This document shows positions 1-64,000 of a stretch of 64,000 nt of DNA, one piece after another; positions within the stretch are counted from its first letter, which is position 1; each line of letters opens with the position of its first letter. The stretch covers positions 3,162,623-3,226,622 of the forward strand of contig CAWIPH010000002.1 in assembly GCA_963837955.1 (NCBI GenBank), read 5' to 3'. A model generated the notes under the pieces. It had not been told where the DNA came from. It did not search any database and was given only the letters and a program-made list of their open reading frames with translations. The translations under genes were made by a program, and so were the position numbers. The stretch comes from an uncultured Verrucomicrobiae bacterium (lineage in GTDB: Bacteria > Verrucomicrobiota > Verrucomicrobiia > Chthoniobacterales > JAFAMB01).

Positions 1-161
1 GCCCATGTGCTAATGCAACAGGCCCGTCGCGCCGGTTGTTTACGCGCGCACCTGCGGGTTTAGCGTGCTAACGCAGCCTCAGACTTGCCTACTGGGGTCC
101 AATAGGAGAATTCTCAAGCATCCCATCCTTTCAATAGATCCAAACCGCCTCATAATTTTCT

Positions 162-2336
162 ATGGTCGCTCGCTTCAATTTGTTGCTCTCCTTCTTGTTC
201 GTAGCACCCCTGGCCTGGGCGGACCAAGCCAGCGAATCCGACCAATATCTTCGGCGGTTAACGGAGACCCAAAACTTTTCGCTCGGACGGCCTACCCACG
301 CCGAGCCGACGGCCGACGGGAAGTCGGTGATTTTTCTACGCGCAATCTCAGCCCAAGATCGAACGAACGCGTTATACGAATTTGACGGAGCGACCCATGA
401 GACAAAAACTTTGGTGACACCGGATGAGTTGTTACACGGTGCTACCGAGCATCTCTCTGCTGAAGAAAAGGCGCGACGTGAGCGCACTCGCACGACTACC
501 AGGGGCATCGTCGCGTTTAAGCTTTCCCGCGATGGTTCGCAGGTTCTGTTCAATCTGAATGGACAAATCTTCGTGCTAAACCGCGCCGACGGAAAAGCGA
601 CGCAGTTGCAAACCGGGGAAGGCTCAGCCATAGATCCGACTTTTTCGCCGGACGGCCAACGCGTGGCTTACGTGCGCAACAACAATCTCTTTGTTTACGA
701 TCTCCGCTCGAACCAAGAACAAGCCATCACCAAAGATGGTACCGAATTAAAATCGTATGGGATCGCCGAGTTTGTCGCCCAAGAGGAGATGGATCGAACG
801 AGCGGGTTTTGGTGGCTACCCGACAGCAGCTCCATCGTTTACCAGGTCAATGACAATTCACAGGTCGAGATCTGGAACATCGCGGATCCAGCGTTTCCAG
901 AGAATCCCCCTTTTCCTAGCCGTTACCCACGTCCAGGAAAAGCGAATGTGTCGGTCCGGCTAGCGCTCTGTTCTGTCGAACAACCCGAGGTGGTCCGGTC
1001 GATCGAATGGGACCACGACAAATATCCGTACTTGGTGCGGGTCACCGCCTCCGAGGATGGCCCGTTAACCATCACCGTCGAGACACGAGAACAACATGAT
1101 TTGGCTCTTCTGTCGGTCGACCTGTCGAACGGTCAAACGCATCCACTGGTGGAGGAACATGATCCGGCCTGGGTAAATATCGACCAGCAGATGCCACACT
1201 GGTTGCCAGGAGGAACATTCCTCTGGACCACCGAACGCGGAGGAGCCTGGCAGCTGGAGTTGCGCCGGCCAGACGGTCAGCTGGAAAAGGTTCTACTTCC
1301 CCCGAGTGCCCATTATTGGCGCCTCGGCGGTGTTACTTCCGATCAAATTTTCTATTTGGCCGATGAAGATCCCACCACCCGCGAGCTTTGGCAGATCGCA
1401 ATAGACGGAACGCGAGCGCGTAAAGTCTCAGGCGGTGTACATGAGGTCGAATTTGGAGAACATCCGAATTCTCTGTACCTAGACATCGTCGCGACACCCA
1501 ACTCTTTGCCAAAGACGTTCGTGCGGCAGGTTGACGGATCGACACTAGGCGAGCTACCGAGCGGCGCCGAGGATCCACCTTACTTTCCTCGGATCGAGTT
1601 TACTCAAGTAAATAGCGATCCCATTTTTTACGCTGTTCTAATTCGTCCCCGCGACTTCGACCCAAACAAGAAATATCCGGTCATAGTCGACGTTTACGGT
1701 GGACCTGGTTTCAACCGGGTAGTCCAATCGGCCCGGAACTACCTCATGGATCAATGGCTCGCGGACCAGGGCTTTATTGTGGTCTCGATGGATGGACGCG
1801 GAACTCCCGGTCGCGGCCGAGATTGGGAACGCGCCATCTATCTGAAGCTAGGAGAAATCCCGCTGGCAGATCAAGTGACGGCATTACGCTCACTCGGCTC
1901 GATTTATCCGGAGCTGGACTTGGATCGGGTCGGGATTTCCGGCTGGTCCTTTGGTGGATATATGTCGGTGCTAGCGGTACTGCGGCAACCGGGCGTATTC
2001 AAAGCCGCCGTCGCCGGCGCTCCTGTGACCGATTGGCTCGATTATGACACCCATTACACTGAGCGATATCTTGGTCTGCCGGGGCAAGAAATCTATACGG
2101 CAGCTTCTCTACTCGAAGACGCCCCCCGCCTGCACAATCCGTTGCTCCTGATTCACGGAACTGCCGACGATAATGTCTACTTGCGCCACAGCCTGAAATT
2201 GATAGACCAGCTCGAACGCGGCGGGCGCTCCTTCGAGTTTCTCCCGCTCCGCGGTTCGACCCATATGGTACCCGATCCGGCTTTGCGTCAACAGGTAGAA
2301 AAGCGCACTGTGACCTTTTTCCGCCAACACTTGTGA
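162..2336 (+). CDS. Secreted dipeptidyl-peptidase IV / prolyl oligopeptidase family (S9B) serine peptidase
   Basis: 724-aa ORF with a signal-like N-terminus (MVARFNLLLSFLFVAPLAWA). A long N-terminal region is followed by a C-terminal alpha/beta-hydrolase module. That module has the nucleophile elbow GWSFGGYM and downstream acid/His segments (IHGTADDNV, GSTHMV), typical of DPP-IV-like S9 peptidases. Confidence 0.9.
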   Translation: MVARFNLLLSFLFVAPLAWADQASESDQYLRRLTETQNFSLGRPTHAEPTADGKSVIFLRAISAQDRTNALYEFDGATHETKTLVTPDELLHGATEHLSAEEKARRERTRTTTRGIVAFKLSRDGSQVLFNLNGQIFVLNRADGKATQLQTGEGSAIDPTFSPDGQRVAYVRNNNLFVYDLRSNQEQAITKDGTELKSYGIAEFVAQEEMDRTSGFWWLPDSSSIVYQVNDNSQVEIWNIADPAFPENPPFPSRYPRPGKANVSVRLALCSVEQPEVVRSIEWDHDKYPYLVRVTASEDGPLTITVETREQHDLALLSVDLSNGQTHPLVEEHDPAWVNIDQQMPHWLPGGTFLWTTERGGAWQLELRRPDGQLEKVLLPPSAHYWRLGGVTSDQIFYLADEDPTTRELWQIAIDGTRARKVSGGVHEVEFGEHPNSLYLDIVATPNSLPKTFVRQVDGSTLGELPSGAEDPPYFPRIEFTQVNSDPIFYAVLIRPRDFDPNKKYPVIVDVYGGPGFNRVVQSARNYLMDQWLADQGFIVVSMDGRGTPGRGRDWERAIYLKLGEIPLADQVTALRSLGSIYPELDLDRVGISGWSFGGYMSVLAVLRQPGVFKAAVAGAPVTDWLDYDTHYTERYLGLPGQEIYTAASLLEDAPRLHNPLLLIHGTADDNVYLRHSLKLIDQLERGGRSFEFLPLRGSTHMVPDPALRQQVEKRTVTFFRQHL

Positions 2337-2524
2337 TTAAGTTAGACTTGGCATTCCGGTCGCGACGCGCCCCTCAAACGCCGTGTCCACTTCCCACGAA
2401 AAACCGATCAAGAAGACAGGCATCGCTAATACTGGACTCTTACGCGTTTTTCCGCCAACACTTGATCAGGTTAGGCGCGGCGAGTGCTTCAGCCGTGAGC
2501 TGTTTCCGAACCGAATAGATATTT

Positions 2525-2767
2525 ATGAAAGAGTCTAGACAACATACATTTACAGATTTTCTTTTTGAGCTGCTCATCTATGCCGCCCTGGTCGTAGTCT
2601 ACCTGTCTTTGGTCTTTCATTTCCTGGGCGACTGGCTCACGGCAGTCTTCAACGAAAATCGAGTCCTATACGCGGGTCTTGGTCTAGTCTTTATGCTTAT
2701 TCAGGCATTCGCTCTGGAGCGCTTGACGACCGGCCTTCTCCTCACCGTTCGCCGCCGCCAGAAATAG
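2525..2767 (+). CDS. Small two-helix membrane protein, unknown function
   Basis: 80-aa ORF with two hydrophobic stretches (LFELLIYAALVVVYLSLVFHFL and LYAGLGLVFMLIQAFAL). Its stop lies 2 nt before the next start, suggesting co-transcription with the TauE-family gene. Confidence 0.5.
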   Translation: MKESRQHTFTDFLFELLIYAALVVVYLSLVFHFLGDWLTAVFNENRVLYAGLGLVFMLIQAFALERLTTGLLLTVRRRQK

Positions 2768-2769
2768 CA

Positions 2770-3678
2770 ATGTATTTTCCTATATCGGGCGTTCATCTCG
2801 ACCCGCTGACTCTGATCGTACTAGGCTTCGTCATTGGTATACTCGGCGGGTTCTTTGGTGTTGGGGGAAGCTTTCTGGCGGGACCAGCTCTCTTTGCCCT
2901 CGGCGTTCCGTTTAATTTTGTGATCGGAACGGATCTTCTCCACATTATGGGGAAGTCAGTGGTTGCTGCTCGAGAACATCGCGCGCTCGGGAACATTGAC
3001 CTTAAATTGGCAGCGATCATGGTCATTGGGACGATCGCCGGATCCGAAACCGGCGTGCAAGCGATCGAGTATCTGAAAAAGAGCTCTCAGCTGAACCTGG
3101 TAGTTGGCACCGTGTCCATCGTCGTCTTTTCCCTGCTGGGTATCCTTTGCGGCGTGGAAGCATGGAGGGCTATACAGCTCCATCGAAATCCGACCCGAGG
3201 CAACGACCCGAAACAGGATGTTCTGGCCTTCGGCTTTTTAGCGCGCGCCATGAAAAGAATCCAGTTGCCTCCGTTTGTTAATTTGAAACGGTCCGGGATC
3301 CAATCTATTTCGATCTGGTCGATCGTCCTAGTCTCCTTGATTGGTGGTCTATTCAGTGGATTCTTGGGAGGAGGCGCTGGTTACATTCGGATGCCGTCCA
3401 TGGTTTATCTGCTCGGGATTCCAACGCACATTGCTGTCGGCACTGATCTCTTCGAAATCATCGTTTCCGCCGGATATGGCGCCACCAGGCACGCTATGAA
3501 TGGTAACGTGGACATTCTCATTGCTCTGGTCATGCAAACCGGTGCGGCGATCGGAGCACAGACGGGCGCAAACCTTACCCAATACTTTAGTGGTCCTCGA
3601 ATCCGCTTGGCGTTTGCGCCGCTACCGATAATCGGAGCGATTCTAGTCGCCCAAAAACTGCTGAGTGGCGGAAGGTAA
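2770..3678 (+). CDS. TauE/SafE (DUF81) family anion exporter-type membrane protein
   Basis: 302-aa polytopic membrane ORF with duplicated halves. Each half carries Gly-rich helices (GILGGFFGVGGSFLAGP ... GGLFSGFLGGGAGYIRMP), as in the DUF81/TauE family. Confidence 0.85.
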   Translation: MYFPISGVHLDPLTLIVLGFVIGILGGFFGVGGSFLAGPALFALGVPFNFVIGTDLLHIMGKSVVAAREHRALGNIDLKLAAIMVIGTIAGSETGVQAIEYLKKSSQLNLVVGTVSIVVFSLLGILCGVEAWRAIQLHRNPTRGNDPKQDVLAFGFLARAMKRIQLPPFVNLKRSGIQSISIWSIVLVSLIGGLFSGFLGGGAGYIRMPSMVYLLGIPTHIAVGTDLFEIIVSAGYGATRHAMNGNVDILIALVMQTGAAIGAQTGANLTQYFSGPRIRLAFAPLPIIGAILVAQKLLSGGR

Positions 3679-3687
3679 AGCCCGCAC

Positions 3688-6246
3688 TCAGCGTTTATGA
3701 TGGTGCCGATGGTACCGATGGTGCCGAGGAGTATTGGTCGGACTCTCCGACGCGGTTTCGTCCGGCGAAGGCGAAGCTGCCGCGGCCGGCGATGGGCTCA
3801 TCGATGGCTCTGGAGCCGAAGGTGAAGGCGAAGCTATCAGGGCCGGTGACGGCTTCACCGATGGCTCCACAGGCGAAGGTGTTGCGTTCGGTTGGGGCGT
3901 TGGGGTGACGAAAGGTTTGGTTAGCGTCGGAGTCGGAGTCTCCGCAGGGATCGGTGTTGGGGTCGCCAAGGCCGGAGCTTTCTCCACCGCCGATGGAGTA
4001 CCGATCGCCGGAGGAAGAGCATTCGAAGTCGGCGTAGGGGATGGAGCGGCAGAGATCGGATGCGTCGTACTAAAAAAGCTTCGGTTGATCAAATTGATCG
4101 AGAGAAAAACGACAAAACAGCCGCCGATCAACGTCCCAAGAACCGTGCCCCATCTGAGATTTGTCTTCCCGCGAATCTTCACCGGATCGGTTGGCCCGGA
4201 CCCGGAAGTTAAATCGGGAGCTCGTCGATTGTTAGCCGGGGGAGGAACGGCGGCCGGAGGGGGAAGCGGCGCATTCGGCTGGGCCGCACCACGAGAACGC
4301 TTTTCATCTGGAGAAGGAGGCGAGCCTGTGCGTCCAGTTTTCCCTTTCGAGCTGCTTTTTGACTCGGTAGGCGCCGAAGGTTCTGCCGGCGGCACAACCA
4401 CCGAGATTCTGGATCCCTCGGCGGAGGTTCCCTTGTCTCGTACCGGCTCGGAAGGTTCCCGGTCTGTATCATTGCCTTTCCGCCGGTCGACCACCGCATG
4501 AACGCCAGGCAAAAGATAGAAGTGAAGCCGACGCAACGGTTCTGGCGCCTCGGGCATAGGGATTTCCCAGTAAGCGGGACGGACGAAGGCTTCCCGTTGC
4601 AGGGCGATCGCGTGGCGCCATTCCTTTTCAACCTGAACGGACTGCGCTGAATTGCGCGACCAAAAAAGCTGGAAGATGTCGGCGTCTGTAATCATCGCGA
4701 TCAGCCGTTCATCCCAACGCTGACCGCTCCGCAATTGAACGACGTCTCGCAGATATTCGTAGCCAATCGCTCGAATATGCTTCTCCATCGCTTCAACGAC
4801 TTCGACATCCTGATGCGAATAAGACGCGAAGATCTTTCGAAACGGTTTGGCAACATCCTTTCCCCAGTTTTCCTCCTTGGTTGTCGGAATCGGCGCTGGG
4901 TCCTCCCCTACGCGCAAGTTCAATGCAATCTCGGCCAAAAGCAGGTGACCGAAAAAAATGGATAATCGACCCCGAATTAATTTTCCGGCCAGGGCAAATG
5001 GCGCACGCATGAAGAAACTCTCTTCATGCACCCGCACGCCGGACGCCCAAAAGAAGCTGCGGCGAGGTGGATTAAACTGGATACCTGGAACTTCAGGTAC
5101 CAAGGTGATTTCGCTTTCCCGAGCAATCGGAAACCGACTTTCACCGACGACATCGCGATAGTCATCGTATTCGGCACCAAGAATCTGACGGGCCCTGGTT
5201 TCAACCTCTTCAAATGCGGAAACATGCTTTGGATCCCGCGGTTCCAATTCGTCATCCAGGTGCATGAAAACGATCATGCGACGCCACTGCTCGGGACGCA
5301 TAACCGCCGGACGATACGCGGTGAACTTCACGTTCTCGTCAAGCGGAGAGGCTCTGCTCGCCTCCAGACCAGGTGGAACCTCCGGCTCAGCGGTGGAAGG
5401 CTCTCTAACCTGATGGGCTACCGTTTCCGGATACGCGGCGAACAATAGGTCACCAGCCCTTTGCGACACCCAACCAGCCACCATTTCATCCCTTCGAACC
5501 GACCCTTTATTGAGGTAACTCAACAGTTCATTTACCGTCACTTGTCGATCTCCTTCTTCGTCGGCTGCGCCATCGCGCAGGCCACGGAGGATCGATTCGG
5601 TTAGGGCGGATTGGCCGGACCTGACAGCGACGTAGTGCGCACCAGCCAGGCAGAAGGAGAGATAGTCGCTAGTCGCAACGATGGCTTGGTCACGATTAGG
5701 CACATAAAATTTCAATCCGACATCCATCGGCCGGTCGCGATCAACCAAGATTTCTGGGCTGACAATGCTTCCGAACCGGCCATCCAGGACGATGATCTGG
5801 CTTTTTGCCGCGGTTTCTTGCAGTTGCTGCTGTACGGACTCTGCCGCCAGAGCAGTATTCTGTAAGTCAGATCGATCGGTCTCCCGGAGGGCCAGAAACA
5901 GCGTATCATCGCTCTGCTTTACTAAATGGCCGATAGCATACAGGAGCACCAGATCATCGGGGTCGCGGTTCGCTAGGAGGTCGACGATCGCGGACCGGGC
6001 AGCTGCCAAGGTTGGATCAACTAAGACTGTGAGCGAGAACCCGCCAAATTCCCCAGATTGGAGCAGCTCGGTCAGCTCTTTGAGATGCGCGGTGCTCTCC
6101 GCCACGCCCGGAAATTGCGGATCCGCGTAGCCGGTCGTCGCCATGAGTAGCCCCAAACGCTTGATAGCCATAACTGTTGGCCTATATGCCAACTCTTGGA
6201 CCACATAATTACATGATTCTCCAGCCTCGATGCTGGAGTTTTTCAA
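3688..6246 (-). CDS. Membrane-anchored multidomain protein: Cys-less caspase-like domain + beta-rich middle region + TIR domain + single TM + Pro/Thr/Ser-rich tail + His-rich C-terminus
   Basis: 852-aa ORF; an alternative start at 6171 gives MAIKRLGLL. Caspase-fold pattern spans aa ~27-270: LVLLYAIGHLV (His position kept) and IIVLDGRFGS (Gly at the catalytic Cys position). TIR-like block spans aa ~470-560 (nt ~4567-4839): KIFASYSHQDVEVVEAMEKHI...DADIFQLFWSRNSAQSVQVEKEW. TM helix WGTVLGTLIGGCFVVFLSINLI is at nt ~4084-4152. The C-terminal 130 aa are P/T/S-rich and end in HHRYHRHHHKR. Confidence 0.75.
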   Translation of the reverse strand: MKNSSIEAGESCNYVVQELAYRPTVMAIKRLGLLMATTGYADPQFPGVAESTAHLKELTELLQSGEFGGFSLTVLVDPTLAAARSAIVDLLANRDPDDLVLLYAIGHLVKQSDDTLFLALRETDRSDLQNTALAAESVQQQLQETAAKSQIIVLDGRFGSIVSPEILVDRDRPMDVGLKFYVPNRDQAIVATSDYLSFCLAGAHYVAVRSGQSALTESILRGLRDGAADEEGDRQVTVNELLSYLNKGSVRRDEMVAGWVSQRAGDLLFAAYPETVAHQVREPSTAEPEVPPGLEASRASPLDENVKFTAYRPAVMRPEQWRRMIVFMHLDDELEPRDPKHVSAFEEVETRARQILGAEYDDYRDVVGESRFPIARESEITLVPEVPGIQFNPPRRSFFWASGVRVHEESFFMRAPFALAGKLIRGRLSIFFGHLLLAEIALNLRVGEDPAPIPTTKEENWGKDVAKPFRKIFASYSHQDVEVVEAMEKHIRAIGYEYLRDVVQLRSGQRWDERLIAMITDADIFQLFWSRNSAQSVQVEKEWRHAIALQREAFVRPAYWEIPMPEAPEPLRRLHFYLLPGVHAVVDRRKGNDTDREPSEPVRDKGTSAEGSRISVVVPPAEPSAPTESKSSSKGKTGRTGSPPSPDEKRSRGAAQPNAPLPPPAAVPPPANNRRAPDLTSGSGPTDPVKIRGKTNLRWGTVLGTLIGGCFVVFLSINLINRSFFSTTHPISAAPSPTPTSNALPPAIGTPSAVEKAPALATPTPIPAETPTPTLTKPFVTPTPQPNATPSPVEPSVKPSPALIASPSPSAPEPSMSPSPAAAASPSPDETASESPTNTPRHHRYHRHHHKR

Positions 6247-6570
6247 AAAAAGGGCTTTGGACCGCTCTAATAGTGATTGGGACTAGAATCTTGATCGGGG
6301 TTAGAATCAGAAATAGTGCCAGTCAGTTCTGTGCTGGCATGGTCCGGACCCCGGGCAGCTAGATGACATGCCGCAGAGTCCACGTGGATGGGCCAGCCCG
6401 CTGGGCGTTCCATCTGTCCATAATTTTGTCCAAACCAAGTCGCCAACCGCGTCGCCCCTTTTTCGGGGTCGATCCGTGAGATTGGCGACATGCCTAGACT
6501 TCTGACATGTCTGGACGGGGTCCTCAACGGACGCCAGAGTTGTCAGCAATTCATCCCGGGACGCGCCAAC

Positions 6571-6816
6571 TCAATAATAGCGCCAATGATGGTACGCCCA
6601 ATACCGATGGCGCCAATACGGACGTCTATAATAAGCGTAACCGTAGGGGCCCCAGTAATAGCCCGGCGCATAATATCCGGGACCCGCATAATAGTTGGGC
6701 CCGTAAAACACCGGCACTGGAATCGGGAATCCGATAAACCACCCGGCCTTGGACGACTGAGGCGTCAGCATCCCAAGGGTGAAAACCACACCCAAGATCA
6801 GAAACCACTTTTTCAT
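6571..6816 (-). CDS. Small secreted Tyr/Gly/Pro/Trp-rich low-complexity protein
   Basis: Start chosen at MKKWFLILGVVFTLGMLTPQSSKA (signal peptide). The mature part is GWFIGFPIPVPVFYGPNYYAGPGYYAPGYYWGPYGYAYYRRPYWRHRYWAYHHWRYY. No family recognised. The coding call rests on the signal peptide and the open frame only. Confidence 0.5.
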   Translation of the reverse strand: MKKWFLILGVVFTLGMLTPQSSKAGWFIGFPIPVPVFYGPNYYAGPGYYAPGYYWGPYGYAYYRRPYWRHRYWAYHHWRYY

Positions 6817-7048
6817 AATTGCATGATCAGACAACCAGATTCGACGTAGGTTGAGACGCGAATATTTAATTTTCGTTACACTTTTTACTAAGAATCACGA
6901 TTAATTTCCAGCTTGATGTGAGCGCCTGAACCCCTTGACGCAGAAGTGCAGAAAACATAGCTTCCCGCGAAATTGTCCTTTCCCGTTGCCGCCGGCAGGC
7001 TGCTTTCGGTTAACCGCTTTTCAGATTAATTGATCAATCGGCAAATCC

Positions 7049-8653
7049 ATGAGTGCTAGCAAACAGAACCTCGACGGCATCGAAATCGCGGGACCGCTTT
7101 CCGACCACTTTAGAGAAATCCTGACGCCCGAAGCGCTTCAACTCGTCGCTAGACTACACCGGAACTTCAATGGGCGACGCCAGGAGTTGCTGGAACGCCG
7201 AAACCGTCAGCAAGCTGAACTCGACAGCGGCAAGATTCCAGATTTTCTGCCGGAAACCGCGCAGATTCGGGCGGACAATTGGAAAGTGGCTCCCATTCCG
7301 AAGGACATAACGGACCGACGGGTCGAGATCACCGGACCTACCGACCGCAAGATGGTGATCAACGCGCTAAACTCCGGTGCAAAGGTTTTTATGGCGGATT
7401 TCGAAGACGCCAATGCTCCCACTTGGCACAACATGGTTGATGGTCACGTCAATCTTCGCGACGCCATTCGACGAACAATCGAATTTCAAAGCCCGGAAGG
7501 TAAAGCCTATCGGCTGAAAGATCAGTTGGCGGTCCTCTTTGTTCGGCCTCGAGGTTGGCATCTGATCGAAAAGCATCTGCTAGTGGACGGCGAGCCGGTA
7601 GCCGGTGGCCTTTTCGATTTCGGACTCTATCTATTTCACAACGCGAAAGAATTACTCTCCCGCGGTAGTGGCCCCTATTTCTATTTACCTAAGATGGAAA
7701 GCCATCTTGAGGCGCGACTTTGGAACGATGTTTTCAACCTCGCTCAGGACGAAATCGGTATCCCGCGCGGCAGCATTCGCGCGACGGTGTTGATCGAGAC
7801 GATCCTGGCCGCATTCGAAATGGATGAGATCCTATACGAACTGCGCGATCACTCGGCCGGTTTGAATTGCGGCCGGTGGGATTACATCTTCAGTTGTATC
7901 AAGCGATTCCGAAACAAACCTGACTTCATTCTAGCCGATCGCGCTTTGGTGACGATGACGACACATTTCATGCGGTCTTATTCGCTGTTGTGCATCAAGA
8001 CCTGCCATCGTCGCGGCATTCACGCGATGGGAGGAATGGCAGCGCAGATTCCGATTAAGAATGATGAGAAGGCAAATGCTGAAGCATTCGCCAAAGTCAA
8101 AGCAGACAAGGAACGGGAAGCCAGCGATGGTCATGACGGTACCTGGGTCGCGCATCCGGGCCTCGTTCCGGTCGCTCTGGAGGCTTTCGACGCCGTTATG
8201 AAGACACCCAACCAGATCGACCGCAAACGAGAAGACGTCCAGGTCACTGCCAAAGATGTGCTGCAATTCGGTCCGGAAGAACCGATCACCGAAAAAGGCC
8301 TCCGGACAAATGTGAGCGTCGGTGTGCAATACCTAGAGGCGTGGCTCCGGGGGTCGGGAGCAGTACCAATCTTCAACCTGATGGAAGATGCGGCGACGGC
8401 GGAAATTTCGCGGGCGCAAGTCTGGCAGTGGATCCGGAGTCCGAAAGGAAAATTGGATGATGGAAGAAAAGTGACAGCGGACCTTTTTCGCAGCATTCTC
8501 GCTGAAGAACTGCAGAAGATTAAGACAAGCGTTGGTGAAGAACGCTTCGCCAAAGGCCGCTACGGTGAAGCATCCAAACTGTTTTCTGATCTGACTACGA
8601 ACGACACCTACGTCGATTTTCTCACTCTACCGGGCTACGAACTATTGCGTTAA
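7049..8653 (+). CDS. aceB: Malate synthase A (glyoxylate cycle)
   Basis: 534-aa ORF, the expected length for malate synthase A. Characteristic blocks are present: [66 protein letters not shown] and [11 protein letters not shown]. Confidence 0.95.
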
Positions 8654-8693
8654 TGGGGCGCATTTTTCTCTGCGGCACACGATCCGTCGAGCA

Positions 8694-9575
8694 ATGTTAA
8701 TTGACTTATCCGATCGAGCGAAGCTCCGGGTCACTGGCCCGGACCGAATCCGTTTTCTGAATGGGCAACTCACCAACGACGTAACCAAACTACAACCCGG
8801 TTTTTCGGTTCATGCTTGCGCCCTATCCGCCAAAGGAAAGCTTTGCGGTGATCTATTCGTAATTCCATTAAACGACGCTGTCATTTTGGACTACGAACGG
8901 GCGCTGCGCGACTCGATACCAGCTCGTTTGGAGAAATACCTTATCGCAGACGAAGTCGAGCTCGAAGACGTCACCGAACAATTCGCGCTGTTCCATGTTT
9001 GCAACACGGTGCTGCCAGACGCAATCCTGCCCGAAGCAACCATCACCGCCAGTAATCGCTTTGCCGTTGATGGCAAAGATCTGCTCGTTCCAGTCACGTT
9101 AAAAAGCGTGGTGCCGAAGTTGCTAAAGGAAACACCTCTGACCGACGCGGAATTGGAGCAATTCCGGGTCGAGCAAGGAATACCGCGTTGGGGTGCTGAG
9201 CTTTCTGAGGAGGTTATCCCAAACGAAGCCGGCTTGGATGAGCGGGCCATCAGCTACACCAAAGGATGCTATTTGGGCCAAGAGATAATCAGCCGAATCA
9301 AGAGCGTCGGTCACGTGAACCGGCATCTGCGCGGGATTCTCCTGATAGACGGCCCGGATCTGCAACCTGGGGACCATCTCGTGCGGGATGACGGCAAACC
9401 AATCGGCACCGTGACAAGTGCCTGCCGTAGTGTTCACCTCGATGCCTGGATCGGACTCGCCTATCTAAGACGAGGCTTCGATCGGCCTGGCTCCGTTTAT
9501 CCGGTTTCACGATCCACGACTTCTGGCTTGATTGGTAGCGCCGAAGTCCGCAGCCTTCCGTTCGTTCAATCATGA
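8694..9575 (+). CDS. ygfZ: Folate-binding YgfZ/CAF17 family protein (GcvT-like fold, Fe-S cluster repair)
   Basis: 293-aa ORF with the family signature K-G-C-Y-x-G-Q-E (ISYTKGCYLGQEIISRIK) and an aminomethyltransferase-like N-terminal half. Confidence 0.85.
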   Translation: MLIDLSDRAKLRVTGPDRIRFLNGQLTNDVTKLQPGFSVHACALSAKGKLCGDLFVIPLNDAVILDYERALRDSIPARLEKYLIADEVELEDVTEQFALFHVCNTVLPDAILPEATITASNRFAVDGKDLLVPVTLKSVVPKLLKETPLTDAELEQFRVEQGIPRWGAELSEEVIPNEAGLDERAISYTKGCYLGQEIISRIKSVGHVNRHLRGILLIDGPDLQPGDHLVRDDGKPIGTVTSACRSVHLDAWIGLAYLRRGFDRPGSVYPVSRSTTSGLIGSAEVRSLPFVQS

Positions 9576-10180
9576 AACGTCTTATCGTCTTTCTGGTCGC
9601 ACTTTTTGTAGCCGATTCCGTCGTCCGCGCCGATGAAGTAGCAATTTTTGATCTGGAATGGGGGAAGGGTAAAGCACGGCAGACCCGCAGTTTCGTCATC
9701 GAATTCGACGAAGCTGCTGCACCTGCTACCGTCGCCAACTTCAAGAAACTCGTTCGCGATAAGTTCTATCTTAAGACCGCCATCCATCGCGTCATCCCGG
9801 ACTACCTGGTTCAGGGCGGGGATCCGTTGAGCAAGAAGAAGGATCGAAATGTTATCGGCACTGGAGGACCGGGTTACACCTTGCCACCTGAGATCCGCCT
9901 AAAGCATGTGCGCAGTGCCGTAGCCATGGGACGTTTACCGGATAACGTCAATCCCCAACGGCTCTCTAATGGGAGCCAGTTCTATGTTTGTTTGCGGCCC
10001 ATCCCAACCCAAGACGGTAAGGACACTGTGTTCGGTCATGTTGTATCTGGGCTGGATGGGCTGACTGAGATTAGTCACGCGGTAGCGGATACCAACGCTA
10101 ACCCGGTCGACAAAATCGAAGTGAAGCGCGCCTATATATTTGACCGGTCTCAAACCGCGACTCCGCCCGCGAAACATTAG
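9572..10180 (+). CDS. Periplasmic cyclophilin-type peptidyl-prolyl cis-trans isomerase
   Basis: 202-aa ORF with signal peptide MKRLIVFLVALFVADSVVRA. Cyclophilin blocks are present: FHRVIP-like IHRVIPDYLVQGGDP, GTGGPGYTLPPE, NGSQFYVCL and TVFGHVVSGLD. The start overlaps the ygfZ stop by 4 nt. Confidence 0.9.
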   Translation: MKRLIVFLVALFVADSVVRADEVAIFDLEWGKGKARQTRSFVIEFDEAAAPATVANFKKLVRDKFYLKTAIHRVIPDYLVQGGDPLSKKKDRNVIGTGGPGYTLPPEIRLKHVRSAVAMGRLPDNVNPQRLSNGSQFYVCLRPIPTQDGKDTVFGHVVSGLDGLTEISHAVADTNANPVDKIEVKRAYIFDRSQTATPPAKH

Positions 10181-10445
10181 ACACAGAGCGCAAGTGCCGG
10201 GGCCCAGGATAGTGAGACCCGCTTCGGGAGTTCAACCCCAGCAACCAAACGGTGTAGCTGTCGCAAACATGACGTCTTGCCAATTTCTTTCGTTGCCGAA
10301 GAAAGGACCACGCGATTCGTCCAAAATCCCCTTGCGCGCTCGGACCCTGAGTTCTATATAGACTGCTCCGGTATTCACGGATTCGCGATCAACCGCTTTC
10401 CGGCGCTGAACCGAGAACGGGCAAACGTGAACCGCAGATCGTTAA

Positions 10446-10529
10446 GGGTAGGTACCGAAGTGGCCAAACGGGGCAGACTGTAAATCTGCTGGCTTTACGC
10501 CTTCAGTGGTTCGAATCCACTCCTGCCCA
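10446..10529 (+). tRNA. tRNA-Tyr(GTA): tRNA-Tyr (anticodon GTA), long variable arm, CCA not encoded
   Basis: Manual cloverleaf. Acceptor GGGTAGG pairs with CCTGCCC plus discriminator A. The anticodon stem-loop is GCAGA-CTGTAAA-TCTGC. A long variable arm is present, and the T arm is AGTGG-TTCGAAT-CCACT. Confidence 0.9.
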
Positions 10530-10530
10530 T

Positions 10531-10870
10531 ACTTCGCCCCCTCGCAAGCTCGGCGGCTTCGTATGGCAAGCCATACTTTTCCCCGGCACGCCAATGACCC
10601 TTGACTGGGGCGAAGTATGCCCTTCGTAGCTCGGCGTCAGCCGAGCGTAGGAGGGCCTTCTCTCATCACTCCGTTGCGCTTTCTTCGCCGCCTCGTAAGC
10701 TCGGTGGCTTCCGACTCCGCTCAATTGTCGTACGCTCATGGAAGCGACGCCGGCTTCGTCGGACAAGTCGTATGGCAAGCCATTATCTACCTTGCCCACG
10801 GTCCGCTCTACCCATCGCAAGGCGAAGTATGCCCTTCTTAGCTCGGCGTTAGCCGAGCGCAGGAGGGCTT
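10531..10870. repeat. Cluster of short dispersed/palindromic repeats immediately 3' of tRNA-Tyr
   Basis: Two 49-nt copies match at 45/49 positions (10609-10657 and 10821-10869). Each contains the hairpin GCTCGGC-GTYA-GCCGAGC. Related units CTTCGCCSCCTCGYAAGCTCGGYGGCTTC lie at 10532-10560 and 10683-10711, with a third degenerate copy at 11571-11598. Confidence 0.65.
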
Positions 10871-11064
10871 TCCCGCAATTCCCGGGTTCGTTCGGATCGA
10901 CTCGGCTATTTCGCTTTCTAGCTCGCCGTCCGTAGTCTCGCTGCATTTTTATTCAGGCCGTCTTCTTTTCGATGCGAATCCCCGCAAAGAACGCGTCCGA
11001 AGCTACGCCAAATATATACAACAGAAATAGATTGTGTATTATTAAGTGCCGTGGACGACTCTAA

Positions 11065-11334
11065 GACCAAAGCGCTTACAAGCCACCCGTCCTGCACTTC
11101 GTCTACATCATCGTTTCTATATCTCATCCAAAACGCTATTACGTCGGACTCACAAACAATGTTCGCCGGCGTCTGGGTCATCATAACCAAGGTATCGTGG
11201 GATCGACGGCACCGTTCAGGCCTTGGCGATTACGAACAGCCATCTGTTTCGCTAGACGGCATCGAGCTTCCGAATTCGAACGCTATTTGAAAACCGGTTC
11301 CGGTATCGCGTTCCTTAGGAAGCGATTTCTCTGA
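11065..11334 (+). pseudogene. Small GIY-YIG nuclease-family ORF lacking a canonical start codon
   Basis: Frame open from the stop at 11062-11064 to TGA at 11332-11334. It translates to ...KPPVLHFVYIIVSISHPKRYYVGLTNNVRRRLGHHNQGIVGSTAPFRPWRLRTAICFARRHRASEFERYLKTGSGIAFLRKRFL. That shows the GIY-YIG pattern (xVY..., YVG-T, R...H-N-G, E..LK). There is no ATG/GTG/TTG upstream of the domain; only CTG at 11092. The ORF is absent from the supplied track. Confidence 0.6.
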
Positions 11335-11868
11335 CTCCGTCGCTTCGCAACGGAAGCCTCGGATTTGGCGCGTGCTGCATGAGAACGAACTTCGACCGGC
11401 TGGCGCTTGCGTAACGAAGTGCGCGACGCTTTCAGTTCCGGTAGCCCGCTCTCGTTAGATGACTGGTCGATTAAACTGAACTATTTCCTGTGGCTCGTTA
11501 TGTCTTCTCTCCATTCTCCCATTTGTGTTTTCGTCGAGCGTAGTAGGGCTATCTCTTTGCTGTCGGCTTACTTCGCCCCCCTCGAAGCTAGGCGAACGTA
11601 TCGGCCGCTTATCCAGAATGCCCAACAATCCCTTGGCTTCTGGACGAACTAATTTTGGGCACAAATTAAAAATTGTTGCCATGCTCCGCCTAATCTGATT
11701 TCCTCGGCCGTTTAGTCTTTCACTTAGGGGCCTGGGAACTTGCCACTGGGCGCTGGCAGCAGGCGCGATCTCACAAATCGAGGATCGCGCTATCTGTAAC
11801 AGGCTCGGTTGCATCTGTGGATCGCGCTATCGCGCGGGTGGTTTGTCTTAGGCTCCCAAAACCAATTG

Positions 11869-14688
11869 ATGGATGAAATGCAAAGCTATTCCCTAATCCA
11901 ACGAAATATACTGCTTGTTGTCCTTCTGCTTGCTCCGTTCTTGTATCAAACAAGTACCTATGCAGATGGAACCCCCAGGAATCTCGCCGACGGCCTGTAC
12001 GAAATAGTTCAGGAGAGCCAAGCTTCCCCTGCCCTCCAGCAAAGTTTGGTTCGGAAGCCAACCGCGACGGATCGGCTATCTAAGTTTGCTCTGAAGGATG
12101 AGCAAGGACGCTTCATGGTGGATGTCCACCTGGACGGAACCCGATCAATCGCGGCGGTGCGGGCGATGCTCCTATCGCAAAAAGATGTAACTTTTATCGC
12201 CGAAGATCATGCGTTCCAAGCGGGTACAATCGAGGCGTACATGACACCCGCAGCTGCTGCTGATCTCGCGCAAAAGCCCGGTATCGCGGCCCTTTCTTTG
12301 GTTTGGAAGCCGAGGTTAAACATTGGTGCGGTTACGACCCAGGGATTCATTCAACATCGGGTGAACGATATTGCGGGCAAGTATACCGGAGCCGGCGTCA
12401 AGGTGGGCGTGCTATCTGATAGTTATGACAGTTATGCATCCTCCGATCCCGCTCACGATGCAGCTGTCGATATTTCTACCGGTGACTTGCCGGGCCCAGG
12501 TAACCCTTACGGAAATACGACGCCGGTTACTGTGCTTGATGACACGTTTGTGGGGGGTACCGACGAGGGAAGAGCAATGCTGCAGATCGTGACAGATATC
12601 GCGCCCAAAGCGCAACTCGGGTTCGCTACTGCAGCTACCGGGTATATCCAATTTGCTAACAATATCCGCGCGCTAAAGGACAAATTCGGAGCCGACGTAA
12701 TCTGCGATGACGTACAGTATTACGAGGAACCCATGTTCCAGGACGGCCCAATTGCCCAAGCCGTCGACTATGTAGCTTCTAAAGGAGTTGGCTATTTTTC
12801 GGCTGCAGGAAATTCGCCGGGAATCCAAGGATACGCTGCCACCTTTAATTGGGTCGATCCGACCCACCCAAAGGCCGCATTAAAAGGCACCAACATTAAC
12901 CTCACCGGTGTTGACCCGAGTCTGTATGCCGGCGGATTTCACAATTTTCGTACCGACGGCGGTCAAGATATTGCCCAGGAGCTGATGGGCGGATATTTCA
13001 GTTCCGGCGGTATGATCTTTCAGTGGAATGATCCTTATGCCTACGTGAGCTACCCTCTAGGCAAACTATTGTTGAATTCGACTGGCGACATCACCACCAT
13101 CAACCAACAGGTTAGCTTTCCGTTGGACATGAAGGCAGCGAACACTTTGGTACAGATCGAACTCGGTCCAACCAAGGGTAGCGCGGTCAACGCCAATGTC
13201 GCCATTATTGACCCGAAGGGGAAGGAAATCTTTGTGGCTCAATCAAGGTATACGCCCCAAGAAGTGGCTCTACCTTTGTCCGGAACCTACACTGTCGTCG
13301 TTAGCGGAGCATTCGGCTCCCTGGGAGAATTCTACGTAAAAGTTAACAAGGTGAATGTGACTCCTTCGCCGCGCATCAGCTGCAACTATAATCTTCTCTT
13401 CTTCGACGAATATGGATCGTTCATCGCTGCAACTACGATGGATGCGATCGCGACAAAACAACCGGCCATGGCTATTGCCATCCCGGCGTATGGCAAATTC
13501 CAGCTCGTCATTGCGCGATCGAATATCCCGACTGGTCCGCATCCGGCGGATCAATTGCGATACGTGCTGGTGCAATCGACCACCGTGCCGCTAGACTATT
13601 TCTCGTTCTCTAGCCCAACCACCTACGGCCATAGTTGCGCCAATGGGGCTAACGGGGTGGCTGCCTACAGTGCTTTTCGACCATTTGCTCCAGAACCTTA
13701 TACCTCTCCGGGGCCGGCAACGATCTATTTTGACGACGAGAACAATAAGTTGAGTACGCCGGAAGTGCGACAACGGCCGAACTTCGCGGGCATGGATGGC
13801 GCCTATACGACTTTCTTTGGTAGTATGACTGGCCAGGATACCAGCACGTATCCGAACTTTTTCGGTACAAGCGCGGCGACGCCGCACGCCGCAGCAATTG
13901 CCGCGTTAGTACTTGAAGCTCACGGCGGATCCGGTTCGGTAAGGCCGGAACAAATGCGGCAGATTTTGGAGAAAAGCACATTCGATCATGCTCTCACCCC
14001 TTACTACGCGGAGGGTCTCGCCTATACTTCGGGCCGCACCGTTTTGATACAGGCCAATGGGGACGATAACACGGTCTCTGAAGATAATCCGGATCAGTAC
14101 ACCATTCAGCTTTTTGGCAAAGGATCCATTTCCTCTCTCTCCATCGATCTGCATGATGCCGATCCGACCGCCGGCAATATTTACAAAGCTTACCAGGGAC
14201 AAGTTTTTGATCCCAGGCCCCAGAATCCGCAAAACGGAGCCGGTGGGTTTCCATTTACCGTTGGAAGTGACTCGGTGGGCATCACCAACTCGGACGTGAC
14301 GGCAGCCTTTGATGAGCAAGCGCCGGCCCCCTCGGTGAAAGGGCAGTGCTATCGCGTGAAATTGAATTTCACTCCAAATAAGTTAGTGAAAGGCGCCATT
14401 CTTCGGTTCGGTGTAGCCCGACTCGAACAACATTCTTCGTATTCGCCAACGCGCGGCGGCACGGGTGGAGGGACCACGAGCGGCGGCGGCGCGGCAGATC
14501 TTCTCGGCCAAGGCGTCCTCCTCCCAAGTGGACAGTTCGTCGGAATCGGAGCTGCATTTTCTGGAACCTTAGATGATGGAACCCCGTTCCAGGGAACCTT
14601 TACCAACAAGATTGGGCCAGGTTGGACGCCGGTTGATGGCTACGGATTCATCAACGCACAAAAGGCAGTGAGTGAACCGTTGCCCTGA
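11869..14688 (+). CDS. Large secreted subtilase-fold (S8/S53-type) serine peptidase
   Basis: The ORF is open from 11809. The start was moved to MDEMQSYSLIQRNILLVVLLLAPFLYQTSTYA, which reads as a signal peptide. The Ser motif FFGTSAATPHAAAIAALVLEA, the Asp region GVKVGVLSDSYD and the oxyanion-type SAAGNSPG are present. A canonical HGT His motif was not seen; GGTDEGRAMLQIVTDIAPKA sits at that position. Confidence 0.8.
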   Translation: MDEMQSYSLIQRNILLVVLLLAPFLYQTSTYADGTPRNLADGLYEIVQESQASPALQQSLVRKPTATDRLSKFALKDEQGRFMVDVHLDGTRSIAAVRAMLLSQKDVTFIAEDHAFQAGTIEAYMTPAAAADLAQKPGIAALSLVWKPRLNIGAVTTQGFIQHRVNDIAGKYTGAGVKVGVLSDSYDSYASSDPAHDAAVDISTGDLPGPGNPYGNTTPVTVLDDTFVGGTDEGRAMLQIVTDIAPKAQLGFATAATGYIQFANNIRALKDKFGADVICDDVQYYEEPMFQDGPIAQAVDYVASKGVGYFSAAGNSPGIQGYAATFNWVDPTHPKAALKGTNINLTGVDPSLYAGGFHNFRTDGGQDIAQELMGGYFSSGGMIFQWNDPYAYVSYPLGKLLLNSTGDITTINQQVSFPLDMKAANTLVQIELGPTKGSAVNANVAIIDPKGKEIFVAQSRYTPQEVALPLSGTYTVVVSGAFGSLGEFYVKVNKVNVTPSPRISCNYNLLFFDEYGSFIAATTMDAIATKQPAMAIAIPAYGKFQLVIARSNIPTGPHPADQLRYVLVQSTTVPLDYFSFSSPTTYGHSCANGANGVAAYSAFRPFAPEPYTSPGPATIYFDDENNKLSTPEVRQRPNFAGMDGAYTTFFGSMTGQDTSTYPNFFGTSAATPHAAAIAALVLEAHGGSGSVRPEQMRQILEKSTFDHALTPYYAEGLAYTSGRTVLIQANGDDNTVSEDNPDQYTIQLFGKGSISSLSIDLHDADPTAGNIYKAYQGQVFDPRPQNPQNGAGGFPFTVGSDSVGITNSDVTAAFDEQAPAPSVKGQCYRVKLNFTPNKLVKGAILRFGVARLEQHSSYSPTRGGTGGGTTSGGGAADLLGQGVLLPSGQFVGIGAAFSGTLDDGTPFQGTFTNKIGPGWTPVDGYGFINAQKAVSEPLP

Positions 14689-14880
14689 TTTAGCTCGTTG
14701 GTGACGCCTGATTTGAGAGTCAATCCGCTACCGAATTGAAGGCCGAACGCCGGTATTATTCTAACTGGCGTTTGGCCCGACCTCTTTCCTGGCCGAACGG
14801 CTTGATCAGAACAAGGCAGATTTCACAACGATTTCTCAATGCGTATCTCTCCCCGGTTGCAGTACAGGCGGAAACGTTGC

Positions 14881-15144
14881 TTAAGCTGTCGATGCGCCCG
14901 TGAGCTTCAGAAAATAAGCGGATGCGTCATCTAGCTTTTCAAAAACAGAAATTTGCTCTGCATTGACCGGCCAGACGAATCGCTCGAATCCATGGAAGTC
15001 GATTGCGTCTGCGGTTACCACTAGATACCTCGTAGAGAGGTCGTTAAGCCGAAGCAAGAAAACCGGTTCAGACTGCCGCTTCACTGAATAGACCTTGCCG
15101 TCTACGACTGTCGTACGCCGGGACATTTCTACACGCTCTGCCAT
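14881..15144 (-). CDS. Hypothetical protein
   Basis: 87-aa ORF in an otherwise non-coding gap. No recognisable motif and no overlapping better ORF. Confidence 0.35.
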   Translation of the reverse strand: MAERVEMSRRTTVVDGKVYSVKRQSEPVFLLRLNDLSTRYLVVTADAIDFHGFERFVWPVNAEQISVFEKLDDASAYFLKLTGASTA

Positions 15145-15583
15145 TGCAATACTGTCGCTCGGTTTAGGAAAAGATCACCTAAATCGTTCAGCAAGCCGCA
15201 AAGGGAGGTCAGGCGGAATTTTCAAGAGCTAGAGTCCCGTGCCCCTGGACTTGTGAATGACGCGAATGCCCGCGTCCGAGCAGGTCCTCTGACGCCGCAG
15301 CCAAACCAATTGCAGTGAACGCCCGTTTGCGCCAATTTCCTCCATGGGATTACGCGTTCGCAGACGACCCCAACTATTCTATGCCGAATATTCGTCCGGA
15401 CGGCCCTCCGGTTGCGGATGCTGCGGCTGTCTGATGACACCATTCCTCGCTTTATTGCTGGTCACACTACTCCTGGTAGAACGACTCATCAGGAGGCTCT
15501 TAGCCCGTCCTTAGGCAATCCCGATCAGAGCGACCATACCGCCAGCACAGCGAAGGAAAATCCATTCGCGGCACTCCGAGGAG

Positions 15584-16408
15584 TCAGACCGAAACCAATT
15601 CCTGCGAAAGCGCCGCCAATCGTTGCTGCATCTGTTTGTCGTAGGCCTGAGCGCTGGCTTTCGCTACGCTAAGCCCATCGAAATATTCTCCGGTCACATT
15701 CTCGAGTGCCGGATCGGTTACCAGTCTCAGTGTTGCATTCAATCCCTCTTCCACCGAGCTCATCACCTCCCAGCCGGCTTCAAGGACCATTTTCGTGGGC
15801 ATCAGAGAGGCGGGATGAAGCGCATTGACAGTCACTCCCGTACCCGCCAAGCGCCTGGCCAGATCAAATGTCCAGGCGATCATCGCGAGTTTGCTTTGCC
15901 GGTAAGCCGTAACGCCGGAGTACCCGCGCGTCAGCATGATATTATCGAAATCTAAGGGCGCTTGGCCGACCGAAGCGACGTTTACGATCCGAGCAGGAAT
16001 TGATGTTTTGAGCAACGGAAGCAATCGCTCCGTCAGGAGATAGGGAGCGAGGTAGTTTACCGCAAAACGAAGTTCATATCCATCTTGGCTAAGTTCGCGT
16101 TTGGAAGCGTCTTTGCCGAAGCCAACTCCTGCATTATTCACGAGCACATCGAGCCGGGTAACACTAGAGATGACTTGCTTTGCCAATTCCCGAACTTCTG
16201 CGAGCGAAGAAAGATCTGCGCGGCAAAACTGAATTCTGTCGTTGCCCGTTGCCTCTTTCAGCTTGCGCACGGTTTCCAGGCCGCGTTCCGTGTCGCGCCC
16301 GTGCAGCAAAAGGGTTGCGCCTTGGTCCGCCAAAGCCTGAGCGAGCTCCCGGCCCAACCCGCCGATTGCGCCAGTAATCAGTATCGTTTGTTTTTCGATC
16401 GGTCTCAT
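15584..16408 (-). CDS. Short-chain dehydrogenase/reductase (SDR) family oxidoreductase
   Basis: 274-aa ORF with Rossmann motif ILITGAIGGLGRELA (TGxxxGxG), NNAG, and catalytic YRQSK (YxxxK). Confidence 0.9.
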   Translation of the reverse strand: MRPIEKQTILITGAIGGLGRELAQALADQGATLLLHGRDTERGLETVRKLKEATGNDRIQFCRADLSSLAEVRELAKQVISSVTRLDVLVNNAGVGFGKDASKRELSQDGYELRFAVNYLAPYLLTERLLPLLKTSIPARIVNVASVGQAPLDFDNIMLTRGYSGVTAYRQSKLAMIAWTFDLARRLAGTGVTVNALHPASLMPTKMVLEAGWEVMSSVEEGLNATLRLVTDPALENVTGEYFDGLSVAKASAQAYDKQMQQRLAALSQELVSV

Positions 16409-16606
16409 CCTTGTGTCTTAGACTTTTCGGAAGCTATTGGGCGGTTTCATATAGTGGTACTATACGCAAGTACGACTGTGTTTAGATACAGCCTGCTAAA
16501 TCATTGAAACTATCACGACAAGAATGGAAGCGGACTGGCGCGGGGCCGGCTCCCTGCCGTGGGAATGAACTTGATTAATCGGCGACTAAACTGAATTCTG
16601 CTCCGC

Positions 16607-18145
16607 ATGGAGTGTTCGCATGACGTCGTAGTCATCGGCGGTGCCATTGCCGGGGCGTCCACTGCATTCTTGCTCAAACGCAAGGATCCAGCGCTGCGTA
16701 TACTGATTATCGAAAAGGCGGAAGAATTCGACCGCAAAGTGGGGGAATCAACGAGCGAAGTGGGCGCTTGTTTCCTCATGCGGGTGCTGAATCTCAGTAA
16801 TCATCTGGGGCATGAGCAGATTACGAAGTCCGGGCTGCGAATGTGGTTCTATCGCGATAGTAATGATTGCTACACGCGTTGTGCCGAACTCGGTCCAAAA
16901 CATCAGACCCGCCTGCCGGCGTTTCAGCTCGATCGCGCGACGCTCGATGAAGCCGTTCTGCAGAAAGCGGTGAAGGCGGGATGCGAACTATGGCGTCCGG
17001 CCAAAGTGCAGGATTTGGAATTGGGTGGAGAAGGAAAAAATCAAATCAGCGTTCGAATAGGCGAAGAAATTCGCACTGTGACTGCACGCTGGGTGATTGA
17101 TGGGAGCGGTTGGACGGCAGTGATCGCACGCAAGCTAAAGCTCTATCGTCCGTTGGAAACGCATCCGATCAATGCCGTATGGGCGCGATTCCGCAACACA
17201 ACCGATCTCGACGGACCTGAGATCTGGGAAAGCGCTCCTCATTTTACCGAACCGTGCTGGGCGATGCGACAATGGGCGACCAACCATCTGATGGGAAACG
17301 GCTGGTGGGGTTGGCTGATTCCTTTGAAGGGTGGTGACTGCAGTGTCGGCCTGGTTTACGACAGCCGGATTTTTCAATTGCCTCCCGGAGCAAATCTAGG
17401 TGCGAGGCTGAAGGAACATCTGATGACTCATCCCCTAGGGAAAAAGGCGCTTTGCGATGCCGAATATATCGAGAAGGATGTCCACGCCCGTTCCAATCTC
17501 GCGTACTATAGCGAGCAATCCATTGGCGATGGATGGGCCTTAGTTGGGGACGCTTCCGGCTTTCTGGATCCCCTTTACAGCCAGGGATTCGATTTTATTT
17601 CGTATACCTGCTGCGGCGTGTTTGAAATCCTTTCGGACGCTCTGGCTGGCAAAGATATTACGAAAGCCAGAGATCGCTATAACTGCCTTTTTCAGAAGCA
17701 ATTTCATACTTGGTTTGAAAGCATTTATAAGGACAAATATTATTATCTCGGTGACGTGGAATTGATGATCGTTGCTTTTTATCTGGATATCGGAGCCTAT
17801 TTTATTGGCCCGGTGAGACAGGCGTACAGCAACGATCCTCGTCGCTACTCGGAGCTCCCGTATGGCGGCCCGGTTGGACAGATATTTGGCCGATTTATGC
17901 GACTTTATAATCGGCGCTTGGCGGCGATCGCTAAGCGAAGAATCACGGCCGGGACCTACGGCCTTAAGAACTTGGACACCCGGCTGTTCCTGCCCGGATT
18001 CAGCCCCGGTCCCGGATCCTTGAGGTTTATGTTACGCGGCGTTCGGAAATGGCTGGTCTTAGAGTGCAAAAACCTTTTCCTCCGAGTGCCATCCAATGCT
18101 CCGCCACCGGTTGTCGAACAGGCAGAACCCGCTCTCCGTCAATAG
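16607..18145 (+). CDS. FAD-dependent oxidoreductase of the flavin-dependent halogenase / geranylgeranyl-reductase-like superfamily
   Basis: 512-aa ORF with the N-terminal dinucleotide motif VVVIGGAIAGAS (GxGxxG). An internal GWWGWLIPL fits the WxWxIP motif of flavin-dependent halogenases. FDRKVGEST follows the FAD motif. Confidence 0.7.
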   Translation: MECSHDVVVIGGAIAGASTAFLLKRKDPALRILIIEKAEEFDRKVGESTSEVGACFLMRVLNLSNHLGHEQITKSGLRMWFYRDSNDCYTRCAELGPKHQTRLPAFQLDRATLDEAVLQKAVKAGCELWRPAKVQDLELGGEGKNQISVRIGEEIRTVTARWVIDGSGWTAVIARKLKLYRPLETHPINAVWARFRNTTDLDGPEIWESAPHFTEPCWAMRQWATNHLMGNGWWGWLIPLKGGDCSVGLVYDSRIFQLPPGANLGARLKEHLMTHPLGKKALCDAEYIEKDVHARSNLAYYSEQSIGDGWALVGDASGFLDPLYSQGFDFISYTCCGVFEILSDALAGKDITKARDRYNCLFQKQFHTWFESIYKDKYYYLGDVELMIVAFYLDIGAYFIGPVRQAYSNDPRRYSELPYGGPVGQIFGRFMRLYNRRLAAIAKRRITAGTYGLKNLDTRLFLPGFSPGPGSLRFMLRGVRKWLVLECKNLFLRVPSNAPPPVVEQAEPALRQ

Positions 18146-18238
18146 AGGATTCTGGCTCAATCGGACGGCGCGTAGCTGCGTCAACGCAAGGGTCGCAATC
18201 AGGCTCGCACAGGTTGCGCCACGGGTTGAAGAAATCGA

Positions 18239-19932
18239 TCCCGCAGGGATCCAATGAAAGTACCCCAGCAATTCATTGCTGGGGTTAGATTAAAAAGTTG
18301 CGCCCGTCCCGAAGGGGCTTGTCGGACTTTTCAATTGGGTAGCAGATCTGGTAAAAAGGTGGATGCCAGAGCGATATGTAGTCATTGATCGGCAGACGCC
18401 GATGTTGTTGCCGGTCGATTTGCGAGATTGGGTGGCAAAGGATGATTTGGCGCGCTTGATAGCGGAGGCGGTCGATCAATGCGATCTACGGCTAGCTTGT
18501 ACCAATGAGCGGGGTAGCGGTAGTGCGCAGTATCCGCCTGGAATGATGTTGGGCTTACTGATTTACGCTTATGCGCGAGGAGTATTTTCTTCCCGGCGCA
18601 TCGAACAACTCAGTTACGAAAGCCTTTCGGTGCGTTACTTGTGTGGCAACACCCATCCGGATCACGATACCATCGCGAAGTTTCGGCGAGAGAACGGAGC
18701 GTTATTTCGAGAGTGTTTCCGTAGCGTGTTATTGTTGGCGCGGGAATTAGGATTGGTTCGAGTGGGCAAGCTAGCAGTGGATGGAACGCGACTGGAAGCC
18801 AACGCCAATCGCCATCGCTTCAGCACGCGGGAGCAATTAGAGCAAGAAAGGGCTCGAGTCGAAGAGCTCATTAGCGAGCTGATCCAACGAGGGGAAGCGG
18901 CTGATCAAGCTGAAGAGGGCGAAGCAGAGACTGAAGGCTTGCCAGCGGAGTTAGCCGATGGGCAAAAGCGCCGTAAGGCCATCAAAGAAGCTCTAGAGCG
19001 CATCAAGCAACGAGAAGCCCAGCAGCAAGCCGAAAAAGAGCAATTAGCCCAGAGCGGTCGTCAGAGCCAGGCCAAGGAGGTACGGATGAATTTGACCGAT
19101 CCAGACTGTGGGATCTTACACCGTAAAGGGGCAGGTACAGTCATTGGCTATAACGCCCAAATTGGAGTCGATATCCAAGGTGCAGGCCTGATTGTGACTA
19201 ATGCCGTCAGTGCCAAAGGGGGCGACGCGGAGTTATTGAACCAAGTCCTTGAGCAGCTCGCTCCCGAGTTAGGAGCAGTAAAGGAAGTGGTCGTCGATTG
19301 TGGCTATGAGAGCGGACCCAAAGCCTATGAGCTGGAAAAGAGCCTTGGCACCAAAGTCTATTATCCTCCCCGTCCGATCCAAGTCAGTGCTAGTGGACCA
19401 AAACATCGCAACAGCCATAGGCAACGCTTGGCGCGACACATGCGTTATTTAATCAAAAAACGCATCGAGTCCCCCCACGGACAGTGGTTGCAACGTCGGC
19501 GCCAAACGGTAGCTGAGGGTGCTTTTGGTTTTATCAAACGCGCGTTGGGCTTTCAGCGCTTCAGTCTACGCGGCTTGCAAAAAGTTCAGACCGAATGGCA
19601 ACTAGTCTGCTTGGCCTTTAACCTGCGCAAACTGGCCTAAAGAAAACAAAAAGGCTCTGCACCTACCCGCAGCTCCCTTCGCGGAAAATTACGGCTTACC
19701 TCAAAGCTGATCGCAATCCTCCCCTTTACCGTCTCCCTTCCGCCAAAAAAAAGCGGAAAAAACATCACGAAGTCCGACGGCCCCCGAAGGGACGATCGAA
19801 ACGTTCAGTTATTGGCCTCCCATTGTGACTTTAGCGCAAGCGGTGATCGATCGTCCCTTGCGGGACGGACACGTTTTCATAAACTTACCCAGCAATAAAT
19901 TGCTGGGCTACTTTCATTGGGTCCCTGCGGGA
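18239..19932 (+). mobile_element. IS1182/IS5-type insertion sequence with long imperfect terminal inverted repeats
   Basis: A transposase ORF flanked by an ~80-bp imperfect inverted repeat. Left arm 18240-18320: CCCGCAGGGATCCAATGAAAGTACCCCAGCAATTCATTGCTGGGG... Its reverse-complement partner is at 19851-19931. An inner 25-bp inverted repeat is also present (18305-18329 CGTCCCGAAGGGGCTTGTCGGACTT; 19771-19795 AAGTCCGACGGCCCCCGAAGGGACG). No clear target-site duplication was seen, so the exact ends are uncertain. Confidence 0.6.
18363..19640 (+). CDS. IS1182/IS5-family DDE transposase
   Basis: 425-aa ORF. The N-terminal block (QTPMLLPVDLRDWVAKDDLARLI...YPPGMMLGLLIYAY) is typical of the InsH-N-type domain. 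This is followed by a coiled Glu/Gln-rich linker and a C-terminal DDE region (VVDCGYES...AEGAFGFIKRALGFQRFSLRGL). Confidence 0.9.
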   Translation: MPERYVVIDRQTPMLLPVDLRDWVAKDDLARLIAEAVDQCDLRLACTNERGSGSAQYPPGMMLGLLIYAYARGVFSSRRIEQLSYESLSVRYLCGNTHPDHDTIAKFRRENGALFRECFRSVLLLARELGLVRVGKLAVDGTRLEANANRHRFSTREQLEQERARVEELISELIQRGEAADQAEEGEAETEGLPAELADGQKRRKAIKEALERIKQREAQQQAEKEQLAQSGRQSQAKEVRMNLTDPDCGILHRKGAGTVIGYNAQIGVDIQGAGLIVTNAVSAKGGDAELLNQVLEQLAPELGAVKEVVVDCGYESGPKAYELEKSLGTKVYYPPRPIQVSASGPKHRNSHRQRLARHMRYLIKKRIESPHGQWLQRRRQTVAEGAFGFIKRALGFQRFSLRGLQKVQTEWQLVCLAFNLRKLA

Positions 19933-20064
19933 CGGCTCCTCTCGGCGTACATGCCTGTCCTTCCGTTGATGACCGCGCTCTTCCAACGCGCACTCGACGA
20001 GGTCGAACGACGCGTTCGCGCCATTTTCACTCGTCGAGCTCCGTGTAGACAACGCGCGATTAAT

Positions 20065-20457
20065 CTATTTCGTCGCGTAAGCAATTATCGCAATGGCGGC
20101 GCCCTGCGGGTCCTGAAGCACGGCGAATCGGCCCACTTCGGGAATATCGCGCGGCGGCGCCATAACTTTCCCGCCGAGCTTCTCTGCCTGCTTCGCCGTG
20201 GTATCGACATTGTCCACGGTCACATAGCTTATCCAGGCCGGCGGCATGCCCTTCGCCGTTGGTGGTATCGGCATGATACCGCCCTGACCAGTTTCGCTGC
20301 CGCTTGGTCTCACCACCGTGTAAGTGAACTCAGGCATCGGCCACTCCTGACTAGTCCACCCGAACAGCTGCGTATAAAACTTCGTTGCTCCGGCCGGATC
20401 GGTCGTCGCCAGTTCGTTCCAACTGAACTGACCATGTTTGGTTTCTGAGGGTTCCAT
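20065..20457 (-). CDS. VOC (glyoxalase/bleomycin-resistance fold) family protein
   Basis: 130-aa ORF with FSWNELATTDPAGATKFYTQLFGW ... GRFAVLQDPQGAAIAI, the typical single-domain VOC pattern. Confidence 0.85.
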   Translation of the reverse strand: MEPSETKHGQFSWNELATTDPAGATKFYTQLFGWTSQEWPMPEFTYTVVRPSGSETGQGGIMPIPPTAKGMPPAWISYVTVDNVDTTAKQAEKLGGKVMAPPRDIPEVGRFAVLQDPQGAAIAIIAYATK

Positions 20458-20506
20458 GTGTTTTGGTCTTTTTTTTTGGGGTCTGCTTTGTTGTTTAACA
20501 GGAAAA

Positions 20507-20959
20507 TCAGCTCACGAGATATTTTTCCAGTTTGTCCAAGGCACCGATCCAACCATGCGCGTGGGCGTCACGCGACTCGGCGCTTGGCAGTTGCTCGTGC
20601 GTGAGGTGAATCGTAGTTAAGCCACCGACTTCGACAAATTCGACTGTCACCAAACTCGATCCGACTTCAAATTCCGGATTACCCTCCCACTGCCAGGTGT
20701 AAACTAATTTCGAAGGCGGTATTACTTCCCGGTATTGCCCGCGTACTCTCACCTCACCCAGCGTTGGAGTTGATGTGTAAAAGCAATACTCGCCACCAAC
20801 ACGCAAATCCACCTGGGCATCCAGGACGCGGCCGGCCTCGGGCCCGAACCACATTTTAATCTCCTCCGGGCTAGTCCAAGCAGCAAACACGCGTTCGCGT
20901 GGTGCTGCGATCACGCGGCTTATTTGCAGGACCGGTTTTTCTTCAGCCGCCTCACTCAT
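20507..20959 (-). CDS. SRPBCC (AHSA1/START-like) domain protein, paralog 1
   Basis: 150-aa ORF. RVIAAPRERVFAAWTSPEEIKMWFGP ... THEQLPSAESRDAHAHGWIGALDKLEKYL is the typical Aha1-like SRPBCC pattern. It is clearly paralogous to 21037..21492. Confidence 0.85.
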   Translation of the reverse strand: MSEAAEEKPVLQISRVIAAPRERVFAAWTSPEEIKMWFGPEAGRVLDAQVDLRVGGEYCFYTSTPTLGEVRVRGQYREVIPPSKLVYTWQWEGNPEFEVGSSLVTVEFVEVGGLTTIHLTHEQLPSAESRDAHAHGWIGALDKLEKYLVS

Positions 20960-21036
20960 GCTCTGTCTTTCCTTTTCTCTTCGCTGGGTCAGTGTCGACG
21001 ATGATCCCCGTTTCGTTTATTGGTTAACGGAGAAAC

Positions 21037-21492
21037 TCAGCTGGCCAGATACTTTTCCAGCTTGTCAAGAGTTCCGCTCCAGCCCTGACCATGATCGTCC
21101 CGCGCTTCGGCGTTGGGCAGCTGTTCGTGAGTGAGTCGAATCTCGGTTGAGCCGCCGACCTCGGAAAATTCGACACTGACGATGCTGGATTCGAGTTCCA
21201 GTTCCGAGTTGCCTTCCCAGGACCAGGTATAAATCAACTTCGACGGCGGTGTGACCTCCCGATATTGTCCGCGTAACCTCAACTCACCCATTTTCTTGTC
21301 CGACAGATGAAAACAATACTCGCCGCCAACCCGTAGATCGACCCGCGCATCCAGAACGCGACACGTTTCAGGTCCGAACCAGATTTTGATTGCTTCCGGC
21401 GTGGTCCAAGCAGCAAAAACGCGTTCACACGGAGCTGCAATCACGCGGTTCATTTGCAGAACCGGCTTTTCTTCAACCGCCTTGTCCATCAT
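21037..21492 (-). CDS. SRPBCC (AHSA1/START-like) domain protein, paralog 2
   Basis: 151-aa ORF collinear with 20507..20959 over its full length (NRVIAAPCERVFAAWTTPEAIKIWFGP...). The start overlaps the upstream ArsR stop by 4 nt. Confidence 0.85.
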   Translation of the reverse strand: MMDKAVEEKPVLQMNRVIAAPCERVFAAWTTPEAIKIWFGPETCRVLDARVDLRVGGEYCFHLSDKKMGELRLRGQYREVTPPSKLIYTWSWEGNSELELESSIVSVEFSEVGGSTEIRLTHEQLPNAEARDDHGQGWSGTLDKLEKYLAS

Positions 21493-21851
21493 CTGCCTTT
21501 CTTTTGTCGTTGTTGTTTTTCCAGATAATCTGCCAAGGCATCAAACTGCCCCTCCCAAAATCCCCGATAACGCTCGATCCAGTTGGCCACGTCACGCATC
21601 GGCTTCGCCTCGAGTCGCAGGCGATGCACGCGTCCATCACGCTCTCGGGTAATCAGGCCAGCTTTCTCGAGGACACGCAGATGCTTGGAAACCGCCGGCA
21701 GCGAAATAGAGAAAGGCTTGGCTAGGTCCGTCACGCAGAGTTCCGCGTGAGCCAGCAGATCGAGGATGCGGCGACGGGTTGGATCGGACAAAGCGGCGAA
21801 GATTACATCCAGAGAGGCTGCCTCGAGATATTTAACCATGCGGTTTAGCAT
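21489..21851 (-). CDS. ArsR/SmtB family winged-helix transcriptional regulator
   Basis: 120-aa ORF. FAALSDPTRRRILDLLAHAELCVTDLAKPFSISLPAVSKHLRVLEKAGLI is the canonical ArsR HTH region. Confidence 0.9.
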   Translation of the reverse strand: MLNRMVKYLEAASLDVIFAALSDPTRRRILDLLAHAELCVTDLAKPFSISLPAVSKHLRVLEKAGLITRERDGRVHRLRLEAKPMRDVANWIERYRGFWEGQFDALADYLEKQQRQKKGR

Positions 21852-21962
21852 TCGGCTCGCCGACCCGTTCCTGCAAGCAAAATCTTTTAAGAGCTCGATA
21901 GACGCGAATATGGGTCCAATGAGTCACATGGGACCTATGCGACCTATGGGGCTTTCGAATAG

Positions 21963-23402
21963 TTAGCGTGAAATATTCCGACGCAAATCTCTTAAAGCGG
22001 CGTTAGCAGCGTGAAACCCACACATTCCATGGACGCCTCCTCCTGGCGGAGTTGACGAGGAGCAAAGGTAAACACCTTTGAGCGCAGTACGATAAGGTAC
22101 TGAACTGAGGATTGGTCGAGCAATCAATTGCCCCAGATTATTGGCGCCTCCGGTGATACTTCCGCCGATCAAGTTCGGATTAATTTTTTCAAGCTCGGCA
22201 GCCGGAGTGACATGGCTGGCCAGAACGCGGTCTTTGAACCCGGGAGCAAATCGAGCTATTTGCTTTTCAAAAAGTTTCGTCATATCCCACGACGAGCCAT
22301 TGGGTACGTGACCGTACACCCAGGCGATATGCTGGTTTGAGGGAGCCCGCGTGGAATCGACCACCGTCGGTTGGCTCAGGAGAAGAAATGGATGCTCGGC
22401 GTGCCTGCCTCGAGAAACCTGGTACTCGGCCTGTGCTATCTCCTGAAAAGTTCCTCCAAGATGAACCGTGCCGGCTCTTTCGCAATCCGGATGGATCCAC
22501 GGAATGGGACCATCGAGCGCGTAGTCGATCTTAAAGATGCCGGGGCCATATTTGAATCGCTCGAGCTTTCGCCGGTAACTCGACGGAAGGAGATCGCCTA
22601 AAATTTGAACCAGCTGTCGTGGCGTTACATCAAATAGAACAACCCGTGATTCTGGCAATTGCCGCAACCTGGCAACAGAGAGGTCAGTTTGAATTTTCCC
22701 GCCAAGCGCCTGAAAATGTTGAGCCAAAGCGCGAGCAATTGCTTGCGCTCCACCGGTTGGAATCGGCCAGCCAACTGCATGACCTAGCATCCCGAGAATA
22801 AGAGCAAACGCTCCAGAACCGGATTCGGTCAGAGGTAAGAAAGAATGAGCAGCTAAGCCCGCCAGAAGTGCTTTGCCGGGCTCCCGCGAAAAACGGCTTC
22901 GGACCAGGTGATCAACGGAAGTCAGTGCCAGACTTCCGAACCTCGCCATCTGGAAAGGACGCCGGGGAAAGTGAATGATCGGCTGGAGAAACTCCTCCAG
23001 TAAACTCTGCCAGCGCGAAACCATCGGTTCAAACAGGTTCCGGTACGCTTTCGCATCTCGTCCAAGAACGTCGCCAGTTTCACTGACCGATCGCCGAAGA
23101 GTTGCGATCTCTGTTTGATTGATTGGGTGGGCTAAAGGGATCTCCGGCTGGCACCAGCTGAGACCATATTTTTCGAGGGGCAGAGAAGAGAAAAAAGGTG
23201 ACCCCAGAGCCAATGGATGAACCGCCGAACCGATATCGTGTTGAAAGCCTGGCAGAGTCAGCTCTTCGGTCCGGCAAGCGCCCCCAACCTCTTTATTACG
23301 TTCCAATACGAGGGTGGAGAAACCATCCTGCGCGATTCGAATGGCAGCAGCCAAGCCGTTTGGTCCTGCACCAACCACTACTGCATCATATTCGTAGACC
23401 AC
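21963..23402 (-). CDS. Phytoene-desaturase (CrtI)-family NAD(P)/FAD-dependent oxidoreductase
   Basis: 479-aa ORF with N-terminal YDAVVVGAGPNGLAAAIRIAQDG and C-terminal VYLCSSSTPPGGGVHGMCG, typical of the CrtI-like amine-oxidase fold. Confidence 0.85.
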   Translation of the reverse strand: MVYEYDAVVVGAGPNGLAAAIRIAQDGFSTLVLERNKEVGGACRTEELTLPGFQHDIGSAVHPLALGSPFFSSLPLEKYGLSWCQPEIPLAHPINQTEIATLRRSVSETGDVLGRDAKAYRNLFEPMVSRWQSLLEEFLQPIIHFPRRPFQMARFGSLALTSVDHLVRSRFSREPGKALLAGLAAHSFLPLTESGSGAFALILGMLGHAVGWPIPTGGAQAIARALAQHFQALGGKIQTDLSVARLRQLPESRVVLFDVTPRQLVQILGDLLPSSYRRKLERFKYGPGIFKIDYALDGPIPWIHPDCERAGTVHLGGTFQEIAQAEYQVSRGRHAEHPFLLLSQPTVVDSTRAPSNQHIAWVYGHVPNGSSWDMTKLFEKQIARFAPGFKDRVLASHVTPAAELEKINPNLIGGSITGGANNLGQLIARPILSSVPYRTALKGVYLCSSSTPPGGGVHGMCGFHAANAALRDLRRNISR

Positions 23403-23453
23403 GTTTTTGCCGTTTTTGTCGCCATTTAGCCGGCTTTTTTCACCGATGCTCCC

Positions 23454-24476
23454 CTATTCAAGGCGATCAAATCCCTTGAGCCGATAGAGAAGTACCGAAC
23501 CGCCCCAACTCAGGATGAAAAAGGCGATAATGAAAAATCCGAGCGCGCCAAATCCGCTATTCAGATTTTCGATCAGGTCCCAGATGCCGCCGCGAAATTC
23601 GAGCTTATCCCTCAGCAAACGGAGCACTTCGATACCACCGATTACAAGAGCTACTACGACGGAGACGAAAGTGATCGTCATGTTGTAGTAGAGCTTCCGG
23701 ATCGGTTTAGCAAACGCCCATCCGTATGCGCCAACCATTAGGATACCGTCTGTCGTATCAACGAATGTCATGCCGGCAGTGAACAGGACCGGGAACACCA
23801 TCATTGAACTTACCGAAAGGCCTTTTGTGGCCGCAGCAGCGGACACCCCAAGAACCGCTATTTCGGTTGCCGTATCAAAGCCGAGCCCGAACAGAAATCC
23901 GATTGGATACATCTGCCAACTCGACGAAAGCGACCGAAACAAAGGGTGAAAGATTCGCGCCATCACCCCACCGGGCATGAGAAGTCCATCTAATTCCCGG
24001 TTGTCGTAACGCACCCCGTTTTTGACCCTTCGGAAGGTTCGATACACGTTTCCCAGGATCCAAATATTCATTAGCGCGATGCCGATCAGGAAAATTGCCG
24101 AAATCGAGGTGCCGACCAAGTTCCCGATCTCTTTCAAAGCGACAAATTGATTCTGCAGGCTTGAGGCCGCGAGATAGACTCCCAGCGATGCGATGAGGAC
24201 AACCGTCGAATGTCCAAGGGAGAAAAAGAATCCCACGGCAGCCGGCCTCTTACCGTCCTGCATGAGCTTCCGGGTCACATTGTCAATTGCGGCAATGTGA
24301 TCTGCGTCGACCGCGTGTCGCAATCCGAACGTGTAAGAAATTAACGCCGTCCCCAGCAGAAGAGTGTTATCTCGGAATGCAATTAACGCCCAAACCCAGC
24401 CGGAAAGATTGACCGCGGCCAAAAAGCCGTAGAACCCGAAGACCTTCTTCCTAAACATTTCGCCCGCGGTATTCAT
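23454..24476 (-). CDS. HoxN/HupN/NixA (NiCoT) family nickel/cobalt transporter
   Basis: 340-aa polytopic ORF with the NiCoT signature in TM2 (LRHAVDADHIAAIDN) and the second conserved block FSLGHSTVV. Confidence 0.9.
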   Translation of the reverse strand: MNTAGEMFRKKVFGFYGFLAAVNLSGWVWALIAFRDNTLLLGTALISYTFGLRHAVDADHIAAIDNVTRKLMQDGKRPAAVGFFFSLGHSTVVLIASLGVYLAASSLQNQFVALKEIGNLVGTSISAIFLIGIALMNIWILGNVYRTFRRVKNGVRYDNRELDGLLMPGGVMARIFHPLFRSLSSSWQMYPIGFLFGLGFDTATEIAVLGVSAAAATKGLSVSSMMVFPVLFTAGMTFVDTTDGILMVGAYGWAFAKPIRKLYYNMTITFVSVVVALVIGGIEVLRLLRDKLEFRGGIWDLIENLNSGFGALGFFIIAFFILSWGGSVLLYRLKGFDRLE

Positions 24477-24796
24477 GATCCACTCAGTGCCGAAGGAAGA
24501 ATGGTCTTGGAATGATTCAAGGACAACTTCGATTGCGTGCCGTTCCGTCGTATTCTCGCGATCGAGTGCTCCGGTTCCTGATTTTCCGTGTTTTCTTAAT
24601 CAGCAAGTTCTCCGCCACCCCCATTTCTGGCCGCTCCGGTTGCTGGCGCGCTGTGTTACGCCTCGCGAGTAATTCAGCGAATAATCACTATTCGCCAGGC
24701 TCCGGTCAAAGACGCTTCAATTGAATTTATAGAGTAGACAGACGCCGAATTTTGCTCGTTTTCCGGGTCGCCAGCTGAGACCATGGCGTCTCCTCT

Positions 24797-27700
24797 ATGT
24801 TTCAAAATGCTCGAGCGTTCCTCGGAACGCTAATCGCATGCGCCCTGGCTCCGGCAGCTCTTGCTGCGGATAAAGATGTTGAGCTGTTAGCTGACGCAGA
24901 GTTTCTACAACCCACTAGTACTCTCGAATTTCGGTTCGCTACCGCGGTAGCGACTAAGGATGACGTTGGCGCGGTTCCGGCCATTGCGCCTATCGAAATC
25001 AGACCTGCTTTGGCCGGTGCTTTCACTTGGTTAAGCCAGCGGAGCGGTGTCTTTGTGCCGAGCCGGCCGCCACCGCTGGGAACAGAATTCGTTGTCAGCA
25101 TTCGGCCCGACTTTCAGGATCTGAGTGGACGCCGAATCGGGAAAGATTTTAGCGCTGTAGTCAAAACGCCGGCCTACGCTATTACCCGTGCCGTTGTTTC
25201 GGAAGATGAAGCTGGTTCGCCCAAACCAGCGGTTCGCATCGCCTTGAACCTCGATACGCAGCTGAGCCCTGAGTTGTTTCGGTTCGTAAATCAAGCCGGC
25301 GACTCTGTACCCGGGGAAGTTCGTTACGCGAAAACCATCGATTATTTTCAGCTCGCCCCTGAATTGTTGGACTGGAATCGGCGATGGGAAAATCGCGACC
25401 GAGCCAGCGCCAGCACTCAAGAATACGGCGAAGAGGATCAGGAAAAGACGCAGCCCGATCGTCTCATCGTCACACCGAAGGAACCGCTTGATCCGGGAAA
25501 ACAGTGGCAGCTGGAGATTGCGCCTGGTTTGAAGCCAATCTCTGGAAACGAAGTAATCACCACAGCGAAAATTGTTCCGATCGGAGTGGTAAAACCGTTC
25601 ACGGTTAAAAATCTTCTTCCAACTAACTACATCCATTCCGGTAAAACGCTGACGGTAGAGTTCTCGCGCGAGCTAGCGCCAGACATCACCGCAGAATCGG
25701 CGGCTCGCTTCATCCGAATCGAACCGGCGGTAGATCATCTGCGATACGAAAGTGACTTCGACCAGGTTAAAGTTTTCGGAGCATTCACACTAGGCCAGAC
25801 CTATCAGATCACATTCAGTCCGGAGATAGTCGACAAGTTTGGCATGCCGATGGAAGGCGAACATTCGCGATCCTTCCAATTCGCACCGGTGAAGCCACGG
25901 GTCTACCTCCCGGTGATTTCCGGCGATCAGTATCGAAATGGCCATCGGCAATTTGAAGTGCTTTCGGTCAACGTCCGGCGGCTGCAAGTCCGCGCTGTTT
26001 TAGTCGACCCGGCAAATGGACCGGCGGCGAAGAAAGCATTCGCAACTTACGATCATGACGAAGAAAGATCGGCACCGGAGGATGAACCGAATCAGCGAAT
26101 CTCAGAGGATAAGATCCGCGGAAAAGTGATTTACGATCATTCGTTCGAAGTCGCAGGAGCGGAAGTAGACGCCCGACTGAAGACGCAGCTTGATTGGAGT
26201 GAAATTGCAGGGGCCAGTCGGGGCGGAATGATTCTTCTCACGGTGGAAGGCGACCCGATCTCGGGAACCGGGAATCAAAGAATTGGTGCGCAGGCGCTCA
26301 TTCAATTGACCGATATCGGCGTATTTTGGACACGTGAATCGGATAAATTGCGTTTCTCATTATTTTCTCTGAGTTCGGGCGCCCCGTTGGCGCCAGCCGA
26401 AATTCTCTTCTTGAATGAGAACCGCGTTCAGCTCAATCGCGTTACTAGCGACGGGACCGGCTCCGCCAGCGTTCCCTTTTCGCCAGAAATCGAATGGGTA
26501 GTAGTTAAGCAACGCGATGACTCCTACACTCTCAACCTAGGCAAAGAAGCCAGCGTGCTTCCGGCTGCGGGATTCAATCTGCAGATTTACTACCCGCAAT
26601 GGGAGGCGGAGCAAGTTGCCGAAGGCGTCCGTTCCTTTCTGTTCACCGACCGGCCCCTCTACCGGCCGGGAGAAACCGTTCATGTGCGAGGATTTGTCCG
26701 GACGCTCAAACGTTCCGGACTCGAATCGCCCAAGGCCTGGAAAGGTCAGGCCAACGTAATCGATGCTCATGGAGACACAGTATTCTCGGGCGAAGTTCTC
26801 ACGGATGCTCAAGGAGCTTTCCAGACCGATATCCCTTTGAAGGCAACAACGCTCGGCCGCCAATCGCTGCGCATCAGATTCGGAGCCGAAACCGAAGACT
26901 CAGATGAAAGCTACGGATCGGCAGAAGCCAGCTTTGAAGTTGCCGATTACGAGCCAAATGCTTTCCAGCTCGATCTCAACATGCCAGAGCAGTTTACGCC
27001 AAGCGCACTGGCCCGCGCCGAAGTATCCGGGAAATATTTGTTTGGCGCTCCACTCACGCGCGCACAAGTCCGCTGGACACTCCAAACAACATCAGCTGTT
27101 TTCGCTCCAACCGGATTTGAAAATTTCCAATTCGCTACCGAAGACCCGCAACCAAAGACGACGACCGTCACCGGCTCTGGCAGCTATGATGGCGTCCATC
27201 CTTTGGTGATCAATCCGGAACTGCCAAAAACCAACGGACGACTCCTGCAGGGGGTCTTGACCGTCGACATGACCGATCTGAATCAGCAAACCGTCACTGA
27301 ATCTCGGCTTTTCCACAAAGACCCGGCCGCCTTCTATCTCGGCGTCGCTCGCGCGGAAAACTCCGTAATCAAGGCTGGAGAACGCGTGCCGATTCAGTGC
27401 ATCGCAGTAACTCCTGAAGGCAAGCCGCTGGAGCAGGCGGTGGATGTACAGGTTGAGGTTATTCAAAAGCGTAACGAGACGGTGCGAGTTAAGGGTGCAG
27501 GCAAGAGCGTTTCGTTTCGAACGAATCAAGTCGAAGAGTCGATCGCCCAAACCCGTGGCCAAACCCTGCAGCCTGTCCTGACTTCTTCTCAATGGCTGAT
27601 CACAGAGGGAAAAACTGCCGAGATTACGCTGCCTGCAGCCGGCGAATACCTGGTACGCGCAAATGCCCGGGATCCAGATGGACAGCAGGTTACAACGGAG

Positions 27701-30433
27701 TTCAGTCTTTATGTTTCTGGTGAGAACGAGGTCGCTTGGGACTTTCGCAACGCCGCACAGATCGACCTTGTTCCGGACAAGCCAGAGTATCATCCGGGGG
27801 AAACCGCCCGGATATTAGTGAAAAGTCCATATTCGGGCGAAGCCATTGTGAACATCGCGCGTGGACCTGAGATCCTTCGTTCGGAACGAGCCACTCTCAA
27901 TGGTAACTCTCCGACCATCGAAATCCCCATTGTGGCAAGCGACGCTCCCAATGTTTACGTCTCGCTTGTTCTCATTCGTGGCTCGGCTGCCAGCACTCGA
28001 AAAGTTAAGGTTCCGGAGTTTCGGTACGGAATCGCGAATCTCTCAGTGGTTGACCCGGCCACAAAACTCCGCATTGCGATCACTCCTTCGAAGCCGGCGT
28101 TCGAACCAGGTGAACCAGTGGATGTTGAGGTCGATGTCAAAGATGGTTCTGACCATCCTGTTTCAAACGGTGAAGTTACATTTTTTGCGGTCGATGACGG
28201 TGTGCTCGCACTGACCGGGTATCAAAGACCCGCTCCCCACGCTACTTTTTTCAAAACATTTCCGCTCAACGTGCAAATGGGCCTCACATTGGACTCTTTG
28301 TTGGCGGAAGATCCGCAGGACCTACAGTTCACAAATAAGGGCTACCTGATTGGCGGTGGAGGTCTGGATATCCCGGGAGCTAAACTTCGCACCGATTTTC
28401 CAGGAACCGCTTGTTGGGTTCCGTCGGTTCGCACCGATTCGCTCGGACATGCAAAGGTTCATTTCGTTTCACCCGATGCGATCACGCGCTATCGGTTAGT
28501 AGCTGTTGCCTTTGCTGGAAACAGTCAATTTGGATCCGCCGAATCATCGGTAACTATTCGAAAACCGTTGTTGATCTTACCGACGATGCCCAGGTTTACT
28601 CGCGCCGGCGACCGGCTCGTGGCACGTGCGGTCATCCGGAACGACACCGGTCAGGAAGAGAATGTCCAGGTAAAGCTGCTCTTGGATGAACGGTTTTCCG
28701 CTGCTCAACCAACGACGACCGCTTTTTCTTTGCCCACCGGAAGCGCGCGCACAATCGACTTCCCCATCCAAGCCGGCAACCCCGGCACAAGCCATTGGGA
28801 ATGGTCGGTCCAATCGGATCATCATGAGGACCGTGTTGCCGCCACGACCGAGATCAAGCCGGCCGGACCAACTCTGCGAGAGGTTTACTTGAGCGATCTC
28901 ACCGATAGGCAAATGGATCTGCTTACCGGAATCAATCCACAGCTCCTCGAAGGGCAGGGCACGCTTAACCTCACGCTTTCGAACACGCGTTTGACTTCCT
29001 TGCGAGAAGCGATCCAATCGCTGCGGAGCTACCCGTATCAGTGCACAGAACAACTGACGTCAGGCCTGGTTCCGGTGTTAGTCCGCGATCAACTAAAATC
29101 TGCTTTGCCCAGTCAAATTGCCGATAGAGGCACTCAGCCAGCGGATGTGGCGGGAACATTGAGCTTACTCTTTGATCGACAGACCGGATCTGGTGGTCTG
29201 TCGCTCTGGCCGAAGGGCAGCCAACCAGCGCTTTTTGCCAGCGCTTACGCCGTCTGGGTTACAGCCGGCCTACAGCAAGAAGGTGCGGAGGTCCCATCGG
29301 AAAAGTGGAAACACCTTCTCGATTATCTCAGTGAAAGCCTTCGCGGCCTACCAAAAATCCATGATGAGCTCCGCCTGAACGAGGAAGCGTTCGTCTTGCT
29401 TGCGCTCGCGGCAGCCGGTCGTGCTGAACCGAGTTACTACGAAGAATTTATCAGTCGAAAAGCAGAGCTATCACGCGAAACGCGCGCGATCGTGGCTATG
29501 GCGATGCTGACCGGTGGCGGGACTGGTAAGGGCGCCATGGACGCTCTGCTGGACGTGAAAGCGGCAGCACCGGAAACCGAGTCTTTGTATAGCGGGACTG
29601 CCCGGGAGAACGCACTTCTCCTGTTTGCCTGGACCCGCTATAAACCGCGTGCGCCCGAAATAGCTCCATTGGTGAAAGAATTGCTGGGAACACGTCATTT
29701 CGGGCGCTGGGATACGACCCAGGAGAACGCTTGGGCCCTCCTGGCGCTGGCAAATTATTATCGAACATCAGAGTCCGGCGGTAAGTCTGTGAGCGGGACT
29801 GTTCTATCGGCAGGACAACCCCTCGCTTTTGAAGTGACCCGCCAAAAGCCGTCCTGGACCACCTCAATGGTGTTGGATCCGGCCAAACCTGTGCACGCGC
29901 TTACCGTCCGCCGCGAAGGGACAGGAGCCCTCTTCGGCGAAGCTCAATTCGAGGTTTATCCCGCTCTCCTCGAACAACCACGTCAAGATCGAGGTTATGC
30001 CGTCTCGCGATCTTATCAGAAAATTGGCGACGACGGTAAGTTGCAACCCGCTACCGAGTTCAGGGTCGGCGATCGCATCCTCGTCACTCTAAACGTGAAA
30101 TCGAACCGACCTGGAAGATTGGTGGCGATTGATGATCCGGTTCCGTCGGTCTTTGAAGCTATTAATCCAAATTTTCGACCAGATAACGCCGGCACGAACA
30201 CGCCGGCAGAAGACGAGGATTATGCCGACTACCGCGAGATTCACGGAGATCGGGTCCAGTTCTTTTGCGACCAGCTGGCAGCTGGTGACTACACATTTCG
30301 CTATTTGAGTCGGGTTCGCTTTGTTGGAGAAGCAGCCGTTCCACCCACGAAAGTCGTCGAGATGTATCGACCGGCCAGATTTGGGCTTGGCCCAACCGAT
30401 CGAGTGAGAAGCACGGCGGCGGAGGGCGAATAG
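24797..30433 (+). CDS. Bacterial alpha-2-macroglobulin family lipoprotein with intact thioester motif
   Basis: 1878-aa ORF. The N-terminus carries a lipobox (GTLIAC). Repeated MG-type beta-sandwich regions are present. The thioester motif CTEQ occurs in SLRSYPYQCTEQLTSG. Length and layout match ECAM/YfhM-type A2M. Confidence 0.95.
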   Translation: MFQNARAFLGTLIACALAPAALAADKDVELLADAEFLQPTSTLEFRFATAVATKDDVGAVPAIAPIEIRPALAGAFTWLSQRSGVFVPSRPPPLGTEFVVSIRPDFQDLSGRRIGKDFSAVVKTPAYAITRAVVSEDEAGSPKPAVRIALNLDTQLSPELFRFVNQAGDSVPGEVRYAKTIDYFQLAPELLDWNRRWENRDRASASTQEYGEEDQEKTQPDRLIVTPKEPLDPGKQWQLEIAPGLKPISGNEVITTAKIVPIGVVKPFTVKNLLPTNYIHSGKTLTVEFSRELAPDITAESAARFIRIEPAVDHLRYESDFDQVKVFGAFTLGQTYQITFSPEIVDKFGMPMEGEHSRSFQFAPVKPRVYLPVISGDQYRNGHRQFEVLSVNVRRLQVRAVLVDPANGPAAKKAFATYDHDEERSAPEDEPNQRISEDKIRGKVIYDHSFEVAGAEVDARLKTQLDWSEIAGASRGGMILLTVEGDPISGTGNQRIGAQALIQLTDIGVFWTRESDKLRFSLFSLSSGAPLAPAEILFLNENRVQLNRVTSDGTGSASVPFSPEIEWVVVKQRDDSYTLNLGKEASVLPAAGFNLQIYYPQWEAEQVAEGVRSFLFTDRPLYRPGETVHVRGFVRTLKRSGLESPKAWKGQANVIDAHGDTVFSGEVLTDAQGAFQTDIPLKATTLGRQSLRIRFGAETEDSDESYGSAEASFEVADYEPNAFQLDLNMPEQFTPSALARAEVSGKYLFGAPLTRAQVRWTLQTTSAVFAPTGFENFQFATEDPQPKTTTVTGSGSYDGVHPLVINPELPKTNGRLLQGVLTVDMTDLNQQTVTESRLFHKDPAAFYLGVARAENSVIKAGERVPIQCIAVTPEGKPLEQAVDVQVEVIQKRNETVRVKGAGKSVSFRTNQVEESIAQTRGQTLQPVLTSSQWLITEGKTAEITLPAAGEYLVRANARDPDGQQVTTEFSLYVSGENEVAWDFRNAAQIDLVPDKPEYHPGETARILVKSPYSGEAIVNIARGPEILRSERATLNGNSPTIEIPIVASDAPNVYVSLVLIRGSAASTRKVKVPEFRYGIANLSVVDPATKLRIAITPSKPAFEPGEPVDVEVDVKDGSDHPVSNGEVTFFAVDDGVLALTGYQRPAPHATFFKTFPLNVQMGLTLDSLLAEDPQDLQFTNKGYLIGGGGLDIPGAKLRTDFPGTACWVPSVRTDSLGHAKVHFVSPDAITRYRLVAVAFAGNSQFGSAESSVTIRKPLLILPTMPRFTRAGDRLVARAVIRNDTGQEENVQVKLLLDERFSAAQPTTTAFSLPTGSARTIDFPIQAGNPGTSHWEWSVQSDHHEDRVAATTEIKPAGPTLREVYLSDLTDRQMDLLTGINPQLLEGQGTLNLTLSNTRLTSLREAIQSLRSYPYQCTEQLTSGLVPVLVRDQLKSALPSQIADRGTQPADVAGTLSLLFDRQTGSGGLSLWPKGSQPALFASAYAVWVTAGLQQEGAEVPSEKWKHLLDYLSESLRGLPKIHDELRLNEEAFVLLALAAAGRAEPSYYEEFISRKAELSRETRAIVAMAMLTGGGTGKGAMDALLDVKAAAPETESLYSGTARENALLLFAWTRYKPRAPEIAPLVKELLGTRHFGRWDTTQENAWALLALANYYRTSESGGKSVSGTVLSAGQPLAFEVTRQKPSWTTSMVLDPAKPVHALTVRREGTGALFGEAQFEVYPALLEQPRQDRGYAVSRSYQKIGDDGKLQPATEFRVGDRILVTLNVKSNRPGRLVAIDDPVPSVFEAINPNFRPDNAGTNTPAEDEDYADYREIHGDRVQFFCDQLAAGDYTFRYLSRVRFVGEAAVPPTKVVEMYRPARFGLGPTDRVRSTAAEGE

Positions 30434-30651
30434 AAATGTGTGCTTGAGAGCGCAATCGTCCTCGTGGTCACGCTCGAAGAAAGGGCCACCAAATCGATGA
30501 CCTGGAGAGAGGATGTGATTGTCACCGAAGGACTGCATTGGTGCAAAAACGAACATCAGTTGAGTTCGTAGTCACGGGGCACAACGGCTCTCGAGGACGA
30601 CGACGAGCACGAGGACGAAGGCTTTCGCGAGAAAGCCTAGGCCGATGACCA

Positions 30652-32898
30652 ATGGCGCTAAATAGATATCTACTTATCGGAACGGCCACTATCCTCCTCG
30701 GTTGGCTCGGAGGGGAGATCGCGTTGCGTTCCACTCCGGTTCCTCGGGCACTAAATACGTCGCTCCCGCAGAGCGTTAAGTTTGTCGATCGCAGAGGACG
30801 ACCGTTGCGCCGCGTCCTGCAAGACCAGCGTATTTACCGTTCGCGGTGTTCGTTGAGCGACATCTCACCGAACGCCATCGCAGCAACTCTCAGCGCGGAA
30901 GACAAACGATTCCGCGTCCATTCCGGGATCGACTTCTTCGCGGCAGGCCGGGCATTGCTGCAATTCGTGAACAGCGGTACCACCCACTCAGGAGCATCGA
31001 CCATCACCGAACAGCTCGTGAAACTAGGCGAGAGTAGAGAACCCCGGACAATTCCCACGAAATTAAGGGAAATCTGGGGCGCTCTATGTATCGAGCGGCA
31101 TTGGAGCAAAGAGCGCATTCTGGAAGAGTACCTAAACCGGCTGGATTACGGAGACCTGCAAGTTGGATTGGCATCTGCCAGCTGGGACTACTTTGAAAAG
31201 CCTCCAAGTGATCTGAGCGTGGCGGAAGCTGCGTTCTTGGCCGCGATTCCGCAGGCGCCTTCACGGCTCGACCCATTCAAACATTTCATCGCGACGCAGA
31301 CCCGCCAGCGCTGGGTACTCAGCCGGATGCGGGCGAATGGCTATCTGGATGACGCAACTTATGCCAGGGCCCTTGCTGAACCTCTCCGATTACATCAGCG
31401 GAGCCGGGATTTCGAAGCACCTCTTCTTGTCGATCTGCTGCTGGAGCGGCGCGGCACATTGCCTCCGGAAGGCGGCACTGTGCACACCACCGTTGATCTG
31501 TCGTTAAACCAATGGATCGACCAGGTGATTGGTCGTCAACTCAACGCATTGTCGGAAAAGAACGTCTCTGCCGCAGCAGTGGTCGTCATTGACAATCAGT
31601 CGGGCGACGTACTGGCTCTTTGCGGATCGGGCGACTATTTCGAACCTGGGACTGGCCAAATCAATGGAGCATGGAGTGCTCGGTCCGCGGGATCCGCATT
31701 GAAACCGTTTACTTACCTGCGCTCGCTCGAGAAAGGCGCCTTTCCGGGGACGGTAGTTGCTGACGTCCCGACGGATTTTGCTACGGAGACCGGCCTTTAT
31801 CATCCGAACAATTACAACCATCGTTTCTACGGACCAGTCACCATGCGCTTTGCTCTGGCCAATTCTCTTAACGTGGCCGCAATTAAAGTACTTGAGCAGA
31901 CCGGCGGTCCGGAAGTTCTCTACGAAGCCTTACAAAAAGCCGGGATCACGACTCTCGGACATCCGGCAGCCTATTACGGACTGGGATTGACGATTGGCAA
32001 TGGCGAAGTGCGACTGCTCGAGCTAACTAATGCATTCGCATCATTAGCGCGCCTGGGAATTTATCGTCCGTTCCGCCTTCTTTCACGGCAAGGCGAGTTA
32101 GGCGCTCCGGGTCACCGGATCTTTGATGAGCGGGCGGCCTATCTTTTGGCGGATATGCTCAGCGACAATCACGCGCGAGCCGCGACATTTGGACTGAATT
32201 CGTATTTGAGCTTTGATTTTCCGGTCGCGTGTAAGACCGGGACAAGTTCGAACTATCGGGATAATTGGACACTCGGTTTCACCCCGGAGTGGACGATCGG
32301 CGTCTGGGTCGGCAATCCAGATAACGCGCCGATGAGAGGCATCACTGGAGTAACCGGGGCAGCGCCGATATTTCGGGAGGTCATGCTGCACCTTCGCGAA
32401 CAACGCGGAACTAGCTGGTATCACAGTCCGCCTGGGATCGACCATTGCTGGATTGATCCCCTCACCGGCCGAGAGGTTATGAAGGGTCAATCCCGTGCAG
32501 TCGAAGAAATCTTCGCGTTCCGACCTGAATCAGCCCGGCCCGAAGACTATGACTCGGCAAACCACGTACGACTGCCAGCTGAATACTCCGCCTGGCTGGA
32601 GAGCAGCCAAAATACCTCTATACCGCTCCTTCGGTCGCCCGCTCAGCGTTTGCAGATCCTCCAGCCTGCGCCGGGCAGTTCTTATTTTCTGGACCCAGAC
32701 CTGCCGGCCAACGATCAGAGACTTGTGTTGAGTGCCGAATCAAGTGGATCGCTGGAATGGAAATCCGCCTCGCTTGATTGTCGCGCCGATGGCGATCATG
32801 TGACAGTCTTGCTTCGGGAGGGCCGTCACGAGATCGTCGCGCACGATAGAACGACGGGCGAAACGGCCTCAACTTGGATCAACGTGCGACCATGGTAG
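30652..32898 (+). CDS. pbpC: Penicillin-binding protein 1C (bifunctional glycosyltransferase/transpeptidase)
   Basis: 748-aa ORF with GT51 motifs (SAEDKRFRVHSGID, GASTITEQLVK). Transpeptidase motifs are SxxK (GSALKPF), SxN (NSLN) and KTG (CKTGTS). A PBP1C-type C-terminal beta domain is present. It lies directly downstream of the A2M gene. Confidence 0.9.
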   Translation: MALNRYLLIGTATILLGWLGGEIALRSTPVPRALNTSLPQSVKFVDRRGRPLRRVLQDQRIYRSRCSLSDISPNAIAATLSAEDKRFRVHSGIDFFAAGRALLQFVNSGTTHSGASTITEQLVKLGESREPRTIPTKLREIWGALCIERHWSKERILEEYLNRLDYGDLQVGLASASWDYFEKPPSDLSVAEAAFLAAIPQAPSRLDPFKHFIATQTRQRWVLSRMRANGYLDDATYARALAEPLRLHQRSRDFEAPLLVDLLLERRGTLPPEGGTVHTTVDLSLNQWIDQVIGRQLNALSEKNVSAAAVVVIDNQSGDVLALCGSGDYFEPGTGQINGAWSARSAGSALKPFTYLRSLEKGAFPGTVVADVPTDFATETGLYHPNNYNHRFYGPVTMRFALANSLNVAAIKVLEQTGGPEVLYEALQKAGITTLGHPAAYYGLGLTIGNGEVRLLELTNAFASLARLGIYRPFRLLSRQGELGAPGHRIFDERAAYLLADMLSDNHARAATFGLNSYLSFDFPVACKTGTSSNYRDNWTLGFTPEWTIGVWVGNPDNAPMRGITGVTGAAPIFREVMLHLREQRGTSWYHSPPGIDHCWIDPLTGREVMKGQSRAVEEIFAFRPESARPEDYDSANHVRLPAEYSAWLESSQNTSIPLLRSPAQRLQILQPAPGSSYFLDPDLPANDQRLVLSAESSGSLEWKSASLDCRADGDHVTVLLREGRHEIVAHDRTTGETASTWINVRPW

Positions 32899-32911
32899 TG
32901 ACCGCAAATCT

Positions 32912-34132
32912 TCAAATCCCGGAACCAAAGACTCGCTGCGTGGGCTTCGGTAAACGGTCGACAATTCGCTGACCGATCGCGAGCGAAGCGGTCGCGGCAG
33001 GTGAAGGTGCATTCAACACGTGGGTGGAGCGCTCCCCCTCCAATATCAAAAAATCATCGACCATTGAACCATCAAAGCGCACCGCTTGCGCGCGGATACC
33101 GGAATCCGCCGGCTGCAGATCCTCTATTCGGATTGCCGGGACTAACCGCTGCACGGCATCCAAGAATCGGCGCTTGCTCAGCGCTCGGAGGATTTCGGAG
33201 ATCCCGGTGTTCCAAAACCGCGCAGCTAAGTGCCAAGTCCCCGGAAATAACAAGATCTCTGCCGCATCACCGGCGTTAAGCCCTAATTTTCCATAGTTTT
33301 CCCGAGCAAGCGCTGGAACCGCGCTCGGGCCCGCGTGTACCGTATCGTCAATCCCCCGAGTAAGATGGACACCTAAGAAAGGGAACGAGGGGTTTGGCAC
33401 CGGATAGACGAGCGCTTTCACCAATCGCTCTGCTTTTTCGGATAATTCGAAGTAATCTCCGCGGAACGGAATGATTCGGACCGGAAGCGAGTTAAGTTGC
33501 AAACGAGCAACTCGATCGCTTTGCAATCCTGCGCAGTTTATCAGGTGCGCAGCACTCAACACGTCACCGGACGTTCGAATGTGCAACTCGGAGGCGCTGC
33601 TGCCGATCGATTCGACGCGCCGGTTCAACAGGATCGAGCCGCCGGCGCTCTGGATTAATTCCAGCAGTTTTTGGCAGACTTGCCGAAAATCTACCACAGC
33701 TGTCGTTGGCACGTGCAATGCCCTGATCGCATTCACGTGCGGTTCGATCTCCAAGGCTTCCTCTCGTCCAATCTCGCGCACCGGGACTCCATTAGCCTTT
33801 GCCCGACCAGCCAGTGTGGCCAGTCCGGGTAATTCGCCCTCTTTAGTAGCGACGATGATCTTGCCGGTTACTTTAACCGGAATGCCATGCTCCTGGCAAA
33901 AACTGATCATCTCCGCGGCGCCCTTGCGGCAGAGCTCGGCCTTGGCGCTACCGGGCGCATAATAGATTCCCGAATGAATAACACCACTATTTCGACCGGT
34001 TTGATGCGCGGCGATTCGATCCTCCTTTTCCAAAATCGCGATTCGCGAACCGGGGACGCGCTTCAGGTAGGCAAAACCCACCGCTAGACCCACGATGCCC
34101 CCGCCGACAATTACGCAGTCATAGGCGCTCAT
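32912..34132 (-). CDS. lhgO: L-2-hydroxyglutarate oxidase-type FAD-dependent oxidoreductase
   Basis: 406-aa ORF with YDCVIVGGGIVGLAVG and SGVIHSGIYYAPGSAKA. The overall layout is typical of LhgO/YgaF. Confidence 0.8.
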   Translation of the reverse strand: MSAYDCVIVGGGIVGLAVGFAYLKRVPGSRIAILEKEDRIAAHQTGRNSGVIHSGIYYAPGSAKAELCRKGAAEMISFCQEHGIPVKVTGKIIVATKEGELPGLATLAGRAKANGVPVREIGREEALEIEPHVNAIRALHVPTTAVVDFRQVCQKLLELIQSAGGSILLNRRVESIGSSASELHIRTSGDVLSAAHLINCAGLQSDRVARLQLNSLPVRIIPFRGDYFELSEKAERLVKALVYPVPNPSFPFLGVHLTRGIDDTVHAGPSAVPALARENYGKLGLNAGDAAEILLFPGTWHLAARFWNTGISEILRALSKRRFLDAVQRLVPAIRIEDLQPADSGIRAQAVRFDGSMVDDFLILEGERSTHVLNAPSPAATASLAIGQRIVDRLPKPTQRVFGSGI

Positions 34133-34531
34133 AATCTAGTGGACTGTATCATAGGACTCCGCCACGCGGTTGCTCGGCGGCGCGGCGGAAAGCCTCGATT
34201 TTCCTCGCCGGATCTCATCGAAATTGTTTTATTCCGTTTCGTAGTGTTTGTTCTCTCGTCCTCCAATGTGGGCAAGGCGAATCGACGAAAGTATGAATTT
34301 GCGCATCTCTCATCACGATTGCGGCGCACGTTGCTTTCAGAGAGCGCATTTGCCCGGCTTCCCGATCGCCGGCCCCAAGTTGGCTTGGAGCTAAAACGAT
34401 CGCGGCTGGGAATAAAAGTTAAAACCAGCGTTCCTAGTAACAAGGATTGGCTACGAGTCTGAACTACGGTTCGGGGCTCACAGCCATCCGCTGTTGCATC
34501 CATAATCCAAAATCGAACCTAGAATCTAGAA

Positions 34532-34813
34532 ATGATCAAACCATCCAAAGCACTTATTGCCGGTGCAGCTATCGCCGGTCTTCTTACCGGTTCAGTGGCC
34601 GCTCGAGCTTATGCGGCGAGCACCACTCCGAGCAAGGCGGGCGTTGCTATCCAAACGTTAGACGCCGAAAAGGGCAAGCATGCTTGCAAAGGCAAGAATA
34701 GCTGTAAAGGACAAGGCGGCTGCAAAACTGGCGACAATAGTTGCAAGGGTAAGAACTCTTGCAAGGGCAAAGGCGGCTGCGCGACCGACGGCAGCAAACC
34801 CCCGAAGGCTTAA
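34532..34813 (+). CDS. Sec-signal, 6-Cys Lys/Gly-rich small protein; candidate bufferin-type (BufA2-like) RiPP precursor
   Basis: 93-aa ORF with signal peptide MIKPSKALIAGAAIAGLLTGSVAARAYA. The core has two tandem copies of C-K-G-K-N-S-C-K-G-x-G-G-C (HACKGKNSCKGQGGCKTGDNSCKGKNSCKGKGGCATDG), giving six Cys in total. It is followed by a strong hairpin. A DoxX gene and a DUF692/DUF2063 pair lie nearby. Confidence 0.7.
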   Translation: MIKPSKALIAGAAIAGLLTGSVAARAYAASTTPSKAGVAIQTLDAEKGKHACKGKNSCKGQGGCKTGDNSCKGKNSCKGKGGCATDGSKPPKA

Positions 34814-34830
34814 TAACTACCTACTCTGAT

Positions 34831-34869
34831 AAGGTTCCCCTGCTGATCAGAATCAGTATGGGGAACCTT
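34831..34869 (+). terminator. Stem-loop immediately downstream of the Cys-rich precursor gene (possible terminator/attenuator)
   Basis: A perfect 10-bp stem, AAGGTTCCCC (34831-34840) with GGGGAACCTT (34860-34869). Additional inner pairing is CTGAT/ATCAG. The following tract is only weakly T-rich (CTATTTCC). Confidence 0.45.
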
Positions 34870-35078
34870 CTATTTCCAGCTTGGATTTGGCCGTCCCTGA
34901 CAGGTCAATTCAGATAAAGAATTGACGGTTGAATATTCGGCTAAACCGTGTCCTGTCCCGCCTCTCCAATTTCGAGAGCGGTGCGCCAGATCCGAAATTT
35001 CTAGTTCGTTTGGAATCGTCGAGTGCTGTTCTGTCTCTACTGAGTGTCTAAAATCCAAACAACTAGCCTAGCCTCAAC

Positions 35079-35582
35079 ATGAATCCTTTCATCCAATCGG
35101 TGGCCGATAAATATCGACTGCTGGTCTCTCTGCTCAATTCTTTGCAGGCGCCATTTCTCCTGATATTAAGAGTCTATTTCTTCTGGCAGCTGTTCCTGGC
35201 CGGCAAAGGCAAGCTTCTTAACATCGCAAAAGTCTCGGAGTTCTTCGCGAGCCTTGGAATCCCGCTGCCCACTCTGAATGCCTACTTCATAGGCTCGCTC
35301 GAATGTTTCGGTAGCTTGTTGCTGATTGTCGGCTTGGCGTCGCGACCTCTGGCTCTTTTGATCGTGGTTGCGATGATTGTCGCCTACCTAACGGCTGATA
35401 TTGAGTCCGTGACCAAATTGTTCAGCTTTTACCCACATCCGCATCAGTTTTTTAAGGCAGCTCCATTCCCTTTTTTGCTCGCCGCGCTGGTCATTCTGGC
35501 GTTTGGTCCAGGAAAGATCTCTCTCGATGCCATCATCGCAAAATGGTTTTGCCAAAAGAGGGGGTCTCTGTCAGAGCAGTAA
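35079..35582 (+). CDS. DoxX family membrane protein
   Basis: 167-aa ORF with four hydrophobic helices and the DoxX-like pattern LLILRVYFFWQLFLAGKGKL ... FIGSLECFGSLLLIVGLASRPLALLIVVAMIVAY. Confidence 0.85.
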   Translation: MNPFIQSVADKYRLLVSLLNSLQAPFLLILRVYFFWQLFLAGKGKLLNIAKVSEFFASLGIPLPTLNAYFIGSLECFGSLLLIVGLASRPLALLIVVAMIVAYLTADIESVTKLFSFYPHPHQFFKAAPFPFLLAALVILAFGPGKISLDAIIAKWFCQKRGSLSEQ

Positions 35583-35612
35583 AGACTCCCCGATCGAGCA
35601 AGTCAAAGGCCC

Positions 35613-36398
35613 ATGTTGCTTAAGACAGAACGAAAACGGCCCGAAGAGTGGTCACTTCATCGCGCTAAGGCTAAGCAAAGCTGGATGGTGCCGTTCCTGG
35701 CTTTCGAGTGGGTCTGGGAGTGGCTGGCCTACTGGCTTAGCGGCTGGGCGTTCATTGAAGTGCTGGAATACGTTCAAACGCTGGGGATAATGGTTGCGAT
35801 CATCTTTTATTTTGCCGATAGCGGAAATCGAACCAAGCAAAAGAACTATCAAGCTTGGCAGGTCATCAACACCGCTCAGGGCAAAGGAGGCAGCGGCGGC
35901 CGAGTCGAAGCTTTAGAAGAGCTTCTCCAAGACAAGGTCTCTTTGGTTGGACTGGATGTTAGCGACGCATACTTGTTCAGGGTGCGCCTTGATAAAGCGC
36001 GCTTAGATCGAAGCAACTTTCATGGCACGGACGCCCGGGGTGGAAGCTTCGAGAAAGCGAAAATGGAATCTTCCGATTTCACTTCAGCCAATGTACGGGG
36101 CGGCAACTTTGCCAAGGCAGATCTAAGAAATGCGGTTCTCAAGGACGCAGATTTAATGGGAGCTAATCTCACTGAGGCGGATCTTGGGGGCGCGGACCTC
36201 AGTCGAGTGGATCTACGGGACGCTGACTTGCGCGGGGTCAAATGGAAAGACATTCGAACCATCAAATTGGCCAACGTTTACGGTGTCCGTAACGCTCCGG
36301 ATGGCTTTCTCAGTTGGGCCCTGGGCCAGGGCGCTGTTGCCATAGAAAGCGATAGGGACTGGTATGCCAAGCTGAATGAGGAACCGGCTGAACAATGA
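35613..36398 (+). CDS. Membrane-anchored pentapeptide-repeat protein
   Basis: 261-aa ORF with two N-terminal hydrophobic helices. These are followed by a long run of A(D/N)LxX pentapeptide repeats (ANVRGGNFAKADLRNAVLKDADLMGANLTEADLGGADLSRVDLRDADLRG). Confidence 0.85.
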   Translation: MLLKTERKRPEEWSLHRAKAKQSWMVPFLAFEWVWEWLAYWLSGWAFIEVLEYVQTLGIMVAIIFYFADSGNRTKQKNYQAWQVINTAQGKGGSGGRVEALEELLQDKVSLVGLDVSDAYLFRVRLDKARLDRSNFHGTDARGGSFEKAKMESSDFTSANVRGGNFAKADLRNAVLKDADLMGANLTEADLGGADLSRVDLRDADLRGVKWKDIRTIKLANVYGVRNAPDGFLSWALGQGAVAIESDRDWYAKLNEEPAEQ

Positions 36399-36434
36399 TT
36401 CGGACGCGTCTCCAACTCGGCCGGCCGCGGACAA

Positions 36435-36649
36435 GTAGCCTGATGCTTCCTCCTTCGTTCCCTCAACCCCAAAACTACGGCGGACAAGCCAGCCTCAGGG
36501 AACACCTTAGTGATTGGTGAATAGTGATTAGATTAGTGAGAGGGCGGTGGGAGAATTTCTCCGAGGATTTGCCGATAGGCTCCACCAATCACTGCTCACT
36601 TCTCACAATGGCTCCGCCCTGGGTTCCTGAGCCAAGAGGATCAGGCTAC
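36435..36649. repeat. Palindromic intergenic repeat element, copy A (MITE/REP-like)
   Basis: Right arm CCTGAGCCAAGAGGATCAGGCTAC at 36626-36649. The left arm starts GTAGCCTGATGCTTCC (36435-) and is split from its CCAGCCTCAGGG part (36489-36500) by ~40 nt. Inner inverted repeats are GTGATTGGTG (36510-36519) and CACCAATCAC (36584-36593). Confidence 0.65.
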
Positions 36650-36913
36650 ACAATTACAAACGGACGCGCGGGCCGCCTTCGCAACTACGGCGCGCCCTAG
36701 CGTTGAGGTTGAGAAACACCGTAGAACCGCCCGCGACGAAGCGTTTCGCGTAGTCGGGAGCGCGTCCCTACCTTATTCGGATTCCGCAAGCATCGCTCGA
36801 CCACGATTCTTCGCATCATCATGGAATAATCTGTATAGTCCTTCCATCTTAACACTGACGCACGGAGATTTCTCCCTTACCTGAAAATCAACGAGCAACC
36901 CGATCGCGATTTT

Positions 36914-37771
36914 ATGCCAGCAAATCCATTCAACGGTTATACTGAATACGGTATCGGCATCGGCCTACGGGTACCACATTACCGGCACATTCTAGCCAAG
37001 AAGCCGGTAGTAGACTGGTTCGAGATCATTTCCGAGAACTTCATGGTCGATGGGGGTCGACCACTTGAAGTGCTGGATCAGATTTTGGAACAGTACCGCG
37101 TCGTCCAACATGGGGTCGCAATCTACTTTGGTTCGGCCGATAAATTTGATCGAGAACACCTCAAGCGGCTGAAACGACTCGTCAAATACACCCAGACGCC
37201 TTGGCTTTCGGATCATCTTTGTTGGGGAAGCGTCGACGGCCGATACACCCACGATTTGTTGCCGATGCCCTACACCTTCGCCGTCGCGCGGCATACCGCC
37301 CAAAAAATCCGTGAAGCTCGCGATTATCTTGAGGTGCCGATTTGCGTCGAGAATGTCAGCAGTTACGCCGAGTATCATCTTTCCGAAATGACCGAATGGG
37401 AATTTCTCTCAGAGGTGGTTGAGCAAGCAGATTGTGGAATCTTGCTGGATGTAAACAACATTTATGTCTCCTCTCAGAACCATAATTTCAATCCCTACGA
37501 CTACCTAAATAATGTCCCCCACTCCCGAGTGGGCCAAATCCATATCGCCGGCCATTCAAAGTTTGAGAAATACATCCTCGACACGCACGATCACCCGGTT
37601 TTGGATCCGGTTTGGCAGATGTACGCTCACGCGGTCAAGCTTTGCGGAAACACCGCGACACTTCTTGAGTGGGACGATCGAATCCCGACATTTGAGGAAG
37701 TTCACAATGAAGCGCTCAAAGCCAACCAATTCAAAGACAATGTCGTCGCAAGTTCCCAAGCGAATAAATAG
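36914..37771 (+). CDS. DUF692 / MNIO (multinuclear non-heme iron oxidative enzyme; MbnB/TglH/BufB-like) family protein
   Basis: 285-aa ORF with GIGLRVPHYRHIL, DWFEIISENFM, WLSDHLCW, VENVSSY, LLDVNNIYVS and IHIAGH...DTHDHPV. These are the conserved TIM-barrel metal-ligand blocks of UPF0276/DUF692. Confidence 0.9.
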   Translation: MPANPFNGYTEYGIGIGLRVPHYRHILAKKPVVDWFEIISENFMVDGGRPLEVLDQILEQYRVVQHGVAIYFGSADKFDREHLKRLKRLVKYTQTPWLSDHLCWGSVDGRYTHDLLPMPYTFAVARHTAQKIREARDYLEVPICVENVSSYAEYHLSEMTEWEFLSEVVEQADCGILLDVNNIYVSSQNHNFNPYDYLNNVPHSRVGQIHIAGHSKFEKYILDTHDHPVLDPVWQMYAHAVKLCGNTATLLEWDDRIPTFEEVHNEALKANQFKDNVVASSQANK

Positions 37772-38669
37772 TCGGGAAGAATTACTCGAGTTGCAGCGCG
37801 CGATGGCCGGCGCGCTTTTTCGACCGCTGACCGATGACTGGAATATGCAGAGCGAGTCGAGTGACGGCCGCTCGATGCAGGATTTCGCTGCCGAGTTCAT
37901 TAAGCCAAACGACCGCCTGAGTTCCTTTGACCGCCTCGAGATCTACAATCGGCAATATTGGTTTCGGATCCTCGATTGCCTTTATGACGACTATCCCGGG
38001 CTTCTCGCCGTTGTCGGTGAAGAAAAATTTCTAAAGCTGGCCACCGCCTACCTAACAAAGTATCAGTCTGAATCCTACACACTGCGGAACCTAGGGGATC
38101 GCCTCGAAAAATTTCTTCGAGACGAGCCGCATTGGGCCGATCCAAACAACGCGTGCGCGATCGATATGGCACGATTCGAGTGGGCCCAGGTCGTCGCATT
38201 CGACGGACCATCGAAGCCGGTGGTCACGCCAGACGAATTAATTGACGGCTCGTCCGAAGGGCTGCGATTGGGCCTGCAACCTTATTTATCAATTCTTAAG
38301 CTCGATTACCCGGTCGACGATTTGCTTATCGCAGTAAAAAAAGACGCCGATTCTCTGCGTGGGGAGGCTAGCAATGCAGTCAACGCTGCTCCAACCAACA
38401 AGGGCGAAACGGCCCAAGTCCAGCTACCCGAACCCGAAGTAACCTATCTCGCGGTCCACCGATTCGACAACATGATCTATTTCAAACGGCTCGAACCGGA
38501 AGGCTACGTTATGCTGGAAGCGCTAGCTGCCGGATCCACCTTGGAGGACGCATGCCTCAAAGCGGTGGAACAAAGCACTCGGACAGATGTGGATTGGCAA
38601 GCGCTCATTAAGGAGTGGTTCGACAATTGGGCAGCCTTGGGTTGGTTCTGTAGTCCCAAAGTAACCTGA
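37740..38669 (+). CDS. DUF2063 family protein (MNIO partner, BufC/MbnC-position)
   Basis: The track ORF starts at 37512, but that would overlap the DUF692 gene by 260 nt. ATG at 37740 (MSSQVPKR...) or 37707 gives a ~310-320-aa protein overlapping the DUF692 stop by 32-65 nt. N-terminal LQRAMAGALFRP and the gene's position match DUF2063 partners of DUF692. Confidence 0.75.
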   Translation: MSSQVPKRINSREELLELQRAMAGALFRPLTDDWNMQSESSDGRSMQDFAAEFIKPNDRLSSFDRLEIYNRQYWFRILDCLYDDYPGLLAVVGEEKFLKLATAYLTKYQSESYTLRNLGDRLEKFLRDEPHWADPNNACAIDMARFEWAQVVAFDGPSKPVVTPDELIDGSSEGLRLGLQPYLSILKLDYPVDDLLIAVKKDADSLRGEASNAVNAAPTNKGETAQVQLPEPEVTYLAVHRFDNMIYFKRLEPEGYVMLEALAAGSTLEDACLKAVEQSTRTDVDWQALIKEWFDNWAALGWFCSPKVT

Positions 38670-38836
38670 TGCTCGTCGTTCTACCGAGAAAGATTGTGAG
38701 AGGTGATCGGTGAATGGTGGATGCCTGTCGGCAAATTCTCGGCGTAGATCTCCCCGCCGCCAATCACCAATCACCAATCACCAATCACCAATCACTGATC
38801 ACTGATACGCACCCTGAGGCTGGAGCATCAGGCTAC
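38661..38836. repeat. Palindromic intergenic repeat element, copy B (MITE/REP-like)
   Basis: Right arm CCTGAGGCTGGAGCATCAGGCTAC at 38813-38836, identical to copy C. The degenerate left arm GTAACCTGATGCTCG starts at 38661 and overlaps the DUF2063 stop. The inner part has GTGAGAGGTGATCGGTGAATGGTGG opposed to a CAATCAC tandem array. Confidence 0.65.
38761..38806. repeat. Heptanucleotide tandem repeat (CAATCAC)x5 followed by TGATCAC and a truncated TGAT unit
   Basis: Direct reading shows CAATCAC five times (38761-38795). This is followed by TGATCAC and then TGATACG. Inverted partial copies (GTGATTGGTGAATAGTGATTAGATTAGTGAG) occur in copy A at 36509-36539. Confidence 0.85.
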
Positions 38837-38850
38837 TCAGGACGGCCGTC

Positions 38851-39564
38851 CTAGTATTTGTCGTGATAGCGCACCCACGCCTGCGTGAAATCTAATCCGG
38901 CCTCGTCCCGGCCTTTGGGGACCAAATCAAGGTAATTGTAGGCCGCATTCAGCACATCTATCCCGCGGGCGTAAGAGGAATAGGTGTGGAATATATTTCC
39001 AAATCCATCCTTGTAGAAAACGCTGGTTCCCGGCAATTCCGGCGAATCGGTCTTGTGCCTGCCGTAATTGTAATAAACCTCTTTCTTTAGGTCCTCCTGC
39101 GTAAACGATACGTGGTAGTCGTAGTTGAAATCGTTCTTCAAGGATGATAGCCACCTGAAACTCCACCCCATCCGCTTCTTGAACGTTTCCAGCTTTTCCA
39201 ATGGAGCACGGGAAATCGCAACCATGGTCACATCACGGTGATTGAGATGTACGCCGATGCCATTAAAACTGTCGGCCCAAAATGAACAGGACGGACACCC
39301 TTCAGGCCAATCCGGGTCAAACATGAAATGGTAGACAACCAGTTGACTTCTTCCCTCAAAGAGATCCGCCAGGGTCTCCTTTCCCTTTGGACCCTCGAAG
39401 ACGTATTCCTTTTCCACTTTTATCCAGGGCAACTCTCTTCGTTGCTGGCTCAGCTGATCTCGCAGCCGGGTGAACTCTTTCTCTTTGGCCAGAAGGCCCT
39501 TGCGGGCTTCAAGCCATTCTGTTTGCGAAACTACTTTATGTTTTTTGGGGGGTATTTCTGTCAT
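38851..39564 (-). CDS. DUF899 family thioredoxin-fold protein
   Basis: 237-aa ORF with WLEARKGLLAKEKEFTRLRDQLSQQRRELPW, LVVYHFMFDPDWPEGCPSCSFWADSFNG and VSFT...YNY, the typical DUF899 pattern. Confidence 0.9.
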   Translation of the reverse strand: MTEIPPKKHKVVSQTEWLEARKGLLAKEKEFTRLRDQLSQQRRELPWIKVEKEYVFEGPKGKETLADLFEGRSQLVVYHFMFDPDWPEGCPSCSFWADSFNGIGVHLNHRDVTMVAISRAPLEKLETFKKRMGWSFRWLSSLKNDFNYDYHVSFTQEDLKKEVYYNYGRHKTDSPELPGTSVFYKDGFGNIFHTYSSYARGIDVLNAAYNYLDLVPKGRDEAGLDFTQAWVRYHDKY

Positions 39565-39615
39565 ACAATGTCTCCGGTTGTTTGGGAGATTTCCGAACCA
39601 ATCGTGTAAGCGGGA

Positions 39616-40032
39616 TCATCCAGCTTCCTGCGTTTCCACCAACTGAGTCAGCCGTTTCAAGAAACGGTCTCCCCACCCCTGTTCGTACTTTTCGAAAATG
39701 TCCGTTTCGTGCGGTGGCAATCCTTCCCAGCCGGAATGCGTCAAAATTAGTTTAGTGTGTTGGCCGAGTTGCGAGAGCGCGAAGGCGACGAGTGTCTCAG
39801 GTTTGGCGCCCGCAGCTTTAAAGCTATAGACTAACCTTTCACAGGGAATGACTTCTCGCACCACACAGTAAATCGTTCCTTGTTCTTCGCATCGAAGTGT
39901 GAAGTCCTTTCCGACGCAGGCTTCAAAATCTGTCGGCAGAAACCAAGTGGCGATCTTCTTCGGATCGGTGAGATGTTGCCATACTTTCTCAACCGGAGCT
40001 TTGATAGTGATTTCCTTGCGGATGATCCTCAT
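39616..40032 (-). CDS. SRPBCC (AHSA1/START-like) domain protein, paralog 3
   Basis: 138-aa ORF with ITIKAPVEKVWQHLTDPKKIATWF ... LTHSGWEG. It overlaps the upstream ArsR stop by 4 nt, the same arrangement as at 21.5 kb. Confidence 0.85.
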   Translation of the reverse strand: MRIIRKEITIKAPVEKVWQHLTDPKKIATWFLPTDFEACVGKDFTLRCEEQGTIYCVVREVIPCERLVYSFKAAGAKPETLVAFALSQLGQHTKLILTHSGWEGLPPHETDIFEKYEQGWGDRFLKRLTQLVETQEAG

Positions 40033-40394
40033 GGCTCCTGTTCCACCTGCTTTTTGAGATTTTCCAATTTCTCATCCCAGAACGCTTCAAACTTCGACAG
40101 CCAGCCTCGAACCGTTTTGAGTGGAGCCGGATTAAGCGTTTGGATCCGCTCGCGGCCGCGCCGGCGAACAGTGATCAACTTGGCCGTGCGCAGTACCCGC
40201 AGATGTTTGATGACGGCAGGCCGGCTCATGGCGAACTGTTCCGCGATTCGACCGACTGGCTGCTCTCCCCGAGCAAGCATATCGAGAATGAGTCTGCGAT
40301 TCGGGTCAGCGATCGACAAAAAAATGCGGTCTTGCCGGGGAGTGCACTTGGAGTGACCCAATACCATAAGATCACTGCCAATATGTAACTCCAA
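40029..40394 (-). CDS. ArsR/SmtB family transcriptional regulator
   Basis: 121-aa ORF with IADPNRRLILDMLARGEQPVGRIAEQFAMSRPAVIKHLRVLRTAKLI, the ArsR HTH region. Confidence 0.9.
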   Translation of the reverse strand: MELHIGSDLMVLGHSKCTPRQDRIFLSIADPNRRLILDMLARGEQPVGRIAEQFAMSRPAVIKHLRVLRTAKLITVRRRGRERIQTLNPAPLKTVRGWLSKFEAFWDEKLENLKKQVEQEP

Positions 40395-40482
40395 GGTTAC
40401 ATGTCAAATGACGAAAGTTACGTATCGAAGTTGCGTCTAAAAGACAGGCTCCCGTCCAATCTCAGATCGCGACCACCACGGC

Positions 40483-40594
40483 GTAGCCTGATCCTCCTGG
40501 CTCAGGAATCCATGGCGTTATGAGTCCGTAAGACCCTCTACGTGCACTATTCGAGCCGGCAGCGAGGTTCCCTGAGGCTGGAGCATCAGGCTAC
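40483..40594. repeat. Palindromic intergenic repeat element, copy C (minimal form)
   Basis: Left arm GTAGCCTGATCCTCCTGGCTCAGG (40483-40506) and right arm CCTGAGGCTGGAGCATCAGGCTAC (40571-40594) are inverted. They are separated by a 64-nt spacer. The right arm overlaps the stop codon of the 40591..41523 gene. Confidence 0.7.
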
Positions 40595-41523
40595 TGCCCG
40601 GTCGTGATCGCGCGGCGAACGGACGCCAATGGAGCGCTATCGTCGAAACGCACTGTTTTCCCATTCGATATCACTCCGAGTTGTTTCCAGAGGGCATTCA
40701 GATCGGGTGTTACTGGCTTTGCCCTCCATTCGTTGTAAAGCTCTGTTAAGACCGGAACTCCAGTGGCTTTGTCACCCGTCGCCAACAAGTCGGTTAGTTC
40801 TGCTTCTGTCTGGATGTTGCCGTTCTTTTCCAGGATTGCTCGCACGGCGTCTTCCAGACCCTTCTGATTGCGGGTGCGGCGCCGGATCTCAACATCGGCG
40901 TAAAGGCAGAACATGGCTCCTCCCCAGTAGGTGCGACCCCAAGTCGGCGTGTAATCCAGACCGCGATCGCCGGTTTTGGGAAGGCCGTTCGGCATGCCAT
41001 CAACCATGTCTCCCCAAATTTTCTCCGGCGATAATTGGCCAACTCGCGTCCTGGCAATCGGCTCAACGTAGGTGGCCAACCCTTCTTCGATCCAATGATG
41101 CTTTTCGGCCACCGAAGGCAGCGCGAGATGCACCATTTCGTGGGTCATGATCCAATCATCGTCGAATTGCACAGCAGTGTTATTTCGACCTACGGCGATT
41201 TCAATTCGCGCACCTTTCCAGCCCGAAGCGTGCCCGTTGTCTACACCCCATCGACTGCGAAGATTCACCGTGATGTTGACCATGGAAACGGGATATCTTC
41301 GGTAGTAAGCGCTCACTGCCGTTGCTGCTTTGGTAATCCAGACTTGAATGGCCTGCTTCAGCGGATCAGCCGGAGGCGTTGAAAACGATACTTGAATAAT
41401 TGAACCCGCGGACTTGAGCGTGATTCCGCTGTTCGAAGTTTGGCTGTGCATTGGTGCACCCGAGCAAGTGAAAATCAGAACCAGGCTCGTTGTGATGATA
41501 CAACTCCGAGCTGCAATACGCAT
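40591..41523 (-). CDS. Secreted HExxH zinc metallopeptidase (gluzincin-like)
   Basis: 310-aa ORF with a signal-like N-terminus (MRIAARSCIITTSLVLIFTCSGAP). IMTHEMVHLALPSVAEKHHWIEEGLATYVE contains HExxH plus a downstream Glu, as in M1/M61-type peptidases. Confidence 0.65.
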   Translation of the reverse strand: MRIAARSCIITTSLVLIFTCSGAPMHSQTSNSGITLKSAGSIIQVSFSTPPADPLKQAIQVWITKAATAVSAYYRRYPVSMVNITVNLRSRWGVDNGHASGWKGARIEIAVGRNNTAVQFDDDWIMTHEMVHLALPSVAEKHHWIEEGLATYVEPIARTRVGQLSPEKIWGDMVDGMPNGLPKTGDRGLDYTPTWGRTYWGGAMFCLYADVEIRRRTRNQKGLEDAVRAILEKNGNIQTEAELTDLLATGDKATGVPVLTELYNEWRAKPVTPDLNALWKQLGVISNGKTVRFDDSAPLASVRRAITTGQ

Positions 41524-41787
41524 GAGTTACCTTTTCTGTTTTGTGTATTGAGAACAGCCGTAAGAGTCGCCCGAATCGTATTTTCTTCCTCAAACTGATT
41601 CAGCGTTTGCCACAAACCTCCGCAGTCTCAATCCGCGGGCAATTCGCGTGGCTCACAGTGTGATGAACCCTGGAGGCATTCAAATATAGAGCCGGCCCAC
41701 GATTCGTCTGAATGACTGCGTTAATACAATAGGATCACTGTTTTTTCTTGGAAGGACTATCCGCTCCGGCCCCCACCGCAACGACCG

Positions 41788-42612
41788 CTATTCGGGTGCG
41801 GCGTGCGGAGTGGAGACTTCTCTAAGGCCCTCTGGAGTGAATTCTCGATCGGCATAGGCCACGTCGTGTTTAATACGGGAGCCGTCCAGATCGGTCACGG
41901 AATCTCCCCGCGGACCGCGCACGAGCAGATTGCCAGGGATGGACCGACCCAGATCGTCTGTGACCACCCGCGTCGTCTCAATGCGGCGCGCTGGCTGGCC
42001 CGCGCCGAGGTTTTTTTCTACGCGGAGCGCAACGAATCGGCGGGGATCAATCCAAGTGCGCACGCTCGCGTAAGTGGACGACTCTCCCCTGCCAGGTCTC
42101 GACTCAAGAATGACGCAGTTCACGCCATTCAGGACCTCATTGCCAGCGATGGACTGGTTTTCCCAATCGAAGAAGTCCTCGATGATATCCTGGTAAGATA
42201 GATTGCTGCCGAACAGGGCGTCGTTCATCTGTGAGGTATCTAGAGAGCGCAGCTGATCAGGAGGCGTGAAAAGCGAACCAGTCGGGGCGTGACCATCTAC
42301 TTTGTGTAAGAGGACGGCTTCTCCTTTTCGCTCTTTGGGCCAAAGCACTTGGTAAACGAGGTCGGTGGCCGTCTTCGTACGGCGCTGCTTAATCTGAAGT
42401 TGAAGCGCGACCTTGGTGGTGCCGTCAGGCTGTTTCACTTCAAGACGAAGACGCACGTAAGACACGCCATCCTGCAGGGCGGAAAGGCGGGCGGCGAGGT
42501 CCTTGGCGGATATTGCGGGTGGCGCAGTGTCGGCGCCGCGGGCGAACGAAGCAAGTAGCGTAAGGCCGAGAATGGCTGGAACGCGTAACATCATCGAGTA
42601 CAGCAGATTCAT
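41788..42612 (-). CDS. LolA-like outer-membrane lipoprotein-sorting family protein
   Basis: 274-aa ORF with a signal peptide (MNLLYSMMLRVPAILGLTLLASFARGA). The core LFGSNLSYQDIIEDFFDWENQSIAGNEVLNGVNCVILESRP...YASVRTWIDPRRFVALRVE resembles the LolA_like family often paired with FtsX-type ABC systems. Confidence 0.7.
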   Translation of the reverse strand: MNLLYSMMLRVPAILGLTLLASFARGADTAPPAISAKDLAARLSALQDGVSYVRLRLEVKQPDGTTKVALQLQIKQRRTKTATDLVYQVLWPKERKGEAVLLHKVDGHAPTGSLFTPPDQLRSLDTSQMNDALFGSNLSYQDIIEDFFDWENQSIAGNEVLNGVNCVILESRPGRGESSTYASVRTWIDPRRFVALRVEKNLGAGQPARRIETTRVVTDDLGRSIPGNLLVRGPRGDSVTDLDGSRIKHDVAYADREFTPEGLREVSTPHAAPE

Positions 42613-42631
42613 GGATTGTTCGTGTCGAAAG

Positions 42632-43747
42632 TCAGCCTTGTAAGGCCCGGCCCGGGGTGAGCCGCGAACTACGCCATGCAGGGTAGAGACCGCTCATAAC
42701 GCCTACCACAACGGCGATCCCCACAGATTTAGCGAGGAGAATGAAGCTGGTGTCCGGCTCCAGGAGTCCGCGGATGGCAGGCGTCGCGCCGAGGAACTTT
42801 ACACCAATAGCACCGATGAGCACGCCTACCACGCCGCCGAGCAGACCGAGCAGGGCCGACTCCCACAGAACCATCCGAACGATCCGCCCTCGTTTCCATC
42901 CGAGTGCGAGCAAAACACAAATCTCCTGCGTGCGCTCAAATACGTTCATCAGCATCGTGTTCATTACGCCGAGTACACCGACGAGCACCGCCAGCAAAGA
43001 AGTGCCCCAGCTCATGGCCTGCACCATGCGATACGCCTCGCTATTGGTGATATTCTCGCTCGCCACCACGGCGCGGCCTTCCGGGACCAGGCGGTTGATC
43101 TGCTCACAGAGAAGGTCCACATCTTTGGCGCTGGTTGAGGGCGTGACGCTGATGTCGACAATATTGATCCTGCCCTCATTCCCAGAGATTTCTTGGAACA
43201 GGGGGAGAGAGAGAATGATCGAGCCGTTCTCCACCCACGCATTGCCGTCGACGATCCCAACCACGGTCAGCTCACGAGTCTCGATCTCAATCGGATCACC
43301 AACTTTTTTCTTAAGCACTTCCGCCGCTGTACGGCCCAAGACAACGGCTGGCTCTGCCGGGTCGCGCGGCATTCGCCCCGAGATTACCTTGAGATTTTTC
43401 CAAGCAAATCCGGCCCACTCCCGCGCGGACACCATCATCATCTCGGTGTTCTCAACGCTCATCAAGTCTACCAATATCGCGCACGTGTCAGCCACGTGAG
43501 GAAGGTGAGCGATCCGGTCGCGCACCGAGACGGGAAACGGCTTCGGGATCAGGGAGCTGCCCATATTGCTGATTACCACATCGGTGCCACGCGCTTTCAA
43601 TCCTGACTCCCAGCTCCGATTAAACCCGCGCGAGATACCGACCAATGCAACGACGGCGGCAATGCCGATTGAGATGCCTAAGAGTGTCAGCCCGGTTCGC
43701 ATCGGACGACGTGTCAGCCCACGCACCACCACTGTGAAAAAAGTCAT
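42632..43747 (-). CDS. ABC transporter permease, FtsX/MacB type
   Basis: The start was moved to MTFFTVVVRGLTRRPMRTGLTLLGISIGIAAVVAL, just after the ATPase stop. A large periplasmic loop lies between TM1 and TM2. The C-terminal FtsX bundle reads RTQEICVLLALGWKRGRIVRMVLWESALLGLLGG. Confidence 0.85.
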   Translation of the reverse strand: MTFFTVVVRGLTRRPMRTGLTLLGISIGIAAVVALVGISRGFNRSWESGLKARGTDVVISNMGSSLIPKPFPVSVRDRIAHLPHVADTCAILVDLMSVENTEMMMVSAREWAGFAWKNLKVISGRMPRDPAEPAVVLGRTAAEVLKKKVGDPIEIETRELTVVGIVDGNAWVENGSIILSLPLFQEISGNEGRINIVDISVTPSTSAKDVDLLCEQINRLVPEGRAVVASENITNSEAYRMVQAMSWGTSLLAVLVGVLGVMNTMLMNVFERTQEICVLLALGWKRGRIVRMVLWESALLGLLGGVVGVLIGAIGVKFLGATPAIRGLLEPDTSFILLAKSVGIAVVVGVMSGLYPAWRSSRLTPGRALQG

Positions 43748-43748
43748 A

Positions 43749-44495
43749 TTATGCTCCTGCGACGGCCGTTTCGCGATCTGATACAACGCGCCCGTCCTTC
43801 ATGTGGATTATTCGTGATGCTCGCTGGGCGATGCTCGGGTCGTGCGTCACCAACACCAGCGTCATGTTCTCCTCCAGGTGGACCCGAACGATCAGCTCGA
43901 GGATGAGGCGTGCGTTCTCGCTGTCGAGGTTGCCCGTCGGTTCATCCGCAAGCAGGACGGAAGGAGTATTAGCCAGGCTGCGGGCGATGGCAACGCGCTG
44001 CCTTTCTCCGCCGGACAGCTTAGCTGGGAAGTGGTTGAGGCGGTGCTCCAGTCCGACCGACTTTAGCAAGGTCATGGCTCGATATTTGCGCTCCGAAACG
44101 GGAAGGTCGCTTTCAAACATCGGAATTTGCACGTTCTCGAGCGCAGTAAAGGTCGGCAGCAGGTGAAACGCCTGGAAAATGAAGCCGATCTGATGAGCGC
44201 GATAACTCGATGGATCAGGCAGATCAGGAATCGAGTTTCCACGGTAGAGCAAGGTTCCAGCAGTAGGCCGGTCAAGCGCACCCAGCATTTGAAGCAGTGT
44301 GGTTTTTCCACAGCCGCTTGGACCGGTAATGGCCACGAAATCTCCCTGGACCACGCTAAAAGTTACACCGCGCAAGGCCTGGACTTGGCCATCCTCGAAT
44401 TTTTTCTCGAGCCCTATCGCCTCGAACACGTATCTCGAAGGTGCGGTGGTCGGGTTCTCCAATGTACTTTGACTAATAGATGAATGCTGACTCAC
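43749..44495 (-). CDS. ABC transporter ATP-binding protein (LolD/MacB-type)
   Basis: 248-aa ORF with Walker A GPSGCGKTTLL, Q-loop, signature LSGGERQRVAIARSL, Walker B LLADEPTGNLD and an H-loop (VTHD). Confidence 0.95.
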   Translation of the reverse strand: MSQHSSISQSTLENPTTAPSRYVFEAIGLEKKFEDGQVQALRGVTFSVVQGDFVAITGPSGCGKTTLLQMLGALDRPTAGTLLYRGNSIPDLPDPSSYRAHQIGFIFQAFHLLPTFTALENVQIPMFESDLPVSERKYRAMTLLKSVGLEHRLNHFPAKLSGGERQRVAIARSLANTPSVLLADEPTGNLDSENARLILELIVRVHLEENMTLVLVTHDPSIAQRASRIIHMKDGRVVSDRETAVAGA

Positions 44496-44550
44496 AAGAT
44501 CGGTCGTCGCGTGTTCGCCCCAGCTGCGCCTATGGGCTGCACACTCCTGT

Positions 44551-45555
44551 TCAAGGTGGCGTGGCTGTGCGCCACTGGGCTCCCGCTCGCGGGTCGCGAA
44601 GACTATTAAGAAGGTCCATCAACGCATGCCGGTAGCTCGGAAATGGAGATACTTCGCCGGGGTTCTTCGGCGCGAGTTCCGAAGCGTGTTGGGGCAATTC
44701 CGCGTGCGGCACGCCGGAATGCCGGTGATGAACGCCGTGATAGGGCTCATGGAGCAGAGTGAAGGCGACGAACTGGCCGAGCGGCCCCTCTGACACAATG
44801 CTCCGGGTAGAGCTGTTTACAGTCGAGCCGGTGAGTCCGACGTGCTCGATGTATTTGCGCCAGCTCTGCATGTTCGCGGCCAGAAACGCAGGCGCCAGGT
44901 ACATCCACAGAAAATATTTCCATGCGCCCCACCACGTCACCGCCGCCAGGATACAAAACCACACACCAGCCATCAGGGCGAACTCCGCCCAAATTCGCCG
45001 GCGCAGCTTTTTGTTCCGAATCGGCGTACCGGTGCGGAGAAAAGTGCGTACGAACAAAAACGGCGTGTAAAACAAGCCGAGATTTAGTTCCAGAATTGCG
45101 GCCAGGACCCTGCCCCAGCGCGGCGTTCCAGGAATGACGAAGGGCCAGAGTTCTATGTCCCGTTCAGTGGCCAGATATGCGTGATGCAATTGGTGCGCCG
45201 CGCGGTAGAGGCTCAAGCTCATCAAGCTAAAGACCCCAATAATAATGCCATCAATTTCATTCAAGCGCCGGCTCTTTCGAAGCAGTCCATGAGATGCCTC
45301 ATGGAAGCCGATCAACATCCCGTGCATAAGGTGGCTGGCCGTTAACACTAGCGGCAAAGCTAACCAGATAGATCCAAAGTACAGGGCGGTACCCAGTGCA
45401 GCTTGATTGAGAAAGAAAACGGCGGCGAGGACTGGGAAAGCCGCACGGCTCACCCAATGGGGTTGTTGCGGTTCGAGCAACGTTTCTGTTGATGGCGTAG
45501 TATTCATCGCGTTCAGGTCATAAGGGCGGCGATCCGACTTTCTGGAGAGCGACAA
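44551..45555 (-). CDS. Membrane fatty-acid desaturase family protein (di-iron, three His boxes)
   Basis: 334-aa ORF with His boxes HEASHG, HQLHHAY and HGVHHRH separated by hydrophobic helices. The annotated start overlaps the upstream C-domain gene. An alternative ATG at 45507 removes the overlap. Confidence 0.85.
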   Translation of the reverse strand: MSLSRKSDRRPYDLNAMNTTPSTETLLEPQQPHWVSRAAFPVLAAVFFLNQAALGTALYFGSIWLALPLVLTASHLMHGMLIGFHEASHGLLRKSRRLNEIDGIIIGVFSLMSLSLYRAAHQLHHAYLATERDIELWPFVIPGTPRWGRVLAAILELNLGLFYTPFLFVRTFLRTGTPIRNKKLRRRIWAEFALMAGVWFCILAAVTWWGAWKYFLWMYLAPAFLAANMQSWRKYIEHVGLTGSTVNSSTRSIVSEGPLGQFVAFTLLHEPYHGVHHRHSGVPHAELPQHASELAPKNPGEVSPFPSYRHALMDLLNSLRDPRAGAQWRTATPP

Positions 45556-46862
45556 GTGCCTGCGAGCACAGCCTCGAACAGGTACGCTAAGTTTTTAATT
45601 TCCGCTAGAGGGAACAGTTTCGGTCGGAAAAGCCATACTACCTCCAATCCCTCCTCCACTACCGTGATTTCGCATCCCAGGTAAAAACGCGCTGTACCGG
45701 TCGAGCGCATCCGGAGCCGGGCGGACAGTCCGTGCACCGTTATGTCTGGCACAGGATGGTTTTGCAAGGCGAACCGCACTTCAAAAATGGGATTGTGCCC
45801 CGGTGCAGGCAAGTCTCCAAGCGCCGGTACGAGTTCAGCGAATGGCATGGCATTCGCGAAGGAATCCACGGTTGTTTGATGCACCGCCCTTAGGCTCGCG
45901 GAGAACGGACGGTCTACATCGACCTGGCCTCGGAGTGGCACAATACCGGCGCAGTACCCCATCGTTTCCCGCACGGCCTGCTTGGCTCGATTCGCTACGG
46001 GCGTACCAACCAGGATGTCCTTCTCGCCTGTCCATTGGGCGAGCGTGACCTGAAAGGCAGCCAGCAGTGCGTTGAAGAGCGTTGTGCCAGTGACGCGGGC
46101 CAGCTCTCGCGCGGCATCGGCCAGATCGACCGGCAGATGCGAAACCCATCGATCGGGCGCACTCGACCCGGTCTCGGGTCCTTCCAGGGAGTTCCAGAGC
46201 CGCCGGCTTCCCGCGAGATTGGATTTCCAGAAAGCGGCCCGTCGCTCCAATTCCGCCGGCTGCCAGAACGCGCGTTCGGCTGCTCCCCAAGCCGGGTAGG
46301 TGAGCGACAATGGCGGAAGCCCCTCGCGCAGACTCATGAGCCCTTGCACATAGGCAACACACAGATCCTGGACGAACACACCCAGCGTCCAGCCATCAGC
46401 AATGGCGTGATGAATCGCGAACACTAGCACGTGGTCATCGGCAGCTCGCCGGAGCCCCTCGGCCCGGTAAAGAGGTCCCTGCACCAGATCGAATGGCTCG
46501 CTGAAAATCTCTCTCGCCAGATCTTCGACCGCCTCTTCGTGCCTCTGCGTAGACGAAAGCTCGCGGAAACGGAAATTGGCTTCTCCGCCCTGGCGAATCA
46601 TCTGTAGCGGCCGATCTTTGCCGGGCAAGAAGGAGAGGCGCATAACCTCCTGCCGTTCTACCACTCGCTGAATCGCAGCCTCGCAGGCGTGTCGCGTAAT
46701 GACGCCCCGCATCTGGATAAGGCAGCAGATGTGGTTCGCTATATCCGTCACGGCTACCGGCGAGACCTCCCACAATTCCCGCTGGGGAAATGTCAGCGGT
46801 TGGAGGCTTGCTTTTCCGCTGGCCAGCCACTCTTTAAGAAGGGCGCGCTTGTCTCCTGACAT
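45513..46862 (-). CDS. Free-standing NRPS-type condensation (C) domain protein / PapA-like acyltransferase
   Basis: 449-aa ORF with the catalytic motif HHxxxDG in VLVFAIHHAIADGWTLGVF and the N-terminal block PLTFPQRELW. There are no A or T domains. It starts 18 nt after the PKS stop. Confidence 0.85.
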   Translation of the reverse strand: MSGDKRALLKEWLASGKASLQPLTFPQRELWEVSPVAVTDIANHICCLIQMRGVITRHACEAAIQRVVERQEVMRLSFLPGKDRPLQMIRQGGEANFRFRELSSTQRHEEAVEDLAREIFSEPFDLVQGPLYRAEGLRRAADDHVLVFAIHHAIADGWTLGVFVQDLCVAYVQGLMSLREGLPPLSLTYPAWGAAERAFWQPAELERRAAFWKSNLAGSRRLWNSLEGPETGSSAPDRWVSHLPVDLADAARELARVTGTTLFNALLAAFQVTLAQWTGEKDILVGTPVANRAKQAVRETMGYCAGIVPLRGQVDVDRPFSASLRAVHQTTVDSFANAMPFAELVPALGDLPAPGHNPIFEVRFALQNHPVPDITVHGLSARLRMRSTGTARFYLGCEITVVEEGLEVVWLFRPKLFPLAEIKNLAYLFEAVLAGTCRSPESRIAALMT

Positions 46863-46879
46863 GTGGATCTCGGGTTCGC

Positions 46880-49800
46880 TTAGCGCACGGCGTCCTGGGG
46901 ATCAGAAGCGTCATCCGAGGCCGAATCAAAGCGGAGCAATCCCTCAATTTCCTCGTCCGAAAGCGCTTCCAAATTCACGTCGTCGGTGGACGCCTCGTCC
47001 GGCGCCGCCGCGCGTGCTGTGGTTGGCGCGAGTCCCCCATCAACCCTCTTTGCGCCCATGTGCTCAGCGATCAATGAAACGATTTGAGCGATCGTGCGCG
47101 CCCGGATCAGGCTGGCTGATGGCAGCGCCACGCCGATTGCGCTTTCGATCGAGTTTTCGATCTCAACGCCCATCAGCGAATCGAGCCCCAACTCCGTGAG
47201 CGGCTGGTCGTCGCGTAGAGTTTCCGGCTTCACGCGCAGCACCGAGCCAACGACATCCCGCACCGCTTGCCTGATGATGCCCTCCAGCTCTTCCGGCTTG
47301 GCCGATTCGACCTTGAGGCGCCAGTCGCTCGTTGCACCGCTCGTCTCCTGGCTTTCAACGGATGCAAAAATGCGCTCGAGCAAAGGATTCTCCTGCATGC
47401 CGCGGAAAAACTGGCGCCATTTCGCCCAATCGACGCGGATCGCCATCACTTGCGTGACGCCTGCGGCCAGGGACGATTCCAAAAGTCCCATCACTTCCCT
47501 CGGTGAGAGTTCCGTCGTGCCCTGTCGCGCGAGGAATTCGGCGACGCGTTCATTGCGAGCCACATAACCCTCACCGCCGAGAACACCCCAATTGACCGTG
47601 AGCGCTGGGAGGCCCAATGCGCGGCGGTGATGGGCCAGCGAGTCGAGGAAAGCGTTGGCAGCGCCGTAACTGCCCTGTGCCGGATTGCCAAAGATGCTCG
47701 AGACGGATGAGAACATCACGAAGCAGTCAAGTTCGAGATCTCGGGTGCCTTCGTGCAGCAACCACGCTCCATGCGCCTTGGGTGCCATCACGCTGCGGAC
47801 CCGCTCGCGGGTAAGCGAAACGAGTGGCGCATCGTCGATTACCATCGCCAGATGGAACAAGCCCCGCAGCGGTTGATCGCCTGAACGAATCTCCCCGATG
47901 AGTCGCGCGACGTCCTGTGATGAGCCGATATCCGCCCGCACCACTCTCACATCGACGCCGACCTTGCGAAGGCTTTGCACAAACGCCTCTGCTTCGGGCG
48001 TGGCTCCGCCGGTCCGGCTGGTAAGCACGAGATGGCGGGCGCCGCTGTCGACCAGCCATTGCGCCAGCACTTTCCCGAAACCGCCAAACGCCCCAGTGAT
48101 TAAGTAACACCCGTCCGGATTGATCGCGAAAGCCGGCCGAAGCGGTTCTCCACGCTGGGGAAGGAACGCTTCGGGAAACGCTACGACGACTTTACCGATG
48201 TGTTTGCCCTGCGCCATCAACCGAAACGCTGCGTCAACCCGGTAGGCGGGAAACGAACGGAACGGGAGCGGACCGAGCGCGCCCTGTTCGATGAGTCCGG
48301 AGATTTCCTCCAGTATTTTTCGGGTCAATGCCTCATCACCCGAGAAGACCGCATCCATCGCGATGACGTGAAATGACGCATTGCGGCGGAGGGGCCAGAG
48401 CGGGATCCGGGCATTCTGATAGATATCGCGTTTGCCGATCTCGATGAAGCGGCCGAATTCTGCGAGACATGAAAGTCCCATCGGAATTGCTTCGGCGGCG
48501 AGCGCATTCAAGACCACGTCCACGCCCCGCCTGCTGGTCAATTCCATTACGGCGTCTACAAAATCAGCACGTCGCGAATCAATCACGTGTTTTACTCCCA
48601 GCGTTTCCAGCAGCGCGCGCTTGGCCGGACTGCCGGCGGTGGCGATGACCTCCGCCCCGAGATAGTGCGCGATCTGGATGGCAGCCATACCAACGCCACC
48701 CGCACCAGCGTGGACGAGAACTCGCTCACCTTTCCGCACCCGCGCGATATTCAACAGCGCATGCCACGCGGTCATGAAAACTACGGGTAACGTAGCCGCC
48801 TGCTCAAACGATAGTCCACCAGGAATGCGGCGTACGTCACCGCCTCTCGCCAGTGTAAGCGAAGCGAGCCCGAACGCGGCGAGGCCAAAGACTCGGTCTC
48901 CGGGTATGACATGTTCCACTCCGGAGCCGACCGCTTTCACCACGCCAGCCACCTCGTCGCCGAAGATCCGAGCATCCGGCGCTTCGCCGGGATACAGTGC
49001 GAGCGCCTTGAGCACGTCGCGGAAATTCATTCCCGCCGCTTTCACTTCGATCAGCACTTCGCCGGCACCGCAGGCCGGCAGCGCGAAAGGCACGAAGCGC
49101 AGGGCGTCGAGATGCCCGCGCTCGCGGGACACGAGTCGCAGCGGCACCGCCGGATCGAGTAATTCCTCGCGCGAAGACCGACCACGAACGAGGCGCTGAA
49201 CGTATCGGGCTTCGCCCCGGAACGCAATTTCACGCTCGGCATCCTCGCGCAGCAGCTCGCTCCAAAGCAAGGACTGGTCAGATGCCGAAGGTTCGGGTGG
49301 CAGATCGATCTCGCGGCCCAAGAAATTTGGGTACTCGTTCCGGATGACGCGCATCAACCCGAGGAGGGGTGATTGCGCTACGCTGGTCGTATTCATCCCA
49401 CGTCCCGCCGGCTGAGCTCCGCGCGTCACCAAATCGATGCGCCGTTTTGCAGGTTCTTTGATATCTTCCGTCGCCTGGATCAGATGGAGCAACGCATCGG
49501 TGCCCATTAGCGCAGCATCTCCGGCGGCGTCTGGCCGCGGCTCGTCCAAACTCCACAGGTAAACAAAACGTTCCGGTGGAGCGTCGTCAGCGTATTCGTG
49601 AAGGAGCTGCTTCCAGTCGTCGAGCACCTCTGCCCGCAAAGTGAATGTGTCCGTCCCCTCCAGTGCAAAATGGTCGCCCCGTCGGGCGACACGGCAGCGG
49701 ACGCCCAAGGCGTGCAATTGCGAAGCCAACCCGTCACCAAGACCGGAGGCGTCCGCGAAAATGAGCCATGACTTCTCCGCCGGCACCTCCAAGGGTGTCT

Positions 49801-52800
49801 CCGCTGAAGGAGAGACAGCGGCGGCAGAATCGTGCCAGGACTTGCGCGCGAGGAGACCGATCTGGCCTTCGCCTTCCGGAGCGACCAGTCCTGGCAGTGA
49901 AGCGGTCTCTTCGAAGCCCGTCTCCCGTAAGACGACCTCCCATTGAGAGCGCTCCAACAAAGGATGGAGCGGACGCAAATCGCGATCGGTAAACCGCCAC
50001 CAGCCGGTCGTGAGACCGAACACTACTTCCGTCCATAACTGTGGACTAGCGACGTCCATGAATACTAGGTTCCCGCCTGGCGCCAACAGTTCGTGAATAT
50101 GTCTCAGCGTTGAACGCAAATCGCTCACCGCATGTAGCACATTGGTGCCGATGATGAAATCGAATGCCCCAGCTTCGAAGCCTTGCTCGACGCCTGGTTT
50201 TTCGAGATCAAGGATTTTGTATTCCACTTCAGGAAAGCCGGCCAGCTTCTGCATGGCGCCGCTAAAAAATGCCGCAGAGACATCACTGAAGGTATAGGAA
50301 TGTAAATCGCGTTCGATCAGCGGCAGCACGTGCGAGGCTAGTCCACCGGTGCCAGCCCCAACCTCCAGGATGCGCAGTCCGCGGCCCTCTGGCAGATGGC
50401 GGGCTGCTTCCTGCACCGCTGCAGCGATCGCCGCGAGCCAGTGGCTTGTGTAGAGGCCCTCGCCATAGAACTGGTCCAGTAACTCCGCTGAGGTCCCGCC
50501 GAACAGCACCTGGACAGCATCCTTCTCACCACGCAGGATAGGACCGAGTTCGGCGCAGTTCGCGGCGCAGAGGAGGCCCTCGGACAAATGTCCGGAATGA
50601 GTGGAGATGAATGACCGCAGGCTTTTCTGGGCGGAGTTTGCCGCGCTCGTAAAGGAAGGCGTTAGCCGGTAACTGTCGTCTTCTCTTATGAGCCAGCCCC
50701 GTTTCACGAGGCTCGCGGTTAAACGCTCGAACACAGGTCGCATCGGTTCTGCCACCCGCAGAGAATCGGCCGTGAAGCCTTCGCTTAGCGCCGCCAGAGC
50801 TATCATTTTCTGGAGACCACGGGCGAGTTGCGCCGCAGCGAGGTCATCTCCGGCTTCCATGGCATTCTGAAGCTCGGTCCGGCCTCGCGTGGCGATCACC
50901 TGCTCCATTGCATCCTGCGCCGCGCCGCGCATGCGGTCCAACGATACTGGTGATCGATATGCAGGGCGCGACGCTGCCGGCGTTCGCTCCCACAGGAGAT
51001 GATAAAGAACATTATGGTTTCCTCCCGTCGCGCCGGATCGGCGCGCCCCCGAGACGCTGATCGCCCGGAAACCATCCACCAGCACACAAGGCCTTCCTGC
51101 CTCATCATACAATTCAATCTTGCCTTCGAGGTACTCGCTATTCCACTGCTGCACAGCGGCGCGAACGAGACTGGAGGCTCCCGGCGAGCGTAGAAACAGA
51201 ATCTTGGCAAAGCGCACCGGTAGTTTTAGTTGAGCCTTGCGACCCTCTACCGTCGCGGCTCCTGCCGAAAGGATTTGCATCGCTCCGTCGAACAGAACGG
51301 GATGGAGCGGATACTCACCCGCTCGATGAGCAATCGCGTCGGACAACGAAACCCGGCCCGCCGACTTGCCATCGCCAGCCGAGAGCTCGCGGATGGGTCG
51401 GAACTCATCGCCGTAGCGAAGTCCCATGTCACTCATGTGGCGATAGAAGCCCTCCACCTCTACCGGCGCGACGCCAGCCGCCGCTTTGCGTTCCCAGGGT
51501 GACGACGCAAAGCCCGATTCGGTGCGCTCGCCACGCATCGAGCCTACGACATGCAGTGACCAGGCAGCGCCTTGGTCGAACCTGCTCTGGATCAAGAAAG
51601 TGCGCTCATTCGGATTATAGGAAAACTCGACGTGAAGCCCCGAAACGGAATCCGGCAAAATGAGCGGCTTGCGAATCTCAAAGTCCTCGACGACAAAAGG
51701 CCGGCCCTCGAAGAGCTGCACGCCCGCTTCCAGTGCCATTTCGACAAAGGCCGCTGCTGGAAACACGACTAAATTCTCGACCCTGTGATCCTTCAGAAAG
51801 GCCATGTGCCGGGCATCAAGCCGCGCGATCCAGGTTGGCGTGGCCCAAGGCAGTCGGACATCGAGCAATCCGCGACCACCGGAACCCAGACGGCCCTCGC
51901 GCCAGTCGCTGGACTCATGCCACCAGCGGCTCTTGTCCCAGGCGTAAGTCGGGAGTGAGAGCAGCCGCCGGGATGGCGTCATCCTCGCGAAATCCAACGG
52001 GACGCAGGAGCGGTGCAGCTCCATCGCGGTCTCGAGCACCGATTCGTGCTCGCGTTCCCGGCGTGCGGAACACATCACCGGTGCTTTGCCGCCCCGCCCA
52101 GCGAGGCATTCCTGAATCGAATGAATCAACGCCGGGTGCGCGCTGATTTCCAACCAAACGTCCACCCCGAAGTCCGACACCGCGTTGACGGCAGACGCGA
52201 ATTGCACCGACTGGCGCACTCCACGTCCCCAGTGAGCCGCGTTGCACTCCTGTCCGGCGCACCGCAGGCCAGTCACCGTGCTGAAAAACGGCACCCCTTC
52301 TCCCTGCGGCTTGAGATCGTCCAACGCTTCTTCCAGGGCCTCGGAAGCAGGCTGCATCAACGGGTGATGAAACGGGTGGTCTACCCGCACGAGTCTTGCG
52401 AAAACCCCTTGGAGTTCCAGCTCGGCGGCTATCGCCTCAAGTGATAGCCGGGAACCTGCCAGCGTCAACGAGCGAGGTCCGTTGAACGCCGCGATCGTCA
52501 GCGTGCGGTCATGCCGGGCAATCAGCGCCTGCGCTCCGTCCTCGTCCAGACCGACCGCGAGCATCGTTCCTTCACCCCGCGCACAGTCATCCATGAATCG
52601 GGCGCGCAACACGATCACCCGCGCTGCTTCCTCCAAAGTGAACACTCCCGCGACGCACGCCGCTGCCACTTCTCCAACACTATGGCCAACGATTGCAGCC
52701 GGCTGAACGCCCCAGGATTTCCACAATTCCGTTAGCGCCACCTGCATCGCAAAAATGGCTGGCTGCGCGATTTCGGTTCGATGCATTTGTGAGGCCTCTT

Positions 52801-54583
52801 CCGAGCGGCCGAGTTCCTCCAGCAGCGAGAACCGCGCCCATGGCCGCATCGCGGCATCGCACCGCTCGATGCTTTGTCGGAATACGGGCTCGTATTGCAT
52901 GAGCTCAGCGCCCATACCCCACCACTGTGGGCCTTGGCCGCTCATGACAAAAGCGACTCGCGGCGCTTGCTCCGGGCTCGGCGCGAAGGCCATGCGCACC
53001 TTCGAGCCCTTCTCTCCCCCTACGTAGGCGTTAAGCTCCTCGACGACCTCTCCCATCGAATGGGCAATGAGGGTGAGCCGATATGGGTGATGATTGCGCT
53101 TGGCCCCAAGGGTGTAAGCCAGATCCGGCAGCACCGGCGAACTGCCATTCGCCTTGGACCGCTCATCTGACCAGGCGCTCAACCGCGATGCCGAGGAGCG
53201 CAGAGCTTCCTCGGATCGGGCGGAAAGAACCAATGGCCACGCGCGCTCTGAGTGGGTGCCTACATGCTCCGGCTGGGGGCGCGGCGGTGCCTCCGTGAGA
53301 AGGACGTGGGCATTCGCACCACCAAAACCAAACGAGTTAACGCCCGCTATGCGTACGTCGCCGCCGGTCTCCGGAAAGGGCTCCAGGGCGACGGGCACGC
53401 GGAGTTTCAGGGCAGCGAAGTCGATGTTTGGGTTGGGTATCTCAAAGTGTAAGCTGGGCGGAATGCGCCGGTGTTTCAGTACCAGCAGCGCTTTGACCAA
53501 ACCGGCGACGCCCGCTGCGGTCTCCAGGTGGCCGAGGTTCGTCTTTACTGACCCAATGAGGAGAGGTGCATCCGCCGGGCGGTCTTCGCAGAGAGCTGCC
53601 GCGAGGGCGTGGGCTTCGATCGGATCACCGACCGCCGTGCCAGTGCCATGGGCCTCGACAAATCCGATTTGAGACGGAGCAACGCCGGCGTCGATGCATG
53701 CGTCACGCACAAGCCGCGCTTGCGCCTCAGCGCTGGGAAGCGAGATCCCGTTGGTGTGGCCGTCTTGGTTAAGAGCCGTTCCAATGATTACCCCATGGAT
53801 CGGGTCGCCGTCCGCAAGCGCTTGAGAGAGCCGCTTGAGGAGCACCATGCCAGCTCCTTCGCCGCGGACGAAACCGTCGGCCGACGCGTCGAAGGCCTTA
53901 CACCGGCCCTCCGGGGACAGCATCGAGGCCCGAGAAAAGCCGATAAATCCGCCGGGCGTAATCATGACGGTGACGCCACCCGCCAGCGCCACATCGCCGC
54001 GGCCCGCCCTAATGTGTTCGCACGCCGCATGCACCGCCGTTAGCGCAGACGAACACGCAGTATCCATCGCAACGCTCGGCCCGCGTAGATTGAAGCAGTA
54101 GGAGACGCGGTTGGCGGCAATACTGTGTGCGCAGCCGGTGGGCGAGTGCGGACCGATGCCGGAATGCTCCCAAGGAGTGCCCTGAATCGCCTGATAATCA
54201 TTGTGAGAAATTCCGACGAAAACCCCGACGTCAGTCCCCCGTTCGAGATCGAGCACGAGGCCCGCATCCTCAATAGCCTCCCAAGCTGTCTCCAACAGCA
54301 ATCGGTGCTGCGGATCCACGTAGGGCGCCTCCCGTGGCGAGATCCCAAAAAACTGCGGGTCGAACTGATCAATCCCCTCCAAAAATCCGCCGCGCCGAGC
54401 GATCGACTTGCCCGGCAGGCCCAACTCCGCATCGAAAAATCGGTCGACATTCCAGCGGTCGGCCGGCACTTCACCGACCGCCTCGCGGCCCTCCACGAGG
54501 AGTTTCCAGAATGATCCTGTGTCATTTACTCCGCCGGGAAAACGGCAGCCGATTCCGATGACGGCGATACGATCCTTATGCAT
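46880..54583 (-). CDS. Single-module, fully reducing type I polyketide synthase: KS-AT-DH-cMT-(psiKR)-ER-KR-ACP, no thioesterase
   Basis: 2567-aa ORF. KS (nt ~53294-54583): DTACSS, HGTGT, GHLETAAG. AT (~52064-52966): GHSVGE, HPFH. DH (~51044-51916): HRVENLVVFP and LHPVLFDGAMQ. C-methyltransferase (~49904-50596): LRILEVGAGTGGL. ER (~48179-49141): LVHAGAGGVGMAAIQ. KR (~47564-48121): YLITGAFGGFGKVLA and SYGAANAFLD. ACP (~47069-47296): LGLDSLMGVE, with the Ser codon at 47177-47179. An acidic C-terminal tail follows. Confidence 0.95.
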   Translation of the reverse strand: MHKDRIAVIGIGCRFPGGVNDTGSFWKLLVEGREAVGEVPADRWNVDRFFDAELGLPGKSIARRGGFLEGIDQFDPQFFGISPREAPYVDPQHRLLLETAWEAIEDAGLVLDLERGTDVGVFVGISHNDYQAIQGTPWEHSGIGPHSPTGCAHSIAANRVSYCFNLRGPSVAMDTACSSALTAVHAACEHIRAGRGDVALAGGVTVMITPGGFIGFSRASMLSPEGRCKAFDASADGFVRGEGAGMVLLKRLSQALADGDPIHGVIIGTALNQDGHTNGISLPSAEAQARLVRDACIDAGVAPSQIGFVEAHGTGTAVGDPIEAHALAAALCEDRPADAPLLIGSVKTNLGHLETAAGVAGLVKALLVLKHRRIPPSLHFEIPNPNIDFAALKLRVPVALEPFPETGGDVRIAGVNSFGFGGANAHVLLTEAPPRPQPEHVGTHSERAWPLVLSARSEEALRSSASRLSAWSDERSKANGSSPVLPDLAYTLGAKRNHHPYRLTLIAHSMGEVVEELNAYVGGEKGSKVRMAFAPSPEQAPRVAFVMSGQGPQWWGMGAELMQYEPVFRQSIERCDAAMRPWARFSLLEELGRSEEASQMHRTEIAQPAIFAMQVALTELWKSWGVQPAAIVGHSVGEVAAACVAGVFTLEEAARVIVLRARFMDDCARGEGTMLAVGLDEDGAQALIARHDRTLTIAAFNGPRSLTLAGSRLSLEAIAAELELQGVFARLVRVDHPFHHPLMQPASEALEEALDDLKPQGEGVPFFSTVTGLRCAGQECNAAHWGRGVRQSVQFASAVNAVSDFGVDVWLEISAHPALIHSIQECLAGRGGKAPVMCSARREREHESVLETAMELHRSCVPLDFARMTPSRRLLSLPTYAWDKSRWWHESSDWREGRLGSGGRGLLDVRLPWATPTWIARLDARHMAFLKDHRVENLVVFPAAAFVEMALEAGVQLFEGRPFVVEDFEIRKPLILPDSVSGLHVEFSYNPNERTFLIQSRFDQGAAWSLHVVGSMRGERTESGFASSPWERKAAAGVAPVEVEGFYRHMSDMGLRYGDEFRPIRELSAGDGKSAGRVSLSDAIAHRAGEYPLHPVLFDGAMQILSAGAATVEGRKAQLKLPVRFAKILFLRSPGASSLVRAAVQQWNSEYLEGKIELYDEAGRPCVLVDGFRAISVSGARRSGATGGNHNVLYHLLWERTPAASRPAYRSPVSLDRMRGAAQDAMEQVIATRGRTELQNAMEAGDDLAAAQLARGLQKMIALAALSEGFTADSLRVAEPMRPVFERLTASLVKRGWLIREDDSYRLTPSFTSAANSAQKSLRSFISTHSGHLSEGLLCAANCAELGPILRGEKDAVQVLFGGTSAELLDQFYGEGLYTSHWLAAIAAAVQEAARHLPEGRGLRILEVGAGTGGLASHVLPLIERDLHSYTFSDVSAAFFSGAMQKLAGFPEVEYKILDLEKPGVEQGFEAGAFDFIIGTNVLHAVSDLRSTLRHIHELLAPGGNLVFMDVASPQLWTEVVFGLTTGWWRFTDRDLRPLHPLLERSQWEVVLRETGFEETASLPGLVAPEGEGQIGLLARKSWHDSAAAVSPSAETPLEVPAEKSWLIFADASGLGDGLASQLHALGVRCRVARRGDHFALEGTDTFTLRAEVLDDWKQLLHEYADDAPPERFVYLWSLDEPRPDAAGDAALMGTDALLHLIQATEDIKEPAKRRIDLVTRGAQPAGRGMNTTSVAQSPLLGLMRVIRNEYPNFLGREIDLPPEPSASDQSLLWSELLREDAEREIAFRGEARYVQRLVRGRSSREELLDPAVPLRLVSRERGHLDALRFVPFALPACGAGEVLIEVKAAGMNFRDVLKALALYPGEAPDARIFGDEVAGVVKAVGSGVEHVIPGDRVFGLAAFGLASLTLARGGDVRRIPGGLSFEQAATLPVVFMTAWHALLNIARVRKGERVLVHAGAGGVGMAAIQIAHYLGAEVIATAGSPAKRALLETLGVKHVIDSRRADFVDAVMELTSRRGVDVVLNALAAEAIPMGLSCLAEFGRFIEIGKRDIYQNARIPLWPLRRNASFHVIAMDAVFSGDEALTRKILEEISGLIEQGALGPLPFRSFPAYRVDAAFRLMAQGKHIGKVVVAFPEAFLPQRGEPLRPAFAINPDGCYLITGAFGGFGKVLAQWLVDSGARHLVLTSRTGGATPEAEAFVQSLRKVGVDVRVVRADIGSSQDVARLIGEIRSGDQPLRGLFHLAMVIDDAPLVSLTRERVRSVMAPKAHGAWLLHEGTRDLELDCFVMFSSVSSIFGNPAQGSYGAANAFLDSLAHHRRALGLPALTVNWGVLGGEGYVARNERVAEFLARQGTTELSPREVMGLLESSLAAGVTQVMAIRVDWAKWRQFFRGMQENPLLERIFASVESQETSGATSDWRLKVESAKPEELEGIIRQAVRDVVGSVLRVKPETLRDDQPLTELGLDSLMGVEIENSIESAIGVALPSASLIRARTIAQIVSLIAEHMGAKRVDGGLAPTTARAAAPDEASTDDVNLEALSDEEIEGLLRFDSASDDASDPQDAVR

Positions 54584-54865
54584 AGAAGTGAGTCACCTGA
54601 TGTGACCGGAGCCTTAAGGGAAAATTCCGATCGTGACAAGTCAATGCTGTGCTGGGCTCTATAAAGAGGGTCAAACACCGGGCGGGCGAAGGGCGGCGGC
54701 ACTAAGCACGACGAGGGGCGTCCGAGTGAAATCGATGGCTATAAGCTTCATCCTTTTTCTTCTTTTCTTAGTCCCTTTTTCCCCAGTCCTTATTCGATTA
54801 AAGCGAAAGTGGTCGAAAAAACGGTTGTTTGGTGGGCATGCTCTGCACTAAGGCTGATAAATAAT

Positions 54866-56860
54866 ATGTGCGGCATCGCAGGTATCGTGGATCTGGCCGG
54901 ATACCGAACCGTAGCGGACGGCATTATCCAAAGGATGACGCAGGCGGTAGTTCACCGCGGCCCTGACGAGGAGGGTTACTTCCAGCGTCCTGGCTTGGTC
55001 CTGGGGTCGCGGCGGCTCAGTATTGTCGGCTTAGCGGACGGCCAGCAGCCGGTCACCAATGAAGACCGGAGTGTGTCTGTGGTGTTTAACGGTGAGTTCT
55101 TCGACTACCCTGAGAAACGCGCGGAGCTGGAAGCGCGCGGGCATCGCCTGGTCACACATTGCGACACCGAAATCATCCCACACCTTTGGGAGGAGAGTCA
55201 GGAAGGAGTGTTCGAACGCTTGCGTGGCCAGTTCGCCCTGGCATTGTGGGATGAGCGCCGGCGTCGTTTGGTACTTGGACGCGACCGTTTCGGCATCTGT
55301 CCGCTTTATTGGACGCGCCAGGGAGAGTGGCTCCTGTTCGCGTCAGAAATCAAGGCCCTGCTGGCTTCCGGTCTAGTGCCGGCGCGACCCGACCTTCGCG
55401 GTATTGACCACATTTTTACGTTCGCCGCCCTGCCTGGGCCGATAACCTGTTTCGAAGGCGTGCAGCTCCTGCCTCCTGGGCATTACCTGCGGATAGTCCC
55501 GGGTAACAATCGTGGCGCCGCACCCGCCATCAGCGAGCACGCCTATTGGGAGATGGATTTCCCGGACCGCGGCGACGAAGACCCAGGACGAGACCCGCGC
55601 GCTCTGGTGGATCGCTTCGAGCAGATAATGTTGCAGGCCGTGGAGGAGCGACTCCGGGCAGATGTGCCGGTGGGAGCCTATTTGTCGGGCGGAGTCGATT
55701 CAAGCATGATCACTGCCCTCGCCTGTCATCTCAAGGGTCCAGCGATTAACACCTACACGATCCGCGTTGACGCTCCTAAGCTTGACGAACTCAGTGCGGC
55801 CAACCTCGTGGCTCGGCATATCGGCACGAAGCAGCCGATCGTCCAGGAGTTTCGCGCTAGCGACACTCTCAACACGTATCCCCGGCTGATCCAAGCCGCA
55901 GAGGCACCGGTAGTCGATACCTCCTGTGCGGCTTTGCTGTTGTTAGCGCAACGTGTTCATACCTGTGGCCAGAAAGTGGTCCTCACGGGTGAAGGGGCTG
56001 ATGAGTGGCTAGCCGGTTATCCTTGGTACAAAGCGGCCAAAGCCATCGGTGTCCTGGACCTACTGCCCGGATTGCCGCTGAGCGACAGGGCGCGCCGCGC
56101 CTATCTTCGGCTGCACCACGTACCACAATATCCGGCGCAGTTTCGGCGTACCCTCGAGGAATCCGTCGGCGGTCCCAACGCCTGGATTGATACTTACGGG
56201 GTGCTCGGAATCTCCAAGCTTCGATTTTACGCTGCGCCAATGCGGGAAGTGCTAGAGAAAACCAATCCCTGGGCTGATCTTAGAATGCCGCTGGATCGTG
56301 CCAACCGCTGGCACCCGTTGAACCGAGGCATCTGGGTCGCAGCGCGCGTTACTCTGGCCGGACACTTGCTTCAGGCCAAAGGCGATCGAGTGGCGATGCA
56401 CTCCTCTGTGGAGGTGCGATATCCCTTCCTCGATGAAGATGTCTTCGATTTTTTGGCCGGGCTGCATCCACGTTGGAAACTCCGTGGGTTTCGGGACAAA
56501 CACCTGCTCCGCCTCCTAGCCGAACGCTGGGTGCCGCCGTCCGTATACCGGCGCCGCAAGGTTATCTTCCGCGCTCCCCTGGATAGTTTCCATATCGAAC
56601 CGGAGCCGGCGTTCGTGGCTCAGCTCTTAAGTGAAGAATCGCTGCAACGCACCGGATATTTTGACATTGCTGCGGTGCATCATTGGCGGCGGGCCTTCCG
56701 TCAGATGCCGATTGGTTCCCTGCCACGCCTCTCCGTGGAGTTGGGGTTGACGGCGGTGGTGGCGACTCAGCTTTGGCATCATCTGTTCATCGGGCCGGAA
56801 TTGGCAGAATTGCCAACCTGGACGGGCAACCGAACGGTGCTTGAGAATGTGTCATTCTAG
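54866..56860 (+). CDS. Asparagine synthetase B-like glutamine-dependent amidotransferase
   Basis: The start was moved to MCGIAGIV, where the class-II Ntn amidotransferase needs Cys2. The PP-loop YLSGGVDSSMI is in the synthetase domain. The protein is ~664 aa. It is divergent from the PKS gene. Confidence 0.9.
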   Translation: MCGIAGIVDLAGYRTVADGIIQRMTQAVVHRGPDEEGYFQRPGLVLGSRRLSIVGLADGQQPVTNEDRSVSVVFNGEFFDYPEKRAELEARGHRLVTHCDTEIIPHLWEESQEGVFERLRGQFALALWDERRRRLVLGRDRFGICPLYWTRQGEWLLFASEIKALLASGLVPARPDLRGIDHIFTFAALPGPITCFEGVQLLPPGHYLRIVPGNNRGAAPAISEHAYWEMDFPDRGDEDPGRDPRALVDRFEQIMLQAVEERLRADVPVGAYLSGGVDSSMITALACHLKGPAINTYTIRVDAPKLDELSAANLVARHIGTKQPIVQEFRASDTLNTYPRLIQAAEAPVVDTSCAALLLLAQRVHTCGQKVVLTGEGADEWLAGYPWYKAAKAIGVLDLLPGLPLSDRARRAYLRLHHVPQYPAQFRRTLEESVGGPNAWIDTYGVLGISKLRFYAAPMREVLEKTNPWADLRMPLDRANRWHPLNRGIWVAARVTLAGHLLQAKGDRVAMHSSVEVRYPFLDEDVFDFLAGLHPRWKLRGFRDKHLLRLLAERWVPPSVYRRRKVIFRAPLDSFHIEPEPAFVAQLLSEESLQRTGYFDIAAVHHWRRAFRQMPIGSLPRLSVELGLTAVVATQLWHHLFIGPELAELPTWTGNRTVLENVSF

Positions 56861-56995
56861 TGCGCCGATCGTGTGCGACGACAATCGGCGAGACCAAAGG
56901 AAGCATTTGCGGGCTTGCACCCGCTCTCTGACGAACGCTACAACGTGTCCCATCATGTGGGATGCGTAGAGCTTTCTTATGACCAATACAATCAA

Positions 56996-58357
56996 ATGAA
57001 AAAAAGTCGCGGTGTCACCGCTCGATCGATTCTCGTTGGGCTTTCCTTGATTACATGTTTCAGCGACTGCGCGATCCTACAGAGCCGATCGGCGAGGGAG
57101 ACTCGCGATCGCGCGTTCATTGTTTATTGGCCTCCTCCGAAGGAAAGCAAAGGGTTGCGCCTGGCAGTCAAAGATCTCATCGACATGAAGGGCGTGGTGA
57201 CCACGGCCGGCTCCGAATATGTTGCTAAGACCAGTCTAGCCGCTTCACGTGATGCGCAGTGCCTGGCGATAGCACGGCGGCGAAACGTGCAGATCGTAGG
57301 AAAAACGAATCTCAGTGAATTTGCAGTGGCCCCTTCCGGGATCAACGATTTCTTCGGAACTCCCAGGAGCCCCTTGAGCAAGAAGAGCAAGATTATCCCG
57401 GGAGGTTCATCCAGCGGTTCAGCGGTGGCGGTCGCAAGCGGACTGGCGGACGTTGCTTTTGGAACGGATACAGCCGGCTCCATCCGCGTACCCGCAGCTT
57501 GTTGCGGCATCGTCGGTCTGAAGACGACGTTTGGCCTTGTTTCTTTGCGGGGCGTGTTTCCAGTTGAGCCAAAGCATCTGGATACGGTCGGTCCGATGGC
57601 CAAAGACGTGGCTCATGTTGTCGAAGGGATGGACCTTTTGCAGGACGGGTTTGCGGCACGATACCGAGCAGCGGTGGCTGCTAAACCGTTGGCAAAAAAC
57701 ATCAGAATCGGGCGACTCTACCTGGGTGGCACCGACCCTAAGATCGACAAAGCGATTGATGACGCTCTAGCCCGGGCAGGCTTTCGAGTGGTCCCACTGG
57801 ACCAAGCCTTCAAGGCGAAGTGGGACCAGGCTAAGAGAGATGGGGACACGGTGGCGGCAGCCGGCGTTCGGATCAGCGATGGAAAATTCTTCGACAAATT
57901 AATAGGAGTAAGCGCCAGGACCAAGGCAATAATCGCCTTGGGTGAATTCGATTACAGGACGAGCTACCAGAAAGCTCTACGGAGGCAAGCGGCGTGGCAG
58001 CAGGCCCTTCGTCAAGTCTTTAAGAAGGTTGATTTCATTGCTCTACCGACTCTTCAGAAGCTGCCGCCAAGGATTCCGCCCATCGCCAAAACCGTCCTTT
58101 TGGAAGCGCAAATAGCCCTTTTTGAAGCAGAAATGTTGGGCGCGCAAAACACCGTTGCTGTGAATTTTGCTGGAAATCCTGCGCTGGCGATACCGATTCC
58201 GTTGGATGATAAGACTATTCCCTCAACTAGCGTGCAGCTGGTCGGGCCGCGTCTGAGCGAAGCCGAACTTCTCAATGCGGGCCGCCTGATCGAGGCCGAG
58301 CCGCAACCTGGTCGACACGTCATGACAACGAAATATGCGACATCCGTTTCTCGCTGA
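56996..58357 (+). CDS. Amidase-signature (AS) family amidase, lipoprotein, paralog 1
   Basis: The start was moved to MKKSRGVTARSILVGLSLITC, a lipobox-like sequence. Features are the catalytic Lys in LAVKDLIDMKG, the AS motif IPGGSSSGSAVAV, and the nucleophile region GTDTAGSIRVPAACCG. Confidence 0.85.
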   Translation: MKKSRGVTARSILVGLSLITCFSDCAILQSRSARETRDRAFIVYWPPPKESKGLRLAVKDLIDMKGVVTTAGSEYVAKTSLAASRDAQCLAIARRRNVQIVGKTNLSEFAVAPSGINDFFGTPRSPLSKKSKIIPGGSSSGSAVAVASGLADVAFGTDTAGSIRVPAACCGIVGLKTTFGLVSLRGVFPVEPKHLDTVGPMAKDVAHVVEGMDLLQDGFAARYRAAVAAKPLAKNIRIGRLYLGGTDPKIDKAIDDALARAGFRVVPLDQAFKAKWDQAKRDGDTVAAAGVRISDGKFFDKLIGVSARTKAIIALGEFDYRTSYQKALRRQAAWQQALRQVFKKVDFIALPTLQKLPPRIPPIAKTVLLEAQIALFEAEMLGAQNTVAVNFAGNPALAIPIPLDDKTIPSTSVQLVGPRLSEAELLNAGRLIEAEPQPGRHVMTTKYATSVSR

Positions 58358-58462
58358 GGATGTCTCTGTCGCACCACGCGCGGCACCGACCATGAGGAGC
58401 GTTACCACGTGTCCCTTTTCCGCCAGGAGCGAGGAGCCCTTCGTGATAATCATAAAAGTAAA

Positions 58463-59794
58463 ATGAAAAAAAATCGCTTTGTCGCCGCTCCATTGATTTC
58501 GGTGGGGTTCTTGTCGATCATCTTTTTGAGCGGCTGCGTGTCTCTGTTTACACGTCCAGCAAGTCAGACTGGCAATCACGCGTTCATCGTTTACTGGCCA
58601 CCTCCGAATGACAGTAAGGAATTGCGCCTCGCGGTGAAAGATGTCATTGACGTCAAAGGCGTTGTGACCACAGCCGGCTCGGAATATTTCGCCAAGACCC
58701 GCTCGCCGGCTACCGTTGATGCCAAGTGCGTAGCGACAGCGCGAGAGCGAGGCGTGCGGATTGTCGGGAAAACCAATCTCAGCGAGTTTGCGGTTGCTCC
58801 CTCCGGCTTCAACGAATATTTCGGAATTCCTCAGAATCGCTTGAGCAAGAGGCTCAAGCTTATCCCGGGAGGTTCGTCCAGCGGTTCCGCAGTAGCGGTC
58901 CAAAGTGGCATGGCAGACGTCGCCTATGGAACCGATACAGCAGGCTCCGTCCGGGTTCCGGCAGCTTGTTGCGGCATCGTTGGCTTGAAGACGACCTTCG
59001 GCCTTGTTTCCTTGAATGGCGTCCTCCCGGTTGAACCGACGCACCTCGACACCGTCGGCCCGATGGCCAAAGATGTGGACCACGTGGTACAAGGAATGGA
59101 CCTGTTACAGAATGGGTTTGCCGAACGATACAGAAAAGTTGTTGCATCCAGACCTTCGGCCAAACAAATCAGAATAGGGCGGCTCTACTTGAGCGGCACT
59201 GACGCTAAAGTCGACAAAGCGGTTGATTACGCTCTGGCCCAAGCAGAATTTCAAGTCATCTCGCTTGACCAAGCATTTAAGGCGAAGTGGGAACAGGCCA
59301 AGAAGGACGGAGATACTTTGGCAGCGGCTGGCGCCTGGCTTAGCTATCGAAAATACTTTGGCAAACTAGGAGTAAGCGCCAAGACCGAGGCGATAATTGC
59401 TCTAGGTGAATACGAGCACACGACGAACTACCAGAACGCCCTGAAGAGGCAAGCGGAGTGGCAATCTGCCCTCCGTCAAGTCTTCCAAAAGGTGGATTTC
59501 ATCGCTCTGCCCACCCTGCAGTCCCTGCCTCCAGCGAGTCCTCCCCTTGGGAGTACTGCTCTTTTTGAAGCAAGAATGTTGGTTCTACAAAATACTGTTC
59601 CCGTGAATCTTGCCGGAAATCCTGCTCTTGCCGTACCGATTCCAGAGGATGACAGGGTAATTCCCCTCACCAGCCTGCAGCTGGTTGGACCCCGATTGAG
59701 CGAAGCGGAACTTCTCAATGCGGGCCACTTGGTTGAGACTGCCGTGAACGCACCGACCGCCGAACGTCGAGTCGCGATACCACGCAAGCCATAG
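58463..59794 (+). CDS. Amidase-signature (AS) family amidase, lipoprotein, paralog 2
   Basis: The start was moved to MKKNRFVAAPLISVGFLSIIFLSGC, which has a lipobox. It is collinear with paralog 1, with long identical runs (GKTNLSEFAVAPSG, IPGGSSSGSAVAV, RVPAACCGIVGLKTTFGLVSL, LDTVGPMAKDV). Confidence 0.85.
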   Translation: MKKNRFVAAPLISVGFLSIIFLSGCVSLFTRPASQTGNHAFIVYWPPPNDSKELRLAVKDVIDVKGVVTTAGSEYFAKTRSPATVDAKCVATARERGVRIVGKTNLSEFAVAPSGFNEYFGIPQNRLSKRLKLIPGGSSSGSAVAVQSGMADVAYGTDTAGSVRVPAACCGIVGLKTTFGLVSLNGVLPVEPTHLDTVGPMAKDVDHVVQGMDLLQNGFAERYRKVVASRPSAKQIRIGRLYLSGTDAKVDKAVDYALAQAEFQVISLDQAFKAKWEQAKKDGDTLAAAGAWLSYRKYFGKLGVSAKTEAIIALGEYEHTTNYQNALKRQAEWQSALRQVFQKVDFIALPTLQSLPPASPPLGSTALFEARMLVLQNTVPVNLAGNPALAVPIPEDDRVIPLTSLQLVGPRLSEAELLNAGHLVETAVNAPTAERRVAIPRKP

Positions 59795-59820
59795 GATGTC
59801 CTTCTCGGCAAACGCCGGTC

Positions 59821-59874
59821 GGTCCCCCGTTGAGCGAAGCGGAACTCCTCAATGCGGGCCGCCTGGTTGAGGCA
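59821..59874 (+). pseudogene. Remnant 3' fragment of a third amidase copy
   Basis: GGTCCCCCGTTGAGCGAAGCGGAACTCCTCAATGCGGGCCGCCTGGTTGAGGCA encodes GPPLSEAELLNAGRLVEA. This matches the C-terminal VGPRLSEAELLNAG(R/H)L(I/V)E of both intact amidases (nt ~58243-58296 and ~59692-59745). No upstream ORF is attached to it. Confidence 0.6.
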
Positions 59875-60030
59875 AAGCGCTCACAGCTTGATCGACGCGT
59901 TAGAGCCCCCGAAATCCGCGCTAACTAAAAACTCCGCATGCGGGCGCGGTTTCGAGTTGCCGATGCGAACTTCGCGGCTAGAATGACACTCACCAGCGGT
60001 ACATTTTGCACCATCGAGTTGCAAAAAGCG

Positions 60031-60810
60031 ATGAATCCTGCTCTTTCCAACGTGTTTCCCGCGTTTTCTGCGGTCGTGTCGCTCCTATTCACGGGGGCGG
60101 CGCTCCGGGCGCAGTCCGCGGATGAGCTCATCAAAAATGGCGATGTTTATTATGCAAAATTGCAGGCTGCCGACGCGCTCAGGTTTTATCTGCCCGCCGA
60201 AAAACTTGAGCCGAGCAACGAGCGCCTTCTGGTGCGGATCTCGCGTGAATACCGCCATCTGGCGAGCGACGCCACCAAGCCAGAGGAGAAGCGCAGACTC
60301 GGCGGCATTGCGGTGGCCTACGCGAAGCGCGCTGTAACTCTCGGGCCGAATGACCCGGACGCCCAGCTAGCAGTGGCGATCAGTTATGGAAGACTGCAAC
60401 CCCTTGAGGGCAACTGGGACAAGATCGAGTCCTCGCGTATCATCAAGGAGGCCGCCGACAAGGCGGTCAGACTTGATCCGCGCAACGATTTGGGCTGGCA
60501 CGTGCTAGGCCGCTGGCACACGGGGGTGGCCGATGTTAGCGCGCTCAAGCGGACGCTAGCGCAACTTATTTACGGCGAGGTGCTGCCGGAATCTACGTAC
60601 CAAGAGGCAGCTAGGTGCTTCGAGAAAGCGATCGAAATCAATCCCAACCGCCCGATGCACTACATCGAGCTAGGATGCGTGTACGCGCAAATGGGCCGAA
60701 ACGACGACGCGCGACGTTGCATTACCAAGGGGTTGGCGATGCAGAATACGGAAAAGGACGATCCCGAGACCAAGCAGCAAGGGCGAGAGGTGCTGACGAA
60801 ACTTCGCTAG
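60031..60810 (+). CDS. Secreted TPR-like helical-repeat protein
   Basis: The start was moved to MNPALSNVFPAFSAVVSLLFTGAALRAQS, a signal peptide. Repeated helical A/L/Y-rich pairs follow (YYAKLQAADALRFY, AVAYAKRAVTLGPNDPDAQ, YQEAARCFEKAIEINPNRP, MGRNDDARRCITKGLAM). Confidence 0.6.
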   Translation: MNPALSNVFPAFSAVVSLLFTGAALRAQSADELIKNGDVYYAKLQAADALRFYLPAEKLEPSNERLLVRISREYRHLASDATKPEEKRRLGGIAVAYAKRAVTLGPNDPDAQLAVAISYGRLQPLEGNWDKIESSRIIKEAADKAVRLDPRNDLGWHVLGRWHTGVADVSALKRTLAQLIYGEVLPESTYQEAARCFEKAIEINPNRPMHYIELGCVYAQMGRNDDARRCITKGLAMQNTEKDDPETKQQGREVLTKLR

Positions 60811-60963
60811 ATCGACCAGGAGGAGACTCGCGACCGCGTTTTTCCGTCATCTTGGGTGTTCTGACTTTCCGGGCTGGTGAGCTTTCTTAAGGTTTCATTG
60901 ACTTGATCTTCCAGCCGAGGATACCGATCCGGTTCCAATCCAAATTTCACACTCGGTACCTCT

Positions 60964-61581
60964 ATGCTTTTGATTTTCATCGGAATGACGTTGCTGGCAG
61001 CCTTAACTCCAGGGTTGGCGGTTCTTTTGGTTACATCCAATGTGCTCAAGAAGGGGTTTGACGCGGCTTGGCGGGCGATTGTTGGAATTGAAATCGGTAA
61101 CGCCATTTACGTCCTCGCTTCCGCCACGGGTCTGACTGCGCTGCTTGTGGCATGCGCGCCTCTGTTCACTGCGGTGCGCTGGGCCGGAGCAATCTACCTC
61201 ATCTATCTGGGGCTCCGGCTGATTGTTGCCTCCGTGCGTCCAACAACAAATGCTGAATCCGCCGTCAGCGTTCGCGCCTTAAATCCAATGCTGCAAGGAA
61301 TATCAACCCAACTAGGCAATCCGAAGGCTTTGCTCTACTGGACCGCTCTTTTCCCGCAGTTTCTCGATCGAACTCACGATTTGTTGCCTCAGTTCTTTCT
61401 TCTGGGTCTCAGTGCGATAGGAGTAGAGACAGTAGTTCTCGCGGGATATGCATTAGCAACGAATTCCGCTCGGACGGCGATCGCGCGACCTCCAGGTATG
61501 CGGAGAGTCATTGACTGTATTACCGGAGGTTTCTTCGTGGCGGTCGGCCTATTGCTGGGAACAAAAAGCGCAGAGACATAG
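60964..61581 (+). CDS. LysE/RhtB family amino-acid exporter
   Basis: 205-aa six-helix ORF with TPGLAVLLVTSNVLKKG and NPKALLYWTALFPQF, typical LysE-family blocks. Confidence 0.85.
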   Translation: MLLIFIGMTLLAALTPGLAVLLVTSNVLKKGFDAAWRAIVGIEIGNAIYVLASATGLTALLVACAPLFTAVRWAGAIYLIYLGLRLIVASVRPTTNAESAVSVRALNPMLQGISTQLGNPKALLYWTALFPQFLDRTHDLLPQFFLLGLSAIGVETVVLAGYALATNSARTAIARPPGMRRVIDCITGGFFVAVGLLLGTKSAET

Positions 61582-61595
61582 AGGGCGCCATTGTC

Positions 61596-62144
61596 GTGGT
61601 GTTGACCACTGCACGTCTCAGACTACGGCTCTGGCGGGACAAAGATTTGCCGGGCTTCGCAGCGCTAAACGCGGACCCTCGCGTTATGCAATATATGCCG
61701 AAACTTCTCGACCGCACGGAAAGCGACGCGGTCGCTGGACGTATTAGGGAACACTTCACTCAACACGGCTTTGGTCTATGGGCTGTCGAGGTGATTGGTG
61801 TCGCTGATTTTATAGGATTTACCGGTCTTGGCGTGCCGCGGTTCCAGGCCCACTTCACTCCATGTGTGGAGATCGGTTGGAGACTGGCTCACGACTATTG
61901 GGGTTTCGGTTACGCGACTGAGGCCGCCTGCGCTGCGCGTGACTATGGATTCACGCATCTCGGGCTCAACCAGATAGTCTCCTTTACTGTTCCAGCCAAC
62001 CAACGCTCCCGAAATGTAATGGAACGTATCGGCATGACGCGTTCTCCTGTGGACGACTTTGAACATCCGCTCGTCCCTCTTGGTCACCCGCTCCGCCAGC
62101 ACGTCCTTTACCGGCTCGTTGCACCCGCACAGTTTCACGCCTAA
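61596..62144 (+). CDS. GNAT family N-acetyltransferase (RimJ/RimL-like)
   Basis: 182-aa ORF with LTTARLRLRLWRDKDLPGFAALNADPRVMQY and GWRLAHDYWGFGYATEAA...NQRSRNVMERIGM, the Acetyltransf_3-type pattern. Confidence 0.85.
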   Translation: MVLTTARLRLRLWRDKDLPGFAALNADPRVMQYMPKLLDRTESDAVAGRIREHFTQHGFGLWAVEVIGVADFIGFTGLGVPRFQAHFTPCVEIGWRLAHDYWGFGYATEAACAARDYGFTHLGLNQIVSFTVPANQRSRNVMERIGMTRSPVDDFEHPLVPLGHPLRQHVLYRLVAPAQFHA

Positions 62145-62238
62145 AGAGGACCGCGTTGTCAGCTACGGGAACAGAATAGACAGCCGTCGTACCCGTCACG
62201 ATTCCGCTCCAATCTTTTGACCCGCGCGTGATGCTCTC

Positions 62239-62787
62239 TCATGACGCCTGTTGGGGCACGCTCGATTGAGGGGCGTTCATTAAGGCAAAACTATCGACAC
62301 ACTGCTTCAATTTGGACGAGAGCTGATTCCATTGTTCCGGTGTCGCGGTTGCAGTGGTTAAGTAGACTTTGTCTCCGTTCTTAACCGCCCGAGCGTACCA
62401 GTGCAGCGATCTTCCACTCAAGATCCCTTCATATTCGACCATCCATTCATTCGGAGAGACTACGTTTTCGCTGAGTATTTTGATTCCGGCCGAATCGAAT
62501 TCCTTTTTTGTGAGGGTGACATAGTCATTTATCGAGCTAGGGAAATCTTGGATCAGTACGTTCACGTTCGGGGCGAACCCTCCGGTTGGCGTAAGAAATA
62601 ATACGACCGTCGGGCTCTGATCGGCTGCAGTACCAAAATCTGAACGCTTAACCCTGAATCCTTTGGCGTCGATGCTAAATCCCTGGGATTCAAATCGAAG
62701 TAAATCACTGTCGGACTGCGTGCTGCCGACGATCGGAAGCAAAGAAACCAGCAGAATGGTGCGCAACAATTTCATCGCAACAATCAC
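62239..62787 (-). CDS. Secreted hypothetical protein
   Basis: 182-aa ORF with a signal peptide (MKLLRTILLVSLLPIVGS). No diagnostic motif was recognised. Confidence 0.5.
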   Translation of the reverse strand: MIVAMKLLRTILLVSLLPIVGSTQSDSDLLRFESQGFSIDAKGFRVKRSDFGTAADQSPTVVLFLTPTGGFAPNVNVLIQDFPSSINDYVTLTKKEFDSAGIKILSENVVSPNEWMVEYEGILSGRSLHWYARAVKNGDKVYLTTATATPEQWNQLSSKLKQCVDSFALMNAPQSSVPQQAS

Positions 62788-62954
62788 TAGAGCAATGCGT
62801 CATTGCTCGTCGAGTGCGGAATGAGAGCCCGGCATTCTTCGGCCATCCAACTTGTTTCTGAATTGACGCGCCCAAGTCCGGCATCCTACAGAACATGCTT
62901 CCCACAATGACCGCCTGATCTGCCCAAATTGGTCCTACGCAGTTTTCCCTATGT

Positions 62955-64000
62955 ATGCGCCGAAGATTTTATGTTTTGCTCATCGCTTCGATATTGCTGC
63001 TCGCGCTGCTGGGTTGCGCAACACACCCGGTCACGCTTAATCCCCAGGCGCCGCTCGTCGCCCAAGCGCGTCAAGCTCTCCGCAACGGTCAATCGGAAAC
63101 AATCTCCGCTCAACAAGCCGCTGCCTGGGATCTGGTCGCTGCTGATCTCGCTTCCAGAGATCTGCACGATCAGGCTGTCGTAAATACCTATAACTCTGCC
63201 TGCGCAAATTTTTCTGAACAGGTTTACCGGACCGGAATTCTGAGCGCCCAAGAATTTCGGGCTGGCGGAAAATCATACTGGATCCGGCCCGCCGAAATCG
63301 GAGCCTGGACGCCAACCTATTTTCAAAAGGTCAAAGCGTCGAGCAGAGTCAAAGCTCATCTGGTTAAACCCTCTGTTCTGTTGCCTGGAGTCGGCGGAGC
63401 GTTATAGGCATACGTCGACAAGCCAATCCAAGAACTGGACCGGATCGTTTTGCGCCTCGCAGCGGGTATCACGTTCCGCTGACGGCAACGCTGGATTTCC
63501 AAGAGAATCGCGCCAGAAACTCGTGCGCGGTAACTTGGCAGTTGAACGACCCAACTGCTGCCGAATTTGTGTTCGTCCGCGGCCAGAAAAAGCGTCTGGC
63601 AGCGGATTTCACGGCGCCTCTCAATTACTTCCCGAAGATAAACCAATTCTGGCTCGGCTTCCTTGGCTTGCTGGACGCTGATCGGATTAGTGATCGCACT
63701 GGCTTATACGTTCTGGAACCGTATCGGGACGACCGGATCCCAGTGGTGCTCGTCCATGGCCTCCTGTCTGTGCCTGAGATGTGGGCGCCTACTATCAATA
63801 ACCTTTATGAGGATCCAGTAATCCGAAAGAACTACCAGTTCTGGGTCTTTTCTATCCGACCGGCCTTCCCGTACCTTTATCCAGCCTCTACTTGCGAAAC
63901 GATCTGGCTCAAGCGGAATGGCTCTATCGACCCAGAAACGGCATTGTGTTGGTTGGCCATAGATGGGTGGCATACTTAGCCGGGTTCAGCGATTGGCCGA
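62955..64000 (+). pseudogene. Lipoprotein alpha/beta-hydrolase gene disrupted by at least three frameshifts (runs off the window end)
   Basis: N-terminal lipobox MRRRFYVLLIASILLLALLGC. The frame stops at 63407, but the sequence continues sensibly in another frame from ~63401 (...IGIRRQANPRTGPDRF...LDFQ...LAADFTAPL...IPVVLVHGLLS...YQFWVFS). After ~63853, a +1 shift reads YPTGLPVPLSSLYLRNDL...NGIVLVGH. After ~63963, a further shift restores the nucleophile elbow GHSMGGILSRV. Confidence 0.6.

Follow-up and report, generated by a model that had tools for sequence, protein, structure and literature searches.

Three intergenic elements in a 64-kb window, the whole stretch of DNA that we analysed, are very probably independent copies of a GTAG-type REP family, each arranged as an inverted doublet. 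An inverted pair of arms with the GTAG ends facing outward is an HH dimer, also known as a REPIN. The class is thus a known one (GTAG REP/REPIN); the sequence family, from soil Verrucomicrobiota, we did not find described. We establish the architecture of the elements, their membership of the family, its dispersal, its linkage to RayT genes in relatives, and insertion as judged against relatives.

Three inverted doublets at the 3′ ends of genes

Elements A (36435-36649), B (38661-38836) and C (40483-40594) are each bounded by GTAGCCTGAT...ATCAGGCTAC; the terminal 10-mer ATCAGGCTAC is found, directly or as its complement, at every one of the six element ends (36435, 36640, 38661 with one mismatch, 38827, 40483 and 40585). 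The original prediction of a 24-nt unit, identical at two sites and accompanied by variants, split copies and inverted arms around variable spacers, was confirmed. The 24-mer CCTGAGGCTGGAGCATCAGGCTAC has exact copies at 38813-38836 and 40571-40594, where shuffled sequences give an expectation of zero matches; an inverted copy with three mismatches lies at 40483-40506, and the arm at 36626-36649 differs from the 24-mer at four positions. The arms predicted to be degenerate or split, at 36435 and 38661, turned out to be one interrupted by a loop insertion and one reduced to its first 14 nt. Spacers are 64 nt in C and ~125-128 nt in A and B, and the predicted inner inverted repeats GTGATTGGTG/CACCAATCAC are common to A and B. 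On either strand, all three elements folded more stably than shuffled sequences (z -2.0 to -6.7, the latter for the minus strand of B).

All three lie at the 3′ ends of genes. Element A is a long-form REPIN in the spacer between the pentapeptide and MNIO genes, after the pentapeptide stop and before a conserved promoter-like stretch upstream of MNIO. Its left REP (36435-36499, plus strand) consists of GTAGCCTGATGCT, a 41-nt insertion at 36448-36488, and CCAGCCTCAGG; it is a full arm with the insertion placed exactly in the hairpin loop. The same insertion is found in a homologous element from another genome (L041), whose positions 3-224 are homologous to A over its whole length. Heptamer-like repeats in the core (36501-36625) pair around a central loop, with five copies of TTAGTGA (36507-36539) pairing with CACCAATCAC...CTCAC (36583-36610), and this core is conserved in L002, L021, L041 and L079. 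The right REP (36626-36649, minus strand; CCTGAGCCAAGAGGATCAGGCTAC) is of flavour 2. Adjoining A is a REP of a second GTAG family (36662-36771, minus strand), GTAG-GGACGCGC...GCGCGTCC with a ~90-nt loop insertion, which together with A forms a mosaic cluster; a compact 28-nt form of this second family adjoins first-family REPs in L012, L041 and L052.

Element B, also a long-form REPIN, occupies the gap where the DUF2063 and DUF899 genes converge; a 98%-identical contig (L105) has it too. Its left end is a half REP (38661-38674, plus strand; GTAACCTGATGCTC) that keeps the first 14 nt of the arm, with a GTAACC that is a point mutation of GTAGCC, the form still found in L105. This half REP gives DUF2063 its last two codons and TGA stop (38667-38669), and the C-terminus reads GWFCSPKVT* in the window and GWFCRR* or GWFCRPD* in relatives. 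Tandem heptamers in the core (38760-38806; five copies of CCAATCA and two of ATCACTG) pair with GTGATCGGTGAATGGTG at 38703-38719, and B is homologous through its core to the long form in L018. The right REP (38813-38836, minus strand) is a consensus flavour 1 arm.

Element C is a short-form REPIN of 112 nt between a gene for a 310-aa protein and the ArsR promoter, and aligns with 17 other short forms. It pairs a flavour 2 left REP (40483-40506, plus strand) with a flavour 1 right REP (40571-40594, minus strand), whose GTAG supplies the TAG stop of the 310-aa gene (40591-40593, minus strand). The arms of B and C thus contain the two stop codons that they had been predicted to overlap. Two of the three reading frames entering the head of an element meet TAG or TGA within 9 nt, so an element often provides its neighbour's stop; across the family, 16 of 58 arms end an ORF of at least 80 codons.

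The six arms in the window all fall inside 4.2 kb, and we found no other family arm at up to five mismatches in the remaining ~60 kb. A uniform-placement calculation gives p ~0.012 for this clustering, a post hoc value. Three copies per 4.2 kb with none in the other 60 kb is unlike the even scatter of a simple dispersed repeat.

A dispersed REP family in related genomes

In each 24-nt arm, a GTAG tetranucleotide precedes an imperfect palindrome of 20 nt. Both flavours fold into 5 bp, a 1x1 mismatch, 2 bp and a tetraloop, leaving GTAG unpaired; T2 and G4 of the tetranucleotide are invariant in the arm alignment, G1 and A3 are conserved in at least 90%, and partner arms located by proximity also bear GTAG. 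Taken alone, an arm forms a weak hairpin (-4 to -6 kcal/mol as DNA, z -1.1 to -2.8). Between the flavours a G-C pair is exchanged for C-G, a compensatory change at positions that our search pattern did not constrain; over 58 distinct loci this pair is GC in 35, CG in 20, TG in two and CA in one. Pairing over 42 distinct arms held in 87% of cells, against 19-45% with the partner slid. Covariation concerns one stem pair only, essentially as two lineages.

The family is dispersed in related genomes. We found 91 soil-metagenome stretches with arms, representing 58 distinct loci, as well as seven loci in Verrucomicrobiota/Chthoniobacterales MAGs; a single MAG accounts for six of these, each on its own contig. 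The strict pattern gives only 1-6 copies per MAG, and the abundance of the family is moderate, not high. Arms adjoin ordinary housekeeping genes such as gatCA and acs. Doublets occur at 22 distinct loci, and alignment of the 18 distinct short forms (97-156 nt) revealed conserved arms and weakly conserved spacers with weak common motifs. Solo arms and tandem head-to-tail arrays of arms both occur. We saw no conserved flanking target, except that GTAG tends slightly to be preceded by A and CTAC to be followed by T.

RayT-type genes accompany the family in relatives. L026 encodes a 192-aa protein with the motifs HVHVL...YIRDNP and family REPs on both sides. This protein scores 38 bits on Pfam Y1_Tnp (cut-off 23), has as its best NCBIfam match "REP-associated tyrosine transposase" at 70.5 bits, below the equivalog cut-off of 80, and matches TnpA-REP (PDB 4er8) at E = 6e-5; its homologues are named RayT by JGI. 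The RayT is of a PVC-type clade whose N-terminal region is longer, and in both L026 and the P0242 contig its gene is found upstream of uvrA. A RayT in L108 that is 78% identical is preceded by at least six tandem REPs and followed by a doublet, and L097 has a RayT pseudogene with family REPs. The 64-kb window holds no RayT gene.

The original prediction had left a choice between a REP/BIME-like and a MITE-like family. The first is upheld by the GTAG and imperfect palindrome, the inverted doublets, and the dispersal and RayT flanking in related genomes. That the elements are classical MITEs, internally deleted derivatives of a DDE transposon with terminal inverted repeats and moved by an IS transposase, is very improbable: their length (about 110-215 nt) and 24-35-nt terminal inverted repeats would suit such derivatives, and the window does contain an IS1182-family transposase gene, but the ends of that IS1182 copy are unrelated, and it lies within another repeat. 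We found no direct repeats of the target-site duplication type flanking A, B or C, and none across the 18 aligned short forms. Each terminal repeat is moreover itself a palindrome with a GTAG tag, and solo arms and head-to-tail arrays are formed by no transposon ends. The only transposase found between family arms is the Y1/HUH enzyme, and we found no autonomous partner with these ends.

Insertion into a conserved operon

The order of the BufA2-like, DoxX, pentapeptide, MNIO and DUF2063 genes is the same in four relatives without such elements (DUF2063 82-84% identical). The pentapeptide-MNIO spacer is 516 nt in the window and 55-208 nt in these four, and A is absent from the same spacer in L099, L100 and L103. 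Since relatives keep the operon order without the elements, A is, on this comparison, a lineage-specific insertion into an intact operon and not a rearrangement scar. The comparison with relatives that had been proposed also revealed C to be missing after the orthologous stop codon in L099. The suggestion that the elements mediated a split of the RiPP locus is thereby refuted, as the four element-free relatives share the gene order; the bufferin-like operon has not been broken up, and its genes stand in the ancestral order. The elements do sit at module boundaries, as predicted, a correct observation that is largely trivial as REPs occupy intergenic gaps at gene 3′ ends.

B and C sit at a synteny-variable junction. 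In L103 and L104 DUF2063 directly adjoins the 310-aa gene, and in L099 other genes intervene. REP-by-REP recombination, through homologous exchange or RayT strand transfer, could have brought in or swapped the ArsR-SRPBCC-DUF899 cassette that separates DUF2063 from the 310-aa gene; the elements would then be drivers of gene shuffling at this locus and more than passengers. We consider this unlikely. In its favour, DUF2063 has the 310-aa gene as its conserved neighbour and the cassette lies exactly between B and C, where B-right and C-right flank it as a perfect direct repeat of 26 nt; a half REP also occurs at the 310-aa/DUF899 junction in L106, and the three copies are clustered. However, this 26-mer is simply the commonest arm variant (41 of 145 arms), and relatives have rearranged the same junction without family arms: L099 has a TonB_C insert there, L103 shows an inversion, and L100 carries different genes. 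In composition the cassette does not stand out. Both A and B are nearer to copies in other genomes than to one another, and are thus not local duplicates. REPs also gather in permissive intergenic DNA, where co-location with breakpoints is expected without causation. A wider role for REPINs of this lineage as recombination substrates that shuffle cassettes, with REP hairpin loops as hot spots for nested insertion of other small palindromes and an IS, seems to us similarly unlikely.

E. coli BIME linkers carry IHF and gyrase sites. Comparable protein sites, terminators or mRNA 3′-end stabilisers would make the elements host-selected cis-acting RNA or DNA signals instead of mobile DNA, which we regard as improbable. 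All three are at gene 3′ ends, their long hairpins are stable on both strands, A separates the pentapeptide stop from the promoter-like stretch upstream of MNIO, and such roles have been ascribed to some REPs (PMC3733652). Yet no hairpin with a U-tract was called as a terminator on the elements and no U-tract follows any arm, the sole terminator-like site (38839-38852) lying outside B. Relatives with the same operon lack the elements at the orthologous sites, the spacers of the elements are poorly conserved, and their orientation relative to transcription varies. Searches of Rfam gave no match at gathering thresholds, nor any at E <= 1 over 36300-40800. Physical linkage to RayT points instead to a mobile origin.

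Relation to known REP systems

We infer that the source genome has a RayT and that it mobilised the REPIN copies A, B and C. On the model of TnpA-REP in E. coli, a Y1/HUH transposase (RayT) with a single-copy gene outside the window would bind the hairpin and GTAG in single-stranded DNA, then cut and rejoin the DNA, and doublets would spread to permissive intergenic sites without target duplication. Copies would persist at gene 3′ ends because insertions at such sites cost the host little. In the long forms, A and B, the spacer is structured and conserved and bears variable heptamer arrays. Transcript effects, for instance hairpin protection of 3′ ends or insulation of bufA2-doxX-PRP from MNIO-DUF2063, would be secondary and hypothetical.

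GTAG REPs have been described from bacteria including Verrucomicrobia, with HH dimers that contain 20-100-nt spacers and with TAG stops donated to ORFs (PMC3733652). The present family resembles this superfamily, which includes families from the verrucomicrobium Opitutus terrae (Di Nocera et al., 2013, PMC3733652), in its unpaired GTAG beside a stem-loop, with stem and loop within the superfamily's ranges (5-13 bp and 2-20 nt). Further likenesses are HH homo- and heterodimers whose spacers are 20-100 nt long or structured, a position downstream of ORFs with donated TAG stops, clusters mixed with other repeat families, and repeats flanking RayT genes (PMC3733652). In contrast to the superfamily, the present family has a short, interrupted stem, a long-form subfamily with a conserved spacer and variable (CAATCAC)n arrays, and 40-90-nt loop insertions in some arms. 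We found no description of the family GTAG-CCTGATSCTCCNGSCTCAGG in the literature, and no Rfam entry.

As in the REPIN-RAYT systems of Pseudomonas and Enterobacteria (Bertels and Rainey, 2011, PMC3116915; PMC3337134), two inverted REPs and a spacer make up one replicating unit, singlets appear to be decayed doublets, and a Y1 transposase is flanked by REPs at a conserved chromosomal position. Unlike those systems, the present family has longer and more variable spacers, a RayT of the PVC-type clade with its longer N-terminal region, and an apparently lower copy number (tens, not hundreds), the source genome being seen over 64 kb only.

E. coli BIMEs (Y/Z REPs) likewise have two REP flavours with stem differences, in inverted pairs. 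In the E. coli TnpA-REP system (4ER8), the enzyme needs both GTAG and the hairpin to bind and cleave (Messing et al., 2012, PMC3479197), and here too a GTAG guide tetranucleotide stands 5′ of an imperfect hairpin. The HUH and Tyr enzyme of relatives shows detectable similarity to 4ER8 (E = 6e-5). At about 12 bp, the stem of the E. coli REP is longer than that of the present family. The ends of IS200/IS605 elements and their non-autonomous derivatives (PATEs) also have subterminal imperfect hairpins and no target duplication; the hairpins are recognised as single-stranded DNA by a Y1 HUH transposase, and we propose by analogy that the present arms may be as well. In IS200/IS605 elements the left end differs from the right, and insertion takes place 3′ of a fixed tetra- or pentanucleotide, whereas here the same GTAG hairpin, inverted, stands at both ends.

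For annotation, these stretches should be masked as REP/REPIN repeats and not called as small ORFs, sRNAs or terminators, and the final codons and stops of DUF2063 and the 310-aa gene are repeat-derived. REPIN work has mostly concerned Pseudomonas and Enterobacteria, to which this adds a REPIN-RayT family from uncultured soil Verrucomicrobiota. The long-form copies, with their variable heptamer arrays and loop insertions, could help in studying the growth of REP clusters (BIME-like mosaics) and are handy strain-typing markers.

Elements A, B and C are bounded by a common arm

The 24-mer CCTGAGGCTGGAGCATCAGGCTAC, to which 100 shuffles gave no match, occurs exactly at 38813-38836 and 40571-40594, inverted with three mismatches at 40483-40506, and with four differences at 36626-36649. 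A terminal 10-mer, ATCAGGCTAC or its complement, is found at 36435, 36640, 38661 (one mismatch), 38827, 40483 and 40585, so that, with the positions of the arms, it defines three elements and bounds each at both ends: A (36435-36649, 215 nt), B (38661-38836, 176 nt) and C (40483-40594, 112 nt). A and B have inner repeats GTGATTGGTG/CACCAATCAC in common, and B contains a perfect (CCAATCA)x5 array. Arms enclose the TGA stop of the DUF2063 gene (38667-38669) and the TAG stop of a gene for a 310-aa protein (40591-40593, minus strand). All the copies, variants, split or degenerate arms, inner repeats and stop-codon overlaps noted in the original prediction are thus present. On either strand, each of A, B and C forms a long hairpin and folds better than shuffled sequence (z -2.0 to -6.7). 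The remaining ~60 kb of the window contains no further family arm at up to five mismatches.

In the opposite orientation, the arm is an unpaired GTAG followed by a 20-nt imperfect palindrome (CCTGA-T-GC-TCCA-GC-C-TCAGG) whose stem has 5 bp, then a 1x1 mismatch and 2 bp, and is capped by a tetraloop. With DNA parameters, ViennaRNA returned exactly this fold for both flavours of arm, GATGCTCCAGCC and GATCCTCCTGGC; between them, one inner-stem pair changes from G-C to C-G, a compensatory exchange. A's left arm is complete but interrupted in the tetraloop by 41 inserted nt (36448-36488), an insertion that a homologous element of another genome (locus L041) also has, indicating that this variant is old. 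Of B's left arm only 14 nt remain, and its GTAACC is a point mutation of the GTAGCC still present in a 98%-identical contig.

The arms are dispersed among soil Verrucomicrobiota

We searched other genomes with the degenerate pattern CCTGAGNNNNGAGNATCAGGCTAC, in which both flavour-distinguishing positions are N. In the species-representative genome set it matched seven loci, all in Verrucomicrobiota or Chthoniobacterales MAGs; a single MAG accounted for six of them, each on a separate contig. A further 91 matching stretches came from soil metagenome contigs. Merging orthologous loci gave 58 distinct loci, all from genomes other than the window's own and without overlap with the window at megablast level; an exact-product look-up with the window's MNIO protein gave no match. 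Over these loci the inner-stem pair was GC 35 times, CG 20 times, TG twice and CA once, and 87% of cells were paired over 42 distinct arms, versus 19-45% with slid partners. Because the scan pattern fixed most arm positions, leaving only positions 7-10 and 14 unbiased, covariation is demonstrable for one stem pair only, and there essentially as two lineages.

Many matches are doublets, 97-156 nt long overall and with GTAG at their outer ends, and many seeming solo arms are long forms, with a heptamer core and a decayed partner. Among 18 distinct short forms that we aligned, the arms and a ~4-nt extension are conserved and the spacers only weakly so. Ordinary genes, such as gatCA and acs, lie on either side of the arms, which at 16 of the 58 loci end an ORF of at least 80 codons by supplying its TAG or TGA; the sequence itself accounts for this, since two of the three reading frames that run into GTAGCCTGA from its head meet a stop. 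Arms ~2 kb apart in two loci (L028 and L063) were considered as the ends of a larger transposon and rejected, as gatCA, a dehydrogenase gene and similar genes lie between them and no transposase does.

The original prediction had also allowed for a MITE-like origin. A MITE of the DDE type is not supported: no target-site duplications or flanking direct repeats were seen by eye in the aligned flanks of the 18 short forms, which show only a mild A...T preference beside GTAG...CTAC; the ends are themselves palindromes with a tag; and arms also occur singly and in tandem. The window's IS1182 was likewise rejected as an autonomous partner, its ends being unrelated to those of A, B and C. An RNA gene or a terminator is argued against by the poor conservation of the spacers, by orthologous sites that have no element, by the absence of a U-tract after the arms and by Rfam, which gave no match at gathering thresholds or at E <= 1. 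In a promoter and terminator scan, terminator-like sites were fewer than in shuffles and none lay on A, B or C.

A RayT-type transposase is flanked by the arms in relatives

Screening all fetched loci for an HUH...Y motif found one intact and one truncated gene. The product of the intact gene (locus L026) is 192 aa long, contains the motifs HVHVL and YIRDNP, and scores 38 bits against Pfam Y1_Tnp, where the cut-off is 23. Among NCBIfam models, “REP-associated tyrosine transposase” fits it best; the 70.5 bits fall short of the equivalog cut-off of 80, and the IS200 model gives only 27.6 bits. The protein has detectable similarity to the E. coli TnpA-REP structure 4ER8 (E = 6e-5). One REP of the A/B/C family (family 1) lies upstream of the gene, and a doublet and an extra REP lie downstream; the orthologous locus (L097) has five arms and the 5'-truncated copy. 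Another contig (L108) encodes a RayT 78% identical to that of L026, with at least six REPs arrayed head to tail at a 40-nt period before the gene and a degenerate doublet after it. A homologue 88% identical lies upstream of uvrA, as in L026, and JGI labels most homologues “REP element-mobilizing transposase RayT.” No RayT-type gene was found in the 64-kb window. In L108, a contig from the same sample as L106, this arrangement spans 1-1150, where the degenerate doublet is in turn followed by a group II intron reverse transcriptase.

GTAG-tagged REPs have been described, including in the PVC superphylum, as HH dimers whose GTAG lies outside and whose spacers are 20-100 nt long or structured, both homo- and heterodimers; they lie downstream of ORFs, donate TAG stops to them, form mixed clusters and flank RayT genes (Di Nocera et al., 2013, PMC3733652). 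Binding and cleavage by TnpA-REP depend on the 5' GTAG together with the imperfect hairpin (Messing et al., 2012, PMC3479197). The A/B/C family shows every sequence-level defining feature of these systems, genome-wide dispersal and the RayT genes in relatives. We conclude from the sequences that A, B and C belong to a real repeat family, for which GTAG-type REP doublets (REPINs) of soil Verrucomicrobiota is the best description. In relatives the family has an associated RayT, whose activity, like the mobility of the family, is putative. The earlier reading as a REP/BIME-like family is borne out by the tagged palindromes, inverted doublets, dispersal and REP-flanked RayT genes. The family would extend REPIN-RayT systems to an under-studied phylum, and is of practical use in annotation: its copies can be masked, some stop codons are seen to derive from repeats, and the bufferin-like operon proves intact.

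Element A lies in an intact RiPP operon

This bufferin-like RiPP operon (34532-38669, plus strand) has an unusual gene order, conserved in relatives: a BufA2-like precursor (34532-34813; NCBIfam 41.5 bits, below cut-off), DoxX (35079-35582), a pentapeptide-repeat protein (35613-36398), MNIO (DUF692; 36914-37771) and DUF2063 (ending at 38669). Element A lies between the pentapeptide-repeat and MNIO genes. We compared contigs whose DUF2063 is 82-84% identical (L099, L100-102 and L103/104); all keep this order, have no family arm anywhere, and have a pentapeptide-MNIO spacer of 55-208 nt, versus 516 nt in the window. A and the adjacent REP of a second family (36662-36771) are therefore an insertion into an intact, ancestrally ordered operon, and the proposal that a rearrangement had split the RiPP locus is refuted. 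The bufA2 homologues of L039, L056 and L065 are uninformative on synteny, since no MNIO lies near them. About 110 nt upstream of MNIO are conserved in L100, including a promoter-like site (36810-36839).

Elements B and C sit at a plastic junction

Element B separates DUF2063 from a minus-strand cassette of DUF899, SRPBCC and ArsR genes (38851-40394), and C separates ArsR from the 310-aa gene (40591-41523, minus strand; no Pfam match), the usual neighbour of DUF2063. That neighbourhood varies among relatives: the 310-aa gene directly adjoins DUF2063, inverted, in L103/L104; TonB_C and a small ORF intervene in L099; and in L106 a half REP and the same ArsR-type promoter connect it to DUF899. B and C thus sit at a plastic junction, read by hand after the 310-aa gene because a three-way MAFFT alignment was poor there. 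Plasticity only partly explains the clustering of three copies within 4.2 kb of the 64-kb window (uniform-placement p ~0.012, post hoc).

Exchange of the cassette through REP-by-REP events at B and C is conceivable but improbable, because the same junction is rearranged in relatives without these REPs, the 26-nt direct repeat of the right arms of B and C is the commonest arm variant (41 of 145 arms), a compositional test for foreign origin showed no anomaly in the cassette, and A and B each resemble copies from other genomes more than they resemble one another.

A promoter-like site (40380-40407, minus strand) overlaps the inverted repeat TTGACATGTAACCTTGGAGTTACATATT, probably an ArsR operator. 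L106 (4718-4830) lacks arsR and SRPBCC, and its ArsR-type promoter is fused straight onto DUF899, with a TTACA microhomology at the junction. Just outside B, a site made of the small GC hairpin AGGACGGCCGTCCT and AGTATTTG (38839-38852) overlaps the DUF899 stop codon and is the only terminator-like site near A, B and C.

Other repeats in the window

The second-family REP directly adjoining A (minus strand) reads GTAG-GGACGCGC-loop-GCGCGTCC, and family-1 REPs of L012, L041 and L052 are flanked by its compact 28-nt form. In the window, the loop of this REP contains an insertion of ~90 nt that resembles a third palindrome, CCCGCCCGC...CTACGCGACAGCG...GCGGGCGGG, which also occurs within REP loops of L006, L024, L037 and L046 and between the pentapeptide and MNIO genes of L100. 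At 18239-19932, a 45-nt inverted repeat made of a fourth GTAG/CTAC-tagged palindrome, CCCAGCAATnnATTGCTGGG, encloses an IS1182-family transposase gene (18363-19640), which scores 318 bits in NCBIfam. The same doublet is found in L046 (740-1040), there around a ~150-nt spacer with no IS, so a REP-type doublet seems to have been the insertion site of the IS1182. A tRNA gene (10446-10529) is closely followed by two 57-nt repeats (89% identical) and three 26-nt repeats (10530-10877), which contain GTAG-CTCGGCG-TCA-GCCGAG, another GTAG-tagged palindrome family. Diverged direct repeats at 56972-59878 (families D1, D2, D4 and D5; 180-300 nt, 70-77% identical, ~1.45 kb spacing) suggest tandem paralogous genes.

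Follow-up and report, generated by a model that had tools for sequence, protein, structure and literature searches.

What would a Chthoniobacterales-type member of the Verrucomicrobiota make with a type I polyketide synthase (PKS) encoded next to a free-standing condensation (C) protein, a desaturase, an ABC transporter, and a LolA-like protein? In the window, that is, the whole 64,000-nt stretch of DNA analyzed here, these genes form a run of six tightly packed minus-strand genes at 41788-54583, in the order PKS, C protein, desaturase, ABC ATPase, permease, and LolA_like protein. An earlier note had placed six same-strand genes there, and all of them were present with agreeing Pfam assignments. 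It had also described gaps of 55 nt or less, or overlaps. The gaps are 17, 5, 55, 1, and 19 nt, and no overlap was left once two starts had been corrected: the desaturase start to 45507 (318 aa, identical to the protein annotated in the source genome's record) and the permease start to 43747 (371 aa, matching its orthologues). The proposed 12.8-kb unit does hold these six genes, but its right-hand boundary was too narrow. Three further genes at 54866-60810, which had been overlooked, are as well conserved as the transporter; they encode an AsnB-like amidotransferase, a lipoprotein amidase (duplicated in the source genome), and a secreted TPR protein. The true extent of the conserved unit is about 41788-60810. 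With moderate confidence, we read this nine-gene Verrucomicrobiota locus as one that makes and exports a PKS-derived envelope lipid.

The PKS (46880..54583, minus strand; 2567 aa) has the architecture KS-AT-DH-cMT-ER-KR-ACP, with Pfam matches in the order ketoacyl-synt, Acyl_transf_1, PS-DH, Methyltransf_12, ADH_zinc_N, KR, and PP-binding. All of its catalytic motifs are intact (DTACSS, HGTGT, NLGH, GHSVG, HPFH, HRVENLVVFP, DGAMQ, ILEVGAGTG, GAGGVG, GAFGGFG, YGAANAF, VIDD, and LDSL), including the SAM motif of the C-methyltransferase, and the AT motif HPFH is of the malonyl type. Neither a loading module nor a thioesterase is present, and the protein ends in an acidic C-terminal tail, LEALSDEEIEGLL. 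A Pfam scan of the PKS and 37 ORFs of the window found no TE, A, or PCP domain. The top PDB match was mycocerosic acid synthase (Mas; about 1042-1043 bits), with LovB lower at 725 bits; the top NCBIfam matches, PKS_plus_SDR (1354 bits, cut-off 1740) and then Pks2 (1248 bits, cut-off 2400), were both below their cut-offs. Judged by these scores, the enzyme is most like the mycobacterial Mas/Pks2 synthases.

The C gene begins 17 nt past the PKS stop (45513..46862, minus strand) and encodes a free-standing NRPS-type protein of 449 aa that matches Pfam Condensation over its full length (E 4e-59) and carries HHAIADG at residue 151. Lacking any signal peptide or TM segment, the protein is predicted to be cytoplasmic. 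An acidic PKS tail and a basic N-terminus of the C protein are conserved across the PKS-C junction. The likeness to mycobacterial PapA acyltransferases drawn in the earlier note holds at the level of function only: the protein is of the NRPS type, its top PDB matches being the NRPS C domains of TycC (PCP-C), Txo1/2, and PvdL, and neither PapA5 nor VibH was among the 54 PDB sequences that matched it at E<=1e-5. We propose it as a candidate off-loading enzyme for the PKS chain. Such a role has a precedent in Zmn19, a stand-alone C domain that frees a PKS chain from its ACP-thioester by passing it to a free primary amine (PMC5811116). What speaks against an envelope-lipid pathway is that the C protein resembles a typical NRPS C domain, one dependent on a carrier protein. 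The desaturase gene (44551..45507, minus strand) encodes an integral-membrane protein of the di-iron desaturase/hydroxylase family (Pfam FA_desaturase E 3e-32) with hydrophobic segments and the His boxes HEASH, HQLHH, and HGVHH; its NCBIfam matches to DesA, GntB, and CrtW were weak (21-31 bits).

The ABC ATPase (43749..44495, minus strand; 248 aa; Pfam ABC_tran) belongs to type VII, the MacB/LolCDE/FtsEX class, and has the Walker A sequence GPSGCGKT and an LSGG signature. Its top NCBIfam match was LolD (241 bits vs a cut-off of 308), and DevA scored 186 bits. The permease, which starts 1 nt past the ATPase stop (42632..43747, minus strand), joins a MacB-like periplasmic core to an FtsX C-terminal domain (Pfam MacB_PCD and FtsX), has hydrophobic segments N-terminally and within its C-terminal third, and reached 63.5 bits against the NCBIfam lolCE model (cut-off 362). 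The fold of the "MacB-type exporter" of the earlier note was correct, but not the implied MacB/DevBCA-like layout. We found no membrane-fusion protein at the locus or in the extended contexts of six relatives, and the layout is therefore LolCDE-plus-LolA-like and not DevBCA- or MacAB-TolC-like.

The last gene of the run (41788..42612, minus strand) encodes a secreted, non-lipoprotein LolA-superfamily protein of 274 aa (LolA_like PF17131, TP_0789-like; Pfam E 9e-18); a hydrophobic signal segment lies at its N-terminus, and there is no Cys. Its LolA-like identity agreed with the fold of an AF2 model of low confidence (pLDDT 56.8), for which the top Foldseek match was LolA3 (9tp6; E 4e-12, TM 0.62-0.71), followed by 3bk5, 4z48, and 3buu, and then by RseB, LprG, LolA, and LppX; at E<=0.01 the model matched solely LolA-superfamily structures. 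A signal peptide without Cys was present in four of six orthologues; the called gene in L081 had no signal-like N-terminus, and that in L083 had a Cys inside the N-terminal signal. The function of Porphyromonas gingivalis LolA3 is unknown, and it does not pair with a LolB (PMC13103446). We propose the protein as a candidate periplasmic lipid carrier.

A divergent intergenic region of 282 nt (54584..54865), whose sequence we read, separates the PKS start from the start of the AsnB-like gene and presumably contains promoters; a simple sigma-70 scan of the region gave no match. The AsnB-like glutamine-dependent amidotransferase (54866..56860, plus strand; 664 aa from MCGIAG; Pfam GATase_7 and Asn_synthase) has a Cys right after the initiator Met and no signal peptide, and is predicted to be cytoplasmic. 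It scored 400 bits against TIGR01536, above the cut-off of that model, and 396 bits against TIGR03108 (exopolysaccharide/PEP-CTERM amidotransferases; cut-off 817), and had as its top PDB match 7ylz, deposited as a hydroxyamidotransferase (1e-52), with Escherichia coli AsnB at 1e-40. The tandem amidase-signature paralogues that follow on the plus strand are amidase 1 (56996..58357; Pfam Amidase E 2e-62), with a likely start at MKKSRG and a probable lipoprotein-type signal peptide, and amidase 2 (58463..59794; E 3e-64), with a lipoprotein signal peptide (..FLSGC), the motifs GGSSSGS and KG..TTAGS, and PDB matches to GatA, FAAH, and peptide amidase. A ..GC lipobox was present in all six amidase orthologues examined. 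The secreted TPR protein (59938..60810, plus strand) is of the RMD1-3 type (Pfam E 3e-14, profile positions 23-224 of 235) and likely starts at MNPALS (60031), with a signal peptide. Sec signal peptides occurred in most TPR and LolA_like orthologues, and some called starts looked truncated.

We compared the locus with 80 related genome loci, all of them from Verrucomicrobiota; the packed gene set recurred in every related soil genome compared, the counts for the transporter trio refer to the 59 loci with enough flanking sequence, and six contexts were extended. The PKS-C-desaturase core is near-invariant, with the desaturase after the C gene in 73 of 74 loci. The transporter trio (ABC ATPase, permease, and LolA_like) was colinear after this core in 47 of 59 loci, with order and strand identical at 43-93% amino-acid identity. 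The co-occurrence of the six genes across genomes, a check asked for in the earlier note, was borne out by these counts; the linkage of transporter and LolA_like genes to the PKS holds in most relatives, but the trio was missing in 8 of 59, so that export by it is not obligatory. The AsnB-like gene, the most conserved of the set (median 77% identity), was divergent and upstream of the PKS in 46 of 53 loci and in all six extended contexts. In those six, the AsnB-like, amidase, and TPR genes stood beside the PKS, the TPR gene adjoined the amidase gene, and the neighbours outside the nine conserved genes were unrelated from genome to genome. With order and strand kept in 47 of 59 loci while the outer genes are unrelated, chance falls far short of explaining the arrangement. 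Across several orders of the phylum the gene set and its order hardly vary, and identity drops with taxonomic distance. A Candidatus Udaeobacter genome (L065) encodes PKS and C protein fused in a single reading frame, and in L032 the AsnB-like gene is relocated, yet attached at the opposite end of the operon. Some relatives carry lipid-handling genes (patatin, PGAP1-like hydrolase) inserted inside the operon, lipase-type genes interrupt the transporter genes in some, and L065 has an O-antigen-ligase-family gene after the core.

From gene identities, intact motifs, predicted compartments, and synteny we infer the following pathway. The Mas-like PKS would work in the cytoplasm and, with no loading module, take a fatty-acyl primer straight onto its KS; it would extend this primer with malonyl units, probably iteratively and with full reduction in every round, and the cMT domain would add SAM-derived alpha-methyl branches. 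The C protein would dock on the ACP tail and transfer the chain to a free amine (amide) or a hydroxyl (ester), our leading guess for the acceptor being an amino acid or other small amine. The AsnB-like enzyme could then turn a free carboxylate of the product or its acceptor into a carboxamide, and the membrane di-iron enzyme could desaturate or hydroxylate the lipid in the inner membrane. The LolD/LolC-like ABC transporter would draw the lipid out of that membrane and load it onto the soluble LolA-like protein, which would take it to the outer membrane; the lipoprotein amidase, in the periplasm, and the secreted TPR protein may process or chaperone it there. The earlier note's proposal that a PKS-derived lipid is made together with its own means of transport was supported by gene content, operon-like packing, intact PKS motifs, and the fusion in L065, and is strengthened by the phylum-wide synteny.

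Gene content could also suit a secreted specialized metabolite, such as an N-acyl amide or lipoamino-acid signal, a surfactant, or an antibiotic, exported (or self-protected against) by the ABC/FtsX pump, with the AsnB-like enzyme and the periplasmic amidase as a mask-and-unmask, prodrug-type device. A PKS with a stand-alone C protein is typical of natural-product pathways, the GC content of the operon (0.60) exceeds that of its flanks (0.54), an amide-former in the cytoplasm is paired with an amide-hydrolase predicted in the periplasm, and 8 of 59 relatives do without the transporter. We nevertheless think it unlikely: the near-invariant set and order over several orders, with identity tracking taxonomy, resemble a core trait and not a patchy cluster, a soluble LolA-fold carrier fits very hydrophobic cargo handed over within the envelope and not release to the medium, and the six extended contexts showed no outer-membrane channel or membrane-fusion gene in the unit.

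Quite improbable is an arrangement of two or three independent adjacent units, with the PKS-C-desaturase genes making a lipid, the ABC-FtsX-LolA_like genes serving as the general Lol system of the lineage, and the AsnB-like protein acting as a housekeeping asparagine synthase whose adjacency has some other cause, a role that could count against the lipid pathway too. LolD is the top curated match of the ATPase, the AsnB-like protein scores above the cut-off of the general asparagine-synthase model and shows the highest conservation in the set, and some genomes have the trio unlinked from the PKS. However, ATPase and permease fall far below the LolD and LolCE cut-offs (241 vs 308 and 63.5 vs 362 bits), the carrier is PF17131 and not canonical LolA, genes of unrelated function would seldom show the 1-19 nt same-strand spacing and, across orders, the colinearity in 47 of 59 loci, the relocated AsnB-like gene of L032 was kept at the other end of the operon, and lipase-type genes lie between the transporter genes of some relatives. 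Attachment of the PKS chain to an existing envelope macromolecule (as a secondary acyl chain of lipid A, or on a polysaccharide or protein), with no free lipid, is highly improbable, since the resemblance of long AsnB-like enzymes to exopolysaccharide/PEP-CTERM amidotransferases (TIGR03108, 396 bits) and the O-antigen-ligase-family gene of L065 are set against a score far under the cut-off of 817, the lack of any conserved glycosyltransferase or Lpx-type gene in the unit in six extended contexts, and the transport of LPS by Lpt, not by a LolA-like carrier.

The earlier note had not recognized this combination as a described system, and our literature searches likewise found no published description of a verrucomicrobial PKS-C-desaturase-transporter locus; all 30 papers listed, of 34 matching the KS-AT-DH-cMT-ER-KR-ACP(-C) architecture, dealt with fungi or general methods, and none of them with a bacterial cluster. 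The general logic of a PKS envelope lipid with dedicated transport is already known. LppX, for instance, has a role in PDIM transport. The mycobacterial PDIM/sulfolipid systems resemble the envelope-lipid pathway proposed here in a Mas-type fully reducing PKS without thioesterase, off-loaded by a separate HHxxxDG acyltransferase, and in dedicated export with a LolA-fold periplasmic carrier, LppX and LprG being among the fold matches of our carrier. They differ in that the locus would form its branches with cMT/SAM and a malonyl-type AT and not from methylmalonyl-CoA, and has an NRPS-type instead of a PapA-type protein, a type VII ABC transporter (MacB_PCD/FtsX) instead of DrrABC/MmpL, and a PF17131 carrier instead of the LppX/LprG family; it also adds AsnB-like, amidase, and TPR genes, in a Gram-negative-type diderm. 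The locus is like the Lol pathway (LolCDE and LolA) in that ATPase and MacB-fold permease are separate, no membrane-fusion protein is present, and a soluble secreted LolA-superfamily protein is encoded with them; unlike that pathway, the locus scores under the LolD and LolCE cut-offs, has a single permease gene, embeds these genes in a PKS operon, and has a PF17131 carrier closest to P. gingivalis LolA3.

DevBCA requires a membrane-fusion protein and TolC, and the unit described here has neither, although DevA is a close relative of its ATPase (186 bits). The heterocyst glycolipid (Hgl/DevBCA) and aryl polyene (APE) clusters are likewise widespread PKS/FAS-like lipid clusters with their own envelope transport, but both lack a C-domain off-loader, for which the locus has a candidate, and the pairing of AsnB with an amidase. 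APE clusters include the LolA-like ApeL and the LolB-like ApeN (bioRxiv 10.1101/2020.12.19.423268) and, unlike the locus, use type II enzymes and an RND exporter. Zmn19 (zeamine) and VibH also are free-standing C proteins that end a PKS- or carrier-bound chain through an amide with a soluble amine (PMC5811116); they serve, however, in the making of antibiotics or siderophores, where the amine partners are known, whereas the locus has no linked amine-making genes, and its C protein did not match VibH at E<=1e-5 in the PDB. Fungal highly reducing PKSs with a trailing C domain (LovB type) have an identical KS-AT-DH-cMT-ER-KR-ACP(-C) order, literally so in the fused L065 protein, but LovB ranks below Mas at 725 bits, and the locus is a bacterial operon with envelope transport genes.

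The six minus-strand genes described in the earlier note are all present, and Pfam agrees with the gene content it had given them. The type I polyketide synthase gene (PKS, 46880-54583) matches, in order, ketoacyl-synt, Acyl_transf_1, PS-DH, Methyltransf_12, ADH_zinc_N, KR, and PP-binding. The gene for a free-standing condensation protein (C, 45513-46862) lies 17 nt downstream; its product matches Pfam Condensation over its full length (E 4e-59) and carries HHAIADG at residue 151. Then come a membrane desaturase (ORF 44551-45555; FA_desaturase, E 3e-32; HEASH, HQLHH, and HGVHH boxes), an ABC ATPase (43749-44495; ABC_tran), a permease (ORF 42632-43786; MacB_PCD and FtsX), and a LolA_like protein (41788-42612) with a hydrophobic N-terminus that has no cysteine. 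Two starts were refined: 45507 for the desaturase, giving a 318-aa product identical to that annotated in the source genome, and 43747 for the permease, giving 371 aa, the length of its orthologues. The intergenic gaps are then 17, 5, 55, 1, and 19 nt. Gaps of 55 nt or less had been claimed and hold, but the overlaps claimed with them disappear. In a simple promoter and terminator scan of 40400-55000, sites were rarer than in shuffles.

A scan of species-representative genomes gave at least 80 related loci, against which the window proteins were run by tblastn. All of the 80 loci listed come from Verrucomicrobiota: Chthoniobacterales (with Ca. Udaeobacter and Terrimicrobiaceae), Verrucomicrobiales (with Prosthecobacter, Luteolibacter, and Akkermansiaceae), and also Pedosphaera. 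Synteny was counted in loci with enough flank. C was followed by the desaturase in 73 of 74 loci. The trio of ABC ATPase, FtsX permease, and LolA_like protein was complete, colinear, and on the same strand in 47 of 59 and wholly missing in 8 of 59, and an AsnB-like gene lay upstream of the PKS and divergent from it in 46 of 53. Co-occurrence of the six genes, which the earlier note had proposed to check, is thus near-constant for PKS, C, and desaturase but looser for the trio. Amino-acid identity falls from ~90% in close Chthoniobacterales to ~62-68% in Verrucomicrobiales, a drop with taxonomic distance that fits vertical descent. Homologues of C are plentiful in soil metagenomes (76-99% identity), and the named ones are from Chthoniobacterales.

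Extended contexts were read around six diverged PKS orthologues (L081-L086). The same nine genes occurred in all six: amidase-signature amidase, secreted TPR protein of the RMD1-3 type, AsnB-like amidotransferase, PKS, C, desaturase, ABC ATPase, FtsX permease, and PF17131 protein. Genes beyond these nine vary between the genomes, which fixes the boundaries of the unit, and the six-gene extent first proposed was too small. In the window, the additional genes are on the plus strand: the AsnB-like gene (54866-56860), a tandem pair of amidase duplicates (Ami1, 56996-58357; Ami2, 58463-59794), and the TPR gene (59938-60810). There, as in L086, AsnB, amidase, and TPR genes all point the same way, away from the PKS; in the other five contexts amidase and TPR genes converge on AsnB. 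One further locus (L032) has an AsnB-TPR-amidase block at the opposite end of the operon, still attached. Three genes downstream of the LolA-like gene, for a 310-aa HExxH protein, an AHSA1/SRPBCC protein, and a DUF899 protein, were considered as members of the unit and rejected, as none was found in the 80 loci. The 310-aa protein (40591-41523, minus strand), directly 3' of the LolA-like gene, is secreted, has an HEMVH motif, and gave no Pfam or NCBIfam match. The G+C content is ~0.60 over 41788-56860 (operon and AsnB-like gene) and ~0.54 in the rest of the window; PKS amino-acid composition or an ancient acquisition could account for the higher value in the operon.

The operon varies among relatives. 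Three genes are inserted between ATPase and permease in L016 (13057-19974), L031, and L036, encoding a 1285-aa patatin-like phospholipase, a PGAP1-like alpha/beta hydrolase, and a 370-aa protein. The last was considered as a second permease and is not one; it has no Pfam match. L046 (12255-13850) and L072 have a PGAP1-like hydrolase between desaturase and ATPase, and a weak partial match to such a hydrolase lies at 63395-63937 (plus strand) of the window. Between the same two genes, L081 (20180-20497) and L082 (20138-20344) have small secreted or lipoprotein-like ORFs of low complexity, with Thr runs and acidic tails, which are absent from the 55-nt gap of the window. As candidate carrier proteins these were rejected in favor of low-complexity secreted peptides. 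The downstream genes of loci without the trio differ: L065 has an O-antigen-ligase-family gene, and in L055 genes for an RND tripartite efflux pump (OEP, HlyD, AcrB; 15004-20283) lie ~2.6 kb downstream of the desaturase, perhaps as an alternative exporter, perhaps by chance.

The PKS has the domain string KS-AT-DH-cMT-ER-KR-ACP, with all catalytic motifs intact and with neither a loading module nor a thioesterase. Its AT motif, HPFH, is near the malonyl-type HAFH; by the motif rules, we take the AT to be malonyl-type and the KR to be of the B type that feeds a dehydratase. The cMT domain, between DH and ER, keeps an intact SAM motif (ILEVGAGTG), which together with the HPFH motif places the branching capacity in this domain rather than in a methylmalonyl-specific AT. 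An analogy with the iterative Mas-like PKSs had been drawn, and it stands for the single-module architecture without loading domain or thioesterase and for the best PDB match, mycocerosic acid synthase (1042 bits). However, Mas-like enzymes owe their branches to a methylmalonyl-specific AT and have no cMT between DH and ER, and the family cut-offs are not reached: the best NCBIfam model, PKS_plus_SDR, scored 1354 bits, below its cut-off, and the second best, the equivalog NF041183 of the sulfolipid synthase Pks2, scored 1248 bits where 2400 are required. In the searchable literature, the papers listed for this domain string deal otherwise only with fungal HR-PKSs and general methods.

The C protein matches Condensation PF00668 with 201 bits (gathering threshold 30.6) over profile positions 5-443 of 456. 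Its best PDB matches are ordinary NRPS C domains, with which it shares ~30% identity, and its NCBIfam matches are NRPS models only; when it was used as query against the representatives, giant NRPSs with many C domains (24-33% identity) filled the list. Like PapA acyltransferases, it is a free-standing HHxxxDG protein beside a Mas-like PKS, and to that degree the comparison with PapA made in the earlier note is apt. Its sequence kinship is another matter: PapA5 and VibH are absent from the 54 PDB sequences matching C at E<=1e-5, and since PapA5 is absent and NRPS C domains match best, a PapA-type acyltransferase is ruled out on sequence. NRPS C domains work with an adjacent A/PCP acceptor module, but no A or PCP domain was found in the 35 other window ORFs scanned, the PKS having its own ACP only, nor in the annotated genes of the six extended contexts. 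In one of the 80 loci, L065 from a Ca. Udaeobacter MAG (2357-11341), one frame of 2994 aa covers both PKS and C, in the fungal LovB-type order KS-AT-DH-cMT-ER-KR-ACP-C. Either a true gene fusion or a stop codon lost in assembly could explain it. At the junction the PKS ends in an acidic tail (..DLDALSSEEIDRFL..), which the basic N-terminus of C (..KRDRFRRWL..) follows immediately, and frame and junction support a predicted direct hand-over of the chain from ACP to C. For Zmn19, a stand-alone C protein, release of an ACP-bound PKS thioester by transfer to a free primary amine is documented (PMC5811116).

The desaturase scored 112.7 bits against PF00487 (cut-off 29.7) and has hydrophobic segments as well as its three His boxes. 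Its matches to the NCBIfam models of DesA, GntB, and CrtW were weak (21-31 bits), and we found no close curated or PDB relative. ATPase and permease belong to the MacB/LolCDE class, but fall below the curated cut-offs, with 241 bits for LolD (cut-off 308) and 63.5 bits for lolCE (cut-off 362). A MacB-type exporter had been proposed, and MacB_PCD and FtsX bear this out for the fold; MacAB-TolC and DevBCA, however, have a membrane-fusion partner encoded with the pump, and no HlyD-family gene was found in the window or in the six extended contexts, so the DevBCA-like tripartite layout falls away. The genes resemble LolCDE-LolA in combining a type VII ABC transporter that has no membrane-fusion protein with a soluble LolA-fold carrier, although the carrier matches PF17131 (E 9e-18) and not the curated LolA family. 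An AF2 model of the carrier from a shallow alignment was of low confidence (pLDDT 56.8), giving the fold class only, and its Foldseek matches down to E 0.01 were LolA-superfamily structures only, in agreement with the LolA-like identity proposed at the outset. The top match was P. gingivalis LolA3 (E 4e-12, TM 0.62-0.71), followed by 3bk5, 4z48, and 3buu, and then RseB, LprG, LolA, and LppX. LolA3 has no assigned function and no pairing with LolB (PMC13103446).

The AsnB-like protein exceeds the cut-off of TIGR01536 (400 bits; cut-off 267) and begins with MCGIAG, with the catalytic Cys of glutamine amidotransferases. Its best PDB match is 7ylz, deposited as a hydroxyamidotransferase (1e-52, vs. 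1e-40 for E. coli AsnB), an order that is only suggestive as to its substrate. In the amidases the Lys and GGSS.GS motifs are preserved, and the PDB matches are GatA, FAAH, and peptide amidase. A lipobox ending in GC is present in the amidase orthologue of all six extended contexts and in Ami2, and probably in Ami1. Almost all of the Pfam RMD1-3 profile is matched by the TPR protein, and this match, the one basis for the comparison, suggests a likeness to lipid-transfer TPR domains; the AF2 model of the protein from a single sequence had a pLDDT of 54.5, too low for a fold search. The RMD1-3 family is named for eukaryotic proteins, among which PTPIP51/RMDN3 is reported to transfer phospholipids, and a bacterial periplasmic homologue beside a lipid operon is suggestive. 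Most TPR orthologues have a Sec-type signal peptide that has no Cys, the called L086 gene having none. The same kind of signal peptide is found in four of the six LolA-like orthologues read; the called L081 gene has no signal peptide and L083 has a Cys in the signal region. PKS and C have no hydrophobic segments, the AsnB-like protein has no signal peptide, and desaturase and permease are predicted integral membrane proteins. Read in this way, the N-termini predict three cytoplasmic enzymes, two inner-membrane proteins with the cytoplasmic ATPase of the pump, and three periplasmic proteins.

We hold it moderately probable that the nine-gene locus makes a PKS-derived envelope lipid with dedicated export; any specific acceptor is much less so. 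What the analysis shows is gene identities, motifs, predicted compartments, and synteny; the chemistry we infer throughout. A fatty acyl group would prime the PKS, which would extend the chain with malonyl units, reduce it fully, and C-methylate it, and C would release it onto a free amine or alcohol. The AsnB-like enzyme would amidate a carboxylate, the membrane di-iron enzyme would modify the chain, and the Lol-like pump and LolA-like carrier would take the lipid across the periplasm, where the lipoprotein amidase and TPR protein may act on it.

A secreted metabolite of the N-acyl amide type, with a mask-and-unmask step, is possible but unlikely; it would employ AsnB-like enzyme and amidase, and against it stand a LolA-fold carrier and a pump with no membrane-fusion gene. 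A bolder reading is a masked-lipid export that would be an unrecognised diderm logic. A methyl-branched N-acyl amino-type lipid would have its carboxylate amidated in the cytoplasm by the AsnB-like enzyme, and a private LolCDE-like pump would lift it from the inner membrane to a LolA3-type carrier. Once in the periplasm, the lipid would be unmasked by the lipoprotein amidase, and the RMD1-3-type TPR protein would be a second lipid chaperone. The three steps of masking, private export, and unmasking are jointly quite improbable. If true, they would give a signature outer-membrane lipid of the locus-carrying Verrucomicrobiota and the first assigned cargo for PF17131/LolA3-type proteins. That a lipid operon merely adjoins housekeeping Lol and AsnB genes by coincidence seems improbable: the AsnB-like protein passes its family cut-off and some loci have no trio, but ATPase and permease fall below the LolD and LolCE cut-offs and the trio is colinear in 47 of 59 loci. 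Acylation of an existing envelope macromolecule by the PKS chain is the least likely reading.

Functionally, the locus is closest to the mycobacterial PDIM and sulfolipid logic of Mas or Pks2 with PapA, ABC or MmpL transporters, and the LolA-fold LppX. Aryl-polyene clusters also include LolA/LolB-like genes (bioRxiv 10.1101/2020.12.19.423268), and the transporter layout is that of LolCDE-LolA. The locus departs from these systems in family cut-offs (Pks2, LolD, LolCE), AT specificity, PapA kinship, carrier family, and membrane-fusion protein, and none of the mycobacterial, aryl-polyene, and LolCDE-LolA systems has its AsnB/amidase/TPR module. It is a work-alike of known systems built from different parts. 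No published description of this gene cluster was found in the literature searched, and a review of Verrucomicrobiota treats their polyketide potential in general terms only (PMC12714770).

Specialists would be moderately surprised by a nine-gene PKS-lipid and transport locus that is found in order after order of a dominant soil phylum. Few soil bacteria are more abundant than Chthoniobacterales, a group that includes Ca. Udaeobacter, and to our knowledge almost nothing is known of its envelope chemistry. Given a conserved PKS lipid pathway that has a Lol-like route to itself, one would expect branched lipids of a new class, possible biomarkers of the phylum, and would have a testable cargo for PF17131/LolA3-type carriers and the MacB-fold proteins that partner them. 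Such a pathway would point to an independent origin, in a Gram-negative-type lineage, of the mycobacterial strategy of PKS lipid, C-type acyltransferase, and LolA-fold carrier, and would supply a compact pair of fungal-like cMT HR-PKS and stand-alone C for biosynthetic study.

Other genes of the window were also recorded. On the plus strand, an MbnB/TglH/ChrH-family (DUF692) gene overlaps a DUF2063 gene (36914-38669), a pair typical of RiPP-type precursor-modifying systems, with a pentapeptide-repeat gene upstream (35613-36398). The same strand encodes a bacterial alpha-2-macroglobulin (1878 aa) with a PBP1c-like transglycosylase/transpeptidase gene after it (24797-32898), the classic A2M-PBP1c pairing.

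Follow-up and report, generated by a model that had tools for sequence, protein, structure and literature searches.

A conserved Verrucomicrobiota locus centred on a stand-alone, C-methylating type I polyketide synthase with a candidate condensation-domain release enzyme

As judged from its sequence, the longest gene described here from the window (the 64-kb stretch of DNA that was analysed) is a real, intact, stand-alone, fully reducing and C-methylating type I polyketide synthase (PKS; Table 1). The domain order KS-AT-DH-cMT-psiKR-ER-KR-ACP that the earlier note read in one 2567-aa polypeptide is recovered by Pfam, with the psiKR placed by its position and a weak PF21394 match. Pfam matches to KS (aa 4-381, E = 5e-97), AT (aa 545-846, E = 3e-73), methyltransferase (aa 1385-1558), ER (aa 1839-2134) and KR (aa 2158-2335, E = 4e-65) are obtained at E-values that exclude chance. 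Every motif string quoted in that note is also present in the ORF. These include the DH motif HRVENLVVFP (aa 933-942), which has N937 at its "Gly" position, the SAM motif LEVGAGTGG (aa 1406-1414), which does lie between DH and ER, the LDD-like VIDD of the KR (aa 2248-2251), and the acidic tail sequence, including EALSDEEIEGLL.

Table 1. Positions of the PKS, its domains and the neighbouring genes within the window
Feature	Position (nt)	Strand	Details
Stand-alone type I PKS, KS-AT-DH-cMT-psiKR-ER-KR-ACP plus acidic tail, without TE	46880..54583	-	2567 aa, ATG start
KS, aa 4-430	53294..54574	-	Pfam and motifs; catalytic C177, H312, H352
AT, aa 545-846	52046..52951	-	Pfam; GHSVGE (S635), HPFH (736-739), RTEIAQ
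DH, aa 914-1181	51041..51844	-	Pfam; H933 in HRVENLVVFP, GLRYGDEF, D1099 in DGAMQ
C-methyltransferase with N-terminal lid, aa 1248-1566	49886..50842	-	CurJ C-MT 5thy match; LEVGAGTGG, QFYGEG Tyr, H1484 (NVLH), D1510
Structural psiKR region, about aa 1600-1810	49154..49786	-	Inferred from position between MT and ER and weak PF21394
ER, aa 1820-2134	48182..49126	-	NADPH motif VHAGAGGVG
KR, aa 2158-2335	47579..48112	-	IDD (LDD-like, B-type), S2292/Y2306/N2310
ACP, aa 2439-2505	47069..47269	-	Phosphopantetheine site S2469 in LGLDSLM
C-terminal tail, candidate docking element	46883..47068	-	Variable Ala/Pro linker, then conserved acidic motif
Free-standing NRPS-type condensation (C) domain, 449 aa	45513..46862	-	PF00668 E 4e-59; HHAIADG; proposed chain-release enzyme
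Membrane di-iron fatty-acid-desaturase/hydroxylase family	44551..45555	-	HEASH, HQLHH, HGVHH; likely true start M17, nt 45507
ABC ATPase, LolD/MacB/DevA-like	43749..44495	-	Present in 53/60 loci
MacB_PCD + FtsX permease (LolC/E- or MacB-type)	42632..43786	-	Present in 51/60 loci
Secreted LolA-like (TP_0789-like) protein, candidate periplasmic lipid carrier	41788..42612	-	Present in 49/60 loci
Divergent AsnB-family glutamine amidotransferase	54809..56860	+	Likely start nt 54866 (MCGIAG, Cys nucleophile)
Two tandem amidase-signature proteins	56873..59794 (56873-58357, 58409-59794)	+	Export signals
Secreted TPR protein	59938..60810	+	Always accompanies amidase

The KS begins at about residue 5 of the PKS, and an N-terminal docking or loading region is absent. 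A lone module of this kind fits iterative use but does not prove it. The thioesterase (TE) was said to be missing, and Pfam indeed finds none in the 2567-aa protein. An overlooked TE or hydrolase elsewhere in the window was rejected because domain searches of the PKS and the other ORFs came back empty; the window's ORFs of 150 aa or more contain no TE, A, PCP or FAAL domain, and none is seen in the annotated relatives L001 and L082-L085. A second PKS/NRPS module is likewise missing from the window, from those relatives and from about 80 related loci, which also lack a TE, a loading domain and an N-terminal docking region.

Motif conservation was scored over 121 sequences, 120 of them homologs with 72-100% identity to the window PKS. 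The KS motifs DTACSS, EAHGTGT and N[LVMI]GHLE occur in all 121, and the ER, KR and ACP signatures listed in Table 1 are all present. GHSVGE is found in the AT of 119/121 sequences and HPFH in at least 113/121. At the AT specificity positions the enzyme reads RTEIAQ, GHSVGE and HPFH, where the methylmalonyl ATs of DEBS read RVDVVQ, GHSQGE and YASH in the same alignment. The AT therefore carries malonyl-type specificity residues, and by this contrast the malonyl-type assignment made earlier from GHSVGE plus HPFH is borne out.

The catalytic His, GxxYGxEF and DGA[LM]Q of the DH are conserved across the 121 sequences. The DH motif had been described as a variant, and Asn does stand in for Gly, but this is not unusual: the position is Asn or Ser in the whole family, and the corresponding CurK motif, HQVFNKVLFP, has Asn in the same place. 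Because the CurK DH is an active dehydratase, the exchange is not expected to be a defect, and DH inactivity on this ground was rejected.

The cMT aligns over its full length, lid included, to the CurJ C-MT (5thy, E = 9e-59). Its catalytic His (NV[LVI]H) is present in 121/121 sequences, SAM motif I is conserved, and the most frequent sequence variants, which together account for ~112/121, retain the lid Tyr. The C-MT catalytic dyad is His-Glu (PMC9821293), and the partner position is Glu in the four solved C-MTs that were aligned (CurJ, PksCT, DisA and 7dmb); here it is Asp1510 (H+26), with Asp in 121/121 sequences, a change that could alter activity. Identity within the family is 83% for the cMT, 86% for KS and 85% for ER, compared with 66% for psiKR. 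These comparisons identify a CurJ-type C-MT that appears to be under the same purifying selection as KS, ER and KR. The domain looks functional, and SAM rather than methylmalonyl-CoA is therefore the best reading for the source of the methyl branches, as the earlier note proposed. All seven PKS domains carry conserved catalytic motifs and are predicted to be active.

The acidic tail contains a conserved motif, V[DN]L[ED]ALSD[ED][ED]I[ED]xLLG (aa 2536-2550, nt 46934-46978), and the gap between the PKS stop and the start of the C gene is mostly 0-30 nt across loci. In the C protein, H151, H152, D156 and G157 of the active site are invariant in 56 sequences, and a basic N-terminal helix (aa 4-14) is conserved. 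Its AF2 model has a canonical C-domain fold (pTM 0.81), with Foldseek TM scores of 0.7-0.8 to TycC, Txo2, TomBC and SgcC5 (0.76 for SgcC5). The best sequence and fold matches are the canonical elongation C domains of TycC, Txo1/2 and DhbF. Canonical NRPS elongation C domains normally take aminoacyl-S-PCP acceptors. Membership of the PapA5 or VibH groups was rejected, as neither protein is among the phmmer matches (E up to 1e-3) or the top 50 Foldseek matches. An exhaustive representative search with the C protein mostly brings up giant NRPSs, which carry 4-9 C domains and are 24-33% identical; it indicates a family set well apart from ordinary C domains and supports nothing further.

In 79/80 loci the C domain is encoded apart from the PKS. 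The exception, Ca. Udaeobacter locus L074, encodes a natural KS-AT-DH-MT-ER-KR-ACP-C fusion that ends at the C domain and keeps the acidic tail motif at the junction; this locus lies on a MAG contig, and an error of assembly or sequencing could account for the fusion. In favour of C-domain release, the tail motif is conserved, the two genes are tightly coupled and one fusion exists. The C domain is also the only release candidate recognisable in the locus, and the earlier suggestion that the acidic tail could dock the downstream C protein gains from the same observations.

The remaining genes suggest lipid modification and export. The desaturase has only weak NCBIfam matches (DesA, GntB and CrtW) and no PDB sequence match. 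The ATPase, permease and LolA-like domain types are all present, with every NCBIfam score below the equivalog cut-offs; these genes appear to be paralogous systems and not the housekeeping Lol machinery. The best solved match of the AsnB-like protein is 7ylz, a TsnB9-type hydroxyamidotransferase (E = 1e-52), a type that uses ATP to activate the carboxylate of a free organic acid (PMC13418202). This protein also exceeds the generic asparagine-synthase threshold of NCBIfam and could be a housekeeping enzyme. The second amidase-signature protein has a lipobox (LSGC), and other genomes carry a single amidase copy. An additional ORF, unk310 (40591-41523), was rejected as a locus member because it is absent from 81/81 loci. 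Matches in a promoter and terminator scan are no more frequent than in shuffled sequence, and an Rfam search gives tRNA-Tyr as its sole match.

Although tblastn confirms 554 genomes, the HHAIADGW pattern may have drawn unrelated C domains into this set, and the family claim is therefore restricted to the 80 best loci (species genomes), all at least 62% identical. The family thus occurs in at least 80 bacterial species genomes and probably in hundreds. The PKS is upstream of the C gene in 78/80 loci and the desaturase downstream of it in 76/77, and the three are collinear in 76-78 of ~80 Verrucomicrobiota species genomes. A full ABC, FtsX and LolA-like trio is found in 48/60 loci, the other 12 being without the full trio nearby, and a divergent AsnB gene lies upstream of the PKS in 41/49. 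PKS identity is 68-92% across several orders, and the closest locus, L002, is 92-93% identical. In the annotated relatives, the amidase and TPR genes are kept in two differing arrangements and the outer neighbours vary. An RND efflux system replaces the trio in locus L063 and a patatin-like phospholipase is inserted in L017, both of which suggest a common export theme. We found no paper on the locus or on a matching Verrucomicrobia lipid, within literature coverage that is thin for subscription journals, so that absence is no proof; the nine-gene context is new in the sense that no published characterisation was found. This context and its phylum-wide conservation are the most interesting part of the locus and are absent from the earlier note.

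The layout had been called the classic fungal highly reducing PKS (HR-PKS) or animal FAS arrangement, uncommon in bacteria. The order is the same, but the contrast with bacteria was overstated, given that the best domain matches are bacterial and that the family is so widespread. The DH is nearest to CurK and CurF, the MT to the CurJ C-MT, and the KS-AT to DEBS and MAS, while LovB and animal FAS score lower. CurJ, from the cyanobacterial cis-AT PKS for curacin A, also embeds its C-MT after the DH. It is the best solved MT match and has the same catalytic His and Tyr, its substrates being beta-keto intermediates bound to ACP; CurK has the same HxxxNxxxxP variant. CurJ, however, works a single time, as one of the modules in a multi-protein assembly line, and its dyad is His-Glu, whereas the module here is stand-alone with no docking N-terminus, has His-Asp, and is proposed to have its chain released by a C domain in trans.

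Among solved structures, MAS gives the best full-length match (1042 bits). It too is a lone, fully reducing, TE-less module for methyl-branched acyl chains, off-loaded by a condensation-fold acyltransferase encoded alongside, much as the C protein adjoins the PKS here. Export of its methyl-branched acids involves DrrABC together with the lipoprotein LppX (PMC7261415), and the present locus has gene types similar to this ABC transporter and LolA-fold periplasmic lipoprotein. The PDIM set comprises MAS with PapA5, DrrABC, MmpL7 and LppX, and related mycobacterial cassettes pair Pks2 with PapA1 and Pks5 with PapA4. The differences are that MAS lacks an MT and takes its methyls from methylmalonyl-CoA, uses PapA5 instead of a canonical NRPS C domain, and depends on an MmpL instead of a LolD/MacB-type transporter; the host here is a diderm.

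LovB-like HR-PKSs with a C-terminal CON share the KS-AT-DH-cMT-psiKR-ER-KR-ACP(-C) order and, presumably, SAM-derived methyls and the iterative use of a single module, and LovB is fused to its C domain as in L074. The LovB-type C domain has an HRxxxDG motif (PMC13492342), unlike the HHxxxDG found here, and the Verrucomicrobiota enzyme has an intact ER motif and resembles LovB less than it does bacterial enzymes. Animal FAS has the same overall order, a malonyl-type AT and full iterative reduction, but it carries an inactive pseudo-methyltransferase and a C-terminal TE in place of the conserved SAM site and absent TE seen here. The C protein resembles SgcC5 and VibH in being a stand-alone C-fold of ~450 aa with HHxxxDG and a carrier-bound acyl donor, here presumably the PKS ACP, although VibH itself goes undetected. 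TsnB9, of trichostatin/benzohydroxamate tailoring, has the AsnB fold, adenylates the carboxylate of a free organic acid and forms an amide-type bond; its pathway differs in that this locus has no TsnB6/7-like amidooxygenase genes.

We favour, with a probability of roughly 0.55, a reading in which the PKS is the core of a nine-gene locus that makes and exports a methyl-branched envelope lipid released by the C domain. The single module would be reused repeatedly, as in MAS or the fungal HR-PKSs, either extending a fatty-acyl primer or building a chain de novo from malonyl-CoA. Beta-keto intermediates would be methylated from SAM and then fully reduced to give a methyl-branched saturated acyl-S-ACP. 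The acidic tail motif may recruit the adjacent free-standing C domain, which would free the chain by forming an amide or ester bond to a nucleophile that is not PCP-borne in this locus. The di-iron desaturase/hydroxylase could alter the lipid, and the AsnB-like amidotransferase might amidate the carboxylate of the product or of the acceptor. The LolD/MacB-type exporter and the secreted LolA-like protein would carry the product out of the inner membrane, and the periplasmic amidase-signature lipoprotein and its TPR partner may process it. Most probably, the end product is a cell-envelope lipid or lipoamino acid that is conserved in Verrucomicrobiota.

A more specific version is tentative. It holds that the locus yields a SAM-methyl-branched, polyketide-derived amide lipid for the outer membrane, a core envelope component of Verrucomicrobiota, with amidation by AsnB in the cytoplasm and deamidation or transacylation by the amidase-TPR pair in the periplasm. 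Such a system might do in a diderm what the PDIM and sulfolipid systems do in mycobacteria, with other parts: a malonyl AT and C-MT for methylmalonyl, an NRPS C domain for PapA, and Lol-like ABC and LolA proteins for MmpL.

The sequence itself is silent on iteration, and the module might extend an acyl primer from primary FAS only once, with the resulting 2-methyl-branched chain passed on by the C domain. A single module without a loading domain would allow this, as would processing domains that are nearest to those of the assembly-line enzymes CurJ, CurK, CurF and DEBS. We regard it as rather unlikely, however: to our knowledge the lone fully reducing modules of known function (MAS, fungal HR-PKS, FAS) all iterate (cf. 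PMC12370991), and a 2567-aa enzyme is costly for the addition of one C2 unit and a methyl group. The conserved SAM motif I, catalytic His and lid Tyr, and a cMT identity as high as in the catalytic domains and higher than in the psiKR, make it very unlikely that the methyltransferase survives only as a structural relic, like the one in animal FAS, with a straight-chain product; the Asp found for the dyad Glu in every family member would fit a remnant but is a conservative change. Descent from eukaryotes by horizontal transfer would explain the domain order shared with LovB and mFAS and the LovB-like C-terminal C domain of L074. That order is common to all reducing type I modules, though, every domain matches bacterial enzymes better than LovB, PsoA or FAS, and the C domain is not of the LovB type, so that such an origin is extremely improbable.

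Two further alternatives concern the fate of the chain. MacB-type and RND systems typically act as efflux pumps, and standard tools would label the locus a T1PKS/NRPS-like BGC; the product could then be a specialised metabolite that diffuses away, whether antibiotic, surfactant or signal, with the transporters serving in efflux or self-resistance. Typical clusters are patchy, whereas here the PKS identity and a near-fixed gene order persist over several orders and at least 80 species, and a LolA-like carrier with periplasmic lipoprotein partners is more in keeping with trafficking in the envelope; we give this reading a minority share. The PCP-bound acceptors used by TycC, Txo1/2 and DhbF raise the prospect that the C domain joins the polyketide to an aminoacyl-S-PCP on an A-PCP protein whose gene lies outside this locus, elsewhere in the genome. 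This trans arrangement is quite unlikely, considering that A and PCP domains are absent from the window and from the annotated relatives, that the L074 fusion terminates at its C domain, and that the same fold is seen in C enzymes, SgcC5 for one, that stand alone and take free acceptors.

Verrucomicrobiota, with Chthoniobacterales and Ca. Udaeobacter among them, rank with the most abundant bacteria of soils, and the majority are uncultured. A 7.7-kb PKS gene maintained at such identity with fixed partners over orders is unlike ordinary secondary-metabolite clusters, and this conservation probably indicates an undescribed, physiologically important lipid. If the envelope-lipid reading is right, the product would represent a new class of bacterial envelope lipid and a chemotaxonomic or environmental biomarker for the phylum. 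The PKS would then serve as a bacterial model for C-methylating, highly reducing enzymes that iterate and are relieved of their chain by a C domain in trans, and the transporter as an example of a non-protein lipid trafficked by a Lol-like system. The family-wide His-Asp dyad of the C-MT and the HPFH motif of the AT are natural variants of interest for PKS enzymology.

The noteworthy result of this analysis is that the polyketide synthase (PKS) is part of a phylum-wide nine-gene system. The PKS family is large and tight, and all of its named members are from Verrucomicrobiota. When one genome per species (GTDB representatives) was scanned with an alignment of the free-standing condensation-domain (C) protein encoded next to the PKS, at least 554 stretches were confirmed by tblastn; in metagenomes the C family forms ~2,090 clusters at 90% identity. 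The loci compared here are the best 80 of these at least 554 stretches, with a C protein that is at least 62% identical over its full length. They come from Chthoniobacterales (such as Chthoniobacter, Ca. Udaeobacter and Terrimicrobiaceae), Verrucomicrobiales (such as Prosthecobacter, Luteolibacter and Akkermansiaceae) and Pedosphaera.

Gene linkage was scored by tblastn of the window proteins against the best 80 loci, with denominators that count the loci long enough to show each gene (table). The ABC ATPase, FtsX permease and LolA-like genes occur together in 48 of 60 loci. Amidase-signature and TPR genes lie directly past AsnB in five loci with longer flanks. In the window and in two related loci (L083 and L084), AsnB, amidase and TPR follow one another in this order, all divergent from the PKS, and in two others (L001 and L085) the amidase gene is followed by the TPR gene, both pointing toward AsnB. 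The TPR gene of L082 is also placed as in this second arrangement. L001 belongs to Verrucomicrobiota bacterium sgz303538 (GCA_054456655.1) and L082 to a Prosthecobacter sp. (GCA_034366625.1). Genes outside the block from amidase/TPR to LolA differ in every locus, and the nine-gene unit is therefore bounded as listed. A neighboring 310-aa ORF was rejected as a locus member by the same comparison. The amidase-signature gene is present as a tandem duplicate in the window and as a single copy in L001, L083, L084 and L085.

Features of the PKS locus and of the rest of the window (domains in amino acids of the PKS, from Pfam; other positions in window nucleotides)
Feature	Position	Strand	Loci with gene	Identity to window protein
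KS	aa 4-381
AT	aa 545-846
DH	aa 914-1181
Class-I methyltransferase	aa 1385-1558
ER	aa 1839-2134
KR	aa 2158-2335
ACP	aa 2439-2505
PKS, immediately upstream of C	46880-54583	-	78/80	68-92%
C protein	45513-46862	-
Desaturase, immediately downstream of C			76/77	55-91%
ABC ATPase			53/60	59-85%
FtsX permease			51/60	60-90%
LolA-like protein			49/60	50-75%
AsnB, divergent, upstream of PKS			41/49	73-93%
Amidase-signature tandem	56873-59794	+
Nine-gene unit	41788-60810
310-aa ORF	40591-41523
High-G+C segment	46001-54000
MbnB-like gene cluster	35079-38669	+
Alpha-2-macroglobulin and PBP1C	24797-32898	+
TIR-domain protein	3688-6246	-
Halogenase-like gene and transposase	16607-19640	+
AHSA1/SRPBCC pair	20507-21492	-

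Three kinds of variant depart from this plan. In L074, a Ca. Udaeobacter MAG, a single 2994-aa KS-AT-DH-MT-ER-KR-ACP-C protein is encoded at 2357-11341. This PKS-C fusion is the only one among the 80 loci, and it could be real or the product of a lost stop codon. An OEP/HlyD/AcrB RND efflux system replaces the usual ABC/FtsX/LolA trio in L063 (15004-20283). In L017 (14321-19974), the ABC and FtsX genes are separated by an insertion that encodes a 1285-aa patatin-like phospholipase and an alpha/beta hydrolase, as they are in L035, L040 and L045. The changes in L063 and L017 are lineage-specific and affect the export part of the locus.

The PKS is encoded by a single ATG-initiated ORF whose translation, 2567 aa long, contains every motif quoted in the earlier note (GHSVGE, HPFH, LEVGAGTGG, HRVENLVVFP, VIDD, LGLDSLM and the acidic tail). 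Its Pfam domains have E-values from 5e-97 to 5e-12. Pfam finds no thioesterase (TE) in the PKS, and a scan of ORFs 150 aa or longer across the 64-kb window revealed neither a TE nor an adenylation, PCP or FAAL domain, which confirms the reported absence of a TE. The predicted downstream C-domain gene is also present and encodes a 449-aa protein with a Condensation domain. In 87 of 121 homologs ~5 residues precede the KS, and the PKS therefore has no docking or loading region; no second module exists in the window or in relatives. What is unusual about this PKS is a module standing alone, and the simplest reading of such a lone, fully reducing enzyme, malonyl-specific and methylating with SAM, is iterative use. 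G+C content is 0.60-0.64 across the PKS versus 0.52-0.56 over most of the window. An Ala/Gly/Arg-rich composition is a more likely source of this difference than recent transfer, given the vertical conservation of the gene throughout the phylum.

Domain integrity was judged from an alignment of the window PKS with 120 homologs (72-100% identical, 2384-2659 aa). The KS Cys-His-His triad and the ACP [LI]GLDSLM motif are kept in all 121 sequences, and the KR IDD and Ser…Tyr…Asn residues are conserved. The ER motif VHAGAGGVG occurs in 102/121, with a GxGGxG core retained in the remaining variants. AT motif GHSVGE is found in 119/121 and HPFH in at least 113/121, with HAFH in three and YPFH in two. 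The closest solved AT matches overall are the methylmalonyl ATs of DEBS, but the specificity positions read RTEIAQ, GHSVGE and HPFH rather than RVDVVQ, GHSQGE and YASH. By established sequence rules for PKS ATs, GHSQG with YASH indicates methylmalonyl, while GHS[VILFAM]G with HAFH indicates malonyl, and the Phe of the malonyl-type motif blocks the methyl branch. HPFH is a minor variant of HAFH. The motifs thus fit these specificity rules and predict a malonyl-type AT, as originally proposed.

The DH retains H933, GLRYGDEF and D1099 (in DGAMQ). An Asn in place of Gly within HRVENLVVFP had been singled out as a variant; it is present, but it is nothing unusual. The position is Asn or Ser throughout the family, and is therefore a family trait and not decay. 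The best solved match, the CurK DH, has the same Asn (HQVFNKVLFP), whereas CurF has Gly; the CurK DH is reportedly a characterized, active dehydratase. The motif oddities stressed in the earlier note are ordinary.

Over residues 1248-1566, the PKS aligns along the whole length of the CurJ C-methyltransferase crystal structure, including its N-terminal lid (E = 9e-59), and also with the C-MTs of PksCT, DisA, LovB, AprA and PsoF. Catalysis by PKS C-MTs involves a His-Glu dyad and a Tyr (PMC9821293). Motif I and the His (NVLH, H1484) are conserved across the family, and the lid Tyr (QFYGEG) is retained in ~112/121, judged from the commonest variants shown. The position 26 residues after the His is Asp (D1510) in 121/121 but Glu in all four solved C-MTs compared, which is a conservative yet real difference. 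At 83%, the mean identity of the MT is level with KS (86%), ER (85%) and KR (82%); the linkers and the structural psiKR (66%) lie well below it. Given these conserved residues and this level of identity, the C-MT is very probably active. Together with a malonyl-type AT, this upholds the suggestion that methyl branches would come from SAM rather than from methylmalonyl.

The reading of the PKS as like fungal HR-PKS and animal FAS enzymes and uncommon in bacteria was only partly right, because its closest relatives of solved structure are bacterial. An analogy in function to iterative HR-PKS, FAS and MAS is reasonable. The domain order is generic for all reducing type I systems. MAS is the closest solved full-length relative (1042 bits); the closest solved relatives of individual parts include DEBS and CurL for KS-AT and CurK and CurF for DH, with CurJ closest for the C-MT. 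LovB, PsoA and animal FAS score lower, and the PKS shows no particular affinity to eukaryotic enzymes.

The HHAIADG motif of the C protein is intact, and all 56 sequences compared share H151, H152, D156 and G157. Its nearest matches by sequence and fold (structure model pLDDT 79.8, pTM 0.81) are the canonical NRPS C domains of TycC, Txo1/2, DhbF, TomBC and HtmB2-CT, and free-standing SgcC5 is a good fold match. VibH and PapA5 are absent among its sequence and fold matches. The C protein begins with a conserved basic helix of 20 residues (MS.DKRA.LK.WL.SG). In the PKS tail (mean net charge -10), a variable Ala/Pro linker leads into the conserved motif V[DN]L[ED]ALSD[ED][ED]I[ED]xLLG. Between the PKS stop and the start of C there are mostly 0-30 nt, and the L074 fusion junction retains both the tail motif and the helix. 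These features support the earlier proposal that the tail may dock the C protein, which could then release the chain.

Among the other partners, the desaturase has three His boxes (HEASH, HQLHH and HGVHH) and predicted TM segments, with no curated subfamily match. AsnB probably starts at nt 54866, where the Cys nucleophile of MCGIAG becomes N-terminal. Its best solved relative, 7ylz (E = 1e-52), is a hydroxyamidotransferase and ranks above E. coli AsnB. Enzymes of this type use ATP to activate an organic acid at its free carboxylate (PMC13418202), a precedent for a tailoring role, although AsnB also scores above the threshold of the generic asparagine-synthase model. Export signals occur in the amidases, TPR protein and LolA-like protein, and the second amidase also has a lipobox. 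Among the members of the amidase family are FAAH, peptide amidase and ClbL, the colibactin transacylase.

In the proposed pathway, the iterative PKS would build a methyl-branched acyl-ACP, and the docked C domain would move the chain onto a free (non-PCP) nucleophile. Desaturation or hydroxylation, amidation and export of the product would follow, the last through a Lol/MacB-like ABC system with a LolA-like carrier, and processing would take place in the periplasm. This logic parallels that of mycobacterial PDIM synthesis with MAS, DrrABC and LppX (PMC7261415) and the acyltransferase PapA5, although the methyl-group source, acyltransferase type and transporter type all differ. The conservation pattern makes a structural lipid of the envelope a more probable product than a typical secondary metabolite. 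The literature searched, whose coverage is incomplete, contained no published description of the locus or of a matching lipid.

Several other genes in the window deserve mention. A cluster that resembles bufferin- or methanobactin-like RiPP tailoring genes encodes an MbnB/TglH/ChrH-family (DUF692) enzyme (E = 2e-104) together with DoxX, a pentapeptide-repeat protein and a DUF2063 protein; immediately upstream of its MbnB-like gene, no ORF is an obvious Cys-rich precursor. Two neighboring AHSA1/SRPBCC-fold proteins, which are small hydrophobic-ligand-binding folds, are unconnected by synteny with the PKS locus. A Trp-halogenase-like flavoprotein adjoins a DDE transposase (DUF772 and DDE_Tnp_1), the sole mobile-element gene seen in the window. 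An 852-aa protein with a central TIR domain and otherwise without annotation could act in defense or signaling. Finally, a 1878-aa bacterial alpha-2-macroglobulin is followed by a PBP1C-type transglycosylase/transpeptidase, a known periplasmic defense pair.
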